Source of the DNA: Candidatus Poribacteria bacterium
GTDB taxonomy: Bacteria > Poribacteria > WGA-4E > WGA-3G
NCBI GenBank assembly: GCA_963663765.2
Contig: CAXXUA010000003.1
Coordinates: forward strand, 352,001-416,000
Direction: 5' to 3'
DNA: 64,000 nt
Positions 1 through 64,000 of the stretch are shown here, in pieces. Position 1 is the first letter of the stretch. Every line of letters begins with the position of its first letter. A program made the position numbers and the translations under genes. Below the pieces are notes generated by a model, which had not been told where the DNA came from, made no database searches, and was given only the letters and a program-made list of their open reading frames with translations.

Positions 1-476
1 TACCTGAAACGGTTGAACCTTTTATCCGTACAAATCTACACGTTGTCCCTGAATCAAAAAATATAAATACACTCCTGAAAGAAATTCAGAATACCCAGCA
101 TACGATGGTATTTGCTGTTGATGAATACCGTGGTGTCGTAGGACTTGTGACCGTTGAAGACCTGATTGAAGAAATTGTTGGTGAATTTGCTGACGAACGC
201 GATCACCCAGATTTCATTCAATTAATAGCACCAGAAATTCTTGAATGCGACGGTAGAACCGAAATAAATGTGTTAGAAGAAAATTACGGTTTATCTATTC
301 CTCACGGAGAAAATTATAAAACAATTGCTGGCTATATTCTTGAACGGACTGGCACAATCCCAGAAACAGGCACGGAATTAGAACTTGGTGATGCTGTTAT
401 CACCATTTTAGTTGCTGATAAGCGAGCGATACAGAAAATTCGCATTCGACGACGACTCGGAAGATTTAACACCTAA
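1..476 (+). CDS. HlyC/CorC-family CBS-domain transporter-associated protein (5' partial)
   Basis: AVDEYRGVVGLVTVEDLIEEIVGE CBS motif followed by CorC_HlyC domain (TIAGYILERTGTIPETG); frame open from window start. Confidence 0.85.
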   Translation, partial: PETVEPFIRTNLHVVPESKNINTLLKEIQNTQHTMVFAVDEYRGVVGLVTVEDLIEEIVGEFADERDHPDFIQLIAPEILECDGRTEINVLEENYGLSIPHGENYKTIAGYILERTGTIPETGTELELGDAVITILVADKRAIQKIRIRRRLGRFNT

Positions 477-501
477 CTGTATTTCAGATGGTACATTTTT
501 A

Positions 502-1248
502 CTACAGAATTCCAAGAGGCGGCATCACAACAACTTCCTCAGTCACCATACCCAACGGTTGTTGGCATACAGACAGAACAACATTCGCCACATGTTCAGG
601 TTTCAGCATCTTTTCAAAGTCGGGATGTTGTGAAATATCATCCCAAAAAGGTGTCTCAACGGAACCGGGTAAAACCGCTGTAACCCGGACATTCTGCTCC
701 CGTACTTCTGCAGCCAGCACCTTCGTTAAAGCAAGCGCACCTGCTTTTGCTGCACAATAAGCACCTGATGCTGGAAAAGCAACTTTCGCAGCGATTGATA
801 GCACGTTTATAATTTGACCCCCATCCTGTTTCAATAGATGTGGCAGTGCGTATTTCGTACAAAGAAAAACCCCTTTCAAATTAGAGTTGATGACACTGTC
901 CCAATCTGCTTCGTCAAAATCGGTAACGTTCCCAAAAATACCGTTTCCCGCGTTGTTTATCAAAATATCCAAATTTTGGTAGGCATCCACTGTACTTATG
1001 ATTAGATTCTTAACCGCGTCAATATCAGTAACATCAGTTGGAATGGCGGTTGCGTCCGCGCCTGTGTTTCTAATATCCGATGCTACCTTTTCAACAACAT
1101 CGCGTGTACGTGCAGCTAAAACTATCTTTGCTCCTGCATCAGCTAAGGTAAACGCTATCGCTTTGCCAATCCCTTTTGATGCACCAGTAATAATAGCAAC
1201 TTTTCCTTCAAGACTATATGGTAGTGTGTTGTTTGCAATGTTTAGCAT
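502..1248 (-). CDS. SDR oxidoreductase, sepiapterin-reductase-like
   Basis: TGASKGIG, NNAG and YCAAK motifs; C-terminus PGSVETPFW...EEVVVMP resembles Chlorobium-type sepiapterin reductase as recalled; third gene of a pterin operon. Confidence 0.8.
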   Translation of the reverse strand: MLNIANNTLPYSLEGKVAIITGASKGIGKAIAFTLADAGAKIVLAARTRDVVEKVASDIRNTGADATAIPTDVTDIDAVKNLIISTVDAYQNLDILINNAGNGIFGNVTDFDEADWDSVINSNLKGVFLCTKYALPHLLKQDGGQIINVLSIAAKVAFPASGAYCAAKAGALALTKVLAAEVREQNVRVTAVLPGSVETPFWDDISQHPDFEKMLKPEHVANVVLSVCQQPLGMVTEEVVVMPPLGIL

Positions 1249-1291
1249 GGTTTATAAAAAATTAAGTGTACGGGATGTGTCTACTAACTGA

Positions 1292-1900
1292 TTATGAAAC
1301 TTGGATACATCTCAGAAACTCAGCGCGGGTTGAACTATCTTCCCGAAATGTGCCACGCATAGCATTTGTTGTCATCTTTGAGGCTTGCTTTTCTACACCA
1401 CGCGCCATCATGCACATGTGTTGTGCTTCCATGACAACCCCAACACCTGACGGCTCCAAAGATGCTTGCAATGCCTCAGCAATTTCGCGCGTTAAGCGCT
1501 CCTGAACCTGCAAACGACGCGCAAACATATCAACAATTCGTGGGATCTTACTCAGTCCAATAATCCGTTTTTGTGGAAGATAACCGACATGACACCTACC
1601 CCAAAAAGGTAAAATGTGGTGCTCACACAGACTATAAAACTCTATATCTTTGACAATAACCATCTCATCACAATCTTCGTTAAAGATGGCTCTATTTAAT
1701 ACCTTCTCAATGTCCTGATGATAACCACTCGTCAAAAAAGATAACGCCTTAGCAGCACGCAAAGGTGTTCTCAATAATCCTTCACGATTTGGATCTTCTC
1801 CCAGATTATCAAGTATCTGTAAATAGAGAGACTCCAAAGATGCTGTCTGATTAGACAATTTCTGCTTATGATCTGCTTCAGTTTCCAGTTCAGTTTTCAT
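1292..1900 (-). CDS. folE: GTP cyclohydrolase I
   Basis: [51 protein letters not shown]. Confidence 0.97.
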
Positions 1901-1903
1901 ATA

Positions 1904-2740
1904 TTATGAGGGTTCTCCATAGTAATCAAAATGATTTTTGGGTGTTTCTCGTAAACGCAAACGGTGCAGTACAACGGGTCGTAAATTCTGTTCTAATACG
2001 TCCCAAAGCACTTTCACGAAATTTTCAGATGTCGGATTTAACGTCTCAAATTCTCGTGTATCAAGATTTAGGTGTTTGTAATCAAAACGCTCAAAAACCT
2101 GCTTTTCAACAACCTTGTCAATTTGGTTCAATCCTGCTACCAATCCAGTTTTCACATCTACATCGCCTTTGACAGTGACTTCAAGCACATAGTTGTGTCC
2201 ATGTCCTGCGGGATTATTGCACTTCCCAAAGACATCTTGATTCTCCGCATCACTGAGCTGATGACTATGTAAGCGGTGCGCTGCACTAAACTCATAGACC
2301 TTGGTGAGATAAACCATCTGTCCTTCCCCATAGTAATCAGCAAATACCGTTGAATTCTCATACAACCGAACCCGATGAAGCAGTCCATCGGTCAGAGATG
2401 GAATAATTCGCTGCCAAATTTCAATCGAGATATTTTCACAAGTTGGCTGCAAATGCGGATTTTTAGCAAAAATCGGATGTTGACTGTTTAGGTGTTTATG
2501 GTCGTAATTCGCAATAATTTCAGACTTTAACAACACATCTAATGTCGTTAAATTGATGACCATTCCATCATCGGAATCTATATTTCCTTTAACCATCACC
2601 TCAAGCACGTAGTTATGACCGTGGCTATTCGGATTTGCCGAAGCACCGAACAACGCAACGTTTTCAGCATCGCTCAATTCAGGTATCCGATTGTAATGAG
2701 ATGCTTCAAATGCAATCTGCCGTGTTAAATAGTACATCAA
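1904..2740 (-). CDS. Dual-domain 6-pyruvoyl-tetrahydropterin synthase (PTPS/QueD superfamily)
   Basis: Two T-fold repeats; C-domain CNNPAGHGHNY (PTPS-II type), N-domain SANPNSHGHNY lacking the catalytic Cys. Confidence 0.9.
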   Translation of the reverse strand: MMYYLTRQIAFEASHYNRIPELSDAENVALFGASANPNSHGHNYVLEVMVKGNIDSDDGMVINLTTLDVLLKSEIIANYDHKHLNSQHPIFAKNPHLQPTCENISIEIWQRIIPSLTDGLLHRVRLYENSTVFADYYGEGQMVYLTKVYEFSAAHRLHSHQLSDAENQDVFGKCNNPAGHGHNYVLEVTVKGDVDVKTGLVAGLNQIDKVVEKQVFERFDYKHLNLDTREFETLNPTSENFVKVLWDVLEQNLRPVVLHRLRLRETPKNHFDYYGEPS

Positions 2741-2788
2741 TTCGGTTGAGATTGTTTAAAATCAGTAATTTTTTCAGAAAACGTCACC

Positions 2789-3184
2789 TTAAAGTCTACT
2801 AATCAGAAATATGATAATGACTGCTGTTGTTAATCCCGTTCCAGTCTTCATGCCAATACCTGCCCACCGAGATTGTAATCGTACAGATTCTGTCTTGTAT
2901 GCAGATACATATTTTTCAACATATTCAGGTGACTTTCCGAGTAGGTTCGGTACATTGTTGACAACTACTTCTGGTGGCACCTGTGATGCTTTTGTTACCT
3001 GGTTACCACCAACAATCCCCATAAAAAGCACACCGGTAACACATCCTTCAATAAACCATTTTGGACGTGGAACATCTCTTTGCGCATCTTGCTGTCCTGC
3101 CTCTATAGGAGTTATTTCACATCTACCTGATATAGTTATCAAACACATAGCGATTAATATCAAGACACATAAAACGCGTCGCAT
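2789..3184 (-). CDS. Small exported/membrane protein, paralog of 3260-3643
   Basis: Signal-like N-terminus, shared AG.xDA.xDVPRxKWF and LLGKxPxYV motifs, C-terminal TM. Confidence 0.65.
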   Translation of the reverse strand: MRRVLCVLILIAMCLITISGRCEITPIEAGQQDAQRDVPRPKWFIEGCVTGVLFMGIVGGNQVTKASQVPPEVVVNNVPNLLGKSPEYVEKYVSAYKTESVRLQSRWAGIGMKTGTGLTTAVIIIFLISRL

Positions 3185-3259
3185 TCCTACCTCGGTTTTC
3201 TTATGAAGTAAAGTTCTTAAATTTATGACTAAGGAAAATGTTCAGCATAATTATTCAAA

Positions 3260-3643
3260 TCAAAGTAAAACAAGAAAAGCGACAAGAAGAACGGTAGTTA
3301 ATCCACTTCCTGATATCCACCCATAATCCATCCATGTTAATCTCAAGCGCACCGATTCCGCTTGGTAGGACATAATATATTTATCAACGTATCCAGGTGG
3401 TTTTCCGAGCAAGTGTGGAATATTCTTCAACTCAACTTCAGGAGGATTTTTCGCATCACGTACTACAGTGTTATCTGAAAAGAAACAACTACCATTAATA
3501 CATCCTGCAAAAAACCATTTTGAACGGGGAACATCTTGTTCGGCATCTTTTAGTCCAGCTGCTATAGGAGCTAACTCACATATACCTGTTTTACTCATCA
3601 TGCATACAACAGATAAAATCAAAACACAAGAAATGCGCCACAT
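3260..3643 (-). CDS. Small exported/membrane protein, paralog of 2789-3184
   Basis: Aligns by eye with the neighbour over its full length. Confidence 0.65.
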   Translation of the reverse strand: MWRISCVLILSVVCMMSKTGICELAPIAAGLKDAEQDVPRSKWFFAGCINGSCFFSDNTVVRDAKNPPEVELKNIPHLLGKPPGYVDKYIMSYQAESVRLRLTWMDYGWISGSGLTTVLLVAFLVLL

Positions 3644-3738
3644 TTTCTACCGCCAGTCAAACCATGATAGTAGATTTAATGATTAACGATACATTCTAAT
3701 TGACTTACCTGCACAATTCTCTAACTTTTGCATGTAAG

Positions 3739-3932
3739 CAGGACTTACGCAGTTTTCTTGATTTAATCATAAACTATGACGAAAATGATGCCATTATCAG
3801 CGTTTTTATGGGTTTCCGGCGCGCTTACAAAGCACCAAATCAAGAAATCAACGGTATGAATGCCTTTTGGCATTCCCCGGGTATGAATGCCATTTAGGCA
3901 TTCACCGCCTACCGTTGTGTGCGTAAGTCCTG
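3739..3932. mobile_element. MITE with IS701-type ends
   Basis: TIRs CAGGACTTACGCA / TGCGTAAGTCCTG identical to the IS at 12148-13238; 5-bp TSD GTAAG on both sides. Confidence 0.9.
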
Positions 3933-3962
3933 GTAAGGTCATAATGTTCTTGACATTCAACC

Positions 3963-4247
3963 TTACAATTTTGCTGCAGAGACCAATTGATCATCAACAG
4001 ATTCGTATTGAACTGTCATAATCCATTCGCCTGTCCCTCTCAATTGTACATTACACTTTTTCAACCACTCAATGAGTGTTAGTTTGTCGCGAGCTTCCCA
4101 TTCGCACAACATTCTTCCGGACAACGTATCACACAACACACGAATATTGCTGACATCTTCGTTGCCTTCTTCCTGAAATCGCTGTAGCAGTCGTGTCACA
4201 TCTTGCCTCGTCATACAAGCAATTGCATGCACAGAAACATATCTCAT
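3963..4247 (-). CDS. Small hypothetical protein, DUF4242-like
   Basis: Likely start MRYVSVH; GRMLCEWEA motif resembles DUF4242 proteins. Confidence 0.5.
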   Translation of the reverse strand: MRYVSVHAIACMTRQDVTRLLQRFQEEGNEDVSNIRVLCDTLSGRMLCEWEARDKLTLIEWLKKCNVQLRGTGEWIMTVQYESVDDQLVSAAKL

Positions 4248-4309
4248 ATTATGATCTTTCGTATGTTGCAAGGAAAAGGGACGATAACTATACCGTCCCA
4301 ATCTCAAGT

Positions 4310-5158
4310 TTAATCACGGGCAATAGGCGCACCGACAAGATTTCCCCATTCTGTCCAGCTGCCATCATAATTGCGAACCTTTTCATAACCGAGTAGGTAT
4401 TTCAACAAGAACCATGTATGCGATGAACGTTCACCGATGCGGCAGTAAGCGATAGTCTCTTTGCTATCGTCAACACCTTCACCACCGTAGATGGATTGCA
4501 GTTCATCGTGAGACTTAAATGTACCATCTTCTGCAACTGCTGTTGCCCATGGGATGTTCGCAGCACCAGGGATATGCCCCCCACGTTGTGCAGTTTCGCT
4601 CATGCCCGGTGGTGCAATCACTTCACCGGTAAATTCTGCTGGTGAACGCACATCAACCAAGTTGATAACACCTTGCTCAAGTGTCGGCAGGATATTGTCC
4701 TTTGTTGCGCGGACGTTGTCATCAGGGAATTTCGCCTGATACCCAGTCGCAGCATAAGAAGGAACGTCTGTAACAAGCTTTCTACCTTCGTCTATCCATT
4801 TTTGACGACCACCGTTCATAACCTTCAAAAGACTTTCATCGTGTCCATAATAACGGAACTGCCACAACGCATAAGTGGCGAACCAGTTGTTATTATCACC
4901 ATAGAAGATCACAGTCGTATCATTCGCAATGCCACTGTCGTTGCAGAGTGCTTCAAACTGATCTTTAGTGAGAATATCGCGTCGGATTTGATCACACAAC
5001 TGTGTCTGCCAATTCAAACCGACCGCACCCGCAATATGTCCTTCTCCATACGCTGAGGTATCAACATCAACTTCAAGCAGACGGATACCAGCGTCACTTC
5101 CATGCTCCGCAACCCATTCTGTACTTACCAAAACATCAGGATTCGCGTAATCAGCCAT
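4310..5158 (-). CDS. Two-domain rhodanese / thiosulfate sulfurtransferase (CysA/SseA type)
   Basis: VLVSTEWV, GHIAGAV, GHIPGAANIPW, active-site YCRIGERS, NYDGSWTEW; RBS GGAGG. Confidence 0.95.
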   Translation of the reverse strand: MADYANPDVLVSTEWVAEHGSDAGIRLLEVDVDTSAYGEGHIAGAVGLNWQTQLCDQIRRDILTKDQFEALCNDSGIANDTTVIFYGDNNNWFATYALWQFRYYGHDESLLKVMNGGRQKWIDEGRKLVTDVPSYAATGYQAKFPDDNVRATKDNILPTLEQGVINLVDVRSPAEFTGEVIAPPGMSETAQRGGHIPGAANIPWATAVAEDGTFKSHDELQSIYGGEGVDDSKETIAYCRIGERSSHTWFLLKYLLGYEKVRNYDGSWTEWGNLVGAPIARD

Positions 5159-5348
5159 ATCTGTTTGTCCTCCTGTTACAAAACTTTTTTCTCAAATATA
5201 AAGAGAATCATGCAATACATAGCAAAATTCAAAATTACGTCTTCAATGTTAGATTCTCTTTATATTATACGCATTTGCGTGAAATTTGTCAAATATCGTT
5301 AGTATTCTATACATTGGTATACAATTGTCCAGTTTTTTCAGATATATT

Positions 5349-5492
5349 CAGGACTTACGTAGTCTCAAAGATTATCGTTGGATTTGAGAGTTGATATCGC
5401 ATATAATCATCCAATAAACTTTGTTTAAGTTCATAAATTGTTTTGCCAAGTTTACGCGCAACACGTTTCAAACAGACCCATATTTGAAAACA
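5349..5492 (-). mobile_element. Truncated right-end fragment of the IS701-family element
   Basis: Near-exact reverse complement of about 13093-13238, including the TIR. Confidence 0.9.
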
Positions 5493-5987
5493 CAGGACTT
5501 GATACCCTTTTGGGCAAAAATGATAAAGGCAGGTCGTCAGCTTGATAGGTCAAGGATACCACCCTACCGGACTATTACAATCCTATAGATGAGGGGGAGA
5601 CACCAGAAGGTGTAAATATTGTGAGAAAAGAGTCTCGTATTTGGGGTTTACGTTACGAAAAACCGAGCTAAAACATTTTAGTACCCTCCCTGTTTTTAAA
5701 ATCCAACTAAATCCATACCTATACAGACGTGATAACGAATTGGGATTTGAGACAAATACTAAAAAAGGAGACTTGTAGAGTTGTGCCGTAATTTTTTGAT
5801 GTAGTATACGATTTTTGAGGGTAGCCTCTAAAAAAACAATTCTTAGGATTATCCGTTTGAGCTGGAGGTATCCCAAAATACTCGGTTTTTTCAGGGTTAT
5901 TCAGTTTTAAGAATCTGTCGTTATGCCAGTTAACTTTGGGTTAAGATTAGTGAAATATATATTGATTTTTTATGGTATTTTTGTTTA

Positions 5988-6136
5988 TTGTCTGAACCAG
6001 GATTTTCAGGATTTACAGATTTTCGGGATTTACCTCATCAAGGGTTTTTGATATGCGTTTATGCTCTCTTTTGTAATAGGATTGGATGAGAATAATCTTG
6101 GTAATCTGCTAATCCTGAAAATCCTGGTTCAGACAA
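5988..6136. repeat. MITE-like element with ~25-bp inverted ends
   Basis: TTGTCTGAACCAGGATTTTCAGGATT ... AATCCTGAAAATCCTGGTTCAGACAA; related half copy near 9230. Confidence 0.75.
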
Positions 6137-6280
6137 AGAATGAGTTAACTCCACCCAAAAAACTAACTCAAGGATTAACGACTGTGATAGAATTTACTCA
6201 ATAAATTGAAAACTGAATAATCCTGCCACACAACAGCGTTTCTTGACATTTGAATGTCTCTGCATTTATCCCAAAATATA

Positions 6281-6329
6281 TTGACACGGACAACATATTA
6301 TGATAATATCACGATATTAGCTTAGGAGG
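6281..6329 (+). promoter_or_regulatory. Sigma70-like promoter and RBS of the mod gene
   Basis: TTGACA-17 bp-TAATAT, then AGGAGG upstream of ATG 6336. Confidence 0.55.
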
Positions 6330-6335
6330 ATATTT

Positions 6336-9197
6336 ATGGCAAGAAAAAAACGCACCACTCAAGAAAAAGATGTCCAAGATTACCGACACGACGCAAAACG
6401 AAAAAACAACCCATCCGCAGGCTTCGCAGCACAAGGAAAAATACACGAAAAACCGAAGCAGGAATACGTATACAACCCACACCTCCCGCCAAACCTCCGA
6501 TTTGACCCAAACGGTGATGCGGACAAACTCCCCAAACTACTTGAAGAAGCAGAGCAAAGACCGCTCACTGCTGAAGAAACAAAAACAATCGCAAACGCGC
6601 TAAGACACCATGAACCGTGGCTGGAATGGGCTGGTAAACAGGAGAAAAAATCCTTTGCCGTGGATCCAGTTGCGTTGCATATCCATGAACGCGTGAGTGC
6701 CAAGGCAATCTTGAAGATAGCAAAACGCGAAAACGTCCAACGAAAACTATTTGCCGATCCGCAGCTGACTTATGATAAGGCGTTGGATTTTTACCAACGT
6801 GACGTGGAGTGGGCAAACCGACTCATCTTGGGTGATAGTCTTACTGTTATGAGTTCACTTGCACATCGAGAAGACCTTGCAGGTAAAGTGCAGATGATTT
6901 ACATTGACCCTCCTTACGGCATCAAGTTTGCCTCCAACTTTCAACCCACCATCTTTCAACGTGAGGTAAAAGACAGAGAACAAGATTTAACTCGTGAATG
7001 CGAGCAGATAAAAGCATACCGTGACACGTGGACACTCGGTGTACATTCCTATCTCTCATATCTCCGAGAACGCCTATATATTGCAAGAGATTTGTTACAC
7101 AATAGTGGATGCATCTTTGTGCAGATTGGGGATGAAAATGTTCATCGGGTCAGGTGTATAATGGACGAAGTTTTTGGATCAGAAAATATGGTTGCTCAAA
7201 TCTGTTATAAAACGACATCTGGCAGACAAGCAAAAAGGATAGATCGTTTAGGCAATTATATCCTCTGGTTTGCCAAAGAGATTGAAAACGTGAAATACTA
7301 TAATCTTTTTGTTCATAAAGAAAACATTGGTAAATCTAATGTCCAGAAAGGAGATTTACAATCACAAGGTGAAAGTAAAAGTGGGTCTTATATAGTGGAA
7401 TTTGAAGGTAAAGAATATTCTACCCGTTCAGGAAGACATTGGGCAACTACTGAAGAAGGAATGAACCGCTTAATTCGCACTAATCGGGTACTTGCCACAG
7501 AAAATAATATAACATATAAACGCTTAAACACTGATTATCCGGTTGCATCGATTCCTGATGTATGGACTGACTTATCTGGAGGAGCTACTGGAAAAGTGTA
7601 TGTCGTACAGACAAATAGAAGAATTATTGAACGCTGCCTCCTCATGACCACAGAGCCTGGTGATCTTGTACTTGACCCAACTTGCGGGGGCGGTACCACA
7701 GCCTACGTTGCTGAGCAGTGGGGGAGACGTTGGATTACGGTTGATTCGAGTCGTGTGGCAATTGCCTTAGCAAGACAACGTCTATTGACAAGTACCTTTG
7801 AATATTACAAATTCAAGGATAAATCTAAAGGTATCACTGGAGGCTTTAAAAATAAAACGGTACCGCACATTACCCTCAAGAGTATTGCCCAAAATACCGC
7901 GCTTGACCCTATCTTCGCATAACATGAACCAATTCTCACAGAGAAGCTAGAGACGTTAAACAGCGCATTAGTAGATATTACGCCTGAAATCCGTACGACA
8001 TTCCTCACCAAACTGATAGAGAAAGAAACACACGAAGGGAAAAGGTCCATTACAGATGCAGATAGAAGACGTTGGCAGCTTCCCGATAAAGCATGGCAGG
8101 AGTGGGAAGTGCCTTTTGATACCGACCCCGATTGGCCTGAACCTTTACAAATTGCATTGACAGATTACCGTAACGCATGGCGTGCAAAGATGGACGAGGT
8201 AAATGAATGCATCGCCGCATCCTCCGAAGGTGAGGAATTAGTCAATCAACCAGAAGTGGACAGAAAGCGGATTCGTGTAAGTGGTCCTTTCACAGTAGAG
8301 GCGGTGCAACCTGCCGAAGAGTCGCTTGATGCTGATTCACCTATTGGCGGTGAACCTGAAGAGTCGACAGACACTTTTGAAGATGCAGAAGAAGGACACG
8401 AGGCAGTAAATGCAGAGGCATACCTTGATAAGATAATCCGTTTGCTTAAGAATGATGGTGTGAAGTTTCCAGATAACAAAACGATGAAATTCGCTACGCT
8501 TGACCCACTTGAGGGAGATGTCCTCCATGCTGAAGGGAGTTGGGAAGATGATGAAACGGAACGCCGCGTTGCAGTCGCTTTTGGTCCGCAACACGGACCT
8601 GTTACTGCCATGCAAGTTGAACAGTGTTTACGTGCAGCATATCGGTACGGATTTGATGACCTTGTTTTTACGGGGTTCAGTTTTGATGGTGCAGCACAAG
8701 CCGCTATCCAAGATGATCTTAATCCAAATGTTCGTGTCCACATGGCACATATCAACCCCGACGTAGCGATGGACGATCTGCTCAAGGAGACACCGACCAG
8801 TCAACTGTTTACCGTGTTCGGTTTGCCGCGTACGGAACTCAAAACAGCAGACAATGGCGAATTTACCGTTAAGATGGAAGGTGTTGACATTTATAATCCT
8901 GTGGACAACACAGTCAATTCCGCAGGTGCAGATAAGGTTGCAGCGTGGTTTATCGATTCTGACTATAACGGTCGGGACTTCTGCATCACACAAGCTTTCT
9001 TTCCCGACAAGAGTGCGTGGAATAAAATTGCCCGCGATCTCAAAGGCGTAATTGACCCAGAGTGTTTTGAGAGGTTTAGTGGCACAGAATCGTTGCCGTT
9101 TCCTGTGGGTGAGCATGCATGCGTTGCTGTCAAAGTAATTGATCCGCGCGGAAATGAGGTGATGCGTGTGCATAACCTACATGATGTGGCGTATTAA
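6336..9197 (+). pseudogene. mod: Type III R-M modification methylase with an in-frame TAA at 7920-7922
   Basis: IYIDPPYG and LDPTCGGGTT N6-MTase motifs; 528-aa and 362-aa ORFs share a frame and read through as FA*HEPILTEKL. Confidence 0.88.
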
Positions 9198-9323
9198 AAG
9201 TAGTAGGCACACGGCGTGTGCCGAAACCATTGTCTGAATCACGGATTTTCGCGGATTTTAATTTCTTTTGGAATAGTGGATAATGTGGTTGATTATTGTT
9301 ATGCAAATGATTAAAATTATTGC

Positions 9324-9545
9324 ATGAATCGAAGATAAGCCTTGCTTGACAAAGCACGGCGCAACCCAAATGGACTGAAATTTAGAGACTTTGAAAAGTT
9401 CCTACGTCAGTGTGGACGGACACAACGCCGGCAGCGGGGGAGTCACAGAACCTGGTAAGTACCGTCTCATTGTCCAACCAGAGCATTCTATGGCAAAGGG
9501 GTACCAAGTGCGACAATTTCTCAAACAATACAATCAGGAGATAGC
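9324..9545 (+). pseudogene. HicA-like toxin remnant
   Basis: MNRR*ALLDKARRNPNGLKFRDFEKFLRQCG, then GSH in another frame; directly upstream of the HicB-like gene. Confidence 0.6.
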
Positions 9546-9547
9546 AG

Positions 9548-9910
9548 ATGAAGAAGCATAACCACGATGATTTTGACGGTTTCATGGTAAATGTATTTTT
9601 CGATGAAGATGGTGATTATCTCGCACACCTCGTGGAACTCCCAAACGTCTCGGCTTTCGGACCGACACCTGCCAAGGCATTAGACGAACTAAAAACCGCA
9701 TGGGAATTGATAAAAGAATGTTACCAAGAGGATGGCGAACCCATTCCGAAACCACCTTCACGGGAGGGATATGAGGGACCTTTTAACGTACCTGTTGATG
9801 CGCAGCTTTATCATGCTTTAGCAGACGAAGCCGCGAAAGTAGAGATGAGTCTTTACGCGCTTGTTGCTCAAAAGTTGAAGTCAACTATCCCTACGTTAAA
9901 GAAAAGATAG
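9548..9910 (+). CDS. HicB-family antitoxin
   Basis: DEDGDYLAHLVELPNVSAFGPTPAKALDEL...GEPIPKP plus RHH-like C-terminus. Confidence 0.85.
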   Translation: MKKHNHDDFDGFMVNVFFDEDGDYLAHLVELPNVSAFGPTPAKALDELKTAWELIKECYQEDGEPIPKPPSREGYEGPFNVPVDAQLYHALADEAAKVEMSLYALVAQKLKSTIPTLKKR

Positions 9911-9913
9911 AAA

Positions 9914-11083
9914 ATGAGAAAATTTATAGTTTACTTACTGTTAGGTGTACTAATATCAATTGTTGTTGTTCCTTCGTTTGCACAGCAGAATCAGAATGCA
10001 CTACAGCAAGAAATTGAGTCACTCAAAAAACAACTCTCGGAAATCCAAGGCAAGCTTCAGACTGTGGAAAACGTTGAGAAGATGGAGTTGGCAGCGAAAC
10101 TTGCTGAGGCACAAGCCAAACTTGCTAATGCTGAGTTTGGTAAGTTTGAGCGGGAATTGCGGGATTATAATAATAAATGGCTGTGGGGATGGACTACATT
10201 TTTTGTAGCAATCGTAGCGATTGTAATTACGGTAATAGGGTTAGCTTTATGGTTTTTTGTTAAGAAATTGATAGCAGATAGGGTTGAAGAACGGCTTAAT
10301 GGATTTAAGGATGCTATTAAACAAGTAAACATATTGGAAGGTCAAATAAAATTATTGAATAAAGATCAAGCAGTATCTAAATTAGAGGCTACTTTTCAAC
10401 CTGATTTTGGGAGTGGACTTGGTTTTCCCAGAGAAAATGAGGCTCGCCGAGAGAAAGCTCTTTTGGAACTTTCACAAAAAGTTCTTTTGGATGTATTTGA
10501 GGATAAAAAATATCTCCTTGCACTCAGACATAAAGCTGCGGAAGTTTTAGCTCAGAAGTCTCCGCCACTGGTTGCACCTTTGCTGCAACTCTTAAATTCA
10601 GAAATTGATGTTGATTCAAACATTTCTGCTGAAATTGGACAAAGAACATTACGCGAATCTATAGCCGTTCTTAGCGGAGTAGAAACACCAGAAACCTACA
10701 AAGGTCTAACGAAATTTTTGAACCGTTTGCTGACAGAAAACCTAGAACATAAGGATGCTTACTTAACTTGGACAGTGTTTGCACTTGCTTATGTCAGTGA
10801 TGGGTTAGATAACAGAGAATCACTTCCTATACTGAAAAATGCAATACCTTTTTTGGAGAATCCTGGTTTTAATCGTGAACCATTAAAAGATTTAATTAAG
10901 TTTTTTGATAAAAATAATGATCTAGGAGGAATTAAGGAAATCCTAAATCACCATGCAGCTGGAAAAATGCCTGAGTTAGAAGAAAAATGCTTGGAGTTAT
11001 TGCAAAAGCACGATCCCGACTTTGTTAAAGAATGGAAAGCAGAAAAAGAGACTGCTAACACAGAAAACGAGGAATCTTCATGA
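9914..11083 (+). CDS. Hypothetical membrane protein (signal peptide, coiled coil, TM, helical-repeat C-terminus)
   Basis: 389-aa ORF with a hydrophobic N-terminus and an internal TM segment. Confidence 0.7.
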   Translation: MRKFIVYLLLGVLISIVVVPSFAQQNQNALQQEIESLKKQLSEIQGKLQTVENVEKMELAAKLAEAQAKLANAEFGKFERELRDYNNKWLWGWTTFFVAIVAIVITVIGLALWFFVKKLIADRVEERLNGFKDAIKQVNILEGQIKLLNKDQAVSKLEATFQPDFGSGLGFPRENEARREKALLELSQKVLLDVFEDKKYLLALRHKAAEVLAQKSPPLVAPLLQLLNSEIDVDSNISAEIGQRTLRESIAVLSGVETPETYKGLTKFLNRLLTENLEHKDAYLTWTVFALAYVSDGLDNRESLPILKNAIPFLENPGFNREPLKDLIKFFDKNNDLGGIKEILNHHAAGKMPELEEKCLELLQKHDPDFVKEWKAEKETANTENEESS

Positions 11084-12147
11084 ATCAAGACCAACTTCAA
11101 CTCCCAATCCAACCCGTAGAACAACCGATACTGTGCAGTCCCTACGAAGAACCAACTACACATTGGGTTTACGACTCACAAACAGGTGAAGCCTCCAAGA
11201 ACCCAGGACGCCGCGAGGCAGGGTACTGGTATAAAACAGAACAAACTGGTAGCCAACAGCTCCGCTTATTCCAAGAGGAGCAACGTGATGACCTACCGTT
11301 AGTGAACGCACTCCGTGACGATGTCCGGCGGTGGCGTAACTCAAAATACGAAAGTGCTACGAATGTAACAAAAGAACTGCTGCGGCATTGGGGACGCGAA
11401 GACTTGTTAAGACGACTCTTTTTCTGTCAACGCGAAGCGATTGAAACAATCATCTATCTCGTTGAAATACTTCAGAGGGAGAGAGGACCACGCTTTAATC
11501 CTAAATTTTCCAAAGATGATCTTTCCAAATTAGTTGATACCCCTAACGGATCCAGTTTTCCAGACCTCATTCGTTACGGTTGCAAAATGGCAACCGGCAG
11601 CGGTAAAACTGTTGTCATGGCAATGCTCATTGCGTGGGCATTTTGCAACCGTGGTAAAGTGCATTCTGATGAACGTTTCCCCGCAGCAGCACTTGTCGTC
11701 TGTCCGAACCTCACAATCAAACAACGATTGCAGGTTTTGCGCCCTGAAGATAGTGATAACTACTACGATGAATTTGAACTCATTCCAACAAAACTTCGTC
11801 CGTTGCTCAATAGTGGAAAGGTGTTGGTTACCAATTGGCATCAATTCGCACCTGAATCCGAACATAGCGAAGGAGGTAAAACCTACGCTGTTGTCAATAA
11901 AGGTAAGGAAACAGCAGAAGTTTTTGCCAAACGCGTGTTAGGGGAACTCCATGACCGCGCGCCTATTATGGTGCTAAACGATGAGGGACACCATGCCTAT
12001 CGTCCCGCACCGACAGAGGAAAAACTCTCTGTAGAAGAAAAGAGAGAACGCAAAGATGCAACCGTCTGGGTAGAAGGTTTGGACAAAATTAACACCGGGT
12101 GTGGTATCAAATTCTGTGTAGACCTTTCAGCTACGCCGTTTTACATT

Positions 12148-13238
12148 CAGGACTTACGCACTATAATAGATTTGTGCTATACTATTCCATTATGATTACA
12201 TTTACACTTTCCGACAAGAAACAAAGTTTATATTCAGATTATTGTCAATTTTTGTTATCAAGTTTTACAAACTTTACACAAACCTATATGGCAGACCATA
12301 CTGATAAGTGGAGCCACGATCAAATCAATCGGTTTCTGAGCGGTGAAAACATCCCCGCGAATGAACTTTGGAACTCGGTCAAAAACGACATTGAGTTTGA
12401 TGATGATGGCTACATTGTTTTTGACGATGTTGTGCTACCTAAACTCTATGCGAAAGAGATTGAGGTCCTCCGTTCTCAGTGGAGTGGTAGCGACAAAAAA
12501 GTCGTTAAAGGCATTGGTATTGTGACGTGTATCTATGTCAATCCAAAGACAGAAGAGTATTGGATTATTGATTACCGTATTTATGACATAGATCATGATG
12601 GTAAAACCAAAATAGACCATTTACTGGAAATGTTGCACAACGCGTACTCTAAAAAACAGTTACCGTTTCGGACGGTGCTAATGGATACTTGGTATGCCTC
12701 CATGCAAGTTATGAAAGCGATTGAAAAACTTTCTAAGATTTACTACGTGCCCCTGAAACGAAATCGTCTTGTAAACGATACGGATGGCGAGCAACCGCAC
12801 CAACAAGTCCAAGACCTATCTTGGACCCGGACAGAAATCCGGCAAGGGAAAAGCGTGCACATCAAGAAGTTTCCAAAAGGGTATCAAGTCAAGTTGTTCC
12901 GGATAGCCTCCTCTACCGGGCGCACGGAATATATTGTGACAAACGATTTATCTCAATCGGATGCGGATGCGGCACACCAAGAATGTCGTATACGTTGGAA
13001 GATTGAACAACTCCATCGTGAGATCAAATAAGTCACGGGTATTGGCAAATGTCAATGTCGCAAGTTGCGTGCCCAAAGAAATCATATTGCCTGTTGTTTT
13101 CAAATATGGGTCTGTTTGAAACGTGTTGCGCGTAAACTTGGCAAAACAATTTATGAACTTAAACAAAGTTTATTGGATGATTATATGCGATATCAACTCT
13201 CAAATCCATCGATAATCTTTGAGACTGCGTAAGTCCTG
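12148..13238 (+). mobile_element. IS701-family insertion sequence (1091 bp)
   Basis: 13-bp TIR CAGGACTTACGCA; 5-bp TSD ACATT (12143-47 / 13239-43); contains a DDE transposase. Confidence 0.92.
12192..13232 (+). pseudogene. IS701-family DDE transposase with a premature TAA at 13029-13031
   Basis: IVFDDVV, LMDTWYA, RWKIEQLHREIK*VTGIGKCQCRKLRAQRNHIAC; natural stop falls in the right TIR. Confidence 0.85.
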
Positions 13239-15328
13239 ACATTAAAGGAAGTGGTTATAGCGAAGGTTCGCCCTTCCCTTGGCTTGTAAGCGATTTTGGC
13301 TTAGTTGACGCAATTGAAAGCGGTATTACAAAGATTCCGTGACTCCCAGTGAGCGATAATACTGGAAGACCTGAACCGAAATTTTTCCGCTTATGGAAAA
13401 CAATTAATGATGCGATTTTACCAGCAGAAAGATTGCCCGGTAGAGCGCGAAAGCCAAAACCAGAAGTCGTCTATCGAGAAGCTGAAGATGCACTGAGAAC
13501 ACTTGCAAGTCAGTGGAAGGAACGTTTTGGATATATTGAAGAAGCATCGGATGCACAAGATAAAACACCGCCAGTGCTGATTATTGTTTGCGACAATACT
13601 GATATTGCAAATTATTTTTACCAAAGGATTTCCGGAGAACGTGTGATTGAGGATATTGATGAAAACAATATAAATGGAAAGGGAAAGAAAAAGGCAAAGA
13701 CAAAAGTATCTTATAGACCAGGATCCGTATTTCCCGAACTGTTTTCTAATACTGAAACTGTAAAAAGAACATTGCGTATTGATAGCAAAATGCTTGCACA
13801 AGCGGAAAGTACTAATCCAAATCAGAGCAAATCACAAGCCGCAGAGGCACTCAGAGAAATTGTTGCAACAATAGGAAAGCCTGGAAGGCCAGGGGCACAG
13901 ATACGATGTGTTGTCTCAGTCGCAATGCTAAATGAGGGATGGGACGCAAACAATGTAACACATATTTTTGGGTTGCGTGCATTTACCAGTCAACTGCTCT
14001 GTGAACAGGTAGTCGGACGCGGGTTACGTAGAATGAATTATACACCAGATCCAGAAACAGGTTTGCTTACCGAGGAATATGTTGATGTTTACGGTATTCC
14101 TTTTTCTGTTATTCCATTCAGAGGTAGACGTACAAAGGCACCCGAACCGGACGACAGACCAAAGAATCATGTCCGGTCAATGTCAGGAAGGAAGCATTTT
14201 GAGATCAGATTTCCGGTTGTGGAAGGTTATGCCTTTGCACTTCAAAAAAACGAAATTAAAGCAGACATTAAATCTATGGAACCGCTCCGCCTTGATTTAG
14301 AACATACCCCAACAGACGTTTTTGTAAAAGCTGCAGTCGGATATCAAATTGGGCAAACTACCACTTTAGGTCCTGGCGAATTTACTTCGCAGAATCGCCA
14401 AGAATACTATAAGACAACACATATTCAGACAATTAAATTTGAGATTGCAGGACAAATTGTCTGGAGATTAGTCGGTGATAGTGAAACCGTCCCTGACCCA
14501 CAGAGCAATCCGGGACTTAGACTAAGATCACGTCACAGGTTATTTCCACAAGTATTTAAGTTAGTTGATAACTATATTGAGACTAAAGTAGATTTCCGAG
14601 GCTGTGACGAGTGTGAACTCGGTCTTGAAAAATATGTAGCACTGATTGTTGAACGGCTTGTAGCAGCAATCCAACCCGATGAAACAGAAGGTGAAACGCC
14701 ACTGTTGCCTATTTTGAATCGCTACAAATCAGTCGGAACATCTGCAGCTGTGGATTTCTTCACTACCCGCGCGTGTCATGGAACACAACGTAGCCAAGTA
14801 AATCAAGTTGTATTAGATACGCAGAAATGGGAACGTTCAGCATGTTTTTGGTTGGAGGAATCTAATGCAGTAAAATACTATGTGCGGAACGACCATCTTG
14901 GGTTAACTATCCCTTATGAGTACTTGGGGATTACACACCACTATGAACCTGATTTTATAGTGAGGCTTCAGAACAGAGTCAACTTACTTTTGGAAACCAA
15001 GGGCTATGCTCCAGAGCAGACTCGCGCGAAACATGCAGGTGCCAAGCGATGGGTTTCTGCGGTAAACAACTGGAATCGGGAAAAACTCGGAGAACCAGAA
15101 CAGCGTGGCCCCTGGGCATTTTATGAATGCTTAGATTCACAGGAATTGCGGCATCATTTACCAGCTATTTTAGATCGGAGAATTTCGTTGGTAAGTTAAA
15201 GAGACATATACTGAAACAGCATTATAATAATTTTCATTGAGAAAGGACTGAAAACGACAAATTGCAGATATGTATAACAAAGTATAAATATTATAGTTAA
15301 ATCCAAAAATATGTATACACTCACTGGT

Positions 15329-15540
15329 AATACCTTCGCCATTTTTGAGTGCTTCAGTTGAATGAACATGTCATGCTGATCCAGCATTGATCTGTGCTAT
15401 AGTAGGATTACAAGAATAAGAATAACTTCAGGTTTTTGTTGAAGCATCATTAATTATCAAAGGTTCTAATTTAACATTAGGCATGCACAATCTGGAAGAA
15501 TGTGCTACCAAGATGCACAATCTGGCAGATTGTGCTACAG
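15329..15540. repeat. Dispersed ~200-bp element, copy 1 (copy 2 at 37509-37726)
   Basis: AATACCTTCGCCATTTTTGAGTGCTTCAGTTGAATGA identical, the rest diverged; followed by GCACAATCTGG REP-like units. Confidence 0.8.
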
Positions 15541-15587
15541 TTACCCACACAATCAGGAAGAATGTCTATTATTGACGAAGGTATTGG

Positions 15588-15675
15588 TTTATAGAACGAC
15601 GTTATCACCCTCTCTTGAGTTCCATAGGAACGACATAGAAGGTTAAACATATCGTCCCTACGGGACTGAAGAGTA
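15588..15675. repeat. REP-like element, reverse-complement relative of 35086-35330
   Basis: Shared AAACATATCGTCCCTACGGGACT and CTCTTGAGTTCC.TAGGAACG segments. Confidence 0.7.
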
Positions 15676-15770
15676 TGGTTGATATTAACAATATTTCCTT
15701 ATGTTGACACATATCGGTCTCTGTGCCCGCGATCTCTCATTTAATCAGTTTCGGCGGGGCACAGAGACCC

Positions 15771-16419
15771 CATAGGTGTCAACTTAAGAAAAAGTCAAGT
15801 GCTAAATACCCATCCCGGTAGGCGTGCTTTGTAAGTGCGCCGATAAACCCAGGATTGGCAACGGCGCACTTACAAAGCACGCCTGCAGGGGAGTGCGGGG
15901 GAGTGCGGGGCGCGCTTACAAAGCACGCCTGCAGGGGAGTGCCGGTGAGTGCGGGGCGCGCTTACAAAGCACGCCTGCAGGAGAGTGCGGGTAAGTGCGG
16001 GGTGCGCTTACAAAGCACGCCTGCAGGGGAGTGCGGGTGAGTGTGCGGGGCGCGCTTACAAAGCACGCCTGCAGGGGAGTACCGGTGAGTGCGGGGCGCG
16101 CTTACAAAGCACACCTGCAGGGGAGTGCCGGTGAGTGCGGGTGAGTGCGGGTGAGTGCGGGGCGCGCTTACAAAGCACCAAATCAACGGTATGAATGCGC
16201 GTATGGCATTCACCGCCTGCAGGGGAGTGCCGGTGAGTGCGGGGCGCGCTTACAAAGCACCAAATCAACGGTATGAATGCGCGTATGGCATTCCCCGCCT
16301 GCAGGGGAGTGCGGGTGAGTGCAGGGCGCGCTTACAAAGCACGCCTACCTTGAGTGAGAAAATCGGGATTTCAAGGTTTCCCTCCTACAATAATATGAAT
16401 CGCTAAATTGACACCTATG
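15771..16419. mobile_element. MITE (CATAGGTGTCAA ends) carrying an array of GGCGCGCTTACAAAGCACGCCT units
   Basis: TIRs CATAGGTGTCAACTTA / TAAATTGACACCTATG; flanked by duplicated CGGCGGGGCACAGAGA; about 9 core units with GGGAGTGC-rich linkers at 15860-16348. Confidence 0.75.
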
Positions 16420-16589
16420 CGGCGGGGCACAGAGATCCCGCCCTACAATGAAGAATGAGTAGTTTGTGCAAAAATTTTACACACCCTTAACGAATAAAAT
16501 GGTTGCTTGTTTTGTTAAAATGTGTTATACTCGTTTTGTCCGCTAAAACGTGATAGAATTGTTAATTTGATTTTCATGTAGGGAACATC

Positions 16590-17042
16590 ATGGACGAAGA
16601 ACGCCAAAATTCAGATGAAAACCAAGAAAAACTCTATGAACAGTACATTAAGCAGGACGAAGAGCTTTCTAAGCGCGATCTGTCAAATGTTGAGAATCTT
16701 GACAAAGCAATTCTCTCGTTGTCAAGTGCGGGTTTAGGTTTGTCGTTGGTATTCATAAGAAACGTAGTTAAACTGGCAGAAGCCTCACATGTGTGGTTAC
16801 TACACCTCTCTTGGTTGATGTTCGTTCTCGCTATTATTTCTACGCTCTCGTCCTATCTTTTTGGACAACGTGCTTTAGATAAGCAGCGCGAATTCAATGA
16901 AAAGTACTATCTGGAAGGCGACGAAGATGCTGGACAGCAAAAGTCCTTTGCCTCACGTGCAACAGGTGTTCTAAGTTATGTTTCTGTCTTTGCCTATATT
17001 GCTGCTGTTATTTGTACAGCCTTCTTCATTGGATGGAATTAA
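16590..17042 (+). CDS. Hypothetical 3-TM membrane protein
   Basis: 150-aa ORF, LDKAILSLSSAGLGLSLVF and two further TM segments. Confidence 0.7.
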   Translation: MDEERQNSDENQEKLYEQYIKQDEELSKRDLSNVENLDKAILSLSSAGLGLSLVFIRNVVKLAEASHVWLLHLSWLMFVLAIISTLSSYLFGQRALDKQREFNEKYYLEGDEDAGQQKSFASRATGVLSYVSVFAYIAAVICTAFFIGWN

Positions 17043-17116
17043 AAAGACTTATGCAAATCAATAGTTGTAGAGTAGTGCTAAAAATTCACACACATAAGAA
17101 TTAAAGGAGTTATATC

Positions 17117-17296
17117 ATGTCATATAAGAGAACCACAACTACAAAAACTAAGATCAATCAAATATTAGAAGCAGCTGGTCCAAGAATACCACCCCGGAAA
17201 CCGCCAGCGAAACCAGCGCAACCTTCACGGCCATCAAAACCTACTTCTCCTAAGCCTACTCAACCTTCTAAGCCACCTAAACCGTCTAAAAAGTAG
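17117..17296 (+). CDS. 59-aa Pro/Lys-rich small protein (below the ORF-track cutoff)
   Basis: AAGGAG RBS, ATG 17117, TAG 17294-96; MSYKRTTTTKTKINQILEAAGPRIPPRKPPAKPAQPSRPSKPTSPKPTQPSKPPKPSKK. Confidence 0.5.
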   Translation: MSYKRTTTTKTKINQILEAAGPRIPPRKPPAKPAQPSRPSKPTSPKPTQPSKPPKPSKK

Positions 17297-17333
17297 GGGC
17301 AATCTACACAACAAAACAAAGCTCCTTTTGCAA

Positions 17334-17517
17334 AGGGTGTGTAAAGTTTTGGTAACTGTGCGTAGGGGCGGGGTCTCCCTGGCCGAACCGAGGTTTTATG
17401 CGGGCGAGGAAACCTCGCCCCTACGAGGTCCACAGTTCTCTAACGTCAAGCAAACTTGATAGAAGTTGGACGGACTTCTTTTTATATCAGGGTTTCTACA
17501 AAAACTTTACACACCCC
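17334..17517. mobile_element. MITE with IS256-like ends carrying a REP doublet
   Basis: TIR GGGTGTGTAAAGTTTT / AAAACTTTACACACCC; 8-9-bp TSD TTTTGCAA; internal GTAGGGGCG...CGCCCCTAC. Confidence 0.8.
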
Positions 17518-17595
17518 TTTTGCAAAAAGCTCGTTGTTTCGCAATAATGTTTTCCGAGATGTCAGAAAACTGAAATTCTTATATGTCAATGCAGA

Positions 17596-18789
17596 ATGAA
17601 ATCAAACACAAACAAAGAATCTCACAACTACTTCTTACCACCACAAATCGCATTCGGGGAAGGTGCAATCACAAACTTGGCAGATTATGTCAAGACATTC
17701 GGTGGCAAAAAACCTTTTGTCGTTAGCGATGCTGGTATCCAAGAAGTTGGAATATTAGAACAAACACTTGCGTCATTGGTAGCAGAAAATATTCCTTATG
17801 CTACTTTTGTGGAAATTGAACCGAACCCCACAGATATTAGCATCGTAAAAGGTGTGGAAGTTTATCAGAAAGAGCAATGCGATGTTGTCATTGCTGTCGG
17901 TGGTGGGAGTGTGATGGATGCAGCCAAAACAATCCGTCTCTTGACAACACACGCACCACCCTTAGAGCCATACTATGTAGATTCAGATGGTGTAAATAAG
18001 ATCCGTGGTGATATGCCACCTTTGATATGTGTACCCACAACCGCAGGCACTGGCAGCGAAGTCTCACAAGGTGCAGTGATTACCGATACCTCATTACAGA
18101 CAACTAACCGATGGAGGAAACGCGCAATTGTCTCACGGTATAATATGGCAGACATTGCGCTCCTTGACCCAACCCTAACTATAAAGATGCCACCAGCACT
18201 GACCGCAGCGACAGGCATGGACGCGATCACACATGGAATTGAAGCGTACGTCGCAACAAAATATCACCCAATTGCAGAAGGTGTCGCACTGCAAGCCCTA
18301 AAAATGTTAGGAGCAAATATCCGAAAAGTTCATCACGACAGCAATGATATTGACGCAAGGGGTGAGATGTTATTAGCATCGTGTATGGCAGCGTTTTCAT
18401 TTCAGAAAGGACTCGGAGCAGTTCACTCAATTGCACACCAGTTGTCAACAGAAGCACCTATCCCACACGGTGTCGCTAACGCAATCCTATTACCACATGT
18501 AATGGAATTTAACCTTCCACATGTAATTGACAAATACGCCGATGTTGCAGATGCGTTAGATGTTAATATAGATGGCATGTCTAAAGGTGAAGCAGCGTGC
18601 GCAGCAATTGACGAGATACGCACATTGAACGAGGAACTCAATATACCAAATGGACTTGGTGAGGCGGGGTTAGACAGAGAAAAGATACCAAAACTCGCAG
18701 CAGATGCAATGCTTGACCACTGCCACAAATTCAATCCGAGACAATGCACACAAAAGGATATGGAAAACTTACTTGAAGCTGCATTCTAA
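17596..18789 (+). CDS. Iron-containing alcohol dehydrogenase
   Basis: GGGSVMDAAK, PTTAGTGSEV, GMDAITHGIEAY, HSIAH, PHGVANA. Confidence 0.93.
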   Translation: MKSNTNKESHNYFLPPQIAFGEGAITNLADYVKTFGGKKPFVVSDAGIQEVGILEQTLASLVAENIPYATFVEIEPNPTDISIVKGVEVYQKEQCDVVIAVGGGSVMDAAKTIRLLTTHAPPLEPYYVDSDGVNKIRGDMPPLICVPTTAGTGSEVSQGAVITDTSLQTTNRWRKRAIVSRYNMADIALLDPTLTIKMPPALTAATGMDAITHGIEAYVATKYHPIAEGVALQALKMLGANIRKVHHDSNDIDARGEMLLASCMAAFSFQKGLGAVHSIAHQLSTEAPIPHGVANAILLPHVMEFNLPHVIDKYADVADALDVNIDGMSKGEAACAAIDEIRTLNEELNIPNGLGEAGLDREKIPKLAADAMLDHCHKFNPRQCTQKDMENLLEAAF

Positions 18790-18927
18790 CTGCACCAACT
18801 TAATTGGAAAAGAATAATAGAATCTGTTTGCATACTTCCTCATTTTGAACGCTTAAAATGAGAATTTTAACGAATAAAAAAATATAAATTGTTTATAGTG
18901 AAATATACAATTAAGTTTACACTTGTT

Positions 18928-19491
18928 CTGTAGGTGCGATCTCCTAATCGAGACTGAATGCCTTGATAATCGGGAATCGGAGTTCCCTCATACAATACAC
19001 ACAATACCAAGATTTCTGTAGGAGCGACCTCCTAATCAAGACTGAACGTCTTGATAGTCGGGAATCGGAGTTCCCTCATACAATACACAAGATTTCTGTA
19101 GGAGCGATCTCCGATTCAAGACTGAACGACTTGATAGTCGGAAATCGGAGTTCCCTCATACAATACACACAATACACAAGATTTCTGTAGGAGCGATCTC
19201 CGATTCAAGACTGAACGACTTGATAGTCGGGAATCGGAGTTCCCTCATACAATACAAACAATACAGTCGGGAATCGGAGTTCCCTCCTACAATACACACA
19301 ATATAGTCGGGAATCGGAGTTCCCTCATACAATACACAAGACTTCTGTAGGAGCGATCTCCTAATCAAGACTGAACGCCTTGATAGTCGGGAATCGGAGT
19401 TCCCTCCTACAATACACACAATATAGTCGGGAATCGGAGTTCCCTCCTACAATACACACAATATAGTCGGGAATCGGAGTTCCCTCCTACA
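18928..19491. repeat. Cluster of GTAG-type REP units
   Basis: Repeated GTAGGAGCGATCTCC...AAGACTGAAC and GTCGGGAATCGGAGTTCCCTC(C/A)TACAATAC; related units near 46190-46255 and 48115-48183. Confidence 0.85.
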
Positions 19492-19554
19492 CCTGAAAGT
19501 GTAAAAATAATTCTAAAATCCACTATAATGCGTAAGAAAGACAGAAAGGTTTTG

Positions 19555-21777
19555 TTAGGGGGATATGTTGATTGGCACAATCCATCCCTTTGTATCCGCA
19601 GGTTTATACACATTATTCTGCAGATAATCGGAGGTGTGCCATAAACACAGACTTTTACCATCAGGCATCCAGACAATTGAGGCGAGTTCCATGGATGTTC
19701 GAGCAATCGGATATTTCTTCCTGCTGTCCAAATCATACACCCAAACCTTCCAATGTAGACCCGCACAGTCTTCACGTTCAAAGTATGCTAACAGATTTTC
19801 CGTTGGAGACCAGGCTGGGGCAGTGTGTTTAAGAATTTGGTATTTTGACGATTCTGTCGGAATTTTGGCAATGTAAAGCCGTTTATCAAGAAGCGGATCG
19901 GGACGATTGCTTCCAGATAGCACATAAGCAAGTTGTGAACCATCTGATGACCAGCGCAACTGATTGATACGTTGGTGTTGGGTGGAAATCTGTTCTAAAC
20001 GTTCACCCGCAGCAGTTTGGATTCGGATCGCAGCATAACGCGCAGTTCCGTTGCTGACTTGTTGATCTTGCATTACATCAAAAGCGAGTCGTTTTCCATC
20101 AGGTGACCATGCAGGGGCACGCGAATAGGTATCCGTATACACGGAACCTTTGAATAGGACCCGCGCAACAAGCCCACCACCACTGCCGTCACTATTGATC
20201 CGATAAATAGCATCATACCCTTTTTCGCGACGTCTAAATGCTAATTGATTTGCAGTAGATGACCAAGCAGGTGCTGCACCTTGAACCAATTTCCTGACAC
20301 GTCCCAATTCCCAATCAACTGTATGAATATATTTAGCATCACCCACCGTTGCCTCAAAAGCAATCAGACGACTATCCAACGACCAAGAAACATGTGGATT
20401 GTAAAAAGCACCCTCATGAAGTTTGCGTGCTTTCTGCCCATCCTTATCCATAATCCAAAGCTCGCTTGCCTTCCAATATCTTCCACCTAATTCGGTTCTT
20501 TTTAACATTGCAACGAGTTTACCATCTGGACTCCAATACGGATATTCCGCACCACTCACAAGATGAATCATCCGTGGAGTACCACAGTAGTTGACATTGA
20601 ATAGAACGCCATCTGTTTCCGAGAATTCTCCAAAAGTAAATCTATCTAACCAGACACTCGACTTGTTCGGTAACTCTACTTGAAACCTATCCTGTGTGGA
20701 CTGGAGAATTGGCAACTCCGTGCCATCATTCAAACGGAACAACGGAGAAGTTCCCTCTTTTTCGGCATACACTGGGGCATTATCACGCGTAACGATACCA
20801 TGTTTGCGTGTATCAGATGCAACAGGTGAGCTTTCTGTTGTGTTGGTAAAAGCATAGATATTACCATCAGTCGCAGTACCGTATAGGACTCCGTCGGAGA
20901 TTGCTGGGGCTGCGTTGACCGCACCTGCTGTTTGATAGGACCATGCCTCTGTTTTAGACGAAATGTCAATTGCCTGAATTTTTCCGTTTCTTGCCCCTAT
21001 ATAAACAAACCCGTTTGCAATTACTGGCAAACTCTCACTACCATCCGTATAAGAACGCCAATGAACAGCGTTATGTTGTGGAAGGATAGGACGAAATTCA
21101 GCATTATCGCAGCCATATTCTATTCCATTAATTCTAACGGTGCGTTGTCGTTCAGACTTCAATTGACCAGTAATCGCATCCAACATGTAGATCTTTGAAG
21201 GAAAAGCACCCGTATAGACAACTCTATCATAAACAACTGGCGGTGAATCCATCCATCCCTTGGTTTTGAAGTCCCAAAGCAGATCTCCTGTTTTCGCATC
21301 CAGCGCGTAAAACTTGTTGTCCCGCGTACTAAAGTAAACGCGTCCACCCCATATCGCAGCGGAAAAACGAATCGCACTCTTTGCATTGAAAACCCATTTG
21401 ATACCCCACTTTTTAGCATCTAAAGCGTATAACTTGCCATCTGATGAACCGACATAAAGAATACCATCTGCTATAACCGGTGAGGCAGTCAGGGGTCCAC
21501 CTGTCTTGAATTTCCATAGCAATCGGAACGGGGGTTTAAGTATCTGATCCGGACTCTTACCAGAGAACTGAAAGTCATGCATAAACATGTGCCAATCTTC
21601 AGCACGTAGAGGCGTGATGGGAGGAGAAATCTCTGCTGTAGGAGAACCGTCTTTCTGTTTAGATGAAGGTGTATTCTGTGCTTTATCGTCCGTATTACAA
21701 CCCGATAGCAAAAGCAACGTAACAAAAAGAGAAAATAAGGATGCTAAAATGGTTCTAAAATATGTAGTTTGAGGCAT
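19555..21777 (-). CDS. Lipoprotein with a PQQ-like beta-propeller and TolB/PD40 repeats
   Basis: Lipobox LLSGC; LYVGSSDGKLYALDA repeats; WSPDG repeats. Confidence 0.85.
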   Translation of the reverse strand: MPQTTYFRTILASLFSLFVTLLLLSGCNTDDKAQNTPSSKQKDGSPTAEISPPITPLRAEDWHMFMHDFQFSGKSPDQILKPPFRLLWKFKTGGPLTASPVIADGILYVGSSDGKLYALDAKKWGIKWVFNAKSAIRFSAAIWGGRVYFSTRDNKFYALDAKTGDLLWDFKTKGWMDSPPVVYDRVVYTGAFPSKIYMLDAITGQLKSERQRTVRINGIEYGCDNAEFRPILPQHNAVHWRSYTDGSESLPVIANGFVYIGARNGKIQAIDISSKTEAWSYQTAGAVNAAPAISDGVLYGTATDGNIYAFTNTTESSPVASDTRKHGIVTRDNAPVYAEKEGTSPLFRLNDGTELPILQSTQDRFQVELPNKSSVWLDRFTFGEFSETDGVLFNVNYCGTPRMIHLVSGAEYPYWSPDGKLVAMLKRTELGGRYWKASELWIMDKDGQKARKLHEGAFYNPHVSWSLDSRLIAFEATVGDAKYIHTVDWELGRVRKLVQGAAPAWSSTANQLAFRRREKGYDAIYRINSDGSGGGLVARVLFKGSVYTDTYSRAPAWSPDGKRLAFDVMQDQQVSNGTARYAAIRIQTAAGERLEQISTQHQRINQLRWSSDGSQLAYVLSGSNRPDPLLDKRLYIAKIPTESSKYQILKHTAPAWSPTENLLAYFEREDCAGLHWKVWVYDLDSRKKYPIARTSMELASIVWMPDGKSLCLWHTSDYLQNNVYKPADTKGWIVPINISP

Positions 21778-21802
21778 GGTTTTGCAAGTAACTTGTATGT
21801 AT

Positions 21803-21865
21803 AGAATTCTTGATATAACGAAAATCCGTTACCAATAATATAACATGTGGACATCTATGTGTCAA
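21803..21865 (-). promoter_or_regulatory. Sigma70-like promoter of the PQQ/TolB gene with a downstream palindrome; copies at 34911-34970 and 39211-39273
   Basis: Minus strand TTGACA-17 bp-TATATT; TAACGAAAATCCGTTA dyad. Confidence 0.7.
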
Positions 21866-22072
21866 GGATGTACAAAGTTCTTTCAAGGTTATTGCAAAAA
21901 CAGTTATTTTCTTTCCACCCGATGAGGTAAGTTTTGTTACGAGACAGTTTTTCATTGATGGCGGATAGATCGCTGGCAACCACTAACTCCCAATTTGATG
22001 GTGTGTTGAAAAGTCATATTTGGACTTTATTAAAAAAACAAATTAGATACAGAAATTTTGTTGAAAATATTA

Positions 22073-22102
22073 TTGACATATTTTTTGCCATTATGTTATC
22101 AT
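22073..22102 (+). promoter_or_regulatory. Sigma70-like promoter upstream of the tubulin/actin/ZorAB-like cluster
   Basis: TTGACA-18 bp-TATCAT with an extended -10 TG. Confidence 0.6.
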
Positions 22103-22229
22103 ATCATTTATAATTTACAGTTATTGTTTACACACTGAATTTAGGTTGACCTTCTTGTTGACCTTCTTGTTGATAGATCCAAAATTTATTGAAGGGCAAA
22201 GAAGACAACAATTGGATGTCGGTACTGAT

Positions 22230-23624
22230 ATGAAACATATCTATTTAGGTTTGAAAACAAGTTTTTGCTTGTTCTCCATTAGTCTATTCGTCCTATTATT
22301 ACTAACAAGTTGTAATAATGAACTGACTACTCCAGACCCACCAATAAAAGTTGAATTATCGCCTGGAGATCCTTCCGAAAAACTTCTTGCCCGTATCTAT
22401 TTTGATGCTTCAGCCTCAATGCAAGGTTTTGTCGTTCCCAACACGTCGCAATACAAAAGCATACTTCGTCCTTTAGAAAGCGTTATAACAAGTGGTTGGA
22501 GGAATGGCAAAGCAGAATTCTACCGTTTTGGAGAACAGGTTACACCAATTGATAGAGATGGTTACCTAATGGCAGACTCTGAAGATTTTTATACCGAATT
22601 AAAAACGTATATCCAAAAAATCTTTGAATATGAAGAACAATTAGTTAGTAAAAATATAAATAACGCTTCTAATAATTCAATAGATGGAGGACCATCACCT
22701 AATAAAGTCAACGATATTAGAGAAGAAGACAGCTTAGTCGTTATCGTTACAGACCTTTTTCAAGATAAGCAAGATGTAAACTTATTGGTTACTCAACTTA
22801 GAGATAAATATATTAATAAAGAAAAAAAAGGACAAGCATTAGGACTGCTTGGACTTCGCAGTGAATTTGATGGTAGAGTCTACAACTTAGGTACGTCTCC
22901 CATTCTTTATCGCAGCACACCCGGAAAGCCTGAAACATTCCGTCCATTCTATCTCCTTGTTATAGGAAGGCACGCCGATATCGCTCACTATTTTGATCGT
23001 CTAATTGCTAATGGATTCACAGATGCACAAACGTTAATCTTTTCTCAGTATTTGGTAGATTCTTTACTGTCGTTTGAGAATGCTACGATTGAACAACTAG
23101 TGAATCTAAATAGGGTGTCAATCGCTGAGAAACCAGATCCTCAAGTGAAAGAATATAGAATCACTGACAAAAACAAACCATCTCAAATTTCTGCTAAATT
23201 GAAGTTCCAGTTTCTTTCATACGTTATGCCGTTTGACTCAGAAAAATTTGAAGTTAATATTATTGCTGAATATAAACCTGATTCAAAAGGTAAAAATGAA
23301 ATTAGTTTGGATGCACAGAAGTGTTTGAAAGTGATATCAACACATTCTAAGAATGATGAGGACAATGAACTCAACGTTGGCTTCAATTTGGACTCAGGGT
23401 CTTTACCAGATGAAAGAAAGATATACTTATACGAGGTAACATTAAGTCCTGGAATTGATACATTTAAAGAACCTGATTGGTGCTCACAGTGGGATATGGA
23501 AGACGAACGCAATGGTGCAAAGACACTTAATTTGGTTAATTTCATTCGCGGTCTTTCGCAAGCAACCACTCTGATACATGAACCGATTATCGCTAAATTT
23601 CATTTCTACATTGAAAAAAGATAA
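22230..23624 (+). CDS. vWA-like lipoprotein
   Basis: Lipobox LLTSC from Met 22230; MIDAS-like YFDASASMQGF (DxSxS) and VVIVTDL. Confidence 0.65.
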   Translation: MKHIYLGLKTSFCLFSISLFVLLLLTSCNNELTTPDPPIKVELSPGDPSEKLLARIYFDASASMQGFVVPNTSQYKSILRPLESVITSGWRNGKAEFYRFGEQVTPIDRDGYLMADSEDFYTELKTYIQKIFEYEEQLVSKNINNASNNSIDGGPSPNKVNDIREEDSLVVIVTDLFQDKQDVNLLVTQLRDKYINKEKKGQALGLLGLRSEFDGRVYNLGTSPILYRSTPGKPETFRPFYLLVIGRHADIAHYFDRLIANGFTDAQTLIFSQYLVDSLLSFENATIEQLVNLNRVSIAEKPDPQVKEYRITDKNKPSQISAKLKFQFLSYVMPFDSEKFEVNIIAEYKPDSKGKNEISLDAQKCLKVISTHSKNDEDNELNVGFNLDSGSLPDERKIYLYEVTLSPGIDTFKEPDWCSQWDMEDERNGAKTLNLVNFIRGLSQATTLIHEPIIAKFHFYIEKR

Positions 23625-23640
23625 GGGAGTCGTTCAAAAA

Positions 23641-24111
23641 ATGAAACATCACGCTATTTGTATAGTTTGTATTCTTTTCCTTATTGTTATCTTTATTGTT
23701 GCGGCTTATATTTTAGAACCCATGCTTTTGTATACTTTCCAACCAAGTTTACCTAAAGATCTTACAATTGACCAATGGATGGACAGTTTTCAAACATGGG
23801 CTTATGTGTGTGTTGGAGCCGCTGTAATTGCAATTATTCTATGGTACTTATTTAGTCAGACAGTTTTCAAAACGATTCATGAAAAACCGAGTGGGAAACG
23901 TTGGTTATGGGGACTATTATTCTTTTTGCCTACATGTGCTGTTGCCATTAGTTTCTATTTTATTGAGGAAACTGAAAGTGAGCCTTTGTTAGCTTATCTA
24001 TGTTTTGTGGTGAATGGATTTCTTCTTTATTACCTGGCTACTCTTTTATTTTCTCCTACGTCAGTTAAATTTACACCACTTGGTTCAATGAAAATTCGTC
24101 GTTTTTGGTAA
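23641..24111 (+). CDS. 4-TM membrane protein
   Basis: Four hydrophobic segments; GGGAG RBS before ATG 23641. Confidence 0.75.
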   Translation: MKHHAICIVCILFLIVIFIVAAYILEPMLLYTFQPSLPKDLTIDQWMDSFQTWAYVCVGAAVIAIILWYLFSQTVFKTIHEKPSGKRWLWGLLFFLPTCAVAISFYFIEETESEPLLAYLCFVVNGFLLYYLATLLFSPTSVKFTPLGSMKIRRFW

Positions 24112-24135
24112 GGGCTTTTTTGAGGAGGAAGATTG

Positions 24136-25575
24136 ATGGGATATTATGCTATCGGTATAGGTGGGACAGGTGCGAAATGTCTTGAATCTTTGATACATCT
24201 CACCGCTGCAGGAATGATGCCTGACAATGGCGATCTTTATATGCTTTTTGTTGATCCTGACAATGCAAACGGTAGTCTTGATCGTGCTAATACAACTTTG
24301 AATCACTATAAAGCATTTAATGAAAATGATCAACTAACACAACCATATTTACTACAAACTACAATTGATTCTGCCACCAACCCCATTTTTTCACCGTTTG
24401 ATAAACAGGATGATGATAAACCTAATTTGTCTGACTTTTTCAAGTATCCAGGACTTAAGCTTGCAAAAAATAATGCTGCTGAGCTCTTTGAAGTTCTATA
24501 TAGTGAAAAAGAAAGAACTACTGAGTTGAATGAAGGTTTTCGTGGTCACCCATCAATTGGTGCCTCGGTCATGACGCAAACGGTATTGGGAGCAGACGAA
24601 CCGTGGAAAACATTTCGAGTGAAAATTCAAAAAGATCCGAATCCAAAGATTTTTTTGGCAGGATCAATTTTTGGTGGAACTGGTGCAGCGGGATTCCCTA
24701 CGATAGCAAAATTAATCAAAAGTGAATTGAAAGCAAAACCTGTAAATGAACAGATAGGCGGGGCATTACTATTACCTTATTTTACTTTTACCGATACTGG
24801 AGATAATGAAAATGAACTCAAAGCAAAAGCTGAACATTTCTTAATGAATACACAAGCGGCACTTGAGTATTATCATCTATGGAATAAAGATCTTGTCTAC
24901 AATGCCCTTTATCTCCTTGGTAACGATGCACAAATTGAAGAAGATAATTTTTCTTTGGGTGGAAAGAAGCAGCGAAATTCACAACACTTCATTGAACTCT
25001 ATGCAGCTTTAGCTGCAATCCACTTCTTCGGAGACAACCCCGCAGTAGATGATGGTGCACAGTATTTTAGATTAGATCGAGCAAACAATCCACATACGTG
25101 GAGTGACCTACCAGACGGTGAAAATGGAACAAAGATACATTCAAAACTTTGTCAGTTAACGAATTTCTCCTTTGCTTATCTGAGTACCTATAAACCGATG
25201 CTTGATGATATCAGAAATAAAAACCGCTCGGGATTTCATTCTCCATGGTATATCGATTTCTTTAAACGGAACAGGATCACGCTTAAAGATGTTAATGTAG
25301 GAAATTCACTCAAAAATGTAAAGGACTATTGTGAGGATTTTTTGGTTTGGATTGCTAACGTTCAGAATTCTCAAAAAGGTAAACCACTTAACGCAGTTGA
25401 CAGTTTCGACCTGACGAAATGCGGTAATCTTATCTCGTCAGAAGGATTAAAACCCTTGAGTCCCGCTACACTGAACAAAATTTGGGAAAAAATGTGCAGT
25501 GCTAATGGTAAGGGTGAAGGCACTGATATCGGGAAGTTTCTGAGTACCTTATATCAAAATTGTGGAACAGTTTAA
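24136..25575 (+). CDS. Divergent tubulin/FtsZ-superfamily GTPase (Tubulin_2-like)
   Basis: T1 loop AIGIGGTGAK, FVDPD, EGFRGHPSIG, signature-like GSIFGGTGAAG; GAGGAGG RBS. Confidence 0.82.
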   Translation: MGYYAIGIGGTGAKCLESLIHLTAAGMMPDNGDLYMLFVDPDNANGSLDRANTTLNHYKAFNENDQLTQPYLLQTTIDSATNPIFSPFDKQDDDKPNLSDFFKYPGLKLAKNNAAELFEVLYSEKERTTELNEGFRGHPSIGASVMTQTVLGADEPWKTFRVKIQKDPNPKIFLAGSIFGGTGAAGFPTIAKLIKSELKAKPVNEQIGGALLLPYFTFTDTGDNENELKAKAEHFLMNTQAALEYYHLWNKDLVYNALYLLGNDAQIEEDNFSLGGKKQRNSQHFIELYAALAAIHFFGDNPAVDDGAQYFRLDRANNPHTWSDLPDGENGTKIHSKLCQLTNFSFAYLSTYKPMLDDIRNKNRSGFHSPWYIDFFKRNRITLKDVNVGNSLKNVKDYCEDFLVWIANVQNSQKGKPLNAVDSFDLTKCGNLISSEGLKPLSPATLNKIWEKMCSANGKGEGTDIGKFLSTLYQNCGTV

Positions 25576-25763
25576 ACAGGCAATTACCGTTTTTGTAGGT
25601 TAGGTAGAGTGGTCCCACACTAATCGTAATGTTTAGATCCCGTAACTAACGCATAATCTGTACTTTAGATAAACGGATTACGCTAACGCAATACACTTGA
25701 ATTAAGTAGAAATTACATGATACATAACAAAGTGTTATGGTACTATTAGATAGGAGTTCTTAA

Positions 25764-28742
25764 ATGCAAACTTATCCTCTGCTTCCTCCATTAAAGGATG
25801 ATGGATTAGCCATCCTTCCCAAAAAAGGAACATGGCAAGTGGTGCCTCCTGTTGCCCTTAAAAATATCGCTGAGAACCTTAAGGTTACGAAAGTTGATGG
25901 ACAATACACTGATATTGACAGCATCCCGAGTATGTGGGCACGTCCGCTGCTTTTTCAGATAGCACTCTACGACACTAACCATCCAATGCACGACTGTGTT
26001 GTAGGTGAATGGCGCGGACTTTTGACTATGCTTGCTCTCAAGGAGCGGCGAAATTTTCCTTTGACAACGAAGTTAATTACGATTCCTTCCGCAGACGATG
26101 ACGATACACCCGAATTTCTTCGTGCATTACGCAAATTGATGCCAGAACAGACATTAGATGTAAATACAACTTGGGATAAGCTTTACCTAATTCTTTTTAA
26201 TGATGATCCAATAGGTATTACTTCTCCTACAACCCTTGTATGTACATCTATTGACTATACGGATTGTATCTCAAATGTGAGTTGGTATAATGGACAATTC
26301 CTATGCGATCCGATTAAATTTTTAAACCCAGAAGAAAAAGCAGCGGTTGCAGGTTGGCTAAATGTTTTTTTTACAACCCATATTCCTCCAGGTGATGGTC
26401 TAAAAGGAAATCTAGAAGCACAAATTCTTAATTTTACAGCTGCTTTAGGAGGAATACCTGCAGCATTACCAGCATTATCTAATAATTCTCTCAATATGAC
26501 TGTTGGTTTCTTCTCCGGAATGAATCTTCCAATAGCACCTAAAGAATACTTCACAGAAAAACTTTTCGTAATTAACCAACAGGATGCTTTCATTAAAGAA
26601 AACATTCTCTCACCTAAAGGCAGTACTAATCTTAAATTGAACGGTGTCGATGTAACACCCATTCTTCCAATCAGAAAGGAAATATTGAATGAATTCAGTG
26701 TTAACGATTTGCAAAAGCGTATTTCTTTTATTACGACACCAAATGGTATCAAGGTTGATTTACTATATCCATCCCCTGGAGATGGAAAGAATATACTTAT
26801 ATCTCAAGAGTATGTGAAGCAGAATGATGGTGATGATGAACTCTTCAAAAATCCGGAAATTATTGTAATTGAACAACCACCCGTATTGGAAGTTTGGCCG
26901 AATTTTAATACTTCAGATTGGAAAACATACTTTACCTATTTTACAAAAGCGGGGCAAAATACATTTGATGCCAAACCAATCTTGGAAAAAGATGGAGCAC
27001 TTGTTTCGTGCCTTTTGGAGGAAGACACTGAGATTGCAAAAACATCTGCTTTTCCTCAAGCAATGAACTGTACATATAAAGATCATCAGGCAATAGATTC
27101 TGAGGAAGCAGGCATTTTGCTGATTTCTCCGAAAGATGCACCTCAAGGCGTAACTACGTGGAACATTGGTATTGATTTTGGAACTAGTGGTACTACTGTT
27201 TATAAACAAGATCCTACGATAAATAAACTTGAACCAATTTCATTTGAGAATCATCTGTTCCAAATTACGAACTCCCCATCAAGAAGTCGTACTAAGGTAT
27301 ATCAACAATTTTTTTCATCTCGACTTGAGGAAACACCTTTTTTTAGCTTATTTCAGCAACATCCTAATTCGAGAAAAAAGTCGAAATCGGGTAAAAGACT
27401 TGAACCTATGCTGGATGGTCGTATCTATTTTGTTGAAGACTATAAAATAAAAGAAAATGTTGTTAGCAATCTCAAATGGTCACCCGATCCAGAAGATCGA
27501 ATTCGAACTCAGACGTTTATAGAACAAATTTGCCTTCAATGTGCTGCAGAAGCAATGCATAACGAAGTTAATTTGATAAATTGGCATTTTTCATATCCAC
27601 TTGCCTTTTCACAGAAAGATAAGGCTGCTTTCAATACTATATGCAATAATGCTACAAATGCTTGTGAGGAAAAAACAGGGATCCAAAATGGTAATGTCAA
27701 TCTTGAATCAGAGAGTATTGCCACCGCGAAGTACTTTGCTGGTAAGTTCGGTGGTTTCGCTGGTGGAGCAGTCTGTATAGACATCGGTGGAGAAACCTCT
27801 GACATCTCAATCTGGCAAGATAACACTTTGTGCTGGCAAACGTCAATCCGATTTGCAGGTCGGCATATCTTTTTAGATCTCCTAAAACACAAGCCTGAAT
27901 TTTTAAAGAGTTTTGACGTTTCTGATGCTGACATTGAAATATTAGAAGAAGTTTCCAATTCTGAGAAGTTTTATAGTCAAGCTGATACATGGATTAACGC
28001 ATGGATCAATGATTCTAAAGATAGCTTAAAAAATAAACTCGCAATCTACGGGGGTAGAATCGAAGGGATACCGTTCATTCCGCTTATTGCTCTGGGTATT
28101 TCAGGTCTATTATATTACGCAGGATTGATTATGAATTACCTTATTAAAAACAAAGACTTTAGACCGACAATGCCGAACATATACATTGGAGGTAACGGAG
28201 CTCGAATTTTGGATTGGTTAGCAAATGGGGATTTCACACCTAAGTCTGCAAACAGTAAGTATCTCAAAGAAATATTACTGTTTGCATCGGGATTTGATAA
28301 AGGGGCATTTTTTATTCTTCAGAATACACAAGAACCAAAACATGAAGCTGCGGCAGGTTTAATCAATGACAAAACACAACTCGTGATCACCACAGAAGAC
28401 TACGGTATATTGGCTGGTGAAGAATTTGAAGACTTCAGTTGGACAACTATTCTATCTGCCGAAAGTTTTGGGAAATCTCAGAGATTAGAAAATAATCTTG
28501 AACAGACAGGAGATAAACTGCTTCAGATTGAAAATCTCATAAAGATATTTAACGAAGGACTGGGTAAAGAACTCGGTCAAACAATCAATCTTGACCCAGA
28601 ATTAAAGAAGAACCTAAATAGCGATGTAAATGATTGGTTACAAGATCTTGCTATGCAACCGGACGATGGTCGGATTGTTGAACCAATTTTCATTAAGGTA
28701 ATGGGGAAACTGTTGGAACGCAAAATTAATGAATGGAACTAA
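25764..28742 (+). CDS. 992-aa protein with a C-terminal actin/Hsp70-fold (ASKHA) ATPase
   Basis: Phosphate-1 IGIDFGTSGT, FSYP, connect ESESIA, phosphate-2 CIDIGGETSDIS, FAGR, adenosine IGGNGAR; unknown ~450-aa N-terminus. Confidence 0.8.
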   Translation: MQTYPLLPPLKDDGLAILPKKGTWQVVPPVALKNIAENLKVTKVDGQYTDIDSIPSMWARPLLFQIALYDTNHPMHDCVVGEWRGLLTMLALKERRNFPLTTKLITIPSADDDDTPEFLRALRKLMPEQTLDVNTTWDKLYLILFNDDPIGITSPTTLVCTSIDYTDCISNVSWYNGQFLCDPIKFLNPEEKAAVAGWLNVFFTTHIPPGDGLKGNLEAQILNFTAALGGIPAALPALSNNSLNMTVGFFSGMNLPIAPKEYFTEKLFVINQQDAFIKENILSPKGSTNLKLNGVDVTPILPIRKEILNEFSVNDLQKRISFITTPNGIKVDLLYPSPGDGKNILISQEYVKQNDGDDELFKNPEIIVIEQPPVLEVWPNFNTSDWKTYFTYFTKAGQNTFDAKPILEKDGALVSCLLEEDTEIAKTSAFPQAMNCTYKDHQAIDSEEAGILLISPKDAPQGVTTWNIGIDFGTSGTTVYKQDPTINKLEPISFENHLFQITNSPSRSRTKVYQQFFSSRLEETPFFSLFQQHPNSRKKSKSGKRLEPMLDGRIYFVEDYKIKENVVSNLKWSPDPEDRIRTQTFIEQICLQCAAEAMHNEVNLINWHFSYPLAFSQKDKAAFNTICNNATNACEEKTGIQNGNVNLESESIATAKYFAGKFGGFAGGAVCIDIGGETSDISIWQDNTLCWQTSIRFAGRHIFLDLLKHKPEFLKSFDVSDADIEILEEVSNSEKFYSQADTWINAWINDSKDSLKNKLAIYGGRIEGIPFIPLIALGISGLLYYAGLIMNYLIKNKDFRPTMPNIYIGGNGARILDWLANGDFTPKSANSKYLKEILLFASGFDKGAFFILQNTQEPKHEAAAGLINDKTQLVITTEDYGILAGEEFEDFSWTTILSAESFGKSQRLENNLEQTGDKLLQIENLIKIFNEGLGKELGQTINLDPELKKNLNSDVNDWLQDLAMQPDDGRIVEPIFIKVMGKLLERKINEWN

Positions 28743-28760
28743 TACAATAGGCATGGCTTG

Positions 28761-29903
28761 ATGCGTTATATCAAAACCAATTCTATATATCATAGATTTT
28801 GTTCTGGAATAGTGGTTATTTTTTTGATTGTCTGTCCGTTTTTTGTGCTTGAGGCTCAAAACAATACTGACTCCGATCCGCAGGAAACATCAAAAGCACA
28901 GAATAATGACCAATCACAAAATGATACTGAATCCGATACACAGGAAACATCTAAATCTCAGAATAATGACCAATCACAAAATGATACTGAATCCGATACA
29001 CAGGAAACACCTAAATCTCAGAATAACGACCAAGTCCCGTTTGCCGATCAAGATATTACCAGTTTATTAAACGAACAAAATAGAAAATTTGCAGATCAAA
29101 CAGCATTGATGATGGTTGTTTTCATGCCTGTACTCATAATTTTGCTAATCTTTCTTATTTGGATCTTTCTAAGATATAGAACGCTTGCTCAAAAATTGGA
29201 TGATGTAAGATATAGGATAGATGGTATTACCAAAACTAACAACGATTTAAAGCAAGACTTGTCTGTTGTTAATAGACGTATGCAACCAGCTGCGAATACA
29301 TTTGATCCTAATGAATTATATCAAGCATTAACCAATGAAAGTCAAAAGAATACACAAAAGATTCTCAACCAAATCAGAACTCTTACCCCTAATTCCACGA
29401 ACAGTAGTGACGCAGTACTTACAGAGAAGAAAAAAACTTTTGAAACACATAAAACTCCTATTGTGGACGAACAAATTTCACAGGATATTGTTGAATTCTG
29501 TGCCTGTTATAATGAAGCAATAATTGAAAGACAAAAATGGTCGAATTTTGTGAGTACATATAAGCAAAACTTCAAGATTGATGTTGTAAACGCTGAAGAA
29601 CGTTTCCTAAACCCAAAAGTAGATATTGATCCTATTTTCAAAACTAGTTCAACTGGCTGTTTTTTAGCATGCTATATTGAGGATGAAAAGTTATACGTAA
29701 TTGTTCCAATTTATGATTTGGTGGTAGAACGTTCTACTTATTTTCCAGGGGCTTTTGGTGAAGTGTTTGAATGTTCTCAATTTGATGATCGAAGCAATTA
29801 TCGGATCAGTGAACTGATTCAACCTGCAATCTTTGAACCAGACGATGCAAAGGAAACATGGACACTTAAGAAAAAAGGGATATTAGATTTGTATAAAACC
29901 TAG
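28761..29903 (+). CDS. Membrane-anchored protein with a 20-aa repeat linker and a cytoplasmic C-terminal domain
   Basis: Signal peptide, 3 x 60-bp repeat (about 28860-29035), TM, coiled coil, C-terminal ...QPAIFEP...KKGIL. Confidence 0.75.
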   Translation: MRYIKTNSIYHRFCSGIVVIFLIVCPFFVLEAQNNTDSDPQETSKAQNNDQSQNDTESDTQETSKSQNNDQSQNDTESDTQETPKSQNNDQVPFADQDITSLLNEQNRKFADQTALMMVVFMPVLIILLIFLIWIFLRYRTLAQKLDDVRYRIDGITKTNNDLKQDLSVVNRRMQPAANTFDPNELYQALTNESQKNTQKILNQIRTLTPNSTNSSDAVLTEKKKTFETHKTPIVDEQISQDIVEFCACYNEAIIERQKWSNFVSTYKQNFKIDVVNAEERFLNPKVDIDPIFKTSSTGCFLACYIEDEKLYVIVPIYDLVVERSTYFPGAFGEVFECSQFDDRSNYRISELIQPAIFEPDDAKETWTLKKKGILDLYKT

Positions 29904-29978
29904 TTGAAATCAACGAATTTACAAAACTCAATTAGGGTCAAACTCACAATAGATAAATTCCAGTAATAGAAAACACTC

Positions 29979-31880
29979 ATGCCACAATTCACTATAGGTA
30001 TTATAACATTCTTGATAGGTTTCTTTTCCGTTTGGATTATCGGACTAATCAGATATTGGCGTTGGTTACGGATGGAACGGATACAAATTGAAAACTGTAA
30101 GAATATCCAACCTCTCGTTACTGCCCGACATGAACAAGATCGTGGGAACGAAGATAACGACCAGAAAGTCGATCCTGAAAACGCGTTCAGCGAATTTTGC
30201 AAGGAAAGCAGCCTTAACAGACGTTCTCCGATAGCAAAACATCTCAAAGCGATTTTCTTGGCAGGCTGGGATGAAACCCGTCTTGAAGTCAGCGAGTTAA
30301 TTAACCACACCACAGCTGACCTATTTAAATGGAACAACCTTTTTCGTTCCATGTTGGCAGTTTTTATCGTGATTGGACTATTGGGAACCCTCTTTGGACT
30401 TACCGATAGTTTAACAGATTTATCTCCAGCTTTAAAAGAGAGTACAGTGAACGATACATCCACAGCAAACAGTGAAAGGATGACTCAGGCGTTGGGGGGC
30501 CTTCTTGATAAGATGAAAGGTGCTCTTGCTCCGAGCATCAGTGGAATCTTTTTCACTATTTTGGGCGTTATTCTTTACGGTATCTATTTGCAATACGCAT
30601 GTCATCCCATTAAATCGAGTCTGGAACAATTGACACTCACCGTCTGGGTTCCTCAACTCTATCCTACCACCTCACAGAAGTTCATCGAAACGATCCAGAA
30701 AAGCGAATCTCAGATGCAAAAAGGATTTGAGACTGCAGCACAGTTTAGTGAATCAGTCCAAAAAGTGCATGGTAATATAGATGAATTCAACGAAAGTCTA
30801 ACACAAGCAAGTGCTATTACGCAACCACTATCAGATTCAGTAACACAAATCAATAAAGCAGCATCGGACATCAGCACTGCTGCTGATACGCTTAACACAG
30901 GTTTTACGGAAAAGCTTGATAAATTTTCAAAAGAATTTACATCAAGTGTTACCCAACTCACCGGTTTTCAAGATGAGATTCGCAAACTCCACAAACAATT
31001 TCAAGATGCAGCGAACCAGAAATTAGACTTACAAATGAAAAAGTTAGATGAACAGAATCAGAACATTTCAAAATTTACAGAGACTTTGGAAACAAATCTA
31101 TCTAACCTTCAAAAAAGTCTAAATGGTAGATTAGACACACTTAATGATCGGTTAGAGAACTTCGATACACCCCTTAGAGACGCGGTTGACCATATTAGCA
31201 AAACTTTTGATACACAATTAGAAACCCTAAATAATCGTTTAGAGAACTTTGATGAACCACTCCAAGAAGCAGCAAACCAAATGAGAGGAACTTTTGCAAA
31301 TTTAGTTAGATATATGCAAAGTATTGTTGGTGATCTGCAGAAAGAAATAAGAGAACAGAATGAGAAATATAAGGAGCAACTTACAGGAGTCAAAAACCTA
31401 AATAAAAGTGTTGAAAACCTATTAATACAGTTAGATGAGAGTAGCAAAAACCAGAAAGAAGCTGTTGGTGAATTAAGCACAAATGTCGGTAGTCTGACCG
31501 CAGACATAAACAGCCTTGACAGTGCAATCAGTACCTTTACTTCAGATACGGGGTCTTTTCACCAATCAGTAGGAGCGATTAAAGGAGATATTGAAAAGTT
31601 AGCCACCGCATCACAAGAATTCGTAGAAAAAGTAGATAAAGCCGACGTTACACCTCTAACAAACAACATTGAGAGACTCAATACATCAATAAACGAAATT
31701 TCCCAGAATTCTAAAACCTTAGCGGATGCTGTCAATACACTGGGAAAGCAAAGGGGGTCATCAGGAACCGAACGGAAGCGGAAACGTCCATTTTTCAAAG
31801 GAAAATGGAATCCATTTTCTGGTAAAAAGACTTCTGGGGAGACTAACTCCGATTCTCAAAATGACAACGAAGGGAAGTGA
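29979..31880 (+). CDS. ZorA/MotA-like ion-channel subunit with a long alpha-helical tail
   Basis: N-terminal TM, MotA/TolQ/ExbB motif IGLLGTLFGL, APSISGIFFTILG TM, then about 400 aa of heptad-rich helix. Confidence 0.75.
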   Translation: MPQFTIGIITFLIGFFSVWIIGLIRYWRWLRMERIQIENCKNIQPLVTARHEQDRGNEDNDQKVDPENAFSEFCKESSLNRRSPIAKHLKAIFLAGWDETRLEVSELINHTTADLFKWNNLFRSMLAVFIVIGLLGTLFGLTDSLTDLSPALKESTVNDTSTANSERMTQALGGLLDKMKGALAPSISGIFFTILGVILYGIYLQYACHPIKSSLEQLTLTVWVPQLYPTTSQKFIETIQKSESQMQKGFETAAQFSESVQKVHGNIDEFNESLTQASAITQPLSDSVTQINKAASDISTAADTLNTGFTEKLDKFSKEFTSSVTQLTGFQDEIRKLHKQFQDAANQKLDLQMKKLDEQNQNISKFTETLETNLSNLQKSLNGRLDTLNDRLENFDTPLRDAVDHISKTFDTQLETLNNRLENFDEPLQEAANQMRGTFANLVRYMQSIVGDLQKEIREQNEKYKEQLTGVKNLNKSVENLLIQLDESSKNQKEAVGELSTNVGSLTADINSLDSAISTFTSDTGSFHQSVGAIKGDIEKLATASQEFVEKVDKADVTPLTNNIERLNTSINEISQNSKTLADAVNTLGKQRGSSGTERKRKRPFFKGKWNPFSGKKTSGETNSDSQNDNEGK

Positions 31881-31926
31881 CATAGTCCATTCTAATATAG
31901 ACATTGCTTAAAAAGGAACTTTCAAT

Positions 31927-32523
31927 ATGCCGTATTTATTATCAAACTTACGTTATTTAGTAATTGCGCTACTACCTCTGCTTTTTTGGGGGTGTAGAAT
32001 GTCAACTGTGAGAGATGTTAAAGAAAAAATAAGTGAGGAAATAAAATCTCAACCAGAGCCGCAACCAGCTGAAGAATTACAATTAAACCAACCACCCCTA
32101 ATTTATATTAATTCGTTGCCTGCATTCAAATTAGCCCTTGAACAACAAAGGCAATCAATTCTTGATACAGGCACTAAAATGGAATACGCATATTTGGATT
32201 ACATAGAATCACTTACAAGTATTCTCGTTACGCTTGCGAATTATTATTCTCCAAAACAATTTGGCAATCAAACACCGCAAGCGTTTATTTCTGAGATAAT
32301 AGAATCTCGTTTCCGATGGCATTCTGCTGTTGTAGAACCACTTGGGCCAATGACAGGTGGAAAATTCGCACTATTGGAGTCTGCTGCGGCTGTAGCAGGT
32401 GATGTCGAAGAAATGATTGCAGATATGGTTTTTCACTTGTATAGAGATGATATTATCTGGGGAGATAGCCAAAACGATGAGTGGCACGATGAGTGGGTGA
32501 AGGCATGGTGTAATAGTAACTGA
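31927..32523 (+). CDS. Hypothetical lipoprotein
   Basis: Lipobox-like LFWGC; 198-aa ORF with AAGGA RBS. Confidence 0.65.
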   Translation: MPYLLSNLRYLVIALLPLLFWGCRMSTVRDVKEKISEEIKSQPEPQPAEELQLNQPPLIYINSLPAFKLALEQQRQSILDTGTKMEYAYLDYIESLTSILVTLANYYSPKQFGNQTPQAFISEIIESRFRWHSAVVEPLGPMTGGKFALLESAAAVAGDVEEMIADMVFHLYRDDIIWGDSQNDEWHDEWVKAWCNSN

Positions 32524-32626
32524 GGGGTATGCATAAATAATTGGTGGATCAACATAGATGGTGACACACGTCACATACTACTTCATGTGGATGGACACCA
32601 TTCTTAGTGCAAAAAGGACAAGATTT

Positions 32627-32711
32627 TGTAGGTCGGGTAGAGTTTGCGAAACCCGACATGCAAGCCTGGATACGAGTATGTCGGGTTTCACTGCGTTCTA
32701 CCCGACCTACG
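32627..32711. repeat. REP doublet
   Basis: GTAGGTCGGGTAGA...TCTACCCGACCTAC with an inner GAAACCCGACAT/ATGTCGGGTTTC stem. Confidence 0.8.
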
Positions 32712-32784
32712 ACATAAGCTTAAAATCAAATATATTTATGCACACACCTCATAGTAACTTTTAGTTGCCTATCAATTTAGTATT

Positions 32785-32941
32785 CAGGACTAACGCAGTT
32801 TTCATGATCCAATCAAGAATTAAGACGAAAACGATGTAATTTTCAGCATTTTTTAGGTTTCCGGCGCCAAATCAACGGTATGAATGCCTTTTGGCATTCC
32901 CCGCCTACAAAGCACGCCTACCGTTGGGTGCGTAAGTCATG
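32785..32941. mobile_element. IS701-type MITE
   Basis: CAGGACTAACGCA ... TGCGTAAGTCATG; 5-bp TSD GTATT. Confidence 0.85.
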
Positions 32942-33059
32942 GTATTTTATAGCCTCATATTGAGAGATATTGATGTCTGAGCGTTTTTGAGAAATATCAG
33001 CAATACTGAATCCGTTAGCACTTTGTGAACTCGTAATCCCTAAATAACTGATTAACATT

Positions 33060-33815
33060 ATGGAAGATAATACATTAGATTTCAACTTCTGGCCGTCCTT
33101 TTCAGACTTAATGCTGACACTTGTTTTGATCTTAGTCATTGTTGTGTTTGCGGTTATCGTTTCCTTTTCTGTAAAACCAGAACCGGTTAAGCCGCCTGAT
33201 CCTATAGGAGATGTTATTCCCTCAGAAGTAAAAGAAAACCAGATGGCGATGATAAATGCGATCTCTGCAGACTACAACGTTGAACCGAAAGAAACTGATA
33301 AAGACACCTTTCGGATCCGAATTCCCCATGATAATGGCGAATACAGTGAGATTCTTATCAAGAACGAAGCAACGCTGCAACGTTACAGTTTTAGTGACCG
33401 GATTTTGTTTAAACCAGATAGATACGCTCTCAACGAAGAAGGGAAGAAAACACTTCTGATTGTAGGTCGTCAAATTAAAAAAAATCTGCAAAACTTCAGC
33501 GAAATACAAATTCAAGGACATGCGGATCCTGACACTCCAGGTATTGAACGTTCTAATTTACATCTTGCAGCATTACGTGCAATTGAAGTATTTAGATTTC
33601 TCCAACACGAGATTAGAATAGATCCGGCAAGGCATCTCATGTCAGCTACCTCTTTCGGTGAGTATAAACCTGTTCAAAGAACAGATAAAGATAGAACATA
33701 TACCCCAGAGAAACTCAAAAGGCATAATAGAGACAAAAAATTAAAAGCCAAAAATCGTCGAATTGAAATTTTACTAATATATCCATCTGAACAAACAACC
33801 CTAACAGAGGGATAG
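33060..33815 (+). CDS. ZorB/MotB-like protein with an OmpA-type peptidoglycan-binding domain
   Basis: FWPSFSDLM (conserved channel Asp) plus TM; ILF, IQGHAD, NLHLAALRA, SFGEYKP, KNRRIEI. Confidence 0.85.
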   Translation: MEDNTLDFNFWPSFSDLMLTLVLILVIVVFAVIVSFSVKPEPVKPPDPIGDVIPSEVKENQMAMINAISADYNVEPKETDKDTFRIRIPHDNGEYSEILIKNEATLQRYSFSDRILFKPDRYALNEEGKKTLLIVGRQIKKNLQNFSEIQIQGHADPDTPGIERSNLHLAALRAIEVFRFLQHEIRIDPARHLMSATSFGEYKPVQRTDKDRTYTPEKLKRHNRDKKLKAKNRRIEILLIYPSEQTTLTEG

Positions 33816-33821
33816 TTCATT

Positions 33822-34787
33822 ATGTACATTAGATTGTTTATCGCTCTTCTCCTGGGTAGCCTCGTTATCACGCCAAATAGCATTGCGCGAGACGCACTCA
33901 GCGATGTTCGCATCGTAGAAGGCATAGTGCAGCAACGTCCACCGAATACACGGCAAACAATCGGAAAACGGTACGTTTGGAATTTCAAAGGAAAATCTTA
34001 TACGGCATTAATGACAATTGATATAGAAAAGTATAATTCCTACGATGGTAAAGAACGCTACGATATTCCAGAATTAGTTGAGGAGGGAAGAACATCAATA
34101 GGTAACCTGACACGGGAATTTCAGAATGTCTTCAAACGACATCGCGAGTGGTCTAAACAAGAACGTATTGACTTCGTTCTGAGTTTCGTCCAATCTTTAC
34201 CCTATACGCTTGACGACGTGACCACAGGTTATGATGAGTTTCGCCGCTACGCCATTGAAACTTTGATTGATGGCGGTGGTGATTGCGAAGACACCACTAT
34301 CTTGGTTGCAGCCATCCTACGCGGTTTAGGTGAGAAGACTGCACTCATTTTCACACCCGGACACATAGCACTTGGAGTCAGTGGTAACTTTACAGGCACC
34401 TCGGCCACTTACAACGGAACTAAATATTACTATTGTGAAACCACTGGTACCGGTTGGACTGTTGGGGTGATGCCCATATCTTCTGGAATAACCGTAACCA
34501 ACATCGTTCCATTAGCACCAACAAAAATAAGTCCCGCACCGAAACCTGAAATGACAACTATACCTGAACCTATCCCACGTAAACCGGCACCCGAAATAAC
34601 GACCCCGACACCACAAACACCTCCAATAAAAACAACCCCTGAAGCAACCAAACCAGACACCCAAACTGAAAGTAAATCAAAGAGTCGCCTCGGTACTGCG
34701 ATTGTTCTTATTTTTATCCTAATTGCACTTGGCATCTCTACAGTTTATTTCCTACACAAGTCCTATAAAGAACAAGATGAATTTTAA
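33822..34787 (+). CDS. Membrane-anchored transglutaminase-like Cys protein
   Basis: Signal peptide, FVQSLPY, GDCED, HIALGV, YCETT; Pro/Thr linker; C-terminal TM; starts 6 bp after the ZorB-like stop. Confidence 0.8.
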   Translation: MYIRLFIALLLGSLVITPNSIARDALSDVRIVEGIVQQRPPNTRQTIGKRYVWNFKGKSYTALMTIDIEKYNSYDGKERYDIPELVEEGRTSIGNLTREFQNVFKRHREWSKQERIDFVLSFVQSLPYTLDDVTTGYDEFRRYAIETLIDGGGDCEDTTILVAAILRGLGEKTALIFTPGHIALGVSGNFTGTSATYNGTKYYYCETTGTGWTVGVMPISSGITVTNIVPLAPTKISPAPKPEMTTIPEPIPRKPAPEITTPTPQTPPIKTTPEATKPDTQTESKSKSRLGTAIVLIFILIALGISTVYFLHKSYKEQDEF

Positions 34788-34809
34788 TTTGACTATCTAT
34801 TTAAATACA

Positions 34810-34970
34810 ATAATCGGGAATCAAACTGTCCTCCTACAATCCAAGATAGTCATTACAAACCTAAAACTTGAAAATGAATCGCGCGACCACAACTCACAAT
34901 ACACATCCCAAGAATTCTTGAAGTAACGAAAATCCGTTACCACTAATATAACATGTAAGCGTTAATGTGT
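34810..34970 (+). repeat. 161-bp direct repeat, copy 1 (copy 2 at 39110-39270)
   Basis: Three mismatches seen between the copies; offset exactly 4300 bp. Confidence 0.9.
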
Positions 34971-35085
34971 TAGGGTTATTCAGTTATAATAGTTTTCTGT
35001 TATTGAGATTTACTGAAAGTTAATACCCAAATAAGGTTTCCTAACCGCACCTAATACATCAAATTTAGATTATTGAAACATGAAC

Positions 35086-35330
35086 ATCGCTCTTTAGTCC
35101 CGTAGGGACGATATGTTTATAGAAAACGAATACCCCCACCAGTTCTTTAGTCCCGTAGGGACGATATGTTTTTTCTTCTATGCCGTTCCTACGGAACTCA
35201 AGAGGGGTAGATAACATTTTTCTATAAACATATCGTCCCTACCAAATCAACGCCAAATGCGCCAAATCAACGGTATGAATGCCATTAAGGCATTCCCCGT
35301 ATGGCATTTGGCGGGACTAAAGACATGGAG
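35086..35330. repeat. REP-like cluster (TAGTCCCGTAGGGACGATATG family)
   Basis: Two direct copies plus an inverted CATATCGTCCCTAC interrupted by a CCAAATCAACG module. Confidence 0.7.
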
Positions 35331-35525
35331 AAGATGGCAACACACAAAATTAACGTCATAGTAAATATTCATCAAAAATGCCTAAAACTGAAAAACCCTG
35401 ACTTTACACAGCCCATAGGTTGACTATTCGCTGTGAATGTCTTATACTTAATCAGACTGGCAATATGATAATTGTGCTTACCATAGCATTGCATTGTTAA
35501 CCACTTTTTGTATGGAGGTATCTCA

Positions 35526-35744
35526 ATGACAACACGACTTGAACAAGCTTTTACAGAAGCATCAAAGTTCTCACCGAAGGAGCAAGATGCACTGGCAGAT
35601 TGGGTGCTTGCTGAACTCCGATTTGAAAAAAAATGGGATAAATTATTCGCCAATTCTCAAAAGGTATTATCCAAATTGGCTTCTGAAGCAATTGCCGAGC
35701 ATCGTAGTGGTCAAACAAGAGAACTTAATCCAGACCAACTATGA
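35526..35744 (+). CDS. Putative antitoxin of a RelE/ParE-like TA pair
   Basis: GGAGG RBS; small helical protein whose stop overlaps the toxin ATG (ATGA). Confidence 0.65.
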   Translation: MTTRLEQAFTEASKFSPKEQDALADWVLAELRFEKKWDKLFANSQKVLSKLASEAIAEHRSGQTRELNPDQL

Positions 35745-36011
35745 ATTCAAGAACGATAAAAACGCTTCCGTCAGATGCTGACGAAATTACCAAGTAACAT
35801 TCAACAGCAGGCTAAGGAAGCATACAAACTCTTCATTGAAAATTTACACCATCCAAGTCTACGATTCAAGAAAGTCCACAATACAGATTCAATTTACTCC
35901 GTACGTATCAACATCAATTACCGAGCGGTTGGGGTTGTTGAGAATGGCGTAATTGTTTGGTTCTGGATCGGTCCACATACAGAATATGAGAAATTACTTG
36001 GCGAACTATGA
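35741..36011 (+). pseudogene. RelE/ParE-like toxin with an apparent +1 frameshift in the A-run near 35758-35762
   Basis: MNSRTIK/RFRQMLTKLP...HPSLRFKKV...SVRININYRAVG...WFWIGPHTEYEKL. Confidence 0.7.
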
Positions 36012-36078
36012 GATTTAGGGCTTACGAAATAATTGGGTTTGTGGTATCACAGTTTATAACGGCTAAACATAATTCACC

Positions 36079-36426
36079 ATGAATATAGATATTAAACTTC
36101 AACAATGCACAGTCCCTTTTAAAGACTATCTTCTTAAAGATTTGGCACAACCCGAATTTGCGAAAGGTTATCTTGAAGCTGCACTCCAAGATTTTGATAA
36201 AGACGGCAACATTGAGATGCTATTACTTTCCATGAAAGATATTGCAGAAGCACAAGGCGGAATTGAAGAACTTGTCACATGGACAAATCTCAGTCCGCAG
36301 ACTCTCACCTCTCTGCTTAGTCCCGAGCACCCACCGCAATTGGATAAAGTGCTGGATATTCTCTCCATGTTAAAAGATTCCCTTCATACAAAGCATGTTG
36401 TTATTGATAATGATTCTACAACATAG
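36079..36426 (+). CDS. Addiction-module antidote-like HTH protein
   Basis: YLEAALQD...LLLSMKDIAEAQGGIEEL...LSPQTL pattern. Confidence 0.7.
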   Translation: MNIDIKLQQCTVPFKDYLLKDLAQPEFAKGYLEAALQDFDKDGNIEMLLLSMKDIAEAQGGIEELVTWTNLSPQTLTSLLSPEHPPQLDKVLDILSMLKDSLHTKHVVIDNDSTT

Positions 36427-36450
36427 TCTATATAAAGAAATGGCACGAAA

Positions 36451-36672
36451 ATGATTAAGAACAATCAAGTACTTGAGACAACATTAGCGCGCATCAGATA
36501 TTTTCAAAAACAGATAGAAAAAATTCGAAAGGTTGAAACTAATCCGCAGAATTATCGACTCTCAGTCGGCGGTTTTCTCTATGAAATTGATCGAATGAAC
36601 CTGGAAGTCCGAGAGTATCTATCGATACATCCGAGCGAATTGGTAGAATACGTCGCTGAAGGAAAAACGTAA
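36451..36672 (+). CDS. Small hypothetical protein
   Basis: 73-aa helical ORF within the TA cluster. Confidence 0.55.
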   Translation: MIKNNQVLETTLARIRYFQKQIEKIRKVETNPQNYRLSVGGFLYEIDRMNLEVREYLSIHPSELVEYVAEGKT

Positions 36673-36732
36673 ATCTGGCAAAACCGAGATTTTGAATTAC
36701 TTCATCTACAATTTTTGTTAGGATATATATTT

Positions 36733-37508
36733 ATGAAATCTCGCTCTAAAGAATTGGTTGATAGAGCAATTGCTGCAACTGTTTCAGCTATAGAAATATA
36801 CAATAAACCTGATTTTCGTTATCGCGCAGAAACCTTTTGCATCCTTGCAATCAATGGCTGGGAACTACTCTTTAAAGCTAAATAGTTAAAAGAAATTAAC
36901 AACAAAATTCATTCTCTTTATGTAAAAGTCGCTGATAGGAAACAGTATGGAACGAAAAGCAAGAAACTGAAAATAAAACGTACTCGATCGGGGAATCCAT
37001 TTACATATAGTCTTGACTATCTCGCTAAATAATTAGTTGAACAAGGACATTTGGAACATAATGCATGGGGGAATATCCAAGCATTGTTAGAACTACGGGA
37101 TTCATCTGTTCACTTCTATTATTCGTCTCGTAATTTTTCAACAAAACTGCAAGAAATAGGAACAGCAAGTTTAAGAAATTTCGTTAAACTTGTAACTGAA
37201 TGGTTTAAACGAGATTTAAGTGAGTACGACTTTTTTCTTATGCCATTATCCTTTATGGAACTTCCTACGGATACTGAAGCAATTGTGTCAAACAAAGAGG
37301 AAAAGAATTTCTTGAATTATTTAGAACATCTCAAGACCAGTGCAGATGATGCCGATTCCAAATACTCTGTTGCGATTAATGTAGAGGTAAAATTCATGCG
37401 ATCAAATACAAAAGATGCTCTTAACGTTCAGATTGTCAGTCCTGATACCCCCAACGCGTTAGGACTCCACTTAACTGAAGGACAGTTTCTTAAGGGTTAT
37501 CCTTGGAC
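36733..37508 (+). pseudogene. DUF3644-like HEPN protein, with stops and a truncated 3' end
   Basis: AIEIYNKPDFRYRAETFCILAINGWELLFKAK*; RDSSVH (Rx4H); the repeat element begins at 37509. Confidence 0.75.
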
Positions 37509-37726
37509 AATACCTTCGCCATTTTTGAGTGCTTCAGTTGAATGAGTATTTAGTGTTGATCTACCATTGCTCTGTGATATTGTTAGGATTACATAAATAA
37601 AAATAACTTCAGGTTTTCGTTGAAGTATTTTTAATTATCATAGCGTCTAATTTGACGATAGAATCTGACAGAATAATTTATATGCACAATCTGGAAGAAT
37701 GTGCTACAACTGACCACACAATCTGG
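37509..37726. repeat. Dispersed ~200-bp element, copy 2
   Basis: Homologous to 15329-15540. Confidence 0.8.
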
Positions 37727-39067
37727 ATGAAGATTAATTTATTAATCGGGTAATAAATATTTTTCAGATGGTAGGCGGGGAATGCCTAAATGGCATTCAT
37801 ACCGTTGATTTGGTGGTTTGTAAGCGCGCTCTTGGGACTTGATGTGCCAGCGCGCTTACAAAGCACGCCTGCAGTTGGGGGCGCGCTTACAAAGCACGCC
37901 TGCAGTGGGGGGCGCGCTTACAAAGCACGCCTGCAGTGGGGGGCGCGCTTACAAAGCACGCCTGCAGTGGGGGGCGCGCTTACAAAGCACGCCTGCAGTG
38001 GGGGGCGCGCTTACAAAGCACACCTGCAGTGGGGGGGCGCGCTTACAAAGCACGCCTGCAGTGGGGGGCGCGCTTACAAAGCACGCCTGCAGTGGGGGGC
38101 GCGCTTACAAAGCACGCCTGCAGTGGGGGGGCGCGCTTACAAACCACGCCTGCAGTTGGGGGCGCGCTTACAAAGCACGCCTGCAGTTGGGGGCGCGCAT
38201 ACAAAGCACGCCTGCAGTTGGGGGCGCGCTTACAAACCACGCCTGCAGTTGGGGGCGCGCTTACAAAGCACGCCTGCAGTTGGGGGCGCGCTTACAAACC
38301 ACGCCTGCAGTTGGGGGCGCGCTTACAAACCACGCCTACCATCGGGGGCGCGCTTACAAAGCACGCCTGCAGTTGGGGGCGCGCTTACAAAGCTCACCTG
38401 CAGTTGGGGGCGCGCATACAAAGCACGCCTGCAGTTGGGGGCGCGCATACAAAGCACGCCTGCAGTTGGGGGCGCGCATACAAAGCACGCCTGCAGTGGG
38501 GGGTGCGCTTACAAAGCACGCCTGCAGTTGGGGGCGCGCTTACAAACCACGCCTGCAGTTGGGGGCGCGCATACAAAGCACACCTGCAGTTGGGGGCGCG
38601 CTTACAAAGCACGCCTGCAGTTGGGGGCGCGCTTACAAACCACGCCTGCAGTTGGGGGCGCGCTTACAAACCACGCCTACCATCGGGGGCGCGCTTACAA
38701 AGCACGCCTGCAGTTGGGGGCGCGCTTACAAACCACGCCTGCAGTTGGGGGCGCGCATACAAAGCACGCCTGCAGTTGGGGGCGCGCATACAAACCACGC
38801 CTGCAGTTGGGGGCGCGCTTACAAACCACGCCTGCAGTTGGGGGCGCGCATACAAAGCACGCCTGCAGTTGGGGGCGCGCTTACAAACCACGCCTGCAGT
38901 TGGGGGCGCGCTTACAAAGCACGCCTACCATCGGGGGCGCGCTTACAAAGCACGCCTGCAGTGGGTGGCGCGCTTACAAAGCACGCCTGCAGTGGGTGGC
39001 GCGCGGACAAAGCACGCCTACCGTGGCCGGATTAGTAGAATTACCCAAAGTATTTTTTAATCTTCAT
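37727..39067. mobile_element. TIR-bounded element inserted in a REP loop, enclosing the 31-bp array
   Basis: ATGAAGATTAA...GGGTAAT / ATTACCC...TTAATCTTCAT; flanks CACAATCTGG and ACAGATTGTGCTAC rejoin into a REP hairpin. Confidence 0.65.
37850..39022 (+). repeat. Spacer-less tandem array, about 38 x 31 bp
   Basis: Unit GGGGGCGCGCTTACAAAGCACGCCTGCAGTT with a few recurrent variants. Confidence 0.95.
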
Positions 39068-39109
39068 ACAGATTGTGCTACATTGGTAGGGGTTTTGTCG
39101 TGATTCTTG

Positions 39110-39273
39110 ATAATCGGGAATCAAACTGTCCTCCTACAATCCAAGATAGTCATTACAAACCTAAAACTCAAAAATGAATCGCGCGACCACAACTCACAAT
39201 ACACATCCCAAGAATTCTTGAAGTAACGAAAATCCGTTACCACTAATGTAACATGTAAGCGTTAATGTGTCAA
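39110..39273 (+). repeat. 161-bp direct repeat, copy 2, ending in a leftward TTGACA-17-TACATT promoter
   Basis: Matches 34810-34970; last ~63 bp also match 21803-21865. Confidence 0.9.
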
Positions 39274-39359
39274 CTTTCCTTGAAATTGTGTCAAATCTGT
39301 GTTAAAATTTCTTTTTCACAAATTCAATCCGACAGCAAAAGAACTTACGGTGAAAAGAA

Positions 39360-40613
39360 ATGAATAAATTATTAGCAGAGGTCGACCCACAAATTGTTGA
39401 AATAACCTCTAATGACTTAACACGTCAGCAAAATTCGTTGATGCTTATACCATCCGAGAACTATGCAAGCCGTGCCGTCATGGAAATTCAGGGAAGTATC
39501 TTAGCGAACAAATACGCTGAAGGATACCCTGGCGAACGTTACTATAACGGTTGCGAGTTTATGGATGGCGTAGAATCACTTGCAATTGAACGTGCAAAAG
39601 CACTCTTCGGTGCGGAACATGTCAACGTCCAACCGCATGCTGGTACACAAGCAAACATGGCAGCATACCATGCACTGCTTGACCCAGGGGATACCATATT
39701 AGCGATGTCCCTAAGCCACGGAGGACACTTGAGTCATGGCGATAAAGTAAACTTTTCAGGACGTTATTACAACATCGTTGCTTATGGCGTAGATGCAGAA
39801 ACTGAACGTATTGACATGAATGAAGTAGCACAACTTGCGGAACAGCATCGTCCAAAACTTATTGTTGTCGGGGCAACTGCGTATCCACGTCTCTTTGACT
39901 TCGCTGCATGGCGAAAAGTTGCAGACACAGTTGATGCTTATTTACTTGCTGATATAGCACACATCGCCGGACTGATTGCAGGTGACGTTCATCCTGACCC
40001 AGTACCTCACAGCGATGTGGTTACAACGACAACGCACAAGACCTTACGTGGTCCTCGCGGGGCAATGATTATGTGTAAAGAGGAGCATGCAGCGAAGATT
40101 GATCGGGCAGTATTTCCCGGTTTGCAAGGCGGTCCATTTCTGCATACAATCGCTGCCAGAGCGGTTGCTTTCAAAGAAGCAAGCGAACCCGAGTTCAAAA
40201 CATATCAAGCACAAATCGTCAAAAATGCCAAAGCACTTGCAGCAAGACTCACCGAGAATGGGTTCAGGTTAGTGAGTGGTGGCACAGAAAATCACCTGAT
40301 GTTAATTGATCTAACAACTAAATATGAGAAATTAAGTGGTAGACAAGCAGCGGATCACCTTGAGGATGCTGGAATTATTGTCAATAAAAACACTATTCCT
40401 TTTGATAAAAGGAAACCGAAAACCACAAGTGGAATCCGTCTTGGTACACCCATGGTTACAACGCGTGGTATGAAAGAAGATGAGATGGTTCACATTGCTG
40501 ATTTTATCACTGAGACGCTTGAAAATAGGCAGAAGTCCGCAATAAAACGGCGAATCAAGGAAAAGGTACACGAATTCTGCACGCAATTCCCAATTTATGA
40601 ATACCTAAATTAG
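39360..40613 (+). CDS. glyA: Serine hydroxymethyltransferase
   Basis: [45 protein letters not shown]. Confidence 0.97.
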
Positions 40614-40624
40614 ACACATTCTAT

Positions 40625-42007
40625 ATGCCGTTACCGACAACATTAAAATTGGATTACAATTCTGCACTTACATATATTGAGCAGTTCATAGACTATGAAA
40701 GAAGTCCAGACTTTGCGCGGCAAGCAAGGTTCTACAATCTGAATCGCATCTCAAAGTTATTAGACCTACTCGGTAACCCACACGACAAGTTAAAAGTTAT
40801 TCATGTCGCGGGAAGTAAGGGAAAAGGATCGACAGCAGCGATTATCGCTTCAGTGCTAACACATGCAGGATACAAAACGGGGTTGTTTACGTCCCCACAC
40901 CTCATCACACCGCGAGAAAGGTGTCGTATTGATAATGAACTTATATCAGAAACTGAGGTTGCATACTACATAGACAAACTCAAACCGGCAATAGAAACCG
41001 TTTCCGCATCCAAATTTGGACGTGTTTCGTTTTTTGAAATATACACAGCACTTGCGTTTACCTATTTTGCAGACAAAGCAACCGATTTTGCTGTAATTGA
41101 AGTTGGTTTGGGGGGAAGACTTGACGCAACAAATGTAGTCTCACCTGTAACGACTGTCATTACGCAAATTGGTTTAGAACACACGAATATATTAGGAGAA
41201 ACTTACGCTGAGATAGCGAGCGAAAAAGCAGAAATCATAAAACAAGGATGTCTAGTCGCGCTTGCACCGCAACATGCTGAAGCACAAAAAGTCATTGAAA
41301 ATGTTGCTGTTGAACGCAACGCACCCATCGTTCAAGTCAAGAATTTTATAGAACGAGACTCGGAAGTGTCTGTTTCGCAATCCATACGGAACTCCAAAGG
41401 TATACCTATTGCACAGCAATTTGATGTGGAAACAGAGTCAGAAAGTTATTCACAACTAAAATTGCCACTACTTGGACATCATCAGTATGTGAATGGGACA
41501 ACTGCCATCGCTGCAATTGAATGTCTGAAACAGGCAGGATATAAGGTTTCCAGGGATACCGTATACGAAGGATTTGAGAACGTGCAATGGCAGGGACGAA
41601 TCCAGCGAGTTATGTCCGCACCTCTTGTAATACTTGATGGTGCGCATTCTCCTGTCTCTATGGAGGCGTTATGCCGTGCCATTCGTGAATACTTTTGTTA
41701 CACGAAAGCGATTTTTATCGTTAGTATTATGAAGGATAAGGATTTAATTGAAATTGGCGAAATTATCTCAAAAATAGCGGATTCCGTGATTGTTACACAA
41801 GTTTCGGATAACCCGCGTGTTATGCCTGCGGAAATGATACAAGATGCTTGGTTGGGAATATGCAAACAGATAACAATTTGTCCAAATACAGAAGAAGCAA
41901 TCACGACAGGATTATCATCCGCATCTCCAACAGATCTCTTATGTGTCACAGGTTCGCTATACCTTGTTGGGGAAGCACTCAAACATTTTAACCTGGAATA
42001 CAAATAA
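40625..42007 (+). CDS. folC: Folylpolyglutamate synthase / dihydrofolate synthase
   Basis: IHVAGSKGKGST, FTSPHL, EVGLGGRLDATN, LDGAH, TGSLYLVGE. Confidence 0.95.
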   Translation: MPLPTTLKLDYNSALTYIEQFIDYERSPDFARQARFYNLNRISKLLDLLGNPHDKLKVIHVAGSKGKGSTAAIIASVLTHAGYKTGLFTSPHLITPRERCRIDNELISETEVAYYIDKLKPAIETVSASKFGRVSFFEIYTALAFTYFADKATDFAVIEVGLGGRLDATNVVSPVTTVITQIGLEHTNILGETYAEIASEKAEIIKQGCLVALAPQHAEAQKVIENVAVERNAPIVQVKNFIERDSEVSVSQSIRNSKGIPIAQQFDVETESESYSQLKLPLLGHHQYVNGTTAIAAIECLKQAGYKVSRDTVYEGFENVQWQGRIQRVMSAPLVILDGAHSPVSMEALCRAIREYFCYTKAIFIVSIMKDKDLIEIGEIISKIADSVIVTQVSDNPRVMPAEMIQDAWLGICKQITICPNTEEAITTGLSSASPTDLLCVTGSLYLVGEALKHFNLEYK

Positions 42008-42018
42008 ACATATATAGT

Positions 42019-42722
42019 CAGGACTTACGCAGTTTTCATGATTTGATGAAGAATTATGACGAAAATGGTGTAATTTTCAGCATTTTGTAGGTTTCCAGCG
42101 CGCTTACAAAGCACCAAATCAACGGTATGAATGCCATTTAGGCATTCACCGCCTACCATTGGGTGCGGATGAAGAATTATGACGAAAATGGTGTAATTTT
42201 CAGCATTTTGTAGGTTTCCGGCGCGCTTACAAAGCACGCCTACCATGTGAGAAATATTTATTACCAAACAGGACTTACGCAGTTTTCATGATCCAATCAA
42301 GAATTAAGACGAAAACGATGTAATTTTCAGCATTTTGTAGGTTTCCGGCGCGCTTACAAAGCACGCCTACCGTTGGGTGCGGATCAAGAATTAAGACGAA
42401 AACGATGTAATTTTCAGCATTTTGTAGGTTTCCGGCGCGCTTACAAAGCACGCCTACCGTTGGGTGCGGATCAAGAATTAAGACGAAAACGATGTAATTT
42501 TCAGCATTTTGTAGGTTTCCGGCGCGCTTACAAAGCACGCCTACCGTTGGGTGCGGATCAAGAATTATGACGAAAACGATGTAATTTTCAGCATTTTGTA
42601 GGTTTCCGGCGCGCTTACAAAGCACCAAATCAAGAAATCAACGGTATGAATGCCTTTTGGCATTCCCCGGGTATGAATGCCATTTAGGCATTCACCGCCT
42701 ACCGTTGGGTGCGTAAGTCCTG
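42019..42722. mobile_element. Compound IS701-type MITEs with internal ~90-bp tandem amplification
   Basis: CAGGACTTACGCA at 42019 and 42270; TGCGTAAGTCCTG ends at 42722; four tandem internal units in the second element. Confidence 0.85.
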
Positions 42723-42766
42723 ACAAATAAACATATATAGTAAAGCGTATAAATATTTGGACATTT

Positions 42767-42823
42767 TGTAGCACAAACTTTTAGTTTGTGGAGATGCGGA
42801 CACAAACTAAAAGTTTGTGCTAC
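42767..42823. repeat. Near-perfect GTAG-type palindrome (REP-like)
   Basis: TGTAGCACAAACTTTTAGTTTGTG ... CACAAACTAAAAGTTTGTGCTACA. Confidence 0.8.
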
Positions 42824-42903
42824 AATACTCATGTTAGGTTCGGTTTCCGAACCTAAAATAATGTCCAATTAATTCTAAAGTCAACTTAAAAGAGAGGTTT
42901 TTA

Positions 42904-45285
42904 ATGCGTGAAATCTTATGCAAGAGACGGTGGCTAAATTGGAAGATTCTCCTGACGTGCCTACCGATACTGAATTTAGCCACCGTCTCTTTTGCCCAAA
43001 CAGACCCTCCTCCCGCAGTACCGACAGTGTGGTGGATCGCCCCAATTGGTGCTCTGATTGCTCTCGGTTTTGCATATCACTTCTATCGTTCCGTAATGAA
43101 ACAGGATGAAGGGAATGAAACAATGCGTGATATCGCGCAATCTGTCCGCGAAGGTGCAATGGCATACCTTAGACAACAATATAAAGTCGTTGGTATCGTT
43201 TTCGCTGTCCTCTGTCTCATCTTCATCTTCATGGCTTTTGTCCTTGATGCCCAAAATAAAGTTGTTCCGTTTGCATTTCTTACAGGTGGTTTTTTCTCAG
43301 GTCTCTGTGGCTTCTTGGGAATGAAAACCGCGACAAATGCCTCTGCACGCACTACAAGTGCGGCAATGCAAGGACTAAACGCGGGACTAAGAGTCTCGTT
43401 CCGCGCAGGTGCGGTTATGGGGCTGATCGTTGTCGGATTCGCTTTGCTGGACATAACAGGATGGTTTCTCATACTCTATTACATCTTTCCAAAGGTATTG
43501 CCCGGATTTTTAGATGTTAACCCATTACCACAGATTACAGTCATTATGCTCAGTTTCGGTATGGGTGCTTCAACGCAAGCACTGTTCGCACGCGTCGGCG
43601 GTGGTATCTATACCAAAGCAGCTGATGTGGGGGCAGACTTGGTGGGGAAAGTTGAAGCAGGAATCCCAGAAGACGATCCACGCAATCCTGCTGTCATCGC
43701 TGATAACGTTGGTGACAACGTTGGTGATGTTGCAGGCATGGGTGCTGATCTCTATGAGTCTTATGCGGGTTCAATCCTCGCAACCGCTGCACTTGGTGTC
43801 GCTGCAGCTGCTGCCCAAAATCATGGCATCGACATACAACTAAAATATCTCTCTGCCCCAATGATTATTGCGGGTATCGGTGTGCTCCTCTCTATTTTAG
43901 GTATCTATCTTGTGCGGACAAAAGAGGACGCGACAATGAAGCAGCTGATGGGTTCCTTGAACCTCGGCATCAACGGCAGCGCTTTCGGTATCGCTATAGC
44001 ATCACTTCCAGTGCTTTTTTACCTTGATCTTCCCAATAAGTGGCAGGTTTGGGGAGCAATTATCGCTGGACTCGTCGCAGGTCTGATTATCGGTAAGGTT
44101 ACCGAGATCTACACCTCTCACGAGTATAAACCAACTCGTGCCATCGCGAAGCAAGCGCAAACGGGACCTGCAACAGTCATCATTGAAGGCGTTGCTGTCG
44201 GTATGGAATCTACTGCAATCCCTGTCATCACAATTATCGCAGCAGTTGCCATTAGTTACTATCTGCCCGGTGGCACAAGCGAACCGCTTATGGGACTTTA
44301 CGGGGTCGGTATCGCTGCTGTCGGCATGCTTGCAACACTCGGTATTACACTTGCCACGGATGCTTACGGACCCATCGCAGACAACGCAGGTGGAAACGCT
44401 GAAATGGCAAAACTTGACGAAAGTGTCCGAGAACGAACAGATCAGTTAGACGCACTCGGTAATACGACCGCCGCTACAGGTAAGGGTTTTGCTATCGGTT
44501 CTGCAGCATTGACGGCACTTGCACTTCTCGCAGCCTATCTTGAAGAAATTCGGCACGGTCTGATCCAAGCAAAAAAGCACATTGACATTGATGGCGATGG
44601 CATTTCTACTTATATCAATGACGTTTTTGATAAGGGTGAAATTGTAGAGGCTACCGTGAACAATTTTATGGATTACTATAACGTCACCCTGATGAATCCG
44701 CAAGTCCTGATCGGTCTATTTATCGGTGCAGTCATGGCATTTTATTTCTGTGCGTTGACGATGAAAGCTGTCGGACGGGCTGCAGGTGCTATGGTAGAAG
44801 AAGTTCGACGCCAATTCCGTGAAAAACCGGGTATCATGAAAGGTGAAGAAAAACCAGATTACGCCCGATGTGTGAGTATCTCAACTGTAGGTGCACAACG
44901 TGAGATGATTTATCCATCTCTCATCGCCATCGTTGTACCTGTTGCTGTCGGATTGTTATTTAATGTTGCTGGTGTGTTAGGCTTGCTTGCAGGTTGTTTG
45001 GCAACAGGTTTCGTTTTGGCGATCATGATGGCAAATGCTGGCGGCGCATGGGATAACGCGAAAAAGTTTATCGAAGAAGGTAAACATGAAGAAGAATACG
45101 GGGGAAAAGGATCAGAACAGCACAAAGCCACCATTGTTGGGGATACCGTTGGTGACCCCTTCAAAGATACCTCAGGTCCTTCACTAAACATTCTAATTAA
45201 ATTAATGTCTATGGTCTCTGTTGTGTTTGCGGGTCTCATCGCAAAATATGGCGACGTGTTCAGCACTTGGTTAGGGATGCAATAA
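42904..45285 (+). CDS. hppA: Membrane-bound ion-translocating pyrophosphatase, K+-dependent type (possibly Na+-pumping)
   Basis: GGGIYTKAADVGADLVGKVE, DNVGDNVGD, GNTTAA (Ala = K+-dependent), GDTVGDPFKDTSGP. Confidence 0.95.
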   Translation: MREILCKRRWLNWKILLTCLPILNLATVSFAQTDPPPAVPTVWWIAPIGALIALGFAYHFYRSVMKQDEGNETMRDIAQSVREGAMAYLRQQYKVVGIVFAVLCLIFIFMAFVLDAQNKVVPFAFLTGGFFSGLCGFLGMKTATNASARTTSAAMQGLNAGLRVSFRAGAVMGLIVVGFALLDITGWFLILYYIFPKVLPGFLDVNPLPQITVIMLSFGMGASTQALFARVGGGIYTKAADVGADLVGKVEAGIPEDDPRNPAVIADNVGDNVGDVAGMGADLYESYAGSILATAALGVAAAAAQNHGIDIQLKYLSAPMIIAGIGVLLSILGIYLVRTKEDATMKQLMGSLNLGINGSAFGIAIASLPVLFYLDLPNKWQVWGAIIAGLVAGLIIGKVTEIYTSHEYKPTRAIAKQAQTGPATVIIEGVAVGMESTAIPVITIIAAVAISYYLPGGTSEPLMGLYGVGIAAVGMLATLGITLATDAYGPIADNAGGNAEMAKLDESVRERTDQLDALGNTTAATGKGFAIGSAALTALALLAAYLEEIRHGLIQAKKHIDIDGDGISTYINDVFDKGEIVEATVNNFMDYYNVTLMNPQVLIGLFIGAVMAFYFCALTMKAVGRAAGAMVEEVRRQFREKPGIMKGEEKPDYARCVSISTVGAQREMIYPSLIAIVVPVAVGLLFNVAGVLGLLAGCLATGFVLAIMMANAGGAWDNAKKFIEEGKHEEEYGGKGSEQHKATIVGDTVGDPFKDTSGPSLNILIKLMSMVSVVFAGLIAKYGDVFSTWLGMQ

Positions 45286-45411
45286 TAATAGTTGGCATCA
45301 CTAATGAAATCTGACAATCAAAATCGGTAGTTGAATACGTAGGGGTTGGGTTCCCCAACCCCTTTGGTTTGTGAGTTTCCGTAGATCGGACCGGACGTGG
45401 AAACCACACCC

Positions 45412-45553
45412 CATAGGCGTCAATTTAAGGATTTTGACCTCTTGTGGGAGGGGTTTTCAACCCCGATTTGACAGAAAATAAACATAAACTCGGGGTTGAA
45501 AACCCCTCCCACAAGAAAAAATGCCAACACTACTTCTTAAATTGACGCCTATA
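45412..45553. mobile_element. MITE (CATAGGCGTCAA ends) inserted in a REP and carrying a REP doublet
   Basis: TIR CATAGGCGTCAATTTAAG / CTTAAATTGACGCCTATA; flanking duplication CGTGGAAACCAC. Confidence 0.75.
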
Positions 45554-45616
45554 GGGCGTGGAAACCACGGCTCTACGAATACCCAATTTGAACGTCAAAG
45601 TTCATAAGGAGAAAAT

Positions 45617-46150
45617 ATGAAAATAAAACATACTTTCGGAATATTCCTGGGTTTATTCGTCCTTTTAACATTAGGGTTAACAATAGGGTGTCAGCAAATG
45701 CAAAACCAGATGAAGGGGGATCCTAATAATACTTCCGTATCCGTTTCCATTGATGACGTTGACCCAACTGATTTGATTTATACAGGGGAAGTTTTTATCG
45801 GAGATGCAGGAAACAGATTTGGAACAGACGAATTTGCCTTGAATTCTGCGACCATCACAGATGATATGTTAACTGTCAGTGTATCTTACAGCGGTGGGTG
45901 TGAAGAACATCAATTTACTTTAGTCGCTTCGGATTCATTCCTTGAATCATTTCCTGTTCAACTTCATGTTTACCTTGCACACAATGCTAACGGTGACAAC
46001 TGTGAAGCATATCCAACTGAAAGTTATCAGTTTGACCTCACGCCAATCAAAACGATGTATCAAGAGGGTTACCAACAGGAAGCAGGCACGATTGTTTTAC
46101 ATCTCAAAGATGCTCCAGACGGTGAACTAATCTATGAATTTACAATGTAG
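45617..46150 (+). CDS. Lipoprotein, NigD C-terminal-like
   Basis: Lipobox TIGC; VSYSGGCEEHQF...HNANGDNCEA...FDL. Confidence 0.7.
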   Translation: MKIKHTFGIFLGLFVLLTLGLTIGCQQMQNQMKGDPNNTSVSVSIDDVDPTDLIYTGEVFIGDAGNRFGTDEFALNSATITDDMLTVSVSYSGGCEEHQFTLVASDSFLESFPVQLHVYLAHNANGDNCEAYPTESYQFDLTPIKTMYQEGYQQEAGTIVLHLKDAPDGELIYEFTM

Positions 46151-46360
46151 TGCTTAGTCACGTGCTTATTGACGGATCTAAAAAGAAGTCGGGAATCGGA
46201 GTTCCCTCCTACAATACCAAGATTTCTGTAGGATCGATCTCCGATTCACGACCTACGAAAATATGTTGACTAAGCAGTAGTCAACATTATTAAAATCTTT
46301 CTAAATGAATACTTCTCTGTATCAGATTACCCCTATTTATCCTTGTAGGAGAACAAGCCA

Positions 46361-48040
46361 ATGTCCAACAAACTGAAACCCCGAAGTTATGTGATTACTG
46401 ATGGACCCGACCGCGCTGCTGCACGTACCATGCTTATGTTCGGTGATGGTGGTCTTTCTCCAGAAGATCTTGACAAACCGATTATCGGCGTAGCAAATAC
46501 ATGGATTGAGATCGGTCCTTGTAATTTTCATTTACGGAGACTCGCTGCGAAGGTCAAACAAGGAATTCGTGATGCAGGCGGAACACCTCTTGAATTCAAC
46601 ACCGTTAGCATCTCCGATGGTATCACAATGGGTACAGAGGGCATGAAAACCTCACTTATCAGCCGGGAAATTGTCGCCGACTCAATTGAATTAGTCTCCA
46701 TCGGCAACATGTTTGATGCAGTTGTCACGCTCTGCGGTTGCGACAAGACCGTTCCCGGTACCGTTATGGCATTAGCACGTTTGGATATTCCATCTCTCAC
46801 GTTATACGGTGGTTCAATTATGCCGGGTAAATTCCAAGGACGTGATGTCACTATACAAGATGTTTTTGAAGCGGTCGGTCAACATGCAGAAGGCACAATC
46901 ACAGTAGAAGAATTGGACGATCTGATTAGCAAAGGGTGTCCCGGTCCCGGTGCATGTGGAGGTCAATTCACTGCGAATACGATGGCAACTGCTGTTGAAA
47001 TGCTGGGTATCGCACCGATGGGCAGCGGTAGTGTCCCTGCTGCAGTAGAAGAAAAGGACGACGAGGCATACAAAGCGGGACAACTCGTTATGGATATGCT
47101 CAATGCTGACCGTAGACCGAGCCAAATTATCACACGAAAATCTCTTGAAAACGCTATAACCTCTGTTGCAGCGACAGGCGGTTCTACCAACGGTGTTCTG
47201 CATCTACTCGCTATCGCATACGAAGCACAAATCCCTTTGACGCTTGAAGACTTCCACACTATTAGCCAGAGAACACCTGTATTAGCCGACTTGAAACCCG
47301 GTGGACAGTATGTTGCAACCGATCTATATGAAGCAGGCGGGATTCAGTTCTTAACCAAACGTTTGGCAGAAGCAGGATTACTCCACACCGATGAACTTAC
47401 CGTCACAGGAAGGACGATCGGTGAAGAAGCGAACGCTGCCACTGAAACTACAGGACAGAAAGTTGTCCTCCCTGTAGACGAACCTCTCAAACCCACCGGT
47501 GGATTTGCTATCTTAAGAGGTAATCTCGCACCAGATGGATGTGTCATCAAGTTAGCAGGTCAGAAAAAAACGATCCATCGCGGTCCTGCACGTATCTTTG
47601 AACGTGAAGAGGACACATTCGCTGCAATCAAAGGCGGGGAAATTAAACCCGGTGATGTTGTTGTCATCCGATATGAGGGACCTATCGGAGGTCCCGGCAT
47701 GCGTGAGATGTTAGGTGTTACCGCAGCACTCGTCGGTGCAGGTTTGAGCGAAGATGTTGCACTACTAACCGATGGCAGATTCTCTGGCGCAACACACGGC
47801 TTTATGATCTGTCATGTTGCCCCTGAAGCTGCAACGGGTGGTCCTATTGCCATCCTTCAAGAGGGTGACGAAATCGTGATTGACGCAAAAGCACGAAGAC
47901 TTGATGTCACACTCACCGATGCTGAAATACAAGCACGTCTTGAAAAGTGGACACCTCCCGAACCTCCCTACACACGCGGTGTCATGGCGAAATACGCAAA
48001 CTCTGTTTCGTCTGCATCTGAAGGTGCTGTGACAGGATAA
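46361..48040 (+). CDS. ilvD: Dihydroxy-acid dehydratase
   Basis: [44 protein letters not shown]. Confidence 0.96.
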
Positions 48041-48301
48041 AATCTGGCGGTTCATGAAAAGAATGAGTGCTATCGGGAATTTATAGTGAAATCCAAAAAT
48101 ATGTTTACACATCTTCTGTAGGAGCGATCTCCGAATCGCGACTATGGGTATGTATGGTCGGGAATCGGAGTTCCCTCCTACAAACAAACTGTCAAGGTAA
48201 TTGTAAAATCCACTATAAACCCGTATGCCCATTATGTTCATTGAAAACAACAGCATACACTTTTTACATGAACGTAAGATTCTTATGGATCAATATATTA
48301 T

Positions 48302-48424
48302 TAGGATTTACGCAGTTTTCTTGATTTAATCAAGAATTATGATGAAAATGATGCAATTATCAACATTTTTATGGGTTCCCAGCGCGCTTACAAAGCGCGC
48401 CTACCGTTGTGTGCGTAAGTCCTG
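48302..48424. mobile_element. IS701-type MITE at the 5' end of the L,D-transpeptidase gene
   Basis: TAGGATTTACGCA ... TGCGTAAGTCCTG flanked by TATTAT. Confidence 0.8.
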
Positions 48425-49184
48425 TATTATTATCCTAATCGTCTCCACAATGCTATTGTCTTGTCAATCAAAGGAAGCAGAAACCGTCATAGATAAACAT
48501 CAAAAGCACCCCCGTGTCCGTACAGCCATGTTAGAAAAGGACAGTTTACTCCGCAAACGGTTTGAAGACAAAGGACTTATATATCCCCCTCAGAATCTGT
48601 TTATCCGAGTTTTCAAACAAGAAAAAGTTTTAGAAGTTTGGACTTTATCGGGATCAGATGACATCTTCAAAAAAGTCTACGACTATCCAATCTGCCGCAC
48701 CTCGGGCAGTTTAGGTCCAAAAAGACAAGAAGGTGATTTACAGATACCGGAAGGATTTTATTATATTGACCGGTTTAATCCCAAAAGCAATTTCTATCTC
48801 TCTCTTGGAATCAATTATCCAAACCGTTCTGATCAGATTTTGGGCAAAAAAGGTGATTTAGGAGGAGATATATTCCTGCATGGTGGGTGTGCTACCATTG
48901 GTTGTGTTCCAATCACCGATGAATATATCAAGGAGGTATACTTGTTAGCGGTGCATGCAAAGTCTAACGGTCAGGCAAAAATTCCTGTCCACATTTTCCC
49001 ATCAAGATTAGATAAACGCACGATGTCACAGTTGATCAAAAAGTCTGGTACAGATGCAAACTTGGTTAGTTTCTGGGAAAATCTACAGATCGGATATCAG
49101 TGGTTTGAAAAACACCGCAACCTACCAAAAATCTCAGTAAATTCAGATGGCAAATATCAGTTCTCAACTTCTACATCACAATAA
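48339..49184 (+). CDS. YkuD-domain L,D-transpeptidase-family lipoprotein (YafK/DpaA-like); start uncertain
   Basis: GPKRQEGDLQIPEGFY, LGINYPN, IFLHGGCATIGC; lipobox LLSC. Confidence 0.88.
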   Translation: MMKMMQLSTFLWVPSALTKRAYRCVRKSCIIILIVSTMLLSCQSKEAETVIDKHQKHPRVRTAMLEKDSLLRKRFEDKGLIYPPQNLFIRVFKQEKVLEVWTLSGSDDIFKKVYDYPICRTSGSLGPKRQEGDLQIPEGFYYIDRFNPKSNFYLSLGINYPNRSDQILGKKGDLGGDIFLHGGCATIGCVPITDEYIKEVYLLAVHAKSNGQAKIPVHIFPSRLDKRTMSQLIKKSGTDANLVSFWENLQIGYQWFEKHRNLPKISVNSDGKYQFSTSTSQ

Positions 49185-49304
49185 AAGGTATTAAATCATA
49201 TAGAGCGTATCTCATAAATATTAAAATGGTTTGATTTTTTTTAATTTCTCATCATCTCTGCTAAACTATATCTATTTTTACTATAAGTAATACCATTTCC
49301 GTTT

Positions 49305-50231
49305 GATAATGTCTCATTAGCAGCGGAAATCTGGTAGGAGCAACTTCACGGTCGCGACCGGGAGGTCGCTCCTACCGAAGAGAGTAACACCCTGCCAATA
49401 AACAGTAGAATTCCTTAATGAGACAAGATTTATGAGAATGGGTATAATAACATTTTCATCGGATAATGTCTCATTAGCAGCGGAAATCTGGTAGGAGCAA
49501 CATCACGGTCGCGACCGGGAGGTCGCTCCTACCGAAGAGAGTAACCCCCTGCCAGTAAACAGTAGAATTCCTTAATGAGACAAGATTTATTAGAATGAGT
49601 ATAATAACATTTTCAAGGGATAATGTCTCATTAGCAGCGGAAATCGGGTAGGAGCAACTTCACGGTCGCGACCGGGAGGGCGCTCCTACCGAAGAGAGTA
49701 ACACCCTGCCAGTAAACAGTAGAATTCCATAATGAGAAAAGATTTATTAGAATGGGTATAATAACATTTTCATCGGATAATGTCTCATTAGCAGCGGAAA
49801 TCTGGTAGGAGCAACATCACGGTCGCGACCGGGAGGTCGCTCCTACCGAAGAGAGTAACACCCTGCCAATAAACAGAAGAATTCCTTAATGAGACAAGAT
49901 TTATTAGAATGGGTATAATAACATTTTCATCGGATAATGTCTCATTAGCAGCGGAAATCTGGTAGGAGCAACATCACGGTCGCGACCGGGAGGTCGCTCC
50001 TACCGAAGAGAGTAACACCCTGCCAATAAACAGAAGAATTCCTTAATGAGACAAGATTTATTAGAATGGGTATAATAACATTTTCATCGGATAATGTCTC
50101 ATTAGCAGCGGAAATCTGGTAGGAGCAACATCACGGTCGCGACCGAGAGGTCGCTCCTACCGAAGAGAGTAACACCCTGCCAGTAAACAGTAGAATTCCT
50201 TAATGAGACAAGATTTATTAGAATTGGTATA
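49305..50231 (+). repeat. Tandem array of 6 x 157-bp units
   Basis: Unit starts at 49305, 49462, 49619, 49776, 49933, 50090; each has TGTCTCATTA/TAATGAGA(C/A)A outer IRs and a GTAGGAGC...GCTCCTAC hairpin. Confidence 0.95.
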
Positions 50232-50268
50232 AGCATCAGCATTCCAGCTATCATAAGGTCCTATGATA

Positions 50269-53200
50269 CTACTTCACAATCAACATCTTACGCAGATATG
50301 AATAGTCCCCTGCCTTCAGTTGATAAAAATAAACACCATTCGCAACGCGTTCGCCGACTGCATTCCGACCATCCCAATACCCCGCACGACTCCGATCCGT
50401 GTAATATCCCGCTTGTTTCTGACCAAGATCTAAATGACGCACGATATTGCCTTGAATATCGTAGATCGTGATAGAAACAACACTCGGTTTATTGAGTTGA
50501 TAAGGAATCCACGTTTCAGGATTGAACGGGTTTGGGAAGTTCGGAAGCAGTGCAGTTGTTTCTGGTCGCTGCGAGTCAGCACTGCTTTGCAGCGAAGGTG
50601 CTCCAGTTCCTTCATCATCAGGGAGAACCTCTAACGGCTGATCGCTACTGTTATTGAAGGCATAGCCTGAATGGCCAGAGGGTAATGAAGGATACATTGT
50701 AGCATCAATGCTCACACCTATACGAGATACTGATATAGTCGTTGCATCAGTATCAACTACAAATGTGTCACTATAAATGCTTCCAGCTGAAATAGTGGGC
50801 TGCTGGGAACGAATTCCGACAAGCCACTCACCACAAAAACCGAACAGACATAACTTCACATGTGTTAGGACATCCACCTGCATATCAAAGGGTGCTGCTG
50901 TGTTCACTTTCACCCTAACGTCCGCGGTTTTAATATCGCTATCGCTATCAGCAACCCTTTCCATTGACAAAACAATTGCTGGTGTTCCAGAATTACCAGA
51001 AAGGTCTAAGGTGCTTAAGGATAACCCACTGAAGATACCATCAGGAAGAGAGGTTCCTAATAAATTATCACTGAGGTCGAGGGATGTCAGTGAACTCATC
51101 CCATTAAAATCACCAGTGGACAGCGATGAAATTGACTTACTTGAAAGATTCAACGCGGTAATACTTGCAAGGTGGGCACCTGTGATGTCGCTTGCAGAAG
51201 TCACCCCATCAATAGCGGCAACGATAGCATCTCTAACAGCAGCAGTGCGGTCAGCGACTGCAGGGGACGGTCCTCCAATAACATTGATCGTAACACGCGT
51301 TGTCGCTTTCAGTCCAGCCGTATCCGTTGCCTCTATGTCAACACTAAAAGTTCCAGCTGCCAATTCGGCTTTGTTTTGGAGTTGCGCTGTTGCCTGAACC
51401 GCGTACCCATCCGAACCGGTATAGGCTGCGGTTGTCGTCGTGGTAAGTTGGAACAAATCGACATTCGTGCCGCCAAGTGAGAAGGTAAGCGTATCGCTAT
51501 CATCATAGTCGTAAGCAGTATAAATGGAACCTAAATTTGTGCTGGCAGCATTCCCAGCATTGAAACTTAATGTCGGTTCATTATCTGATGAAATAAGCGG
51601 AATCTCATTGGTATCGATCACAGTGACCGTTACCGAGATGGAATCGCTTCCATTGTTGGTGTCCGTTGCTGTAATCGTTAGCGTATGAGATGCTGTAGTT
51701 TCATGGTCTAAACCAATACCCTGCAACTGACCACTGGATTGAATTCGGAAAAGAGATGATGAATTGGTAATAGCATAAGTGAGTGTATCGTTATCCGCAT
51801 CCGTTGCAGTGATCGGATCCCCAATATTTTCCCATGATAATGACAGAACATCTGCTGTATAAGCTGTCTCATCAATGGAGCGGGTGACGGATTCACCGTC
51901 AGTGAAAGTAGGGTCGTTGTTCTCGGTTACATTGGTAATGTTGATGGTCACCGTGATAGTGTCTTTGCCATTGTTCGGCTTCGCATCAGATGCTGTAATG
52001 ATGACGGTATAAGAAGTCTTCGTTTCAAAATCAAAAGTTGTAGCAGTCGTCAGCTGCCCGGTTGAACTATTCACACTAAACGATGCAGCATCTGTCCCAC
52101 TCAGCGAATAGGACACCGTGTCACCACTGTCTGGATCAGTCGCCGTGAAGGCAGGACCGACGTTGCTACCAGATGCAGTATTTTCCGGTATGGAACGGGT
52201 AGCGGTTGCGCCATCACTGAACGCAGGAGGTTCGTTCGCCACCTCCGTCACGTCCGTAACTTTGATCGTCACCGCAATGGAGTCTGTGCCTTGATTCCCA
52301 TCAGATACAGAGAGCGTAACAGAATAGGAATTCTTCGTCTCATAATCCAAGTCCGCCTTCGTCTTGATTTGACCAGAAGTGCTAACAACATCAAACGAAG
52401 CAGCATCCGTGCCACTCAGCGTGTAGGTTAACGTGTTCGCGGGTTCATCCTCATCTGTTGCAGCAACAGTCGAACCGATATTCGAATCTTCCACCGTATT
52501 TTCAGCAACAGTTAGAGTAACGCTTGTGCCATCCGTAAAGACAGGCGCATCGTTGATATCGTTGACGTTGATTGTAACTGTCGTAGTCCTATTGTTAGAA
52601 CCGTCCGTCACACTTATGAATACTGTATAAGAGTCTTTCGTTTCATGGTTGAGTGCGGCACTCGTTTGTAGCTGCCCAGTTGAACTGACAATAGTGAAAG
52701 AGTCGTTATCCCGTTGTCCTGATGGCAAACTGTAAGTCAGTTCATCATTCTCGTCCGGATCCGTTGCACTGACAGGTGAACCGATATTTGTACCAGATGC
52801 CGTATTTTCGTCAACAGAACGCGTAATGGTAGCAAACAAATTAACCGACAACTCATCGAATTCAGGTGGCTGACTCCCAGGGAAATACTGACCGACATTG
52901 ATTGTCACTGTGATGCTATCGGAAAGCGGTGTATCCGTATCCGCATCTGTATCTGTTTCATTATCAGTGGCAGTAACGACCACCGAATAGGTTCTCTTGG
53001 TATCAAAGTCAAGTTCAACAGCAGTTCTCAACTGTCCTGTGGTAGAATCAATCGTAAATGACGCAGCATCGGTGCCACTGAGCGTGTAGTTCAGGACATC
53101 TCTATCCTGATCAACTGCGTCAACAGGATTACCCACAATTGTGCCGATAGCAACCTCTTCGCCAACAGTTCGGGTCGTTGTTGTGCCTTCATCAAATTCT

Positions 53201-56200
53201 GGCGCATCATTTGCATCCGTAACATTAATTGTCACCGCGATAGTATCTGAGAGATTACCATCCGATACAGTGATCGTCACTGAATATGAGGCTTTCGTTT
53301 CATAGTCAAGTGCGGCACTCGTTTGCAGCTGCCCGGTGCTACCAACAATACTAAAGGATGCCGCATCCGTACCGCTGAGCGAGTATGTCAATGTGGTGCC
53401 TGGATCAGCATCTGTTGCAGTAACTGCACTGCCGATGTTCGTTCCTGATGCAGAATTTTCTGCGACTGAACGCGATGTGCTCGTACCTGCGACTGAACGC
53501 GATATGCTCGTACCATTAGTGAACACAGGGGCGTTCTGAGTCACAACCTCGTTTAAGTCTGTAACACTAATCGTAACCGTAATATCGGTTGAATTCGTGC
53601 CATCCGAAGCAGTGACGGTCACCGTATACGATGGCTTCGTTTCAAAGTCAATTGCGGTACTCGTCGTCAGCTGCCCCGTTGTTCTACTAATACTAAAGGA
53701 TGCCGCATCCGTGCCACCCAACGTATATGTCAATGATTCACCTTCTGGGTCAGTCGCACTCAAAGCACTTCCGACACTCGTCCCTGTACTGACGTTCTCT
53801 GCGATAGCACGCGTTGCACTTGAACCATCCGAAAATGATGGTGCTTCATTCACATCCGTTACCTTGATGTTCAATGAAAGCGTGTCAGTGGCACCTTTAA
53901 GGTCAGTCACTGTCAGGACTATGGAATAGTCTTCTTTCGTTTCATAGTCCAATTCTGTATTTGTATATACCTCAGTAATACTAAATGTAACGAGGGGTCC
54001 ACCAATAAATATAGCCGTTAAATCGAGTCTACCGTTATCGCTAACGGTAAACAGAGCGGCATCTGGACCACCAATAGAACTTCTCATCTTATTTTGATGG
54101 CTTATGTCTTCATCTGCCACATAGATTGCTGCAACGAGCGATCCTATATCTGAATTCTCCGCAATTTCAAACTCTCTCACATTGTCCATAATATCTATGA
54201 ATGTGTAGAGTGGTTCAGGATATGTTTCACCAAGATGCGCATCAGCGAAGAAAGGGGAATGGTTGTTATACGCATGGTTCCCGTGTGCACTGATCAGATG
54301 AACATTCACGGTAATCGTATCTGTGCCTCCATTGCTATCTGATACCGTTATTGTCACCGTAGATTTTCTGAATGCGTCATCCCAATAACTGAAACCAACA
54401 CCGCCTACTTTGACTGACAGCTGGCCTGTTGCGCTATTAATGTTGAACCTATTGGCATGTGTACCACTCAGGCTATAGGTCAACGTATCATTATTCGCAT
54501 CGGTCGCAGTAATGGGATCACCGACATTTGTACCTGCATTCGGTTGTGATTCAATTAAACGATACGTGCTATCCCCTTCGGTGAAGACAGGTGCAACGTT
54601 CGGTCCAACAACTTCTGTAACATCGGTTACATTGATAGTGACGGTAATGCTATCCGTGCCACCATTGCCATCGGAAACATTCACCGTGACGGTATAGGAG
54701 GTTTTCGTTTCATAATCCAAGGCTGCATTTGTTTGGAGTTGTCCGGTTGTGCCAACGATTGTGAACGAAGCTGCATCCGTGCCACCTAACGTGTAAGTAA
54801 GCGTATCCGTGAGATCTTGATCCGTCGCAGCAACAGGCGTACCGATATTCGATCCGCTTTCTGTATTTTCTGCGACAGACCGCGTTGTGCTAAGACCATC
54901 GGTAAAAGTAGGAGCATTGTTTGTGATGACTGGCGTTTGTTCTGTGCTTTCGTTTTCTACGTCGGTCACATTGATCGTGACAGAAATGCTATCGCTACCA
55001 CCTCTGCCATCGGAAACATTCACCGTGACGGAATAGGAGGTTTTCGTTTCATAATTCAAGGCTGCATTTGTTTGGAGTTGTCCGGTTGTGCCAACGATTG
55101 TGAACGAAGCTGCATCCGTGCCACCTAACGTGTAAGTAAGCGTATCCGTGAGATCTTGATCCGTCGCAGCAACAGGCGTACCGATATTCGATCCGCTTTC
55201 TGTATTTTCTGCGACAGAGCGCGTTGTGCTAAGACCATCGGTAAAAGTAGGTGCATTGTTGCTTGGTGTTTCTGGTACGTTTCTCTCAACTTGTTGTTGT
55301 GTGCCTTCATTTTTGACATCGGTCACATTGATGGTAACGTTGATGCTATCGCTACCACCTTCGCCATCAGAAACGGTGACCGTTACTGAATACGAGTTCT
55401 TCCGCTCATAATTCAGAGCATTTTTCGTTTGCAGCTGCCCGGTTGTGCTCACAATATCAAATGTAGCAGCATCCGTGCCACTCAACGTGTAGGTGAGGGT
55501 GTCATCACCGTTTGCATCAGTTGCCTCAACGGGTGTGCCGATATTCGTGCCGGCTGCTGTGTTTTCTGCAATAGAACGTGTGGTTGACGTGCCATCTGTG
55601 AACACGGGTGCTACGTTTTCAACTACATCGGTTACATCAATAGTAACAGTAATCGTATCACTCAGGTTATTATCAGTGACATTGACTATGACCGTATATG
55701 AGTCCTTTGTTTCAAAGTCCAGTGGTGCTCTTGTTTGAAGTTGTCCTGTGGAAGCAACAATTGTGAACGAAGATGCATCTGTGCCAGTCAATGAATAGAC
55801 AAGTGTATCAGAACTATTTCCATCCGTAGCAGCTACTGGTGTGCCGATGTTCGTGCCGGGTGCGGTGTTTTCTGCAATAGAACGTGTGGTTGACGTGCCA
55901 TCTGTGAACACGGGTGCCACGTTTTCAACTACATCGGTTACATCAATAGTAACAGTAATCGTATCACTCAGGTTATTATCAGTGACATTGACTATGACCG
56001 TATATGAGTCCTTTGTTTCAAAGTCCAGTGCTGCTCTTGTTTGAAGTTGTCCTGTGGAAGCAACAATTGTGAACGAAGATGCATCTGTGCCAGACAATGA
56101 ATAGACATGTGTATCAGTACTATTTCCATCCGTAGCGGAAACAGGCGAACCGATGTTCGTGCCGGGTGCAGTGTTTTCTGCGATGGAACGTGTAGCATCT

Positions 56201-58746
56201 GTCCCTTCCGTAAATACGGGAGCAACATTCACTGCCTCAAAGATTATCAGTGGCAAGTCGGATGACTTTGTCAAAGCATAACCGTTATGGGATGTGGGTA
56301 TACTCGGCAACGTGCCAATATTCACGGTAACTGCGCCAAGTGTATTGAGTGTTCTTGTAACGGCGAGTGTTCCGCTTTCGACACTGCCTTGTGAGATGGT
56401 GACACTGCTTGCGCTGTCTGCTGCACTGCCGTTCGCGACAGTAATTGGCAACACAACATCAAAAGGTGCACCGATGTGTATCACAGCTTTAAACTGATCT
56501 GTGCCGACCTTCTCTAAAGAGACTTCAAACGAGAATGGCGCGCCTGAATTACCTGTTAGCTGCAAGGTTGTCAAAGAGGTCATTCCTGCAAAGATGCCAT
56601 CAGGGAGACTACTCAGTTGGTTGCTTTCGAGATTGAGTGTGGCAAGAGCTAACAGTCCGGTAAAATCATTGCTTTGCAACGAAGTGATGGAATCGTTACT
56701 GAGATCCAACGAGGTGATCGCAGCGAGTTGTGCTTCACTAACATTTCGGCAGTCTGTTACTCCTGGTACTGCGGCAGCAATCGCATCTGCAACTGCTTTC
56801 GTCACGTTACATGTTGCGGATTTTGAAAGCGCATACCCGAAATGGTTTGTTGGTAAAGCGGGTAACGCTCCCATATCAATATATGCACCGCTCACAACAG
56901 GCACTGTTAGTGTTGAACTTCTGATAGTACCTTTTGACACTGTTAATGTTCCTAATTCTTCAGGTCGACTAACGCCATCTGTAAGGAGGAGTGGCACCGC
57001 AACATCAAAGGGTGCGCCTGCAGGTATCACGATCCTATATTGATTGTTACTTACCTGCTCTAATGACACAAAAATCGGCATCGGACTCACGGTGTTGCCA
57101 CCTAACCGAAGCGATGTCAATGAGGTTAATCCGTTGAATATACCATTGGGGAGTGCACTCAAACTGTTGCCGTAAAGGTTCAGAGTTCTAAGATTGGTAA
57201 GTCCAGAAAAATCACCTGCTTTTAAGGCGGTGATGCCCTTATTTCGGAGATTAAGTGAACCTATCTCCCTGAGATGTGCATCGGTAACATCAGATGCATC
57301 CGTAACATTCAGCACTGCCGCGACGATAGCATCACGCACTTCGGGTGTGCGGTCACTCACGCCAACAGACGCTGTGGATATGGTAGTATCCGCTACATCT
57401 ATAATACTTATCACTACTGAAATTGTATCGGTATCAGAGGTATCAGAAACGGTAATTGATACGAGATAGACACTTTTTGTCTCATAATCCAGGGCAGCTT
57501 CGGTTTTCAGTTGACCTGTCGTAGACTCAATCGCAAACGATGCCGCATCTCTCCCACCAAGCGTATAGGTTAAGGTATCATCCGAATCCTCGTCTGTAGC
57601 ACCTACTACCGTACCGATGTTTGTATTCGCTGCAGTGTTCTCAGCGATGGAACGCAAAGTAATCGTACCATCAGTAAAGGAAGGGGCGTTATTTTCAACC
57701 TCCTCCCCTTCGTCATCCGTTTCTGTTACGACCTCTTCAGTTACATCCGTAACATTAATCGTGACTGTAATCGTATCACTACCACCATTGCTATCTGATA
57801 CTGTAACTATGACGGTATAGGCGTTCTTCGTCTCATAATCCAGTGCTGCTTTCGTTTGGAGTTGTCCGGATGTGCTCACAATATCAAATGATGCCGCATC
57901 CGTACCACCAAGCGTGTAGGTTAACGTATCATCCGTATCCTCATCCGTCGCACCAATCGCAGTACCGATATTTGTCGTTGCTGCTGTGTTCTCAGCAATG
58001 GAACGTGTCACTGTCTCTCCATCTGTAAACATAGGGGCGTTGTTCACTGCTGTGGTCTCTTCGCTTAGTGGATCTATTTTGGCAAGTTCATATCCGTAAT
58101 GATTTCTTGGAAGCGATGGCAAAGTGTCACCGATTTCAACAGTTGTGCTGACTATAGAGGCTGCAGTAAAAGATGCACTTTCCACACTGCCTTTGGACAC
58201 GGTTTGATTCCCTAACGCTTGGGGGTTTACGCTATCTGATATTTCAAGGGCAACGGTAATGGCAAACGGGGCACCTGTTGGTACGACCACCTTGTAATTA
58301 CTACCATCAATATGCTCAACGTATATGCCGACTTGCATCGGGTCAGTGGTGTTTCCACCTAACCGCAACGTTGTCAACGCTGTTAGTCCTTCAAAAATAC
58401 CGTTGGGCAGTCTGCTCAGTTGGTTGCCATAGAGATTTAGGCTTGTCAGTCCTGTCATCCCGTCAAAATCACCAGATTTTAAAGCTGTGATGCTTTTGTT
58501 CCGCAAGTTAAGGCTTGTGATTGCTGCGAGATGTGTATTCGTTACATTTGCAGCATCCGTTACACCATCTACTGCTGCGACGATTGCATCCTGCACTTGT
58601 GTTGTTCGATCACTCACGGCAAGGATTGTCTCTATGTTTTCTTCTTGTGCTTCTGTTACAATTTGGAAATTAAAAATCAATAAAAAGGTTGCTAATACGA
58701 ATACTACATGTTTAAGGTTCTTTATATTAAAGTTCTTTATATTCAT
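50269..58746 (-). CDS. 2825-aa secreted LRR + cadherin-repeat adhesin-like protein with a FlgD-Ig/sorting-like C-terminal domain
   Basis: Signal peptide; four LRR blocks (LTSLNLYGNQLSRLPNGIF); many NNAPxF..RSIAEN..LDYETK cadherin repeats; C-terminal LLPNFPNPFNPETWIPYQL. Confidence 0.9.
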   Translation of the reverse strand: MNIKNFNIKNLKHVVFVLATFLLIFNFQIVTEAQEENIETILAVSDRTTQVQDAIVAAVDGVTDAANVTNTHLAAITSLNLRNKSITALKSGDFDGMTGLTSLNLYGNQLSRLPNGIFEGLTALTTLRLGGNTTDPMQVGIYVEHIDGSNYKVVVPTGAPFAITVALEISDSVNPQALGNQTVSKGSVESASFTAASIVSTTVEIGDTLPSLPRNHYGYELAKIDPLSEETTAVNNAPMFTDGETVTRSIAENTAATTNIGTAIGATDEDTDDTLTYTLGGTDAASFDIVSTSGQLQTKAALDYETKNAYTVIVTVSDSNGGSDTITVTINVTDVTEEVVTETDDEGEEVENNAPSFTDGTITLRSIAENTAANTNIGTVVGATDEDSDDTLTYTLGGRDAASFAIESTTGQLKTEAALDYETKSVYLVSITVSDTSDTDTISVVISIIDVADTTISTASVGVSDRTPEVRDAIVAAVLNVTDASDVTDAHLREIGSLNLRNKGITALKAGDFSGLTNLRTLNLYGNSLSALPNGIFNGLTSLTSLRLGGNTVSPMPIFVSLEQVSNNQYRIVIPAGAPFDVAVPLLLTDGVSRPEELGTLTVSKGTIRSSTLTVPVVSGAYIDMGALPALPTNHFGYALSKSATCNVTKAVADAIAAAVPGVTDCRNVSEAQLAAITSLDLSNDSITSLQSNDFTGLLALATLNLESNQLSSLPDGIFAGMTSLTTLQLTGNSGAPFSFEVSLEKVGTDQFKAVIHIGAPFDVVLPITVANGSAADSASSVTISQGSVESGTLAVTRTLNTLGAVTVNIGTLPSIPTSHNGYALTKSSDLPLIIFEAVNVAPVFTEGTDATRSIAENTAPGTNIGSPVSATDGNSTDTHVYSLSGTDASSFTIVASTGQLQTRAALDFETKDSYTVIVNVTDNNLSDTITVTIDVTDVVENVAPVFTDGTSTTRSIAENTAPGTNIGTPVAATDGNSSDTLVYSLTGTDASSFTIVASTGQLQTRAPLDFETKDSYTVIVNVTDNNLSDTITVTIDVTDVVENVAPVFTDGTSTTRSIAENTAAGTNIGTPVEATDANGDDTLTYTLSGTDAATFDIVSTTGQLQTKNALNYERKNSYSVTVTVSDGEGGSDSINVTINVTDVKNEGTQQQVERNVPETPSNNAPTFTDGLSTTRSVAENTESGSNIGTPVAATDQDLTDTLTYTLGGTDAASFTIVGTTGQLQTNAALNYETKTSYSVTVNVSDGRGGSDSISVTINVTDVENESTEQTPVITNNAPTFTDGLSTTRSVAENTESGSNIGTPVAATDQDLTDTLTYTLGGTDAASFTIVGTTGQLQTNAALDYETKTSYTVTVNVSDGNGGTDSITVTINVTDVTEVVGPNVAPVFTEGDSTYRLIESQPNAGTNVGDPITATDANNDTLTYSLSGTHANRFNINSATGQLSVKVGGVGFSYWDDAFRKSTVTITVSDSNGGTDTITVNVHLISAHGNHAYNNHSPFFADAHLGETYPEPLYTFIDIMDNVREFEIAENSDIGSLVAAIYVADEDISHQNKMRSSIGGPDAALFTVSDNGRLDLTAIFIGGPLVTFSITEVYTNTELDYETKEDYSIVLTVTDLKGATDTLSLNIKVTDVNEAPSFSDGSSATRAIAENVSTGTSVGSALSATDPEGESLTYTLGGTDAASFSISRTTGQLTTSTAIDFETKPSYTVTVTASDGTNSTDITVTISVTDLNEVVTQNAPVFTNGTSISRSVAGTSTSRSVAENSASGTNIGSAVTATDADPGTTLTYSLSGTDAASFSIVGSTGQLQTSAALDYETKASYSVTITVSDGNLSDTIAVTINVTDANDAPEFDEGTTTTRTVGEEVAIGTIVGNPVDAVDQDRDVLNYTLSGTDAASFTIDSTTGQLRTAVELDFDTKRTYSVVVTATDNETDTDADTDTPLSDSITVTINVGQYFPGSQPPEFDELSVNLFATITRSVDENTASGTNIGSPVSATDPDENDELTYSLPSGQRDNDSFTIVSSTGQLQTSAALNHETKDSYTVFISVTDGSNNRTTTVTINVNDINDAPVFTDGTSVTLTVAENTVEDSNIGSTVAATDEDEPANTLTYTLSGTDAASFDVVSTSGQIKTKADLDYETKNSYSVTLSVSDGNQGTDSIAVTIKVTDVTEVANEPPAFSDGATATRSIPENTASGSNVGPAFTATDPDSGDTVSYSLSGTDAASFSVNSSTGQLTTATTFDFETKTSYTVIITASDAKPNNGKDTITVTINITNVTENNDPTFTDGESVTRSIDETAYTADVLSLSWENIGDPITATDADNDTLTYAITNSSSLFRIQSSGQLQGIGLDHETTASHTLTITATDTNNGSDSISVTVTVIDTNEIPLISSDNEPTLSFNAGNAASTNLGSIYTAYDYDDSDTLTFSLGGTNVDLFQLTTTTTAAYTGSDGYAVQATAQLQNKAELAAGTFSVDIEATDTAGLKATTRVTINVIGGPSPAVADRTAAVRDAIVAAIDGVTSASDITGAHLASITALNLSSKSISSLSTGDFNGMSSLTSLDLSDNLLGTSLPDGIFSGLSLSTLDLSGNSGTPAIVLSMERVADSDSDIKTADVRVKVNTAAPFDMQVDVLTHVKLCLFGFCGEWLVGIRSQQPTISAGSIYSDTFVVDTDATTISVSRIGVSIDATMYPSLPSGHSGYAFNNSSDQPLEVLPDDEGTGAPSLQSSADSQRPETTALLPNFPNPFNPETWIPYQLNKPSVVSITIYDIQGNIVRHLDLGQKQAGYYTDRSRAGYWDGRNAVGERVANGVYFYQLKAGDYSYLRKMLIVK

Positions 58747-59012
58747 GCTCTCATCTATTCCTTATATGATAGATAACCTAGTTTGCGACCTAATCAATAT
58801 ATATGTTTAATCCCACAAACATCATATTACAACATATTTGAATTAGTTATTATATATTTTATTATAGTCTTAATATGAATAATTATACACAAATTCAACA
58901 AATTTGTCAAATTAAATCTGTTGATGATTTCGAATTAACCAGTAATCCACATGATGTTTCAGCAAAGTGGTATTTGCACACTTGTGATATGATATCGCAA
59001 TGCCTGACTTGA

Positions 59013-60100
59013 TTGACGCGCTTAGAAAACACGGTTATGACTTCGGGGCAACTGATAAATACTTTAAACGATATTATTGAACGCTGCCACAATCGGCACG
59101 AAAAACCGCTACGACAACGGAAAACAATTGTAACACCTGCGATCTATAAAGGGTTGATATACCATTTCACGGTGTATTGTGCACATAGAAAACCGATCCG
59201 GCTGCATGATTTAGCGTTTGCGAACATCTTCTTTATGCCGATAGGCGGTGCGCCGCGGCTTGACCGCATGCCACAGTCTTTTGGTGGGAAACGATTCTTG
59301 AAACGTTAAGGAATGGAAGATTGGGAGATACGACAATGGCACACATCTTGGGGTATACAGATATACACAGGGATACCGTCTAAAATAAATGATCCCTGTT
59401 GGCACGATATAGAATTCAAATACGCGGTAATCTGCGCTGCACCCGAGGCTGTTCTCACTTGTATTGATAGACTCATTAGCGTGGTGTCAAGTCCGTGATT
59501 GACAATCACAAAATCTGGCGGACTCCGTTTTTCCTGTCGAATCCCGAATTATCTGCACCCTAACACAGTTGATAAAAGATTTTACATCTACAAAGATGTC
59601 TCAACCCAGGGAACTCAGCAGCATCGACAAGTGTATCTCGAAATCCGTGGTGAATCAGGTCATAGCCCATGGGACGCACGTTATGAGTTACTACGGGGTA
59701 ATCTGTTAGCACCACCTGTGATTGCTAAAGAGGTGATCTTTACCTCGCTTGAAGTGTTACGTAATGAACTTGACGGTTCCGAGTTGGTCAGAACATCTGA
59801 CACAGAAACGTTTGTCGGCTCGTTACCATCACTCGGTTCACATAAATTGGATCTCGCAAAGGAAGCATTTTTTAAGCGAGGGTACGTTTATCTGCTACAA
59901 GAAAACAAATGGCATCACTGGACACAACACACCACCGAGAAGAATGACACAAACGTACTGTTATGGGAACACGACGGGACTATCTGGATACGTGCAACGA
60001 ACACCGATGTTGGCTTACCGATGGTCGATACACCTATCACTGCTGTATGGAATGATACTGGTATCCTGTCACCGATTACCGAATGGGACTGTCGGTGTCT
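59013..60100 (+). pseudogene. Degenerate gene with prim-pol-like motifs, truncated by the 157-bp array
   Basis: ORFs 59013, 59313 and 59499 share one frame separated by single stops; WGIQIYTG..WHDIEF..TKSGGLRF. Confidence 0.5.
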
Positions 60101-60760
60101 GATAACACCATTTTCATGTGAAAATGTCTCATTAGCAGCGGAAATCGGGTAGGAGCAACATCACGGTCGCGACCGGGAGGGCGCTCCTACCGAAGAGAGT
60201 AACACCCTGCCAGTAAACAGTAGAATTCCATAATGAGAAAAGATTTATGAGAATGGGTATAATAACATTTTCAAGGGATAATGTCTCATTAGCAGCGGAA
60301 ATCGGGTAGGAGCAACATCACGGTCGCGACCGGGAGGGCGCTCCTACCGAAGAGAGTAACACCCTGCCAGTAAACAGTAGAATTCCATAATGAGAAAAGA
60401 TTTATGAGAATGGGTATAATAACATTTTCAAGGGATAATGTCTCATTAGCAGCGGAAATCGGGTAGGAGCAACATCACGGTCGCGACCGGGAGGGCGCTC
60501 CTACCGAAGAGAGTAACACCCTGCCAGTAAACAGTAGAATTCCATAATGAGAAAAGATTTATGAGAATGGGTATAATAACATTTTCAAGGGATAATGTCT
60601 CATTAGCAGCGGAAATCGGGTAGGAGCAACATCACGGTCGCGACCGGGAGGTCGCTCCTACCGAAGAGAGTAACACCCTGCCAATAAACAGTAGAATTCC
60701 ATAATGAGAAAAGATTTATGAGAATGGGTATAATAACATTTTCATGGGATAATGGTATAA
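60100..60760 (+). repeat. Tandem array of 4 x 157-bp units, same family and orientation as 49305-50231
   Basis: Units near 60120, 60277, 60434, 60591. Confidence 0.95.
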
Positions 60761-60769
60761 CATTATTTT

Positions 60770-60812
60770 CGTCGTAATTCTTGACTAAAACATGAAAACT
60801 GCGTAAGTCCTG
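60770..60812. mobile_element. IS701-type MITE end
   Basis: CATGAAAACTGCGTAAGTCCTG. Confidence 0.7.
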
Positions 60813-61184
60813 TATATAAACAGATCTTACTATTTTTTGAGTCTTAAATAACGCCAAAACTCCCCTTTGCTTTTGGCGTTCAGTTACCATATTTTTTTCG
60901 AGCGACCTCGCAGCTTCCAGTTGTTCCTTTAGGAGTTCCACCTGTTCTTCCAGGACTGCTATGACCGCCCCGTTTTCAGCGTTCCCATTTGTTCCCACTT
61001 CGTGGTTCGGGGAATTCCCGTTTTCTCTCAACTGGTAAACGCACTGGAGTTCTGCTACATCAATAACCTTTTTACCACGCTCGTCTTTTTCAAAAGAGAT
61101 TGTCCCGTTGTCCATATCTCTGTAGATGCCAGACTGCGATACTTCAAACATTTCTACGGCTTTGGAGACTCGTATTTTTGACAT
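60813..61184 (-). pseudogene. Plasmid-type HTH/coiled-coil DNA-binding protein, 3' end disrupted by the MITE
   Basis: MSKIRVSKAVEMFEVSQSGIYRDMDNGTIS...IDVAEL followed by a coiled coil. Confidence 0.55.
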
Positions 61185-61296
61185 TTCCACTTTCTCCCAA
61201 AAACTCCAATTGGTAATTGTCATGGGTAATGATGGGAATTGCGGGGTGGTGACAAAAAAAGACCCTAGGTTGGGTTTGACGAGGGTAGTGAGAAGG

Positions 61297-62246
61297 TTAA
61301 CTTTTTAGAGATTCGCGTATCACATATCTTTTAGTGCTATTAAAACTTCTCTTTCCATACGTTTATTGCCCGTAGTTTTGCATAGTTGTAATGCTTTTTG
61401 CAAATCTTCTTTGGCAGGTTTCAACTCCGCTAAATATCTTTTTGCCAATCCACGAGCATAGAATGCATCTATATAATCTGTGTTTATAGTAATTGCCCTG
61501 TCAAAGTCTTGAATAGCATCTGTATAATTTCCTGATTGTCGTTTGGCAACACCTCGATCATAATAAGCATTGGCATTGTTTGGATCTAATTCTATTGCTT
61601 TGTCAAGGTCTGATATACATGCTTCAGGGTGTCCTAATCTTGTTTTGGCGTGCGCTCTACCGTAATATGCTTCTGCATTGTTAGGATCCTGACGAATTGC
61701 TTTATCAAAATCGTATATAGCGTCAAACTATTCATACATGAATAGTTTTATATTACCTCTGTTATAATATGCCAAAGGATAGTCTTCCCTTAACTTAATC
61801 GCATTATCAATATCTTGGACAGCATCTTTATAATCCCCGAGGTTGCGGTAGGCAATACCCCGGTTGTAGTACGCTTCTGCAGAATTGGGTTGTAATTTTA
61901 TGGCAGTATTAAAATCTGTAATTGCATCTTCAGGACGGTCTAATTGTCCTTTCGTTACACCTCTATGATAATAAGCTTCTGCGTTGTTTTTATCTAAATT
62001 AATTGCATCGCTAAAATCTGTAATTGCTTCAAAATACTGTCCATCACTTCTTTTAACTTGTCCCTTAAAATATAAACCTCAACATTTTTGGGTTTCTTGT
62101 TCAATCGCAAGATCAAAATCCTCTATAGCCTCTTTATATCTGCCTTCGTTATACCGGGTTGTTCCCCTATGGATGTATGCATCCACTGATGAAAGTTCTA
62201 CAGATTCCTCAAATTGTTCTACAATAGGGTTTTTGGTATCTTCCAT
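61297..62246 (-). pseudogene. TPR-repeat protein pseudogene
   Basis: AEAYYHRG..AITDFNTAIKLQPNSAEAYYNRG repeats; internal TAG at about 61728 and a frameshift near 62090. Confidence 0.75.
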
Positions 62247-62725
62247 TAGGTGGTTCCTTTCCCAAACTGCAGATCATACGATTGCTTATCCGCACCTTTA
62301 TCATCATTTACTACTTGATCTGGAATGAGTTCCGGTTCTAGCTGATTATTTTTGTTCCTACTAGATAAAATGTGAAGTATAATTGGCATGATTATACCCC
62401 CAACAATAGCGACAAGAATTATATTTTGAATTGTTCTGAACCATACTGTTCGCTCTTCAATAACAGATATTCTCACGTTGAAGCCATTCATGCTGGTAGT
62501 GAGATTTTTCACACTTTCTGTAAGTTGTTTTTGACTTTCTGTGAGTTGACCAACATTGGTGGTAAGATTCTTAATATTATCTGACAGTTCTCGTAAATCT
62601 ATTGTTTCGGTATATTTAAAAACAGATGATTCTGGGTTGGACTGTTGGCTGAACGTAGCAGGGGTAACGCAAAAGATAAAGAAAATAACAAAAACATTCC
62701 AATGGATTCCCCACGCTGTACGCAT
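62246..62725 (-). CDS. Hypothetical membrane protein (signal, coiled coil, TM)
   Basis: 159-aa ORF with GGAG RBS; stop overlaps the TPR start (TAATG). Confidence 0.65.
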   Translation of the reverse strand: MRTAWGIHWNVFVIFFIFCVTPATFSQQSNPESSVFKYTETIDLRELSDNIKNLTTNVGQLTESQKQLTESVKNLTTSMNGFNVRISVIEERTVWFRTIQNIILVAIVGGIIMPIILHILSSRNKNNQLEPELIPDQVVNDDKGADKQSYDLQFGKGTT

Positions 62726-63036
62726 TATAATTCTCCTAAATATTATCTGGTGGCAAAAAAGGGTTGATATTCGCTTATAGCATATTTATTATAGCATCTT
62801 TCAAGAGAAAAAGAACAACAATAATTGTTTACGAGACATTATTCTATGTTTGCCGTGTGTTGATGTTCGTTGCCGTTTATATCAGTTACTTTAAATGGTG
62901 CGTTAATGTCTGTGGCAATCTCCATTATATTTCCTCTATTTTTAACTTTACGTATAGTTGTGCATGTGTGAGTTAATGATGTCTTGCACCACAAACAGAC
63001 TTTGCTTAACGGTTCAGTATAATAATAACCAGTGGA

Positions 63037-63273
63037 TTATTGGTTATTATCGGTATCCAGTAATGTCAATTGTTTCTCGTTGTCTTTATCTAAGTGACGA
63101 TACGTGCTAACATTTTTACCTTTTGCTTTGCGATCCTTAAAAGTATTCTCTACTACATGCAACTCAAGTTCTTTCTGGATTTTTGGCATTTCACATGGTG
63201 ACGCATCCAATCTTGCACATGTCATATTTATATATGCTTCACTTCTGTCAATGCCTATATATTTGTGTCCCAA
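63037..63273 (-). pseudogene. C-terminal fragment of a DNA methyltransferase
   Basis: LGHKYIGIDRSEAYINMTCARL resembles the MTase post-motif-I segment; no N-terminus present. Confidence 0.5.
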
Positions 63274-63358
63274 TAGTTTGGCTTATCTGACATGGTGTTT
63301 AGCGTTGAATAATGCTAATTATAATACGCTATTTCAGGATATGCATACAACGGAATAA

Positions 63359-64000
63359 TCAATTTACACCTATTAGATTAGCAACAAGCACAAGGTCTAA
63401 TATATTGACCACACCGTCACCGTTCACATCTTCGCGAAGAATATCGTCAACCATCATATCATCGGGAAGAGTATCATTTGACCATAAACCTTTCATTGTC
63501 AAACGGGCGCGTTCACCATAATGCACAAACAACGCTTCTTGCTCAAACGGAAAGTCTGTATATGCATGTCCATACCCTTGACGCACAATCTCTAAATTCA
63601 CGAACAGTCCATCAGGTGCCCGGTAAAGATATGCTAACGTCCGTCCAAATATATCTGTTGTGTTCTGAGGATCAAAACGTAAATAAACATGTTCACCTTG
63701 TAAAAGATTTCGAGTGAACATTGAGGCTTCTTTACCATATTCTTCTTCAGGTATTCTCGGATGCACCGTTTCTGGTGTATCTACACCGATAAGCCTTACG
63801 CTTGTTTCTGTGCCTTCATAATCAATTATAACTGTGTCGCCATCAACGATTCGTATTACTTCATGCGCAATGTCATCAGCAAAATCCAACACAGGTATAG
63901 GAATAACTGGTGGAATCATTTCAACTGGATTATCATCTTCGTCTATGACGTTACCATCTTCGTCTATGGTGTTACCATCTTCGTCATGAAAATGATAGAC
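63359..64000 (-). CDS. Thermonuclease (SNase) with a C-terminal dockerin-like motif (5' partial)
   Basis: VIRIVDGDT, VRLIGVDTPE, DIFGRTLAY, VNLEIVRQG; DVNGDGVVNILDLVLVA; frame open to the window end (YHFHDEDG). Confidence 0.85.
   Translation of the reverse strand, partial: VYHFHDEDGNTIDEDGNVIDEDDNPVEMIPPVIPIPVLDFADDIAHEVIRIVDGDTVIIDYEGTETSVRLIGVDTPETVHPRIPEEEYGKEASMFTRNLLQGEHVYLRFDPQNTTDIFGRTLAYLYRAPDGLFVNLEIVRQGYGHAYTDFPFEQEALFVHYGERARLTMKGLWSNDTLPDDMMVDDILREDVNGDGVVNILDLVLVANLIGVN

What the first reader, a model, noticed from the sequence alone, without database searches (positions are those of the whole stretch)
22230..34787. Candidate new system: ZorAB-like ion motor coupled to tubulin-like GTPase, actin-fold ATPase and vWA lipoprotein
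Seen: nine co-oriented intact genes behind a sigma70-like promoter - vWA-like lipoprotein, 4-TM protein, tubulin/FtsZ-like GTPase, 992-aa ASKHA ATPase, membrane-anchored protein, MotA-like protein with a ~400-aa tail, lipoprotein, MotB/OmpA-like protein and transglutaminase-like protein - inside an island next to TA and HEPN genes. Known: Zorya anti-phage systems use a ZorA/ZorB stator-like motor whose ZorA tail recruits soluble effectors (ZorC/D or ZorE). From memory, divergent FtsZ-like families in vWA/OmpA neighbourhoods were noted bioinformatically (Makarova and Koonin 2010) without a demonstrated function. Inference: an envelope-sensing motor that signals to polymer-forming or NTPase effectors, acting in defence or membrane remodelling. 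No nuclease or helicase effector is visible.
Basis: partly seen in the sequence, partly recalled or inferred. Interest (0 to 1): 0.92.

Follow-up and report, generated by a model that had tools for sequence, protein, structure and literature searches.

The report
Tubulin-actin-stator envelope gene cassette
A sponge-associated bacterium carries an intact nine-gene operon that joins a tubulin-like GTPase, a giant actin-like ATPase and a flagellar-stator-like ion motor to surface proteins; this widespread gene set has never been tested experimentally, so its job is unknown.

Summary
Nine intact, co-oriented genes lie at 22230-34787. Eight keep their order in eight other genomes of the genus and in 15 of 15 Poribacteria-type loci.

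The conserved heart is a four-gene core, not the motor: vWA-like lipoprotein, 4-TM protein, FtsZl1/Tubulin_2 GTPase and a ~1000-aa actin/Hsp70-fold ATPase. It recurs in Cyanobacteria, Acidobacteria, Nitrospirae, Bacteroidota and Spirochaetes. The tubulin-like gene sits beside the actin-fold gene in 48 of 50 non-Poribacteria loci. The two are fused in two lineages and are predicted to bind (ipSAE 0.81, best control 0.00).

The ZorAB-like stator is an add-on, present in 3 of 45 other-phylum loci. It is a dedicated one: starting from the stator, the actin-fold gene lies upstream in 25 of 28 metagenome loci.

This is not a Zorya system. Curated cut-offs are not met and there are no ZorC-G. It is a stator-equipped variant of the FtsZl1 operons outlined by Makarova and Koonin (2010), who named neither the actin-fold partner nor a MotA-type protein in the text I read.

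Function is untested. I favour envelope-linked conflict or surveillance over membrane remodelling, with modest confidence.

The parts
22073..22114 (+). Two overlapping sigma-70-like promoter matches (TTGACA-18-TATCAT and TTGCCA-18-TATAAT), about 115 nt upstream of g1.
   Evidence: 11 of 12 matches each. The number of such sites in the region equals the shuffle expectation, so this is weak evidence.
22230..23624 (+). g1: exported lipoprotein of 464 aa. It has an N-terminal alpha/beta domain with a MIDAS-like DxSxS...D motif (vWA-like) and a C-terminal beta-sandwich region.
   Evidence: D59, S63, D175 invariant in 28 sequences; pLDDT 87.
23578..24111 (+). g2: small membrane protein with four hydrophobic segments. 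Orthologues align from about residue 17-29, so the true start is probably the ATG at about 23641.
   Evidence: Conserved beside g3 in 44 of 48 other-phylum loci.
24133..25575 (+). g3: FtsZl1-type tubulin-like GTPase (Pfam Tubulin_2), with no hydrophobic segment.
   Evidence: 39.4 bits, cut-off 27. (G10 G11 G13 and G181 G182 T183 G184 A185 G187 invariant). (predicted to bind g4).
25764..28742 (+). g4: 992-aa protein. A conserved N-terminal region (about 1-460) matches no named family; its first ~165 residues are predicted to clasp g3. The C-terminal part is an actin/Hsp70-fold (ASKHA) ATPase domain with intact phosphate-binding motifs (D471-F-G, D673-x-G675-x-x-x-x-D680, G810-N-G812).
   Evidence: invariant columns; 1522 family representatives.
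28758..29903 (+). g5: bitopic membrane protein. In order: N-terminal hydrophobic segment, acidic low-complexity repeats, a TM segment at about 110-145, then a C-terminal domain of about 115-145 aa. That domain is shared by many variable neighbours of the core in other phyla.
   Evidence: domain found in 109 ORFs of 66 of 89 loci.
29979..31880 (+). g6: MotA/ExbB-family channel subunit with 3 TM segments and a coiled-coil-like tail of about 400 aa. Its closest models are ZorA, but all hits fall under curated cut-offs.
31927..32523 (+). g7: 198-aa exported protein of unknown family. It is an accessory gene, found only in the window and 3 related loci, and is split in one of those.
   Evidence: no Pfam family.
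32530..33055 (.). Non-coding gap filled by two dispersed MITE-like repeat elements inserted between g7 and g8.
   Evidence: 68 matches elsewhere in the same genome; inverted repeats.
33060..33815 (+). g8: MotB/ZorB-like subunit with one TM segment carrying an invariant Asp16 (FWPSFSDLML) and a C-terminal OmpA-type peptidoglycan-binding domain.
33822..34787 (+). g9: exported LapG-like (bacterial transglutaminase-like) cysteine protease domain, a Pro-rich linker and a C-terminal TM anchor. Found only in Poribacteria-type loci. It is the most conserved gene of the set (77-83% identity).

Best explanation
The locus is a stator-equipped version of a widespread, mobile and experimentally untouched envelope cassette. 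This cassette is the 'FtsZl1' gene set.

Shown or strongly supported:
- The core is an outward-facing vWA-like lipoprotein (g1), a 4-TM protein (g2), a tubulin-like GTPase (g3) and a giant actin/Hsp70-fold ATPase (g4).
- g3 and g4 are always neighbours, are fused in some lineages, and are predicted to form a tight heteromer through the first ~165 residues of g4.
- g5 carries a C-terminal domain of about 115 aa shared by the variable membrane proteins that follow the core in other phyla.
- In this lineage and scattered others, a dedicated MotA/MotB-type pair (g6/g8) is added. Its nearest relative is ZorAB. It keeps the channel Asp, a peptidoglycan-binding domain and a long cytoplasmic tail.
- Poribacteria further add a membrane-tethered LapG-like periplasmic protease (g9).

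Inferred:
- The g3:g4 pair sits under the membrane as a GTP/ATP-driven switch or assembly.
- g2 and the shared domain of g5-type proteins tether it to the membrane, and g1 reports on the outside.
- The ion-driven, wall-anchored stator senses or imposes mechanical change in the envelope and couples to the NTPase pair through its tail.
- The most likely role is envelope-linked conflict or surveillance, such as a response to phage or other invaders, or to envelope damage. A housekeeping role is less likely.
For: Synteny:
- Eight genes keep their order in 8 other genomes of the genus.
- In Poribacteria-type loci, g6+g8 are present in 15 of 15 and g9 in 15 of 15.
- In other phyla, g3 lies beside g4 in 48 of 50 loci, g2+g3 in 44 of 48, and g1+g2+g3 in 34 of 43.
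- Reverse test from the stator profile: g4 lies upstream in 25 of 28 metagenome loci, g3+g4 in 17 of 18, and g8 in 25 of 27.

g3-g4 link:
- g3 and g4 are fused in L094 and L095.
- Predicted complex: ipSAE 0.81 (runs 0.79, 0.82, 0.81) against a best control of 0.00. That mark was reached by 58 of 80 solved complexes and 2 of 110 mismatched pairs. The runs share at least 92% of contacts, and partner pLDDT is at least 79.
- g3 has no PDB sequence relative, so the pass is unlikely to come from memory.

Folds and motifs.

Shared g5 domain: 109 ORFs in 66 of 89 loci, with 3-5 copies per locus in 14 of those 66 loci, Calothrix, Anabaena and Microcystis among them.

Accessory and mobile character:
- Present in 11 of 36 other genomes of the genus and 0 of 24 in three sister families.
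- A second partial copy lies in the same genome.
- 6 plasmid records, including a 47.5-kb mobilizable plasmid.
- GC is 0.35-0.40 against about 0.43-0.45 on the upstream flank.
- A ParE-like toxin gene is next door.
- Copies are broken in G003 and G006.
- Identities are mosaic between modules.

The motor domain alone hits only ZorA among defence models, in 8 of 16 members.
Against: - No recognisable effector is present. PADLOC finds nothing in g1-g5, g7 or g9 except one weak ZorB1 hit on g5 (E 0.0069), and no nuclease, TIR or pore family.
- The flanks of 19 other-phylum loci (140 ORFs) are mostly sensor kinases, PAS, pentapeptide and glycosyltransferase genes. Only a few match defence models: SduA 3, MkoA 2, mad6 2, mad8 2 and PD-T4-6 2.
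- The cassette is not in the phage collection.
- vWA identity of g1 rests on motifs only.
- The g6 motor did not match any solved MotA, ExbB or ZorA chain by sequence.
- The direction of signalling, any polymerisation, and the g6 tail-to-NTPase link are all untested inference.
Confidence: 0.55

Rival explanations
1. It is a membrane-remodelling or envelope-maintenance machine, as Makarova and Koonin proposed for FtsZl1 operons. Tubulin-like and actin-like NTPases would shape or repair membrane (vesicles, invaginations, damage repair). The wall-anchored stator and vWA lipoprotein would act as envelope anchors. There would be no role in conflict.
For: - PMC2875224 (main text read) predicts exactly this for FtsZl1-vWA-OmpA operons.
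- All partners are membrane- or envelope-associated.
- No toxin or nuclease effector is present.
- Flanks are not clearly defence islands.
- TolQR and ExbBD relatives of the stator serve envelope functions (recalled, and abstracts listed).
Against: - The distribution is patchy: 11 of 36 genomes in the genus, 0 of 24 in sister families.
- It is carried on plasmids.
- Copies are duplicated and broken.
- Identities are mosaic and fast-diverging within one genus, with g4 down to 37% and g5 down to 30%.
- Arrays of variable proteins bearing the shared g5 domain follow the core.
- The closest motor models are ZorA, not TolQ or ExbB.
These features fit an accessory, diversifying system better than a cell-biological one.
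Confidence: 0.25
2. It is a true new subtype of the Zorya anti-phage system. ZorAB would be the primary sensor, and its tail would recruit the tubulin-like and actin-fold NTPases as effectors.
For: - g8 matches ZorB1 models over its full length (2.6e-13).
- The g6 motor domain hits ZorA models only.
- g6 has a long tail like ZorA. Tail importance was seen in passages of PMC11946911.
- The stator is tightly linked to the core.
Against: - NCBIfam curated cut-offs are far from met: ZorA_1 37.6 bits against 190, ZorB1 21 bits against 400.
- No ZorC, D, E, F or G matched.
- The core occurs without any such motor in 42 of 45 other-phylum loci, so the NTPases are not add-on effectors of a motor.
- Much of the full-length ZorA score comes from the coiled-coil tail, which also hits SMC, JetC and similar families.
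Confidence: 0.12
3. It is a surface-protein handling or motility-type apparatus. As in Agl-Glt gliding or LapD/LapG adhesin control, an ion motor and cytoskeletal NTPases would move or release a cell-surface protein. That protein would be the vWA lipoprotein or a g5-type protein, with g9 acting as the releasing protease.
For: - g9 resembles LapG around the catalytic Cys (4fgo_A 4.2e-5; 4u65_E 0.064).
- g1 is an exported adhesin-type domain.
- MotAB-type motors with an actin homologue drive Myxococcus gliding (recalled; title listed).
Against: - g9 is confined to Poribacteria-type loci, 0 of 45 elsewhere.
- There is no outer-membrane or secretion component in the operon.
- No LapA- or LapD-like partner was seen.
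Confidence: 0.06

Closest known systems
FtsZl1-centred predicted membrane-remodelling operons (Makarova and Koonin 2010, PMC2875224; Pfam Tubulin_2 PF13809)
   Same: - g3 is a Tubulin_2/FtsZl1 protein above the Pfam cut-off.
- It is linked to a vWA-type exported protein, an OmpA-family protein and lineage-specific membrane proteins.
- Cyanobacteria and other phyla are represented.
- No function has been tested.
   Different: - The text I read names no actin/Hsp70-fold partner and no MotA-type channel; 'MotA' and 'Hsp70' have 0 occurrences.
- g3 here is short (480 aa), without the coiled-coil and helical C-terminal region described for most FtsZl1 proteins.
- No P-loop GTPase or protein kinase is present.
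- Additional files 5 and 6 of that paper could not be opened. They may already list the g2, g4, g5 and g6 families as the unnamed 'B1-B9'.
Zorya anti-phage systems (ZorAB plus ZorC/D, ZorE or ZorF/G; PMC11946911, PMC11890865)
   Same: - A MotA-family subunit with 3 TM segments and a long tail.
- A MotB-like subunit with a TM Asp and a peptidoglycan-binding domain.
- ZorA and ZorB models are the best defence-library hits.
   Different: - Scores fall under curated cut-offs.
- No Zorya effector genes are present.
- The partners are a tubulin-like GTPase, an actin-fold ATPase and surface proteins.
- The stator is an optional add-on to a core that exists without it.
GAP1-N2 GTPase-centric conflict systems with tubulin, vWA or HSP70 components (Kaur, Burroughs, Iyer and Aravind 2020, PMC7159879, section 29 read)
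   Same: - Predicted systems that combine tubulin-family proteins, extracellular vWA proteins and Hsp70-type ATPases at the membrane.
- They are interpreted as NTP-regulated assemblies in biological conflict.
   Different: - Those systems are built around GAP1, TRAFAC GTPases and FNIII-repeat proteins, and occur mainly in Firmicutes and Actinobacteria.
- None of those components is found among the nine proteins.
- There, tubulin and HSP70 belong to separate, non-overlapping themes. Here they are an obligate pair.
5:2 ion-driven motors (MotAB, ExbBD, TolQR)
   Same: - A MotA_ExbB domain above the Pfam cut-off.
- The GLLGTLFG motif in TM2.
- An invariant Asp in the B-subunit TM.
- An OmpA-type wall anchor.
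   Different: - No solved A subunit is matched by sequence.
- It has a tail of about 400 aa.
- The genomic partners are unlike those of any characterised motor.
- Stoichiometry is untested.
LapG periplasmic cysteine protease (PDB 4fgo, 4u65)
   Same: g9 shares the DGGGDCED catalytic-Cys region.
   Different: - Only about 55 residues align.
- g9 is tethered by a C-terminal TM segment.
- No LapD- or LapA-like genes are nearby.

Membership tests
FtsZl1 / Pfam Tubulin_2 | Match to PF13809 above the gathering score | tested here: met
   39.4 bits against a cut-off of 27, E 5.7e-10.
FtsZl1 / Pfam Tubulin_2 | Tubulin/FtsZ GTP-binding loops (T1 GGxG, T4 GGTGxxG) | tested here: met
   G10 G11 G13 and G181 G182 T183 G184 A185 G187 are invariant in 28 homologues.
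FtsZl1 operon (Makarova and Koonin 2010) | Neighbouring vWA-domain protein with an intact MIDAS motif | tested here: inconclusive
   - The DxSxS-like D59/S63 and D175 are invariant.
- The model shows alternating strands and helices over residues 52-260.
- The nearest named Atlas clusters are vWA at 0.79.
- Against this: no Pfam hit, no PDB profile hit and no whole-chain Foldseek vWA hit.
FtsZl1 operon (Makarova and Koonin 2010) | OmpA-family neighbour (present in several of their genomes) | tested here: met
   g8 has an OmpA domain at 2.8e-11, 44 bits against a cut-off of 27.2.
FtsZl1 operon (Makarova and Koonin 2010) | Diverged P-loop GTPase and/or Ser/Thr kinase partner | tested here: not met
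   No such family appears among the nine proteins at E up to 1 (Pfam) or 0.1 (NCBIfam). The paper describes these as frequent, not universal.
Zorya | ZorA above curated family cut-offs | tested here: not met
   NCBIfam antiphage_ZorA_1 scores 37.6 bits against 190. For the motor domain alone, the window protein hits no NCBIfam model, and 5 of 16 orthologues hit ZorA_2 weakly.
Zorya | ZorB above curated family cut-offs | tested here: not met
   NCBIfam ZorB1 scores 21 bits against 400. PADLOC ZorB1 gives 2.6e-13 over the full length, which shows likeness but not membership.
Zorya | Type-specific effectors ZorC/D, ZorE or ZorF/G in the operon | tested here: not met
   No PADLOC match to any of them at E up to 1.
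MotA/ExbB/TolQ-type ion motors | A subunit with a MotA_ExbB channel domain | tested here: met
   26.8 bits against a cut-off of 22.9 for residues 1-235. 14 of 16 orthologues match.
MotA/ExbB/TolQ-type ion motors | B subunit with a conserved TM aspartate and a wall-binding domain | tested here: met
   Asp16 is present in 27 of 27. OmpA domain found. MotB-related chain 8vvn_B matches at 3.4e-5.
MotA/ExbB/TolQ-type ion motors | 5:2 stoichiometry and ion-driven rotation | not testable with these tools
   Seven chains exceed the limit of the complex tool. This needs cryo-EM.
Actin/Hsp70 (ASKHA) ATPases | ASKHA fold with phosphate-1, phosphate-2 and adenosine motifs | tested here: met
   Foldseek gives MreB, Hsp70 NBD, ParM and MamK at about 1e-8. 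D471, G473, D673, G675, D680, G810 and G812 are invariant in 58 sequences.
Actin-like filament formers (MreB, ParM) | Polymerisation | not testable with these tools
   No test was possible. Pfam MreB/FtsA hits cover only about 60 residues and fall under the cut-offs.
SrfB (PF07520) | Match to the family model | tested here: not met
   This was an Atlas lead at 0.88. The model finds nothing in the window's genome, g4 included, and there is no Pfam hit.

The most novel reading that the evidence does not exclude
A previously unrecognised class of envelope-spanning prokaryotic machine. A tubulin-fold GTPase and an actin-fold ATPase would work as one obligate heteromer: the ATPase's N-terminal domain clasps the tubulin-like subunit over a surface that includes the GGTG-loop residues 185-190, so it would not act as a classical homopolymer. 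In one branch this pair would be mechanically driven or gated by a dedicated peptidoglycan-anchored 5:2 ion motor. That would place homologues of tubulin, actin and the flagellar stator in a single signalling or immune device, with swappable membrane receptors that share one common domain.
Probability: 0.3. Interest if true: 0.9.

Novelty: new variant of a known kind. Interest (0 to 1): 0.7.

Why it matters
Tubulin-like and actin-like NTPases and MotAB-type stators are three of the best-known force-generating or switching modules in biology, and here one operon links all three.

The family is large. The actin-fold protein alone has 1522 representatives at 50% identity. It spans many phyla, sits on plasmids of culturable cyanobacteria, and has no experimental record in the literature I could search.

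Learning what it does would answer a question open since 2010: what FtsZl1 systems are for. It would test whether ZorAB-type motors serve outputs other than nucleases. It could also reveal a new way for bacteria to sense or reshape their envelope.

Tried and rejected
- SrfB kinship of g4. This was an Atlas lead at 0.88. It is not supported: the PF07520 model finds nothing in the genome and there is no Pfam hit.
- Sequence matches to solved structures. None for g6, either whole or as a motor-domain profile. None for g3. None for a g1 profile.
- Whole-chain Foldseek of g1 gave only weak beta-sandwich matches with TM-scores of 0.28 or less, so the vWA fold could not be confirmed that way. Domain-only fold searches were not possible.
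- The viral fold library gave only generic Hsp70/actin matches for g4. tblastn against the phage collection found no match.
- Defence-island test on 140 flanking ORFs from 19 loci. There were few defence-model hits and no background control, so it is inconclusive.
- The iterated g5 whole-protein profile drifted through low-complexity and coiled-coil regions, going from 27 to 104 hits. I discarded it in favour of a profile of the C-terminal domain only.
- Promoter scan: sites are no more frequent than in shuffles.
- A plasmid-segregation role (TubZ/ParM-like) was considered and rejected. Reasons: the exported and membrane partners, the mostly chromosomal location, and a ParA gene on the Gloeothece plasmid.

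Full report
WHAT IS THERE

The window is G000:C3:352001-416000 of a 6.35-Mb genome. Named relatives of its proteins and loci are 'Candidatus Poribacteria bacterium' MAGs.

Between 22230 and 34787 there are nine intact ORFs on the + strand, with short or overlapping junctions. One junction is different: a 537-nt gap separates g7 from g8.

GC content in the operon is 0.35-0.40. The upstream flank is about 0.43-0.45 and the bins further downstream are mixed. Two overlapping sigma-70-like hexamer pairs lie about 115 nt upstream of g1, but such matches are no more frequent in the region than in shuffles: 43 found, 44.3 expected.

GENE BY GENE

g1 (22230-23624)
- It has an N-terminal hydrophobic segment and an LTSC lipobox.
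- Pfam, NCBIfam and PADLOC find nothing.
- An alignment of 28 homologues from several phyla keeps D59 and S63 of a D-A-S-A-S motif, and D175 at the end of a V-I-V-T-D strand, invariant.
- The AF2 model (pLDDT 87) places these after strands of an alternating strand/helix region, followed by a beta-rich C-terminal half.
- The nearest named Atlas clusters are vWA families, but only at score 0.79.
- The listed whole-chain Foldseek matches and a PDB profile search gave no vWA match.
- I therefore call g1 'vWA-like, motif-level support'.

g2
- It has four hydrophobic segments.

g3
- It passes the Pfam Tubulin_2 threshold: 39.4 bits against 27.
- It keeps both glycine-rich GTP loops invariant.
- Tubulin_2 is the Pfam model of the FtsZ-like sequences of Makarova and Koonin (passages of PMC9871819).

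g4
- It has only about 60-residue sub-threshold FtsA/MreB hits by sequence.
- Its AF2 model is confident: pLDDT 88, pTM 0.79.
- The best Foldseek matches are MreB, Hsp70 nucleotide-binding domains, ParM, MamK, BeeR, EutJ and PilM at about 1e-8.
- The phosphate-1, phosphate-2 and adenosine motifs, which lie in the C-terminal half, are invariant in 58 homologues.
- The N-terminal ~460 residues are conserved but matched nothing named.

g5
- It has two hydrophobic segments separated by acidic low-complexity repeats, then a cytoplasmic C-terminal part.

g6
- It has three hydrophobic segments.
- Cut to its first 235 residues, it passes the MotA_ExbB gathering score: 26.8 bits against 22.9. Fourteen of 16 orthologues match at E <= 0.01.
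- The tail of about 400 aa matches dozens of coiled-coil families. That inflates the full-length ZorA scores.
- With the tail removed, ZorA models are still the only defence models hit, in 8 of 16 members. In NCBIfam, ZorA families outnumber ExbB: 5, 2, 1 and 1 members against 1. All of these hits fall under curated cut-offs.

g8
- It has an OmpA domain at 2.8e-11 and full-length ZorB1 PADLOC hits at 2.6e-13.
- It has weak matches to solved MotB-related and ZorB chains.
- Its N-terminal FWPSF(S/A)D(L/M/I)ML segment has the Asp invariant in 27 of 27.

g9
- It has a signal-like N-terminus, a domain matching Legionella LapG around DGGGDCED (4fgo_A, 4.2e-5), a Pro-rich linker and a C-terminal TM segment.

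g7
- It matches no family and is present in only four loci.

CONSERVATION IN THE GENUS

The g4 protein is found in 11 of 36 other genomes of the genus and in 0 of 24 genomes of three sister families.

In eight fetched neighbourhoods the order g1-g2-g3-g4-g5-g6-g8-g9 is kept. A second, partial copy (g1 to part of g4) lies on a 5.8-kb contig of the same genome.

Identities to the window are mosaic.
- g9 stays at 77-83% everywhere.
- In G003, G021 and G006, g2 to g5 fall to 30-47% while g1 stays at 62-71% and g6/g8 at 58-70%.
- In G032, g3 to g5 are 78-88% but g1, g2, g6 and g8 are 53-62%.

Some copies are broken: g1 is split in G003, and g4 and g6 are split in G006.

Only two of the eight fetched genomes share the downstream glyA side (G032 in L013; G021 in L019 and L032). 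None shares the upstream flank within the stretch fetched.

CONSERVATION ACROSS PHYLA

The g4 family has 1522 representatives at 50% identity with E <= 0.001, mostly 1050-1130 aa.

Of these, 187 were confirmed by tblastn, and the best 80 were kept as loci. Their record titles name Poribacteria, many Cyanobacteria, Bryobacteraceae and Terriglobia, Nitrospirae, Clostridia-labelled MAGs, Chitinophagaceae, Sphingobacterium, and Spirochaetaceae and Treponema.

I built profiles from the window proteins, iterated them on the ORFs of these loci, and counted only loci with enough flank.

| Gene(s) scored | Poribacteria-type loci | Other loci |
|---|---|---|
| g3 beside g4 | 15 of 15 | 48 of 50 |
| g2+g3 | 15 of 15 | 44 of 48 |
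| g1+g2+g3 | 14 of 14 | 34 of 43 |
| g6 | 15 of 15 | 4 of 45 |
| g6+g8 | 15 of 15 | 3 of 45 |
| g9 | 15 of 15 | 0 of 45 |

The three other-phylum loci with g6+g8 are L038, L039 and L054. Two Bryobacteraceae loci, L080 and L089, have g6.

A Snowella locus (L079) carries a different 682-aa protein with the GLLGT motif, followed by a weak OmpA hit at 5e-4.

In L094 (Spirochaetaceae) and L095 (Syntrophomonadaceae), g3 and g4 are one ORF of about 1700 aa.

THE REVERSE TEST

I started from a profile of the g6 motor domain alone and scanned metagenome contigs. That gave 167 pattern hits, of which 38 were confirmed as loci, with identity down to 26%.
- g4 lies upstream in 25 of 28 loci that have at least 1.5 kb upstream. 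The exceptions are L114, L142 and L144.
- g3+g4 are present in 17 of 18 loci with at least 6.5 kb upstream.
- g8 follows in 25 of 27 loci.

So this stator subfamily is a dedicated partner of the core, even though the core often lives without it.

THE g3:g4 PAIR

Three lines of evidence link g3 and g4: strict adjacency, the two fusions, and a structure-prediction test. In that test, g3 was paired with g4 residues 1-460, using my own alignments.
- ipSAE was 0.79, 0.82 and 0.81 in three runs, against 0.00 for all three controls.
- That mark was reached by 58 of 80 solved complexes and 2 of 110 mismatched pairs in the tool's calibration. The calibration holds only roughly for user alignments.
- The runs share at least 92% of contacts, and partner pLDDT is at least 79.
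- The interface uses g4 residues 1-62 and 103-164. These include the invariant P55 and W58, and the first 55 were poorly ordered in the monomer model.
- On g3, the interface uses residues that include 185-190 of the GGTGAxG loop, 214-216, 236-253 and 309-319.
- No g3 relative is in the PDB by sequence, so the pass is unlikely to be a memory of a solved complex.

This supports binding but does not show it.

THE VARIABLE PART

A profile of the last ~145 residues of g5 finds the same ~115-residue domain in 109 ORFs of 66 of 89 loci. In 86 of those ORFs it ends within 15 residues of the C-terminus. Of the 66 loci, 14 hold three to five such ORFs, Calothrix, Anabaena and Microcystis loci among them.

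I tested and confirmed its recurrence, but not its binding partner.

A Bacteroidota locus (L090) instead has an Hsp70 paralogue, an unknown 682-aa protein and an F5/8-type domain protein downstream.

CONTEXT

Downstream of g9 lie, in order:
- a ParE-like toxin gene with a small upstream ORF;
- an HI1420-type antidote-like gene, which falls under its cut-off;
- a DUF3644 gene broken in two;
- a 31-bp tandem repeat of 37.7 copies;
- glyA, a Mur ligase gene and an H+-pyrophosphatase gene.

Upstream are a beta-propeller protein and an iron alcohol dehydrogenase.

The g4 family occurs on 6 plasmid records. These include the 47.5-kb mobilizable plasmid Cy782204 of Gloeothece verrucosa PCC 7822, where the cassette is annotated as hypothetical proteins plus a 'tubulin-like domain-containing protein', and plasmids of Picosynechococcus strains. 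It was not found in the phage collection.

A batch scan covered 140 flanking ORFs from 19 other-phylum loci. It found mostly PAS, histidine-kinase, response-regulator, pentapeptide and glycosyltransferase families. Only a few defence-model hits appeared: SduA 3; mad6, mad8 and MkoA 2 each; and kinase-type PD-T4-6 models 2. No background control was run, so this is inconclusive. It gives no clear sign of defence islands.

LITERATURE

- Makarova and Koonin 2010 (PMC2875224; main text read, supplements closed). They describe FtsZl1 operons with vWA proteins, a diverged GTPase, kinases, OmpA-family proteins and unnamed lineage-specific families. They predict membrane remodelling. 'MotA' and 'Hsp70' have 0 occurrences in the text.
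- Kaur et al. 2020 (PMC7159879; section 29 and passages read). They describe GAP1-N2 GTPase-centric conflict systems with tubulin plus vWA, or HSP70, themes in Firmicutes and Actinobacteria.
- Two Zorya structure papers (PMC11946911 and PMC11890865; passages only). They do not mention tubulin or FtsZ.
- A MotAB evolution paper (PMC12505986; passages). It mentions neither term.
- Searches for FtsZl1 or Tubulin_2, Zorya plus tubulin or actin-like, FtsZ-like plus vWA plus anti-phage and ASKHA or conflict systems found no experimental study of this cassette in the library searched.

EARLIER NOTES OF THIS SCAN

One search shows that other agents met the same family in other genomes and reached similar readings. 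These are AI notes, not independent evidence. I list which of their claims I re-tested.

HOW IT MOST LIKELY WORKS

Shown:
- the gene set and its conservation;
- the folds and motifs;
- the accessory, mobile, mosaic character.

Strongly supported:
- g3 and g4 form a complex;
- the stator subfamily is dedicated to this core.

Inferred:
- The g3:g4 NTPase pair sits under the membrane.
- g2 and proteins bearing the shared g5 domain tether it there.
- g1 faces outward as a ligand-binding sensor.
- In this branch, a wall-anchored ion motor senses or imposes mechanical change and couples to the pair through its tail.
- g9 trims an exported partner.

Because the cassette is patchy, duplicated, plasmid-borne, mosaic and sometimes decayed, I favour a conflict or surveillance role. 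Its nearest motor relatives are anti-phage ZorAB, and it carries arrays of variable receptor-like proteins, which points the same way. I put about 0.55 on the whole statement. Membrane remodelling gets 0.25, a true Zorya subtype 0.12 and surface-protein handling 0.06. The absence of any recognisable effector is the main weakness of the conflict reading.

VERDICT

It is not a Zorya system and not entirely new, because its outline dates from 2010.

Three features are not in the literature I could read: the actin-fold partner, its predicted clasp on the tubulin-like GTPase, and the dedicated ZorAB-like stator. The function is untested.

Novelty: new variant of a known (predicted) kind. Interest: 0.7.

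Noticed in passing
window 32530-33055: The 537-nt gap between g7 and g8 consists of two dispersed MITE-like repeats: one of about 175-220 nt and one of about 160 nt. There are 68 matches elsewhere in the same genome at 73-100% identity. They sit inside the operon without breaking an ORF and could uncouple g8-g9 transcription.
   Followed up: partly
window 37850-39019: A 31-bp unit is tandemly repeated 37.7 times at 93% match, and GC rises to 0.54. It has no spacers, so it is not a CRISPR array. It creates spurious ORFs of 374-437 aa in three frames.
   Followed up: partly
window 36715-36885 and 37051-37545: A DUF3644 gene is broken in two pieces (profile positions 1-44 and 88-181), with the middle missing.
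   Followed up: partly
window 35508-36011: A ParE-like toxin gene (Pfam 2.7e-10) is preceded by a 78-aa ORF that is probably its antitoxin. A further HI1420-type antidote-like gene at 36079-36426 falls under its cut-off.
   Followed up: partly
G000:C1:1-5809 (locus L021): A second, divergent copy of the cassette (g1, g2, g3 and the first ~660 aa of g4; 40-48% identity to the window copy) lies on a 5.8-kb contig of the same genome. It is cut off by the contig end.
   Followed up: partly
L018 (G003) and L020 (G006): Relatives carry decayed copies. g1 is split by about 1.1 kb in G003. g4 is split by about 1.1 kb and g6 is split in G006. Insertion elements are the likely cause, but this was not examined.
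   Followed up: no
L094:3186-8306 and L095:2421-7421: Single ORFs of about 1700 aa fuse the tubulin-like and actin-fold proteins in a Spirochaetaceae MAG and a Syntrophomonadaceae MAG.
   Followed up: yes
L090:13393-17755: In a Bacteroidota (Ilyomonas) locus, the core is followed by an Hsp70 paralogue (E 7e-81), an unknown 682-aa protein and a protein with an NADase-translocation F5/8 type C domain. There are no g5-type or stator genes.
   Followed up: partly
L079:16026-18710: A Snowella (cyanobacterium) locus has a different 682-aa protein with the GLLGT channel motif, followed by a 208-aa protein with a weak OmpA hit (5e-4). This may be an independently recruited stator pair.
   Followed up: partly
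window 50269-58746 (- strand): A 2825-aa ORF. Not examined.
   Followed up: no
window 35097-35162: The palindrome GTCCCGTAGGGAC occurs twice, 53 nt apart, in the non-coding stretch after g9.
   Followed up: no
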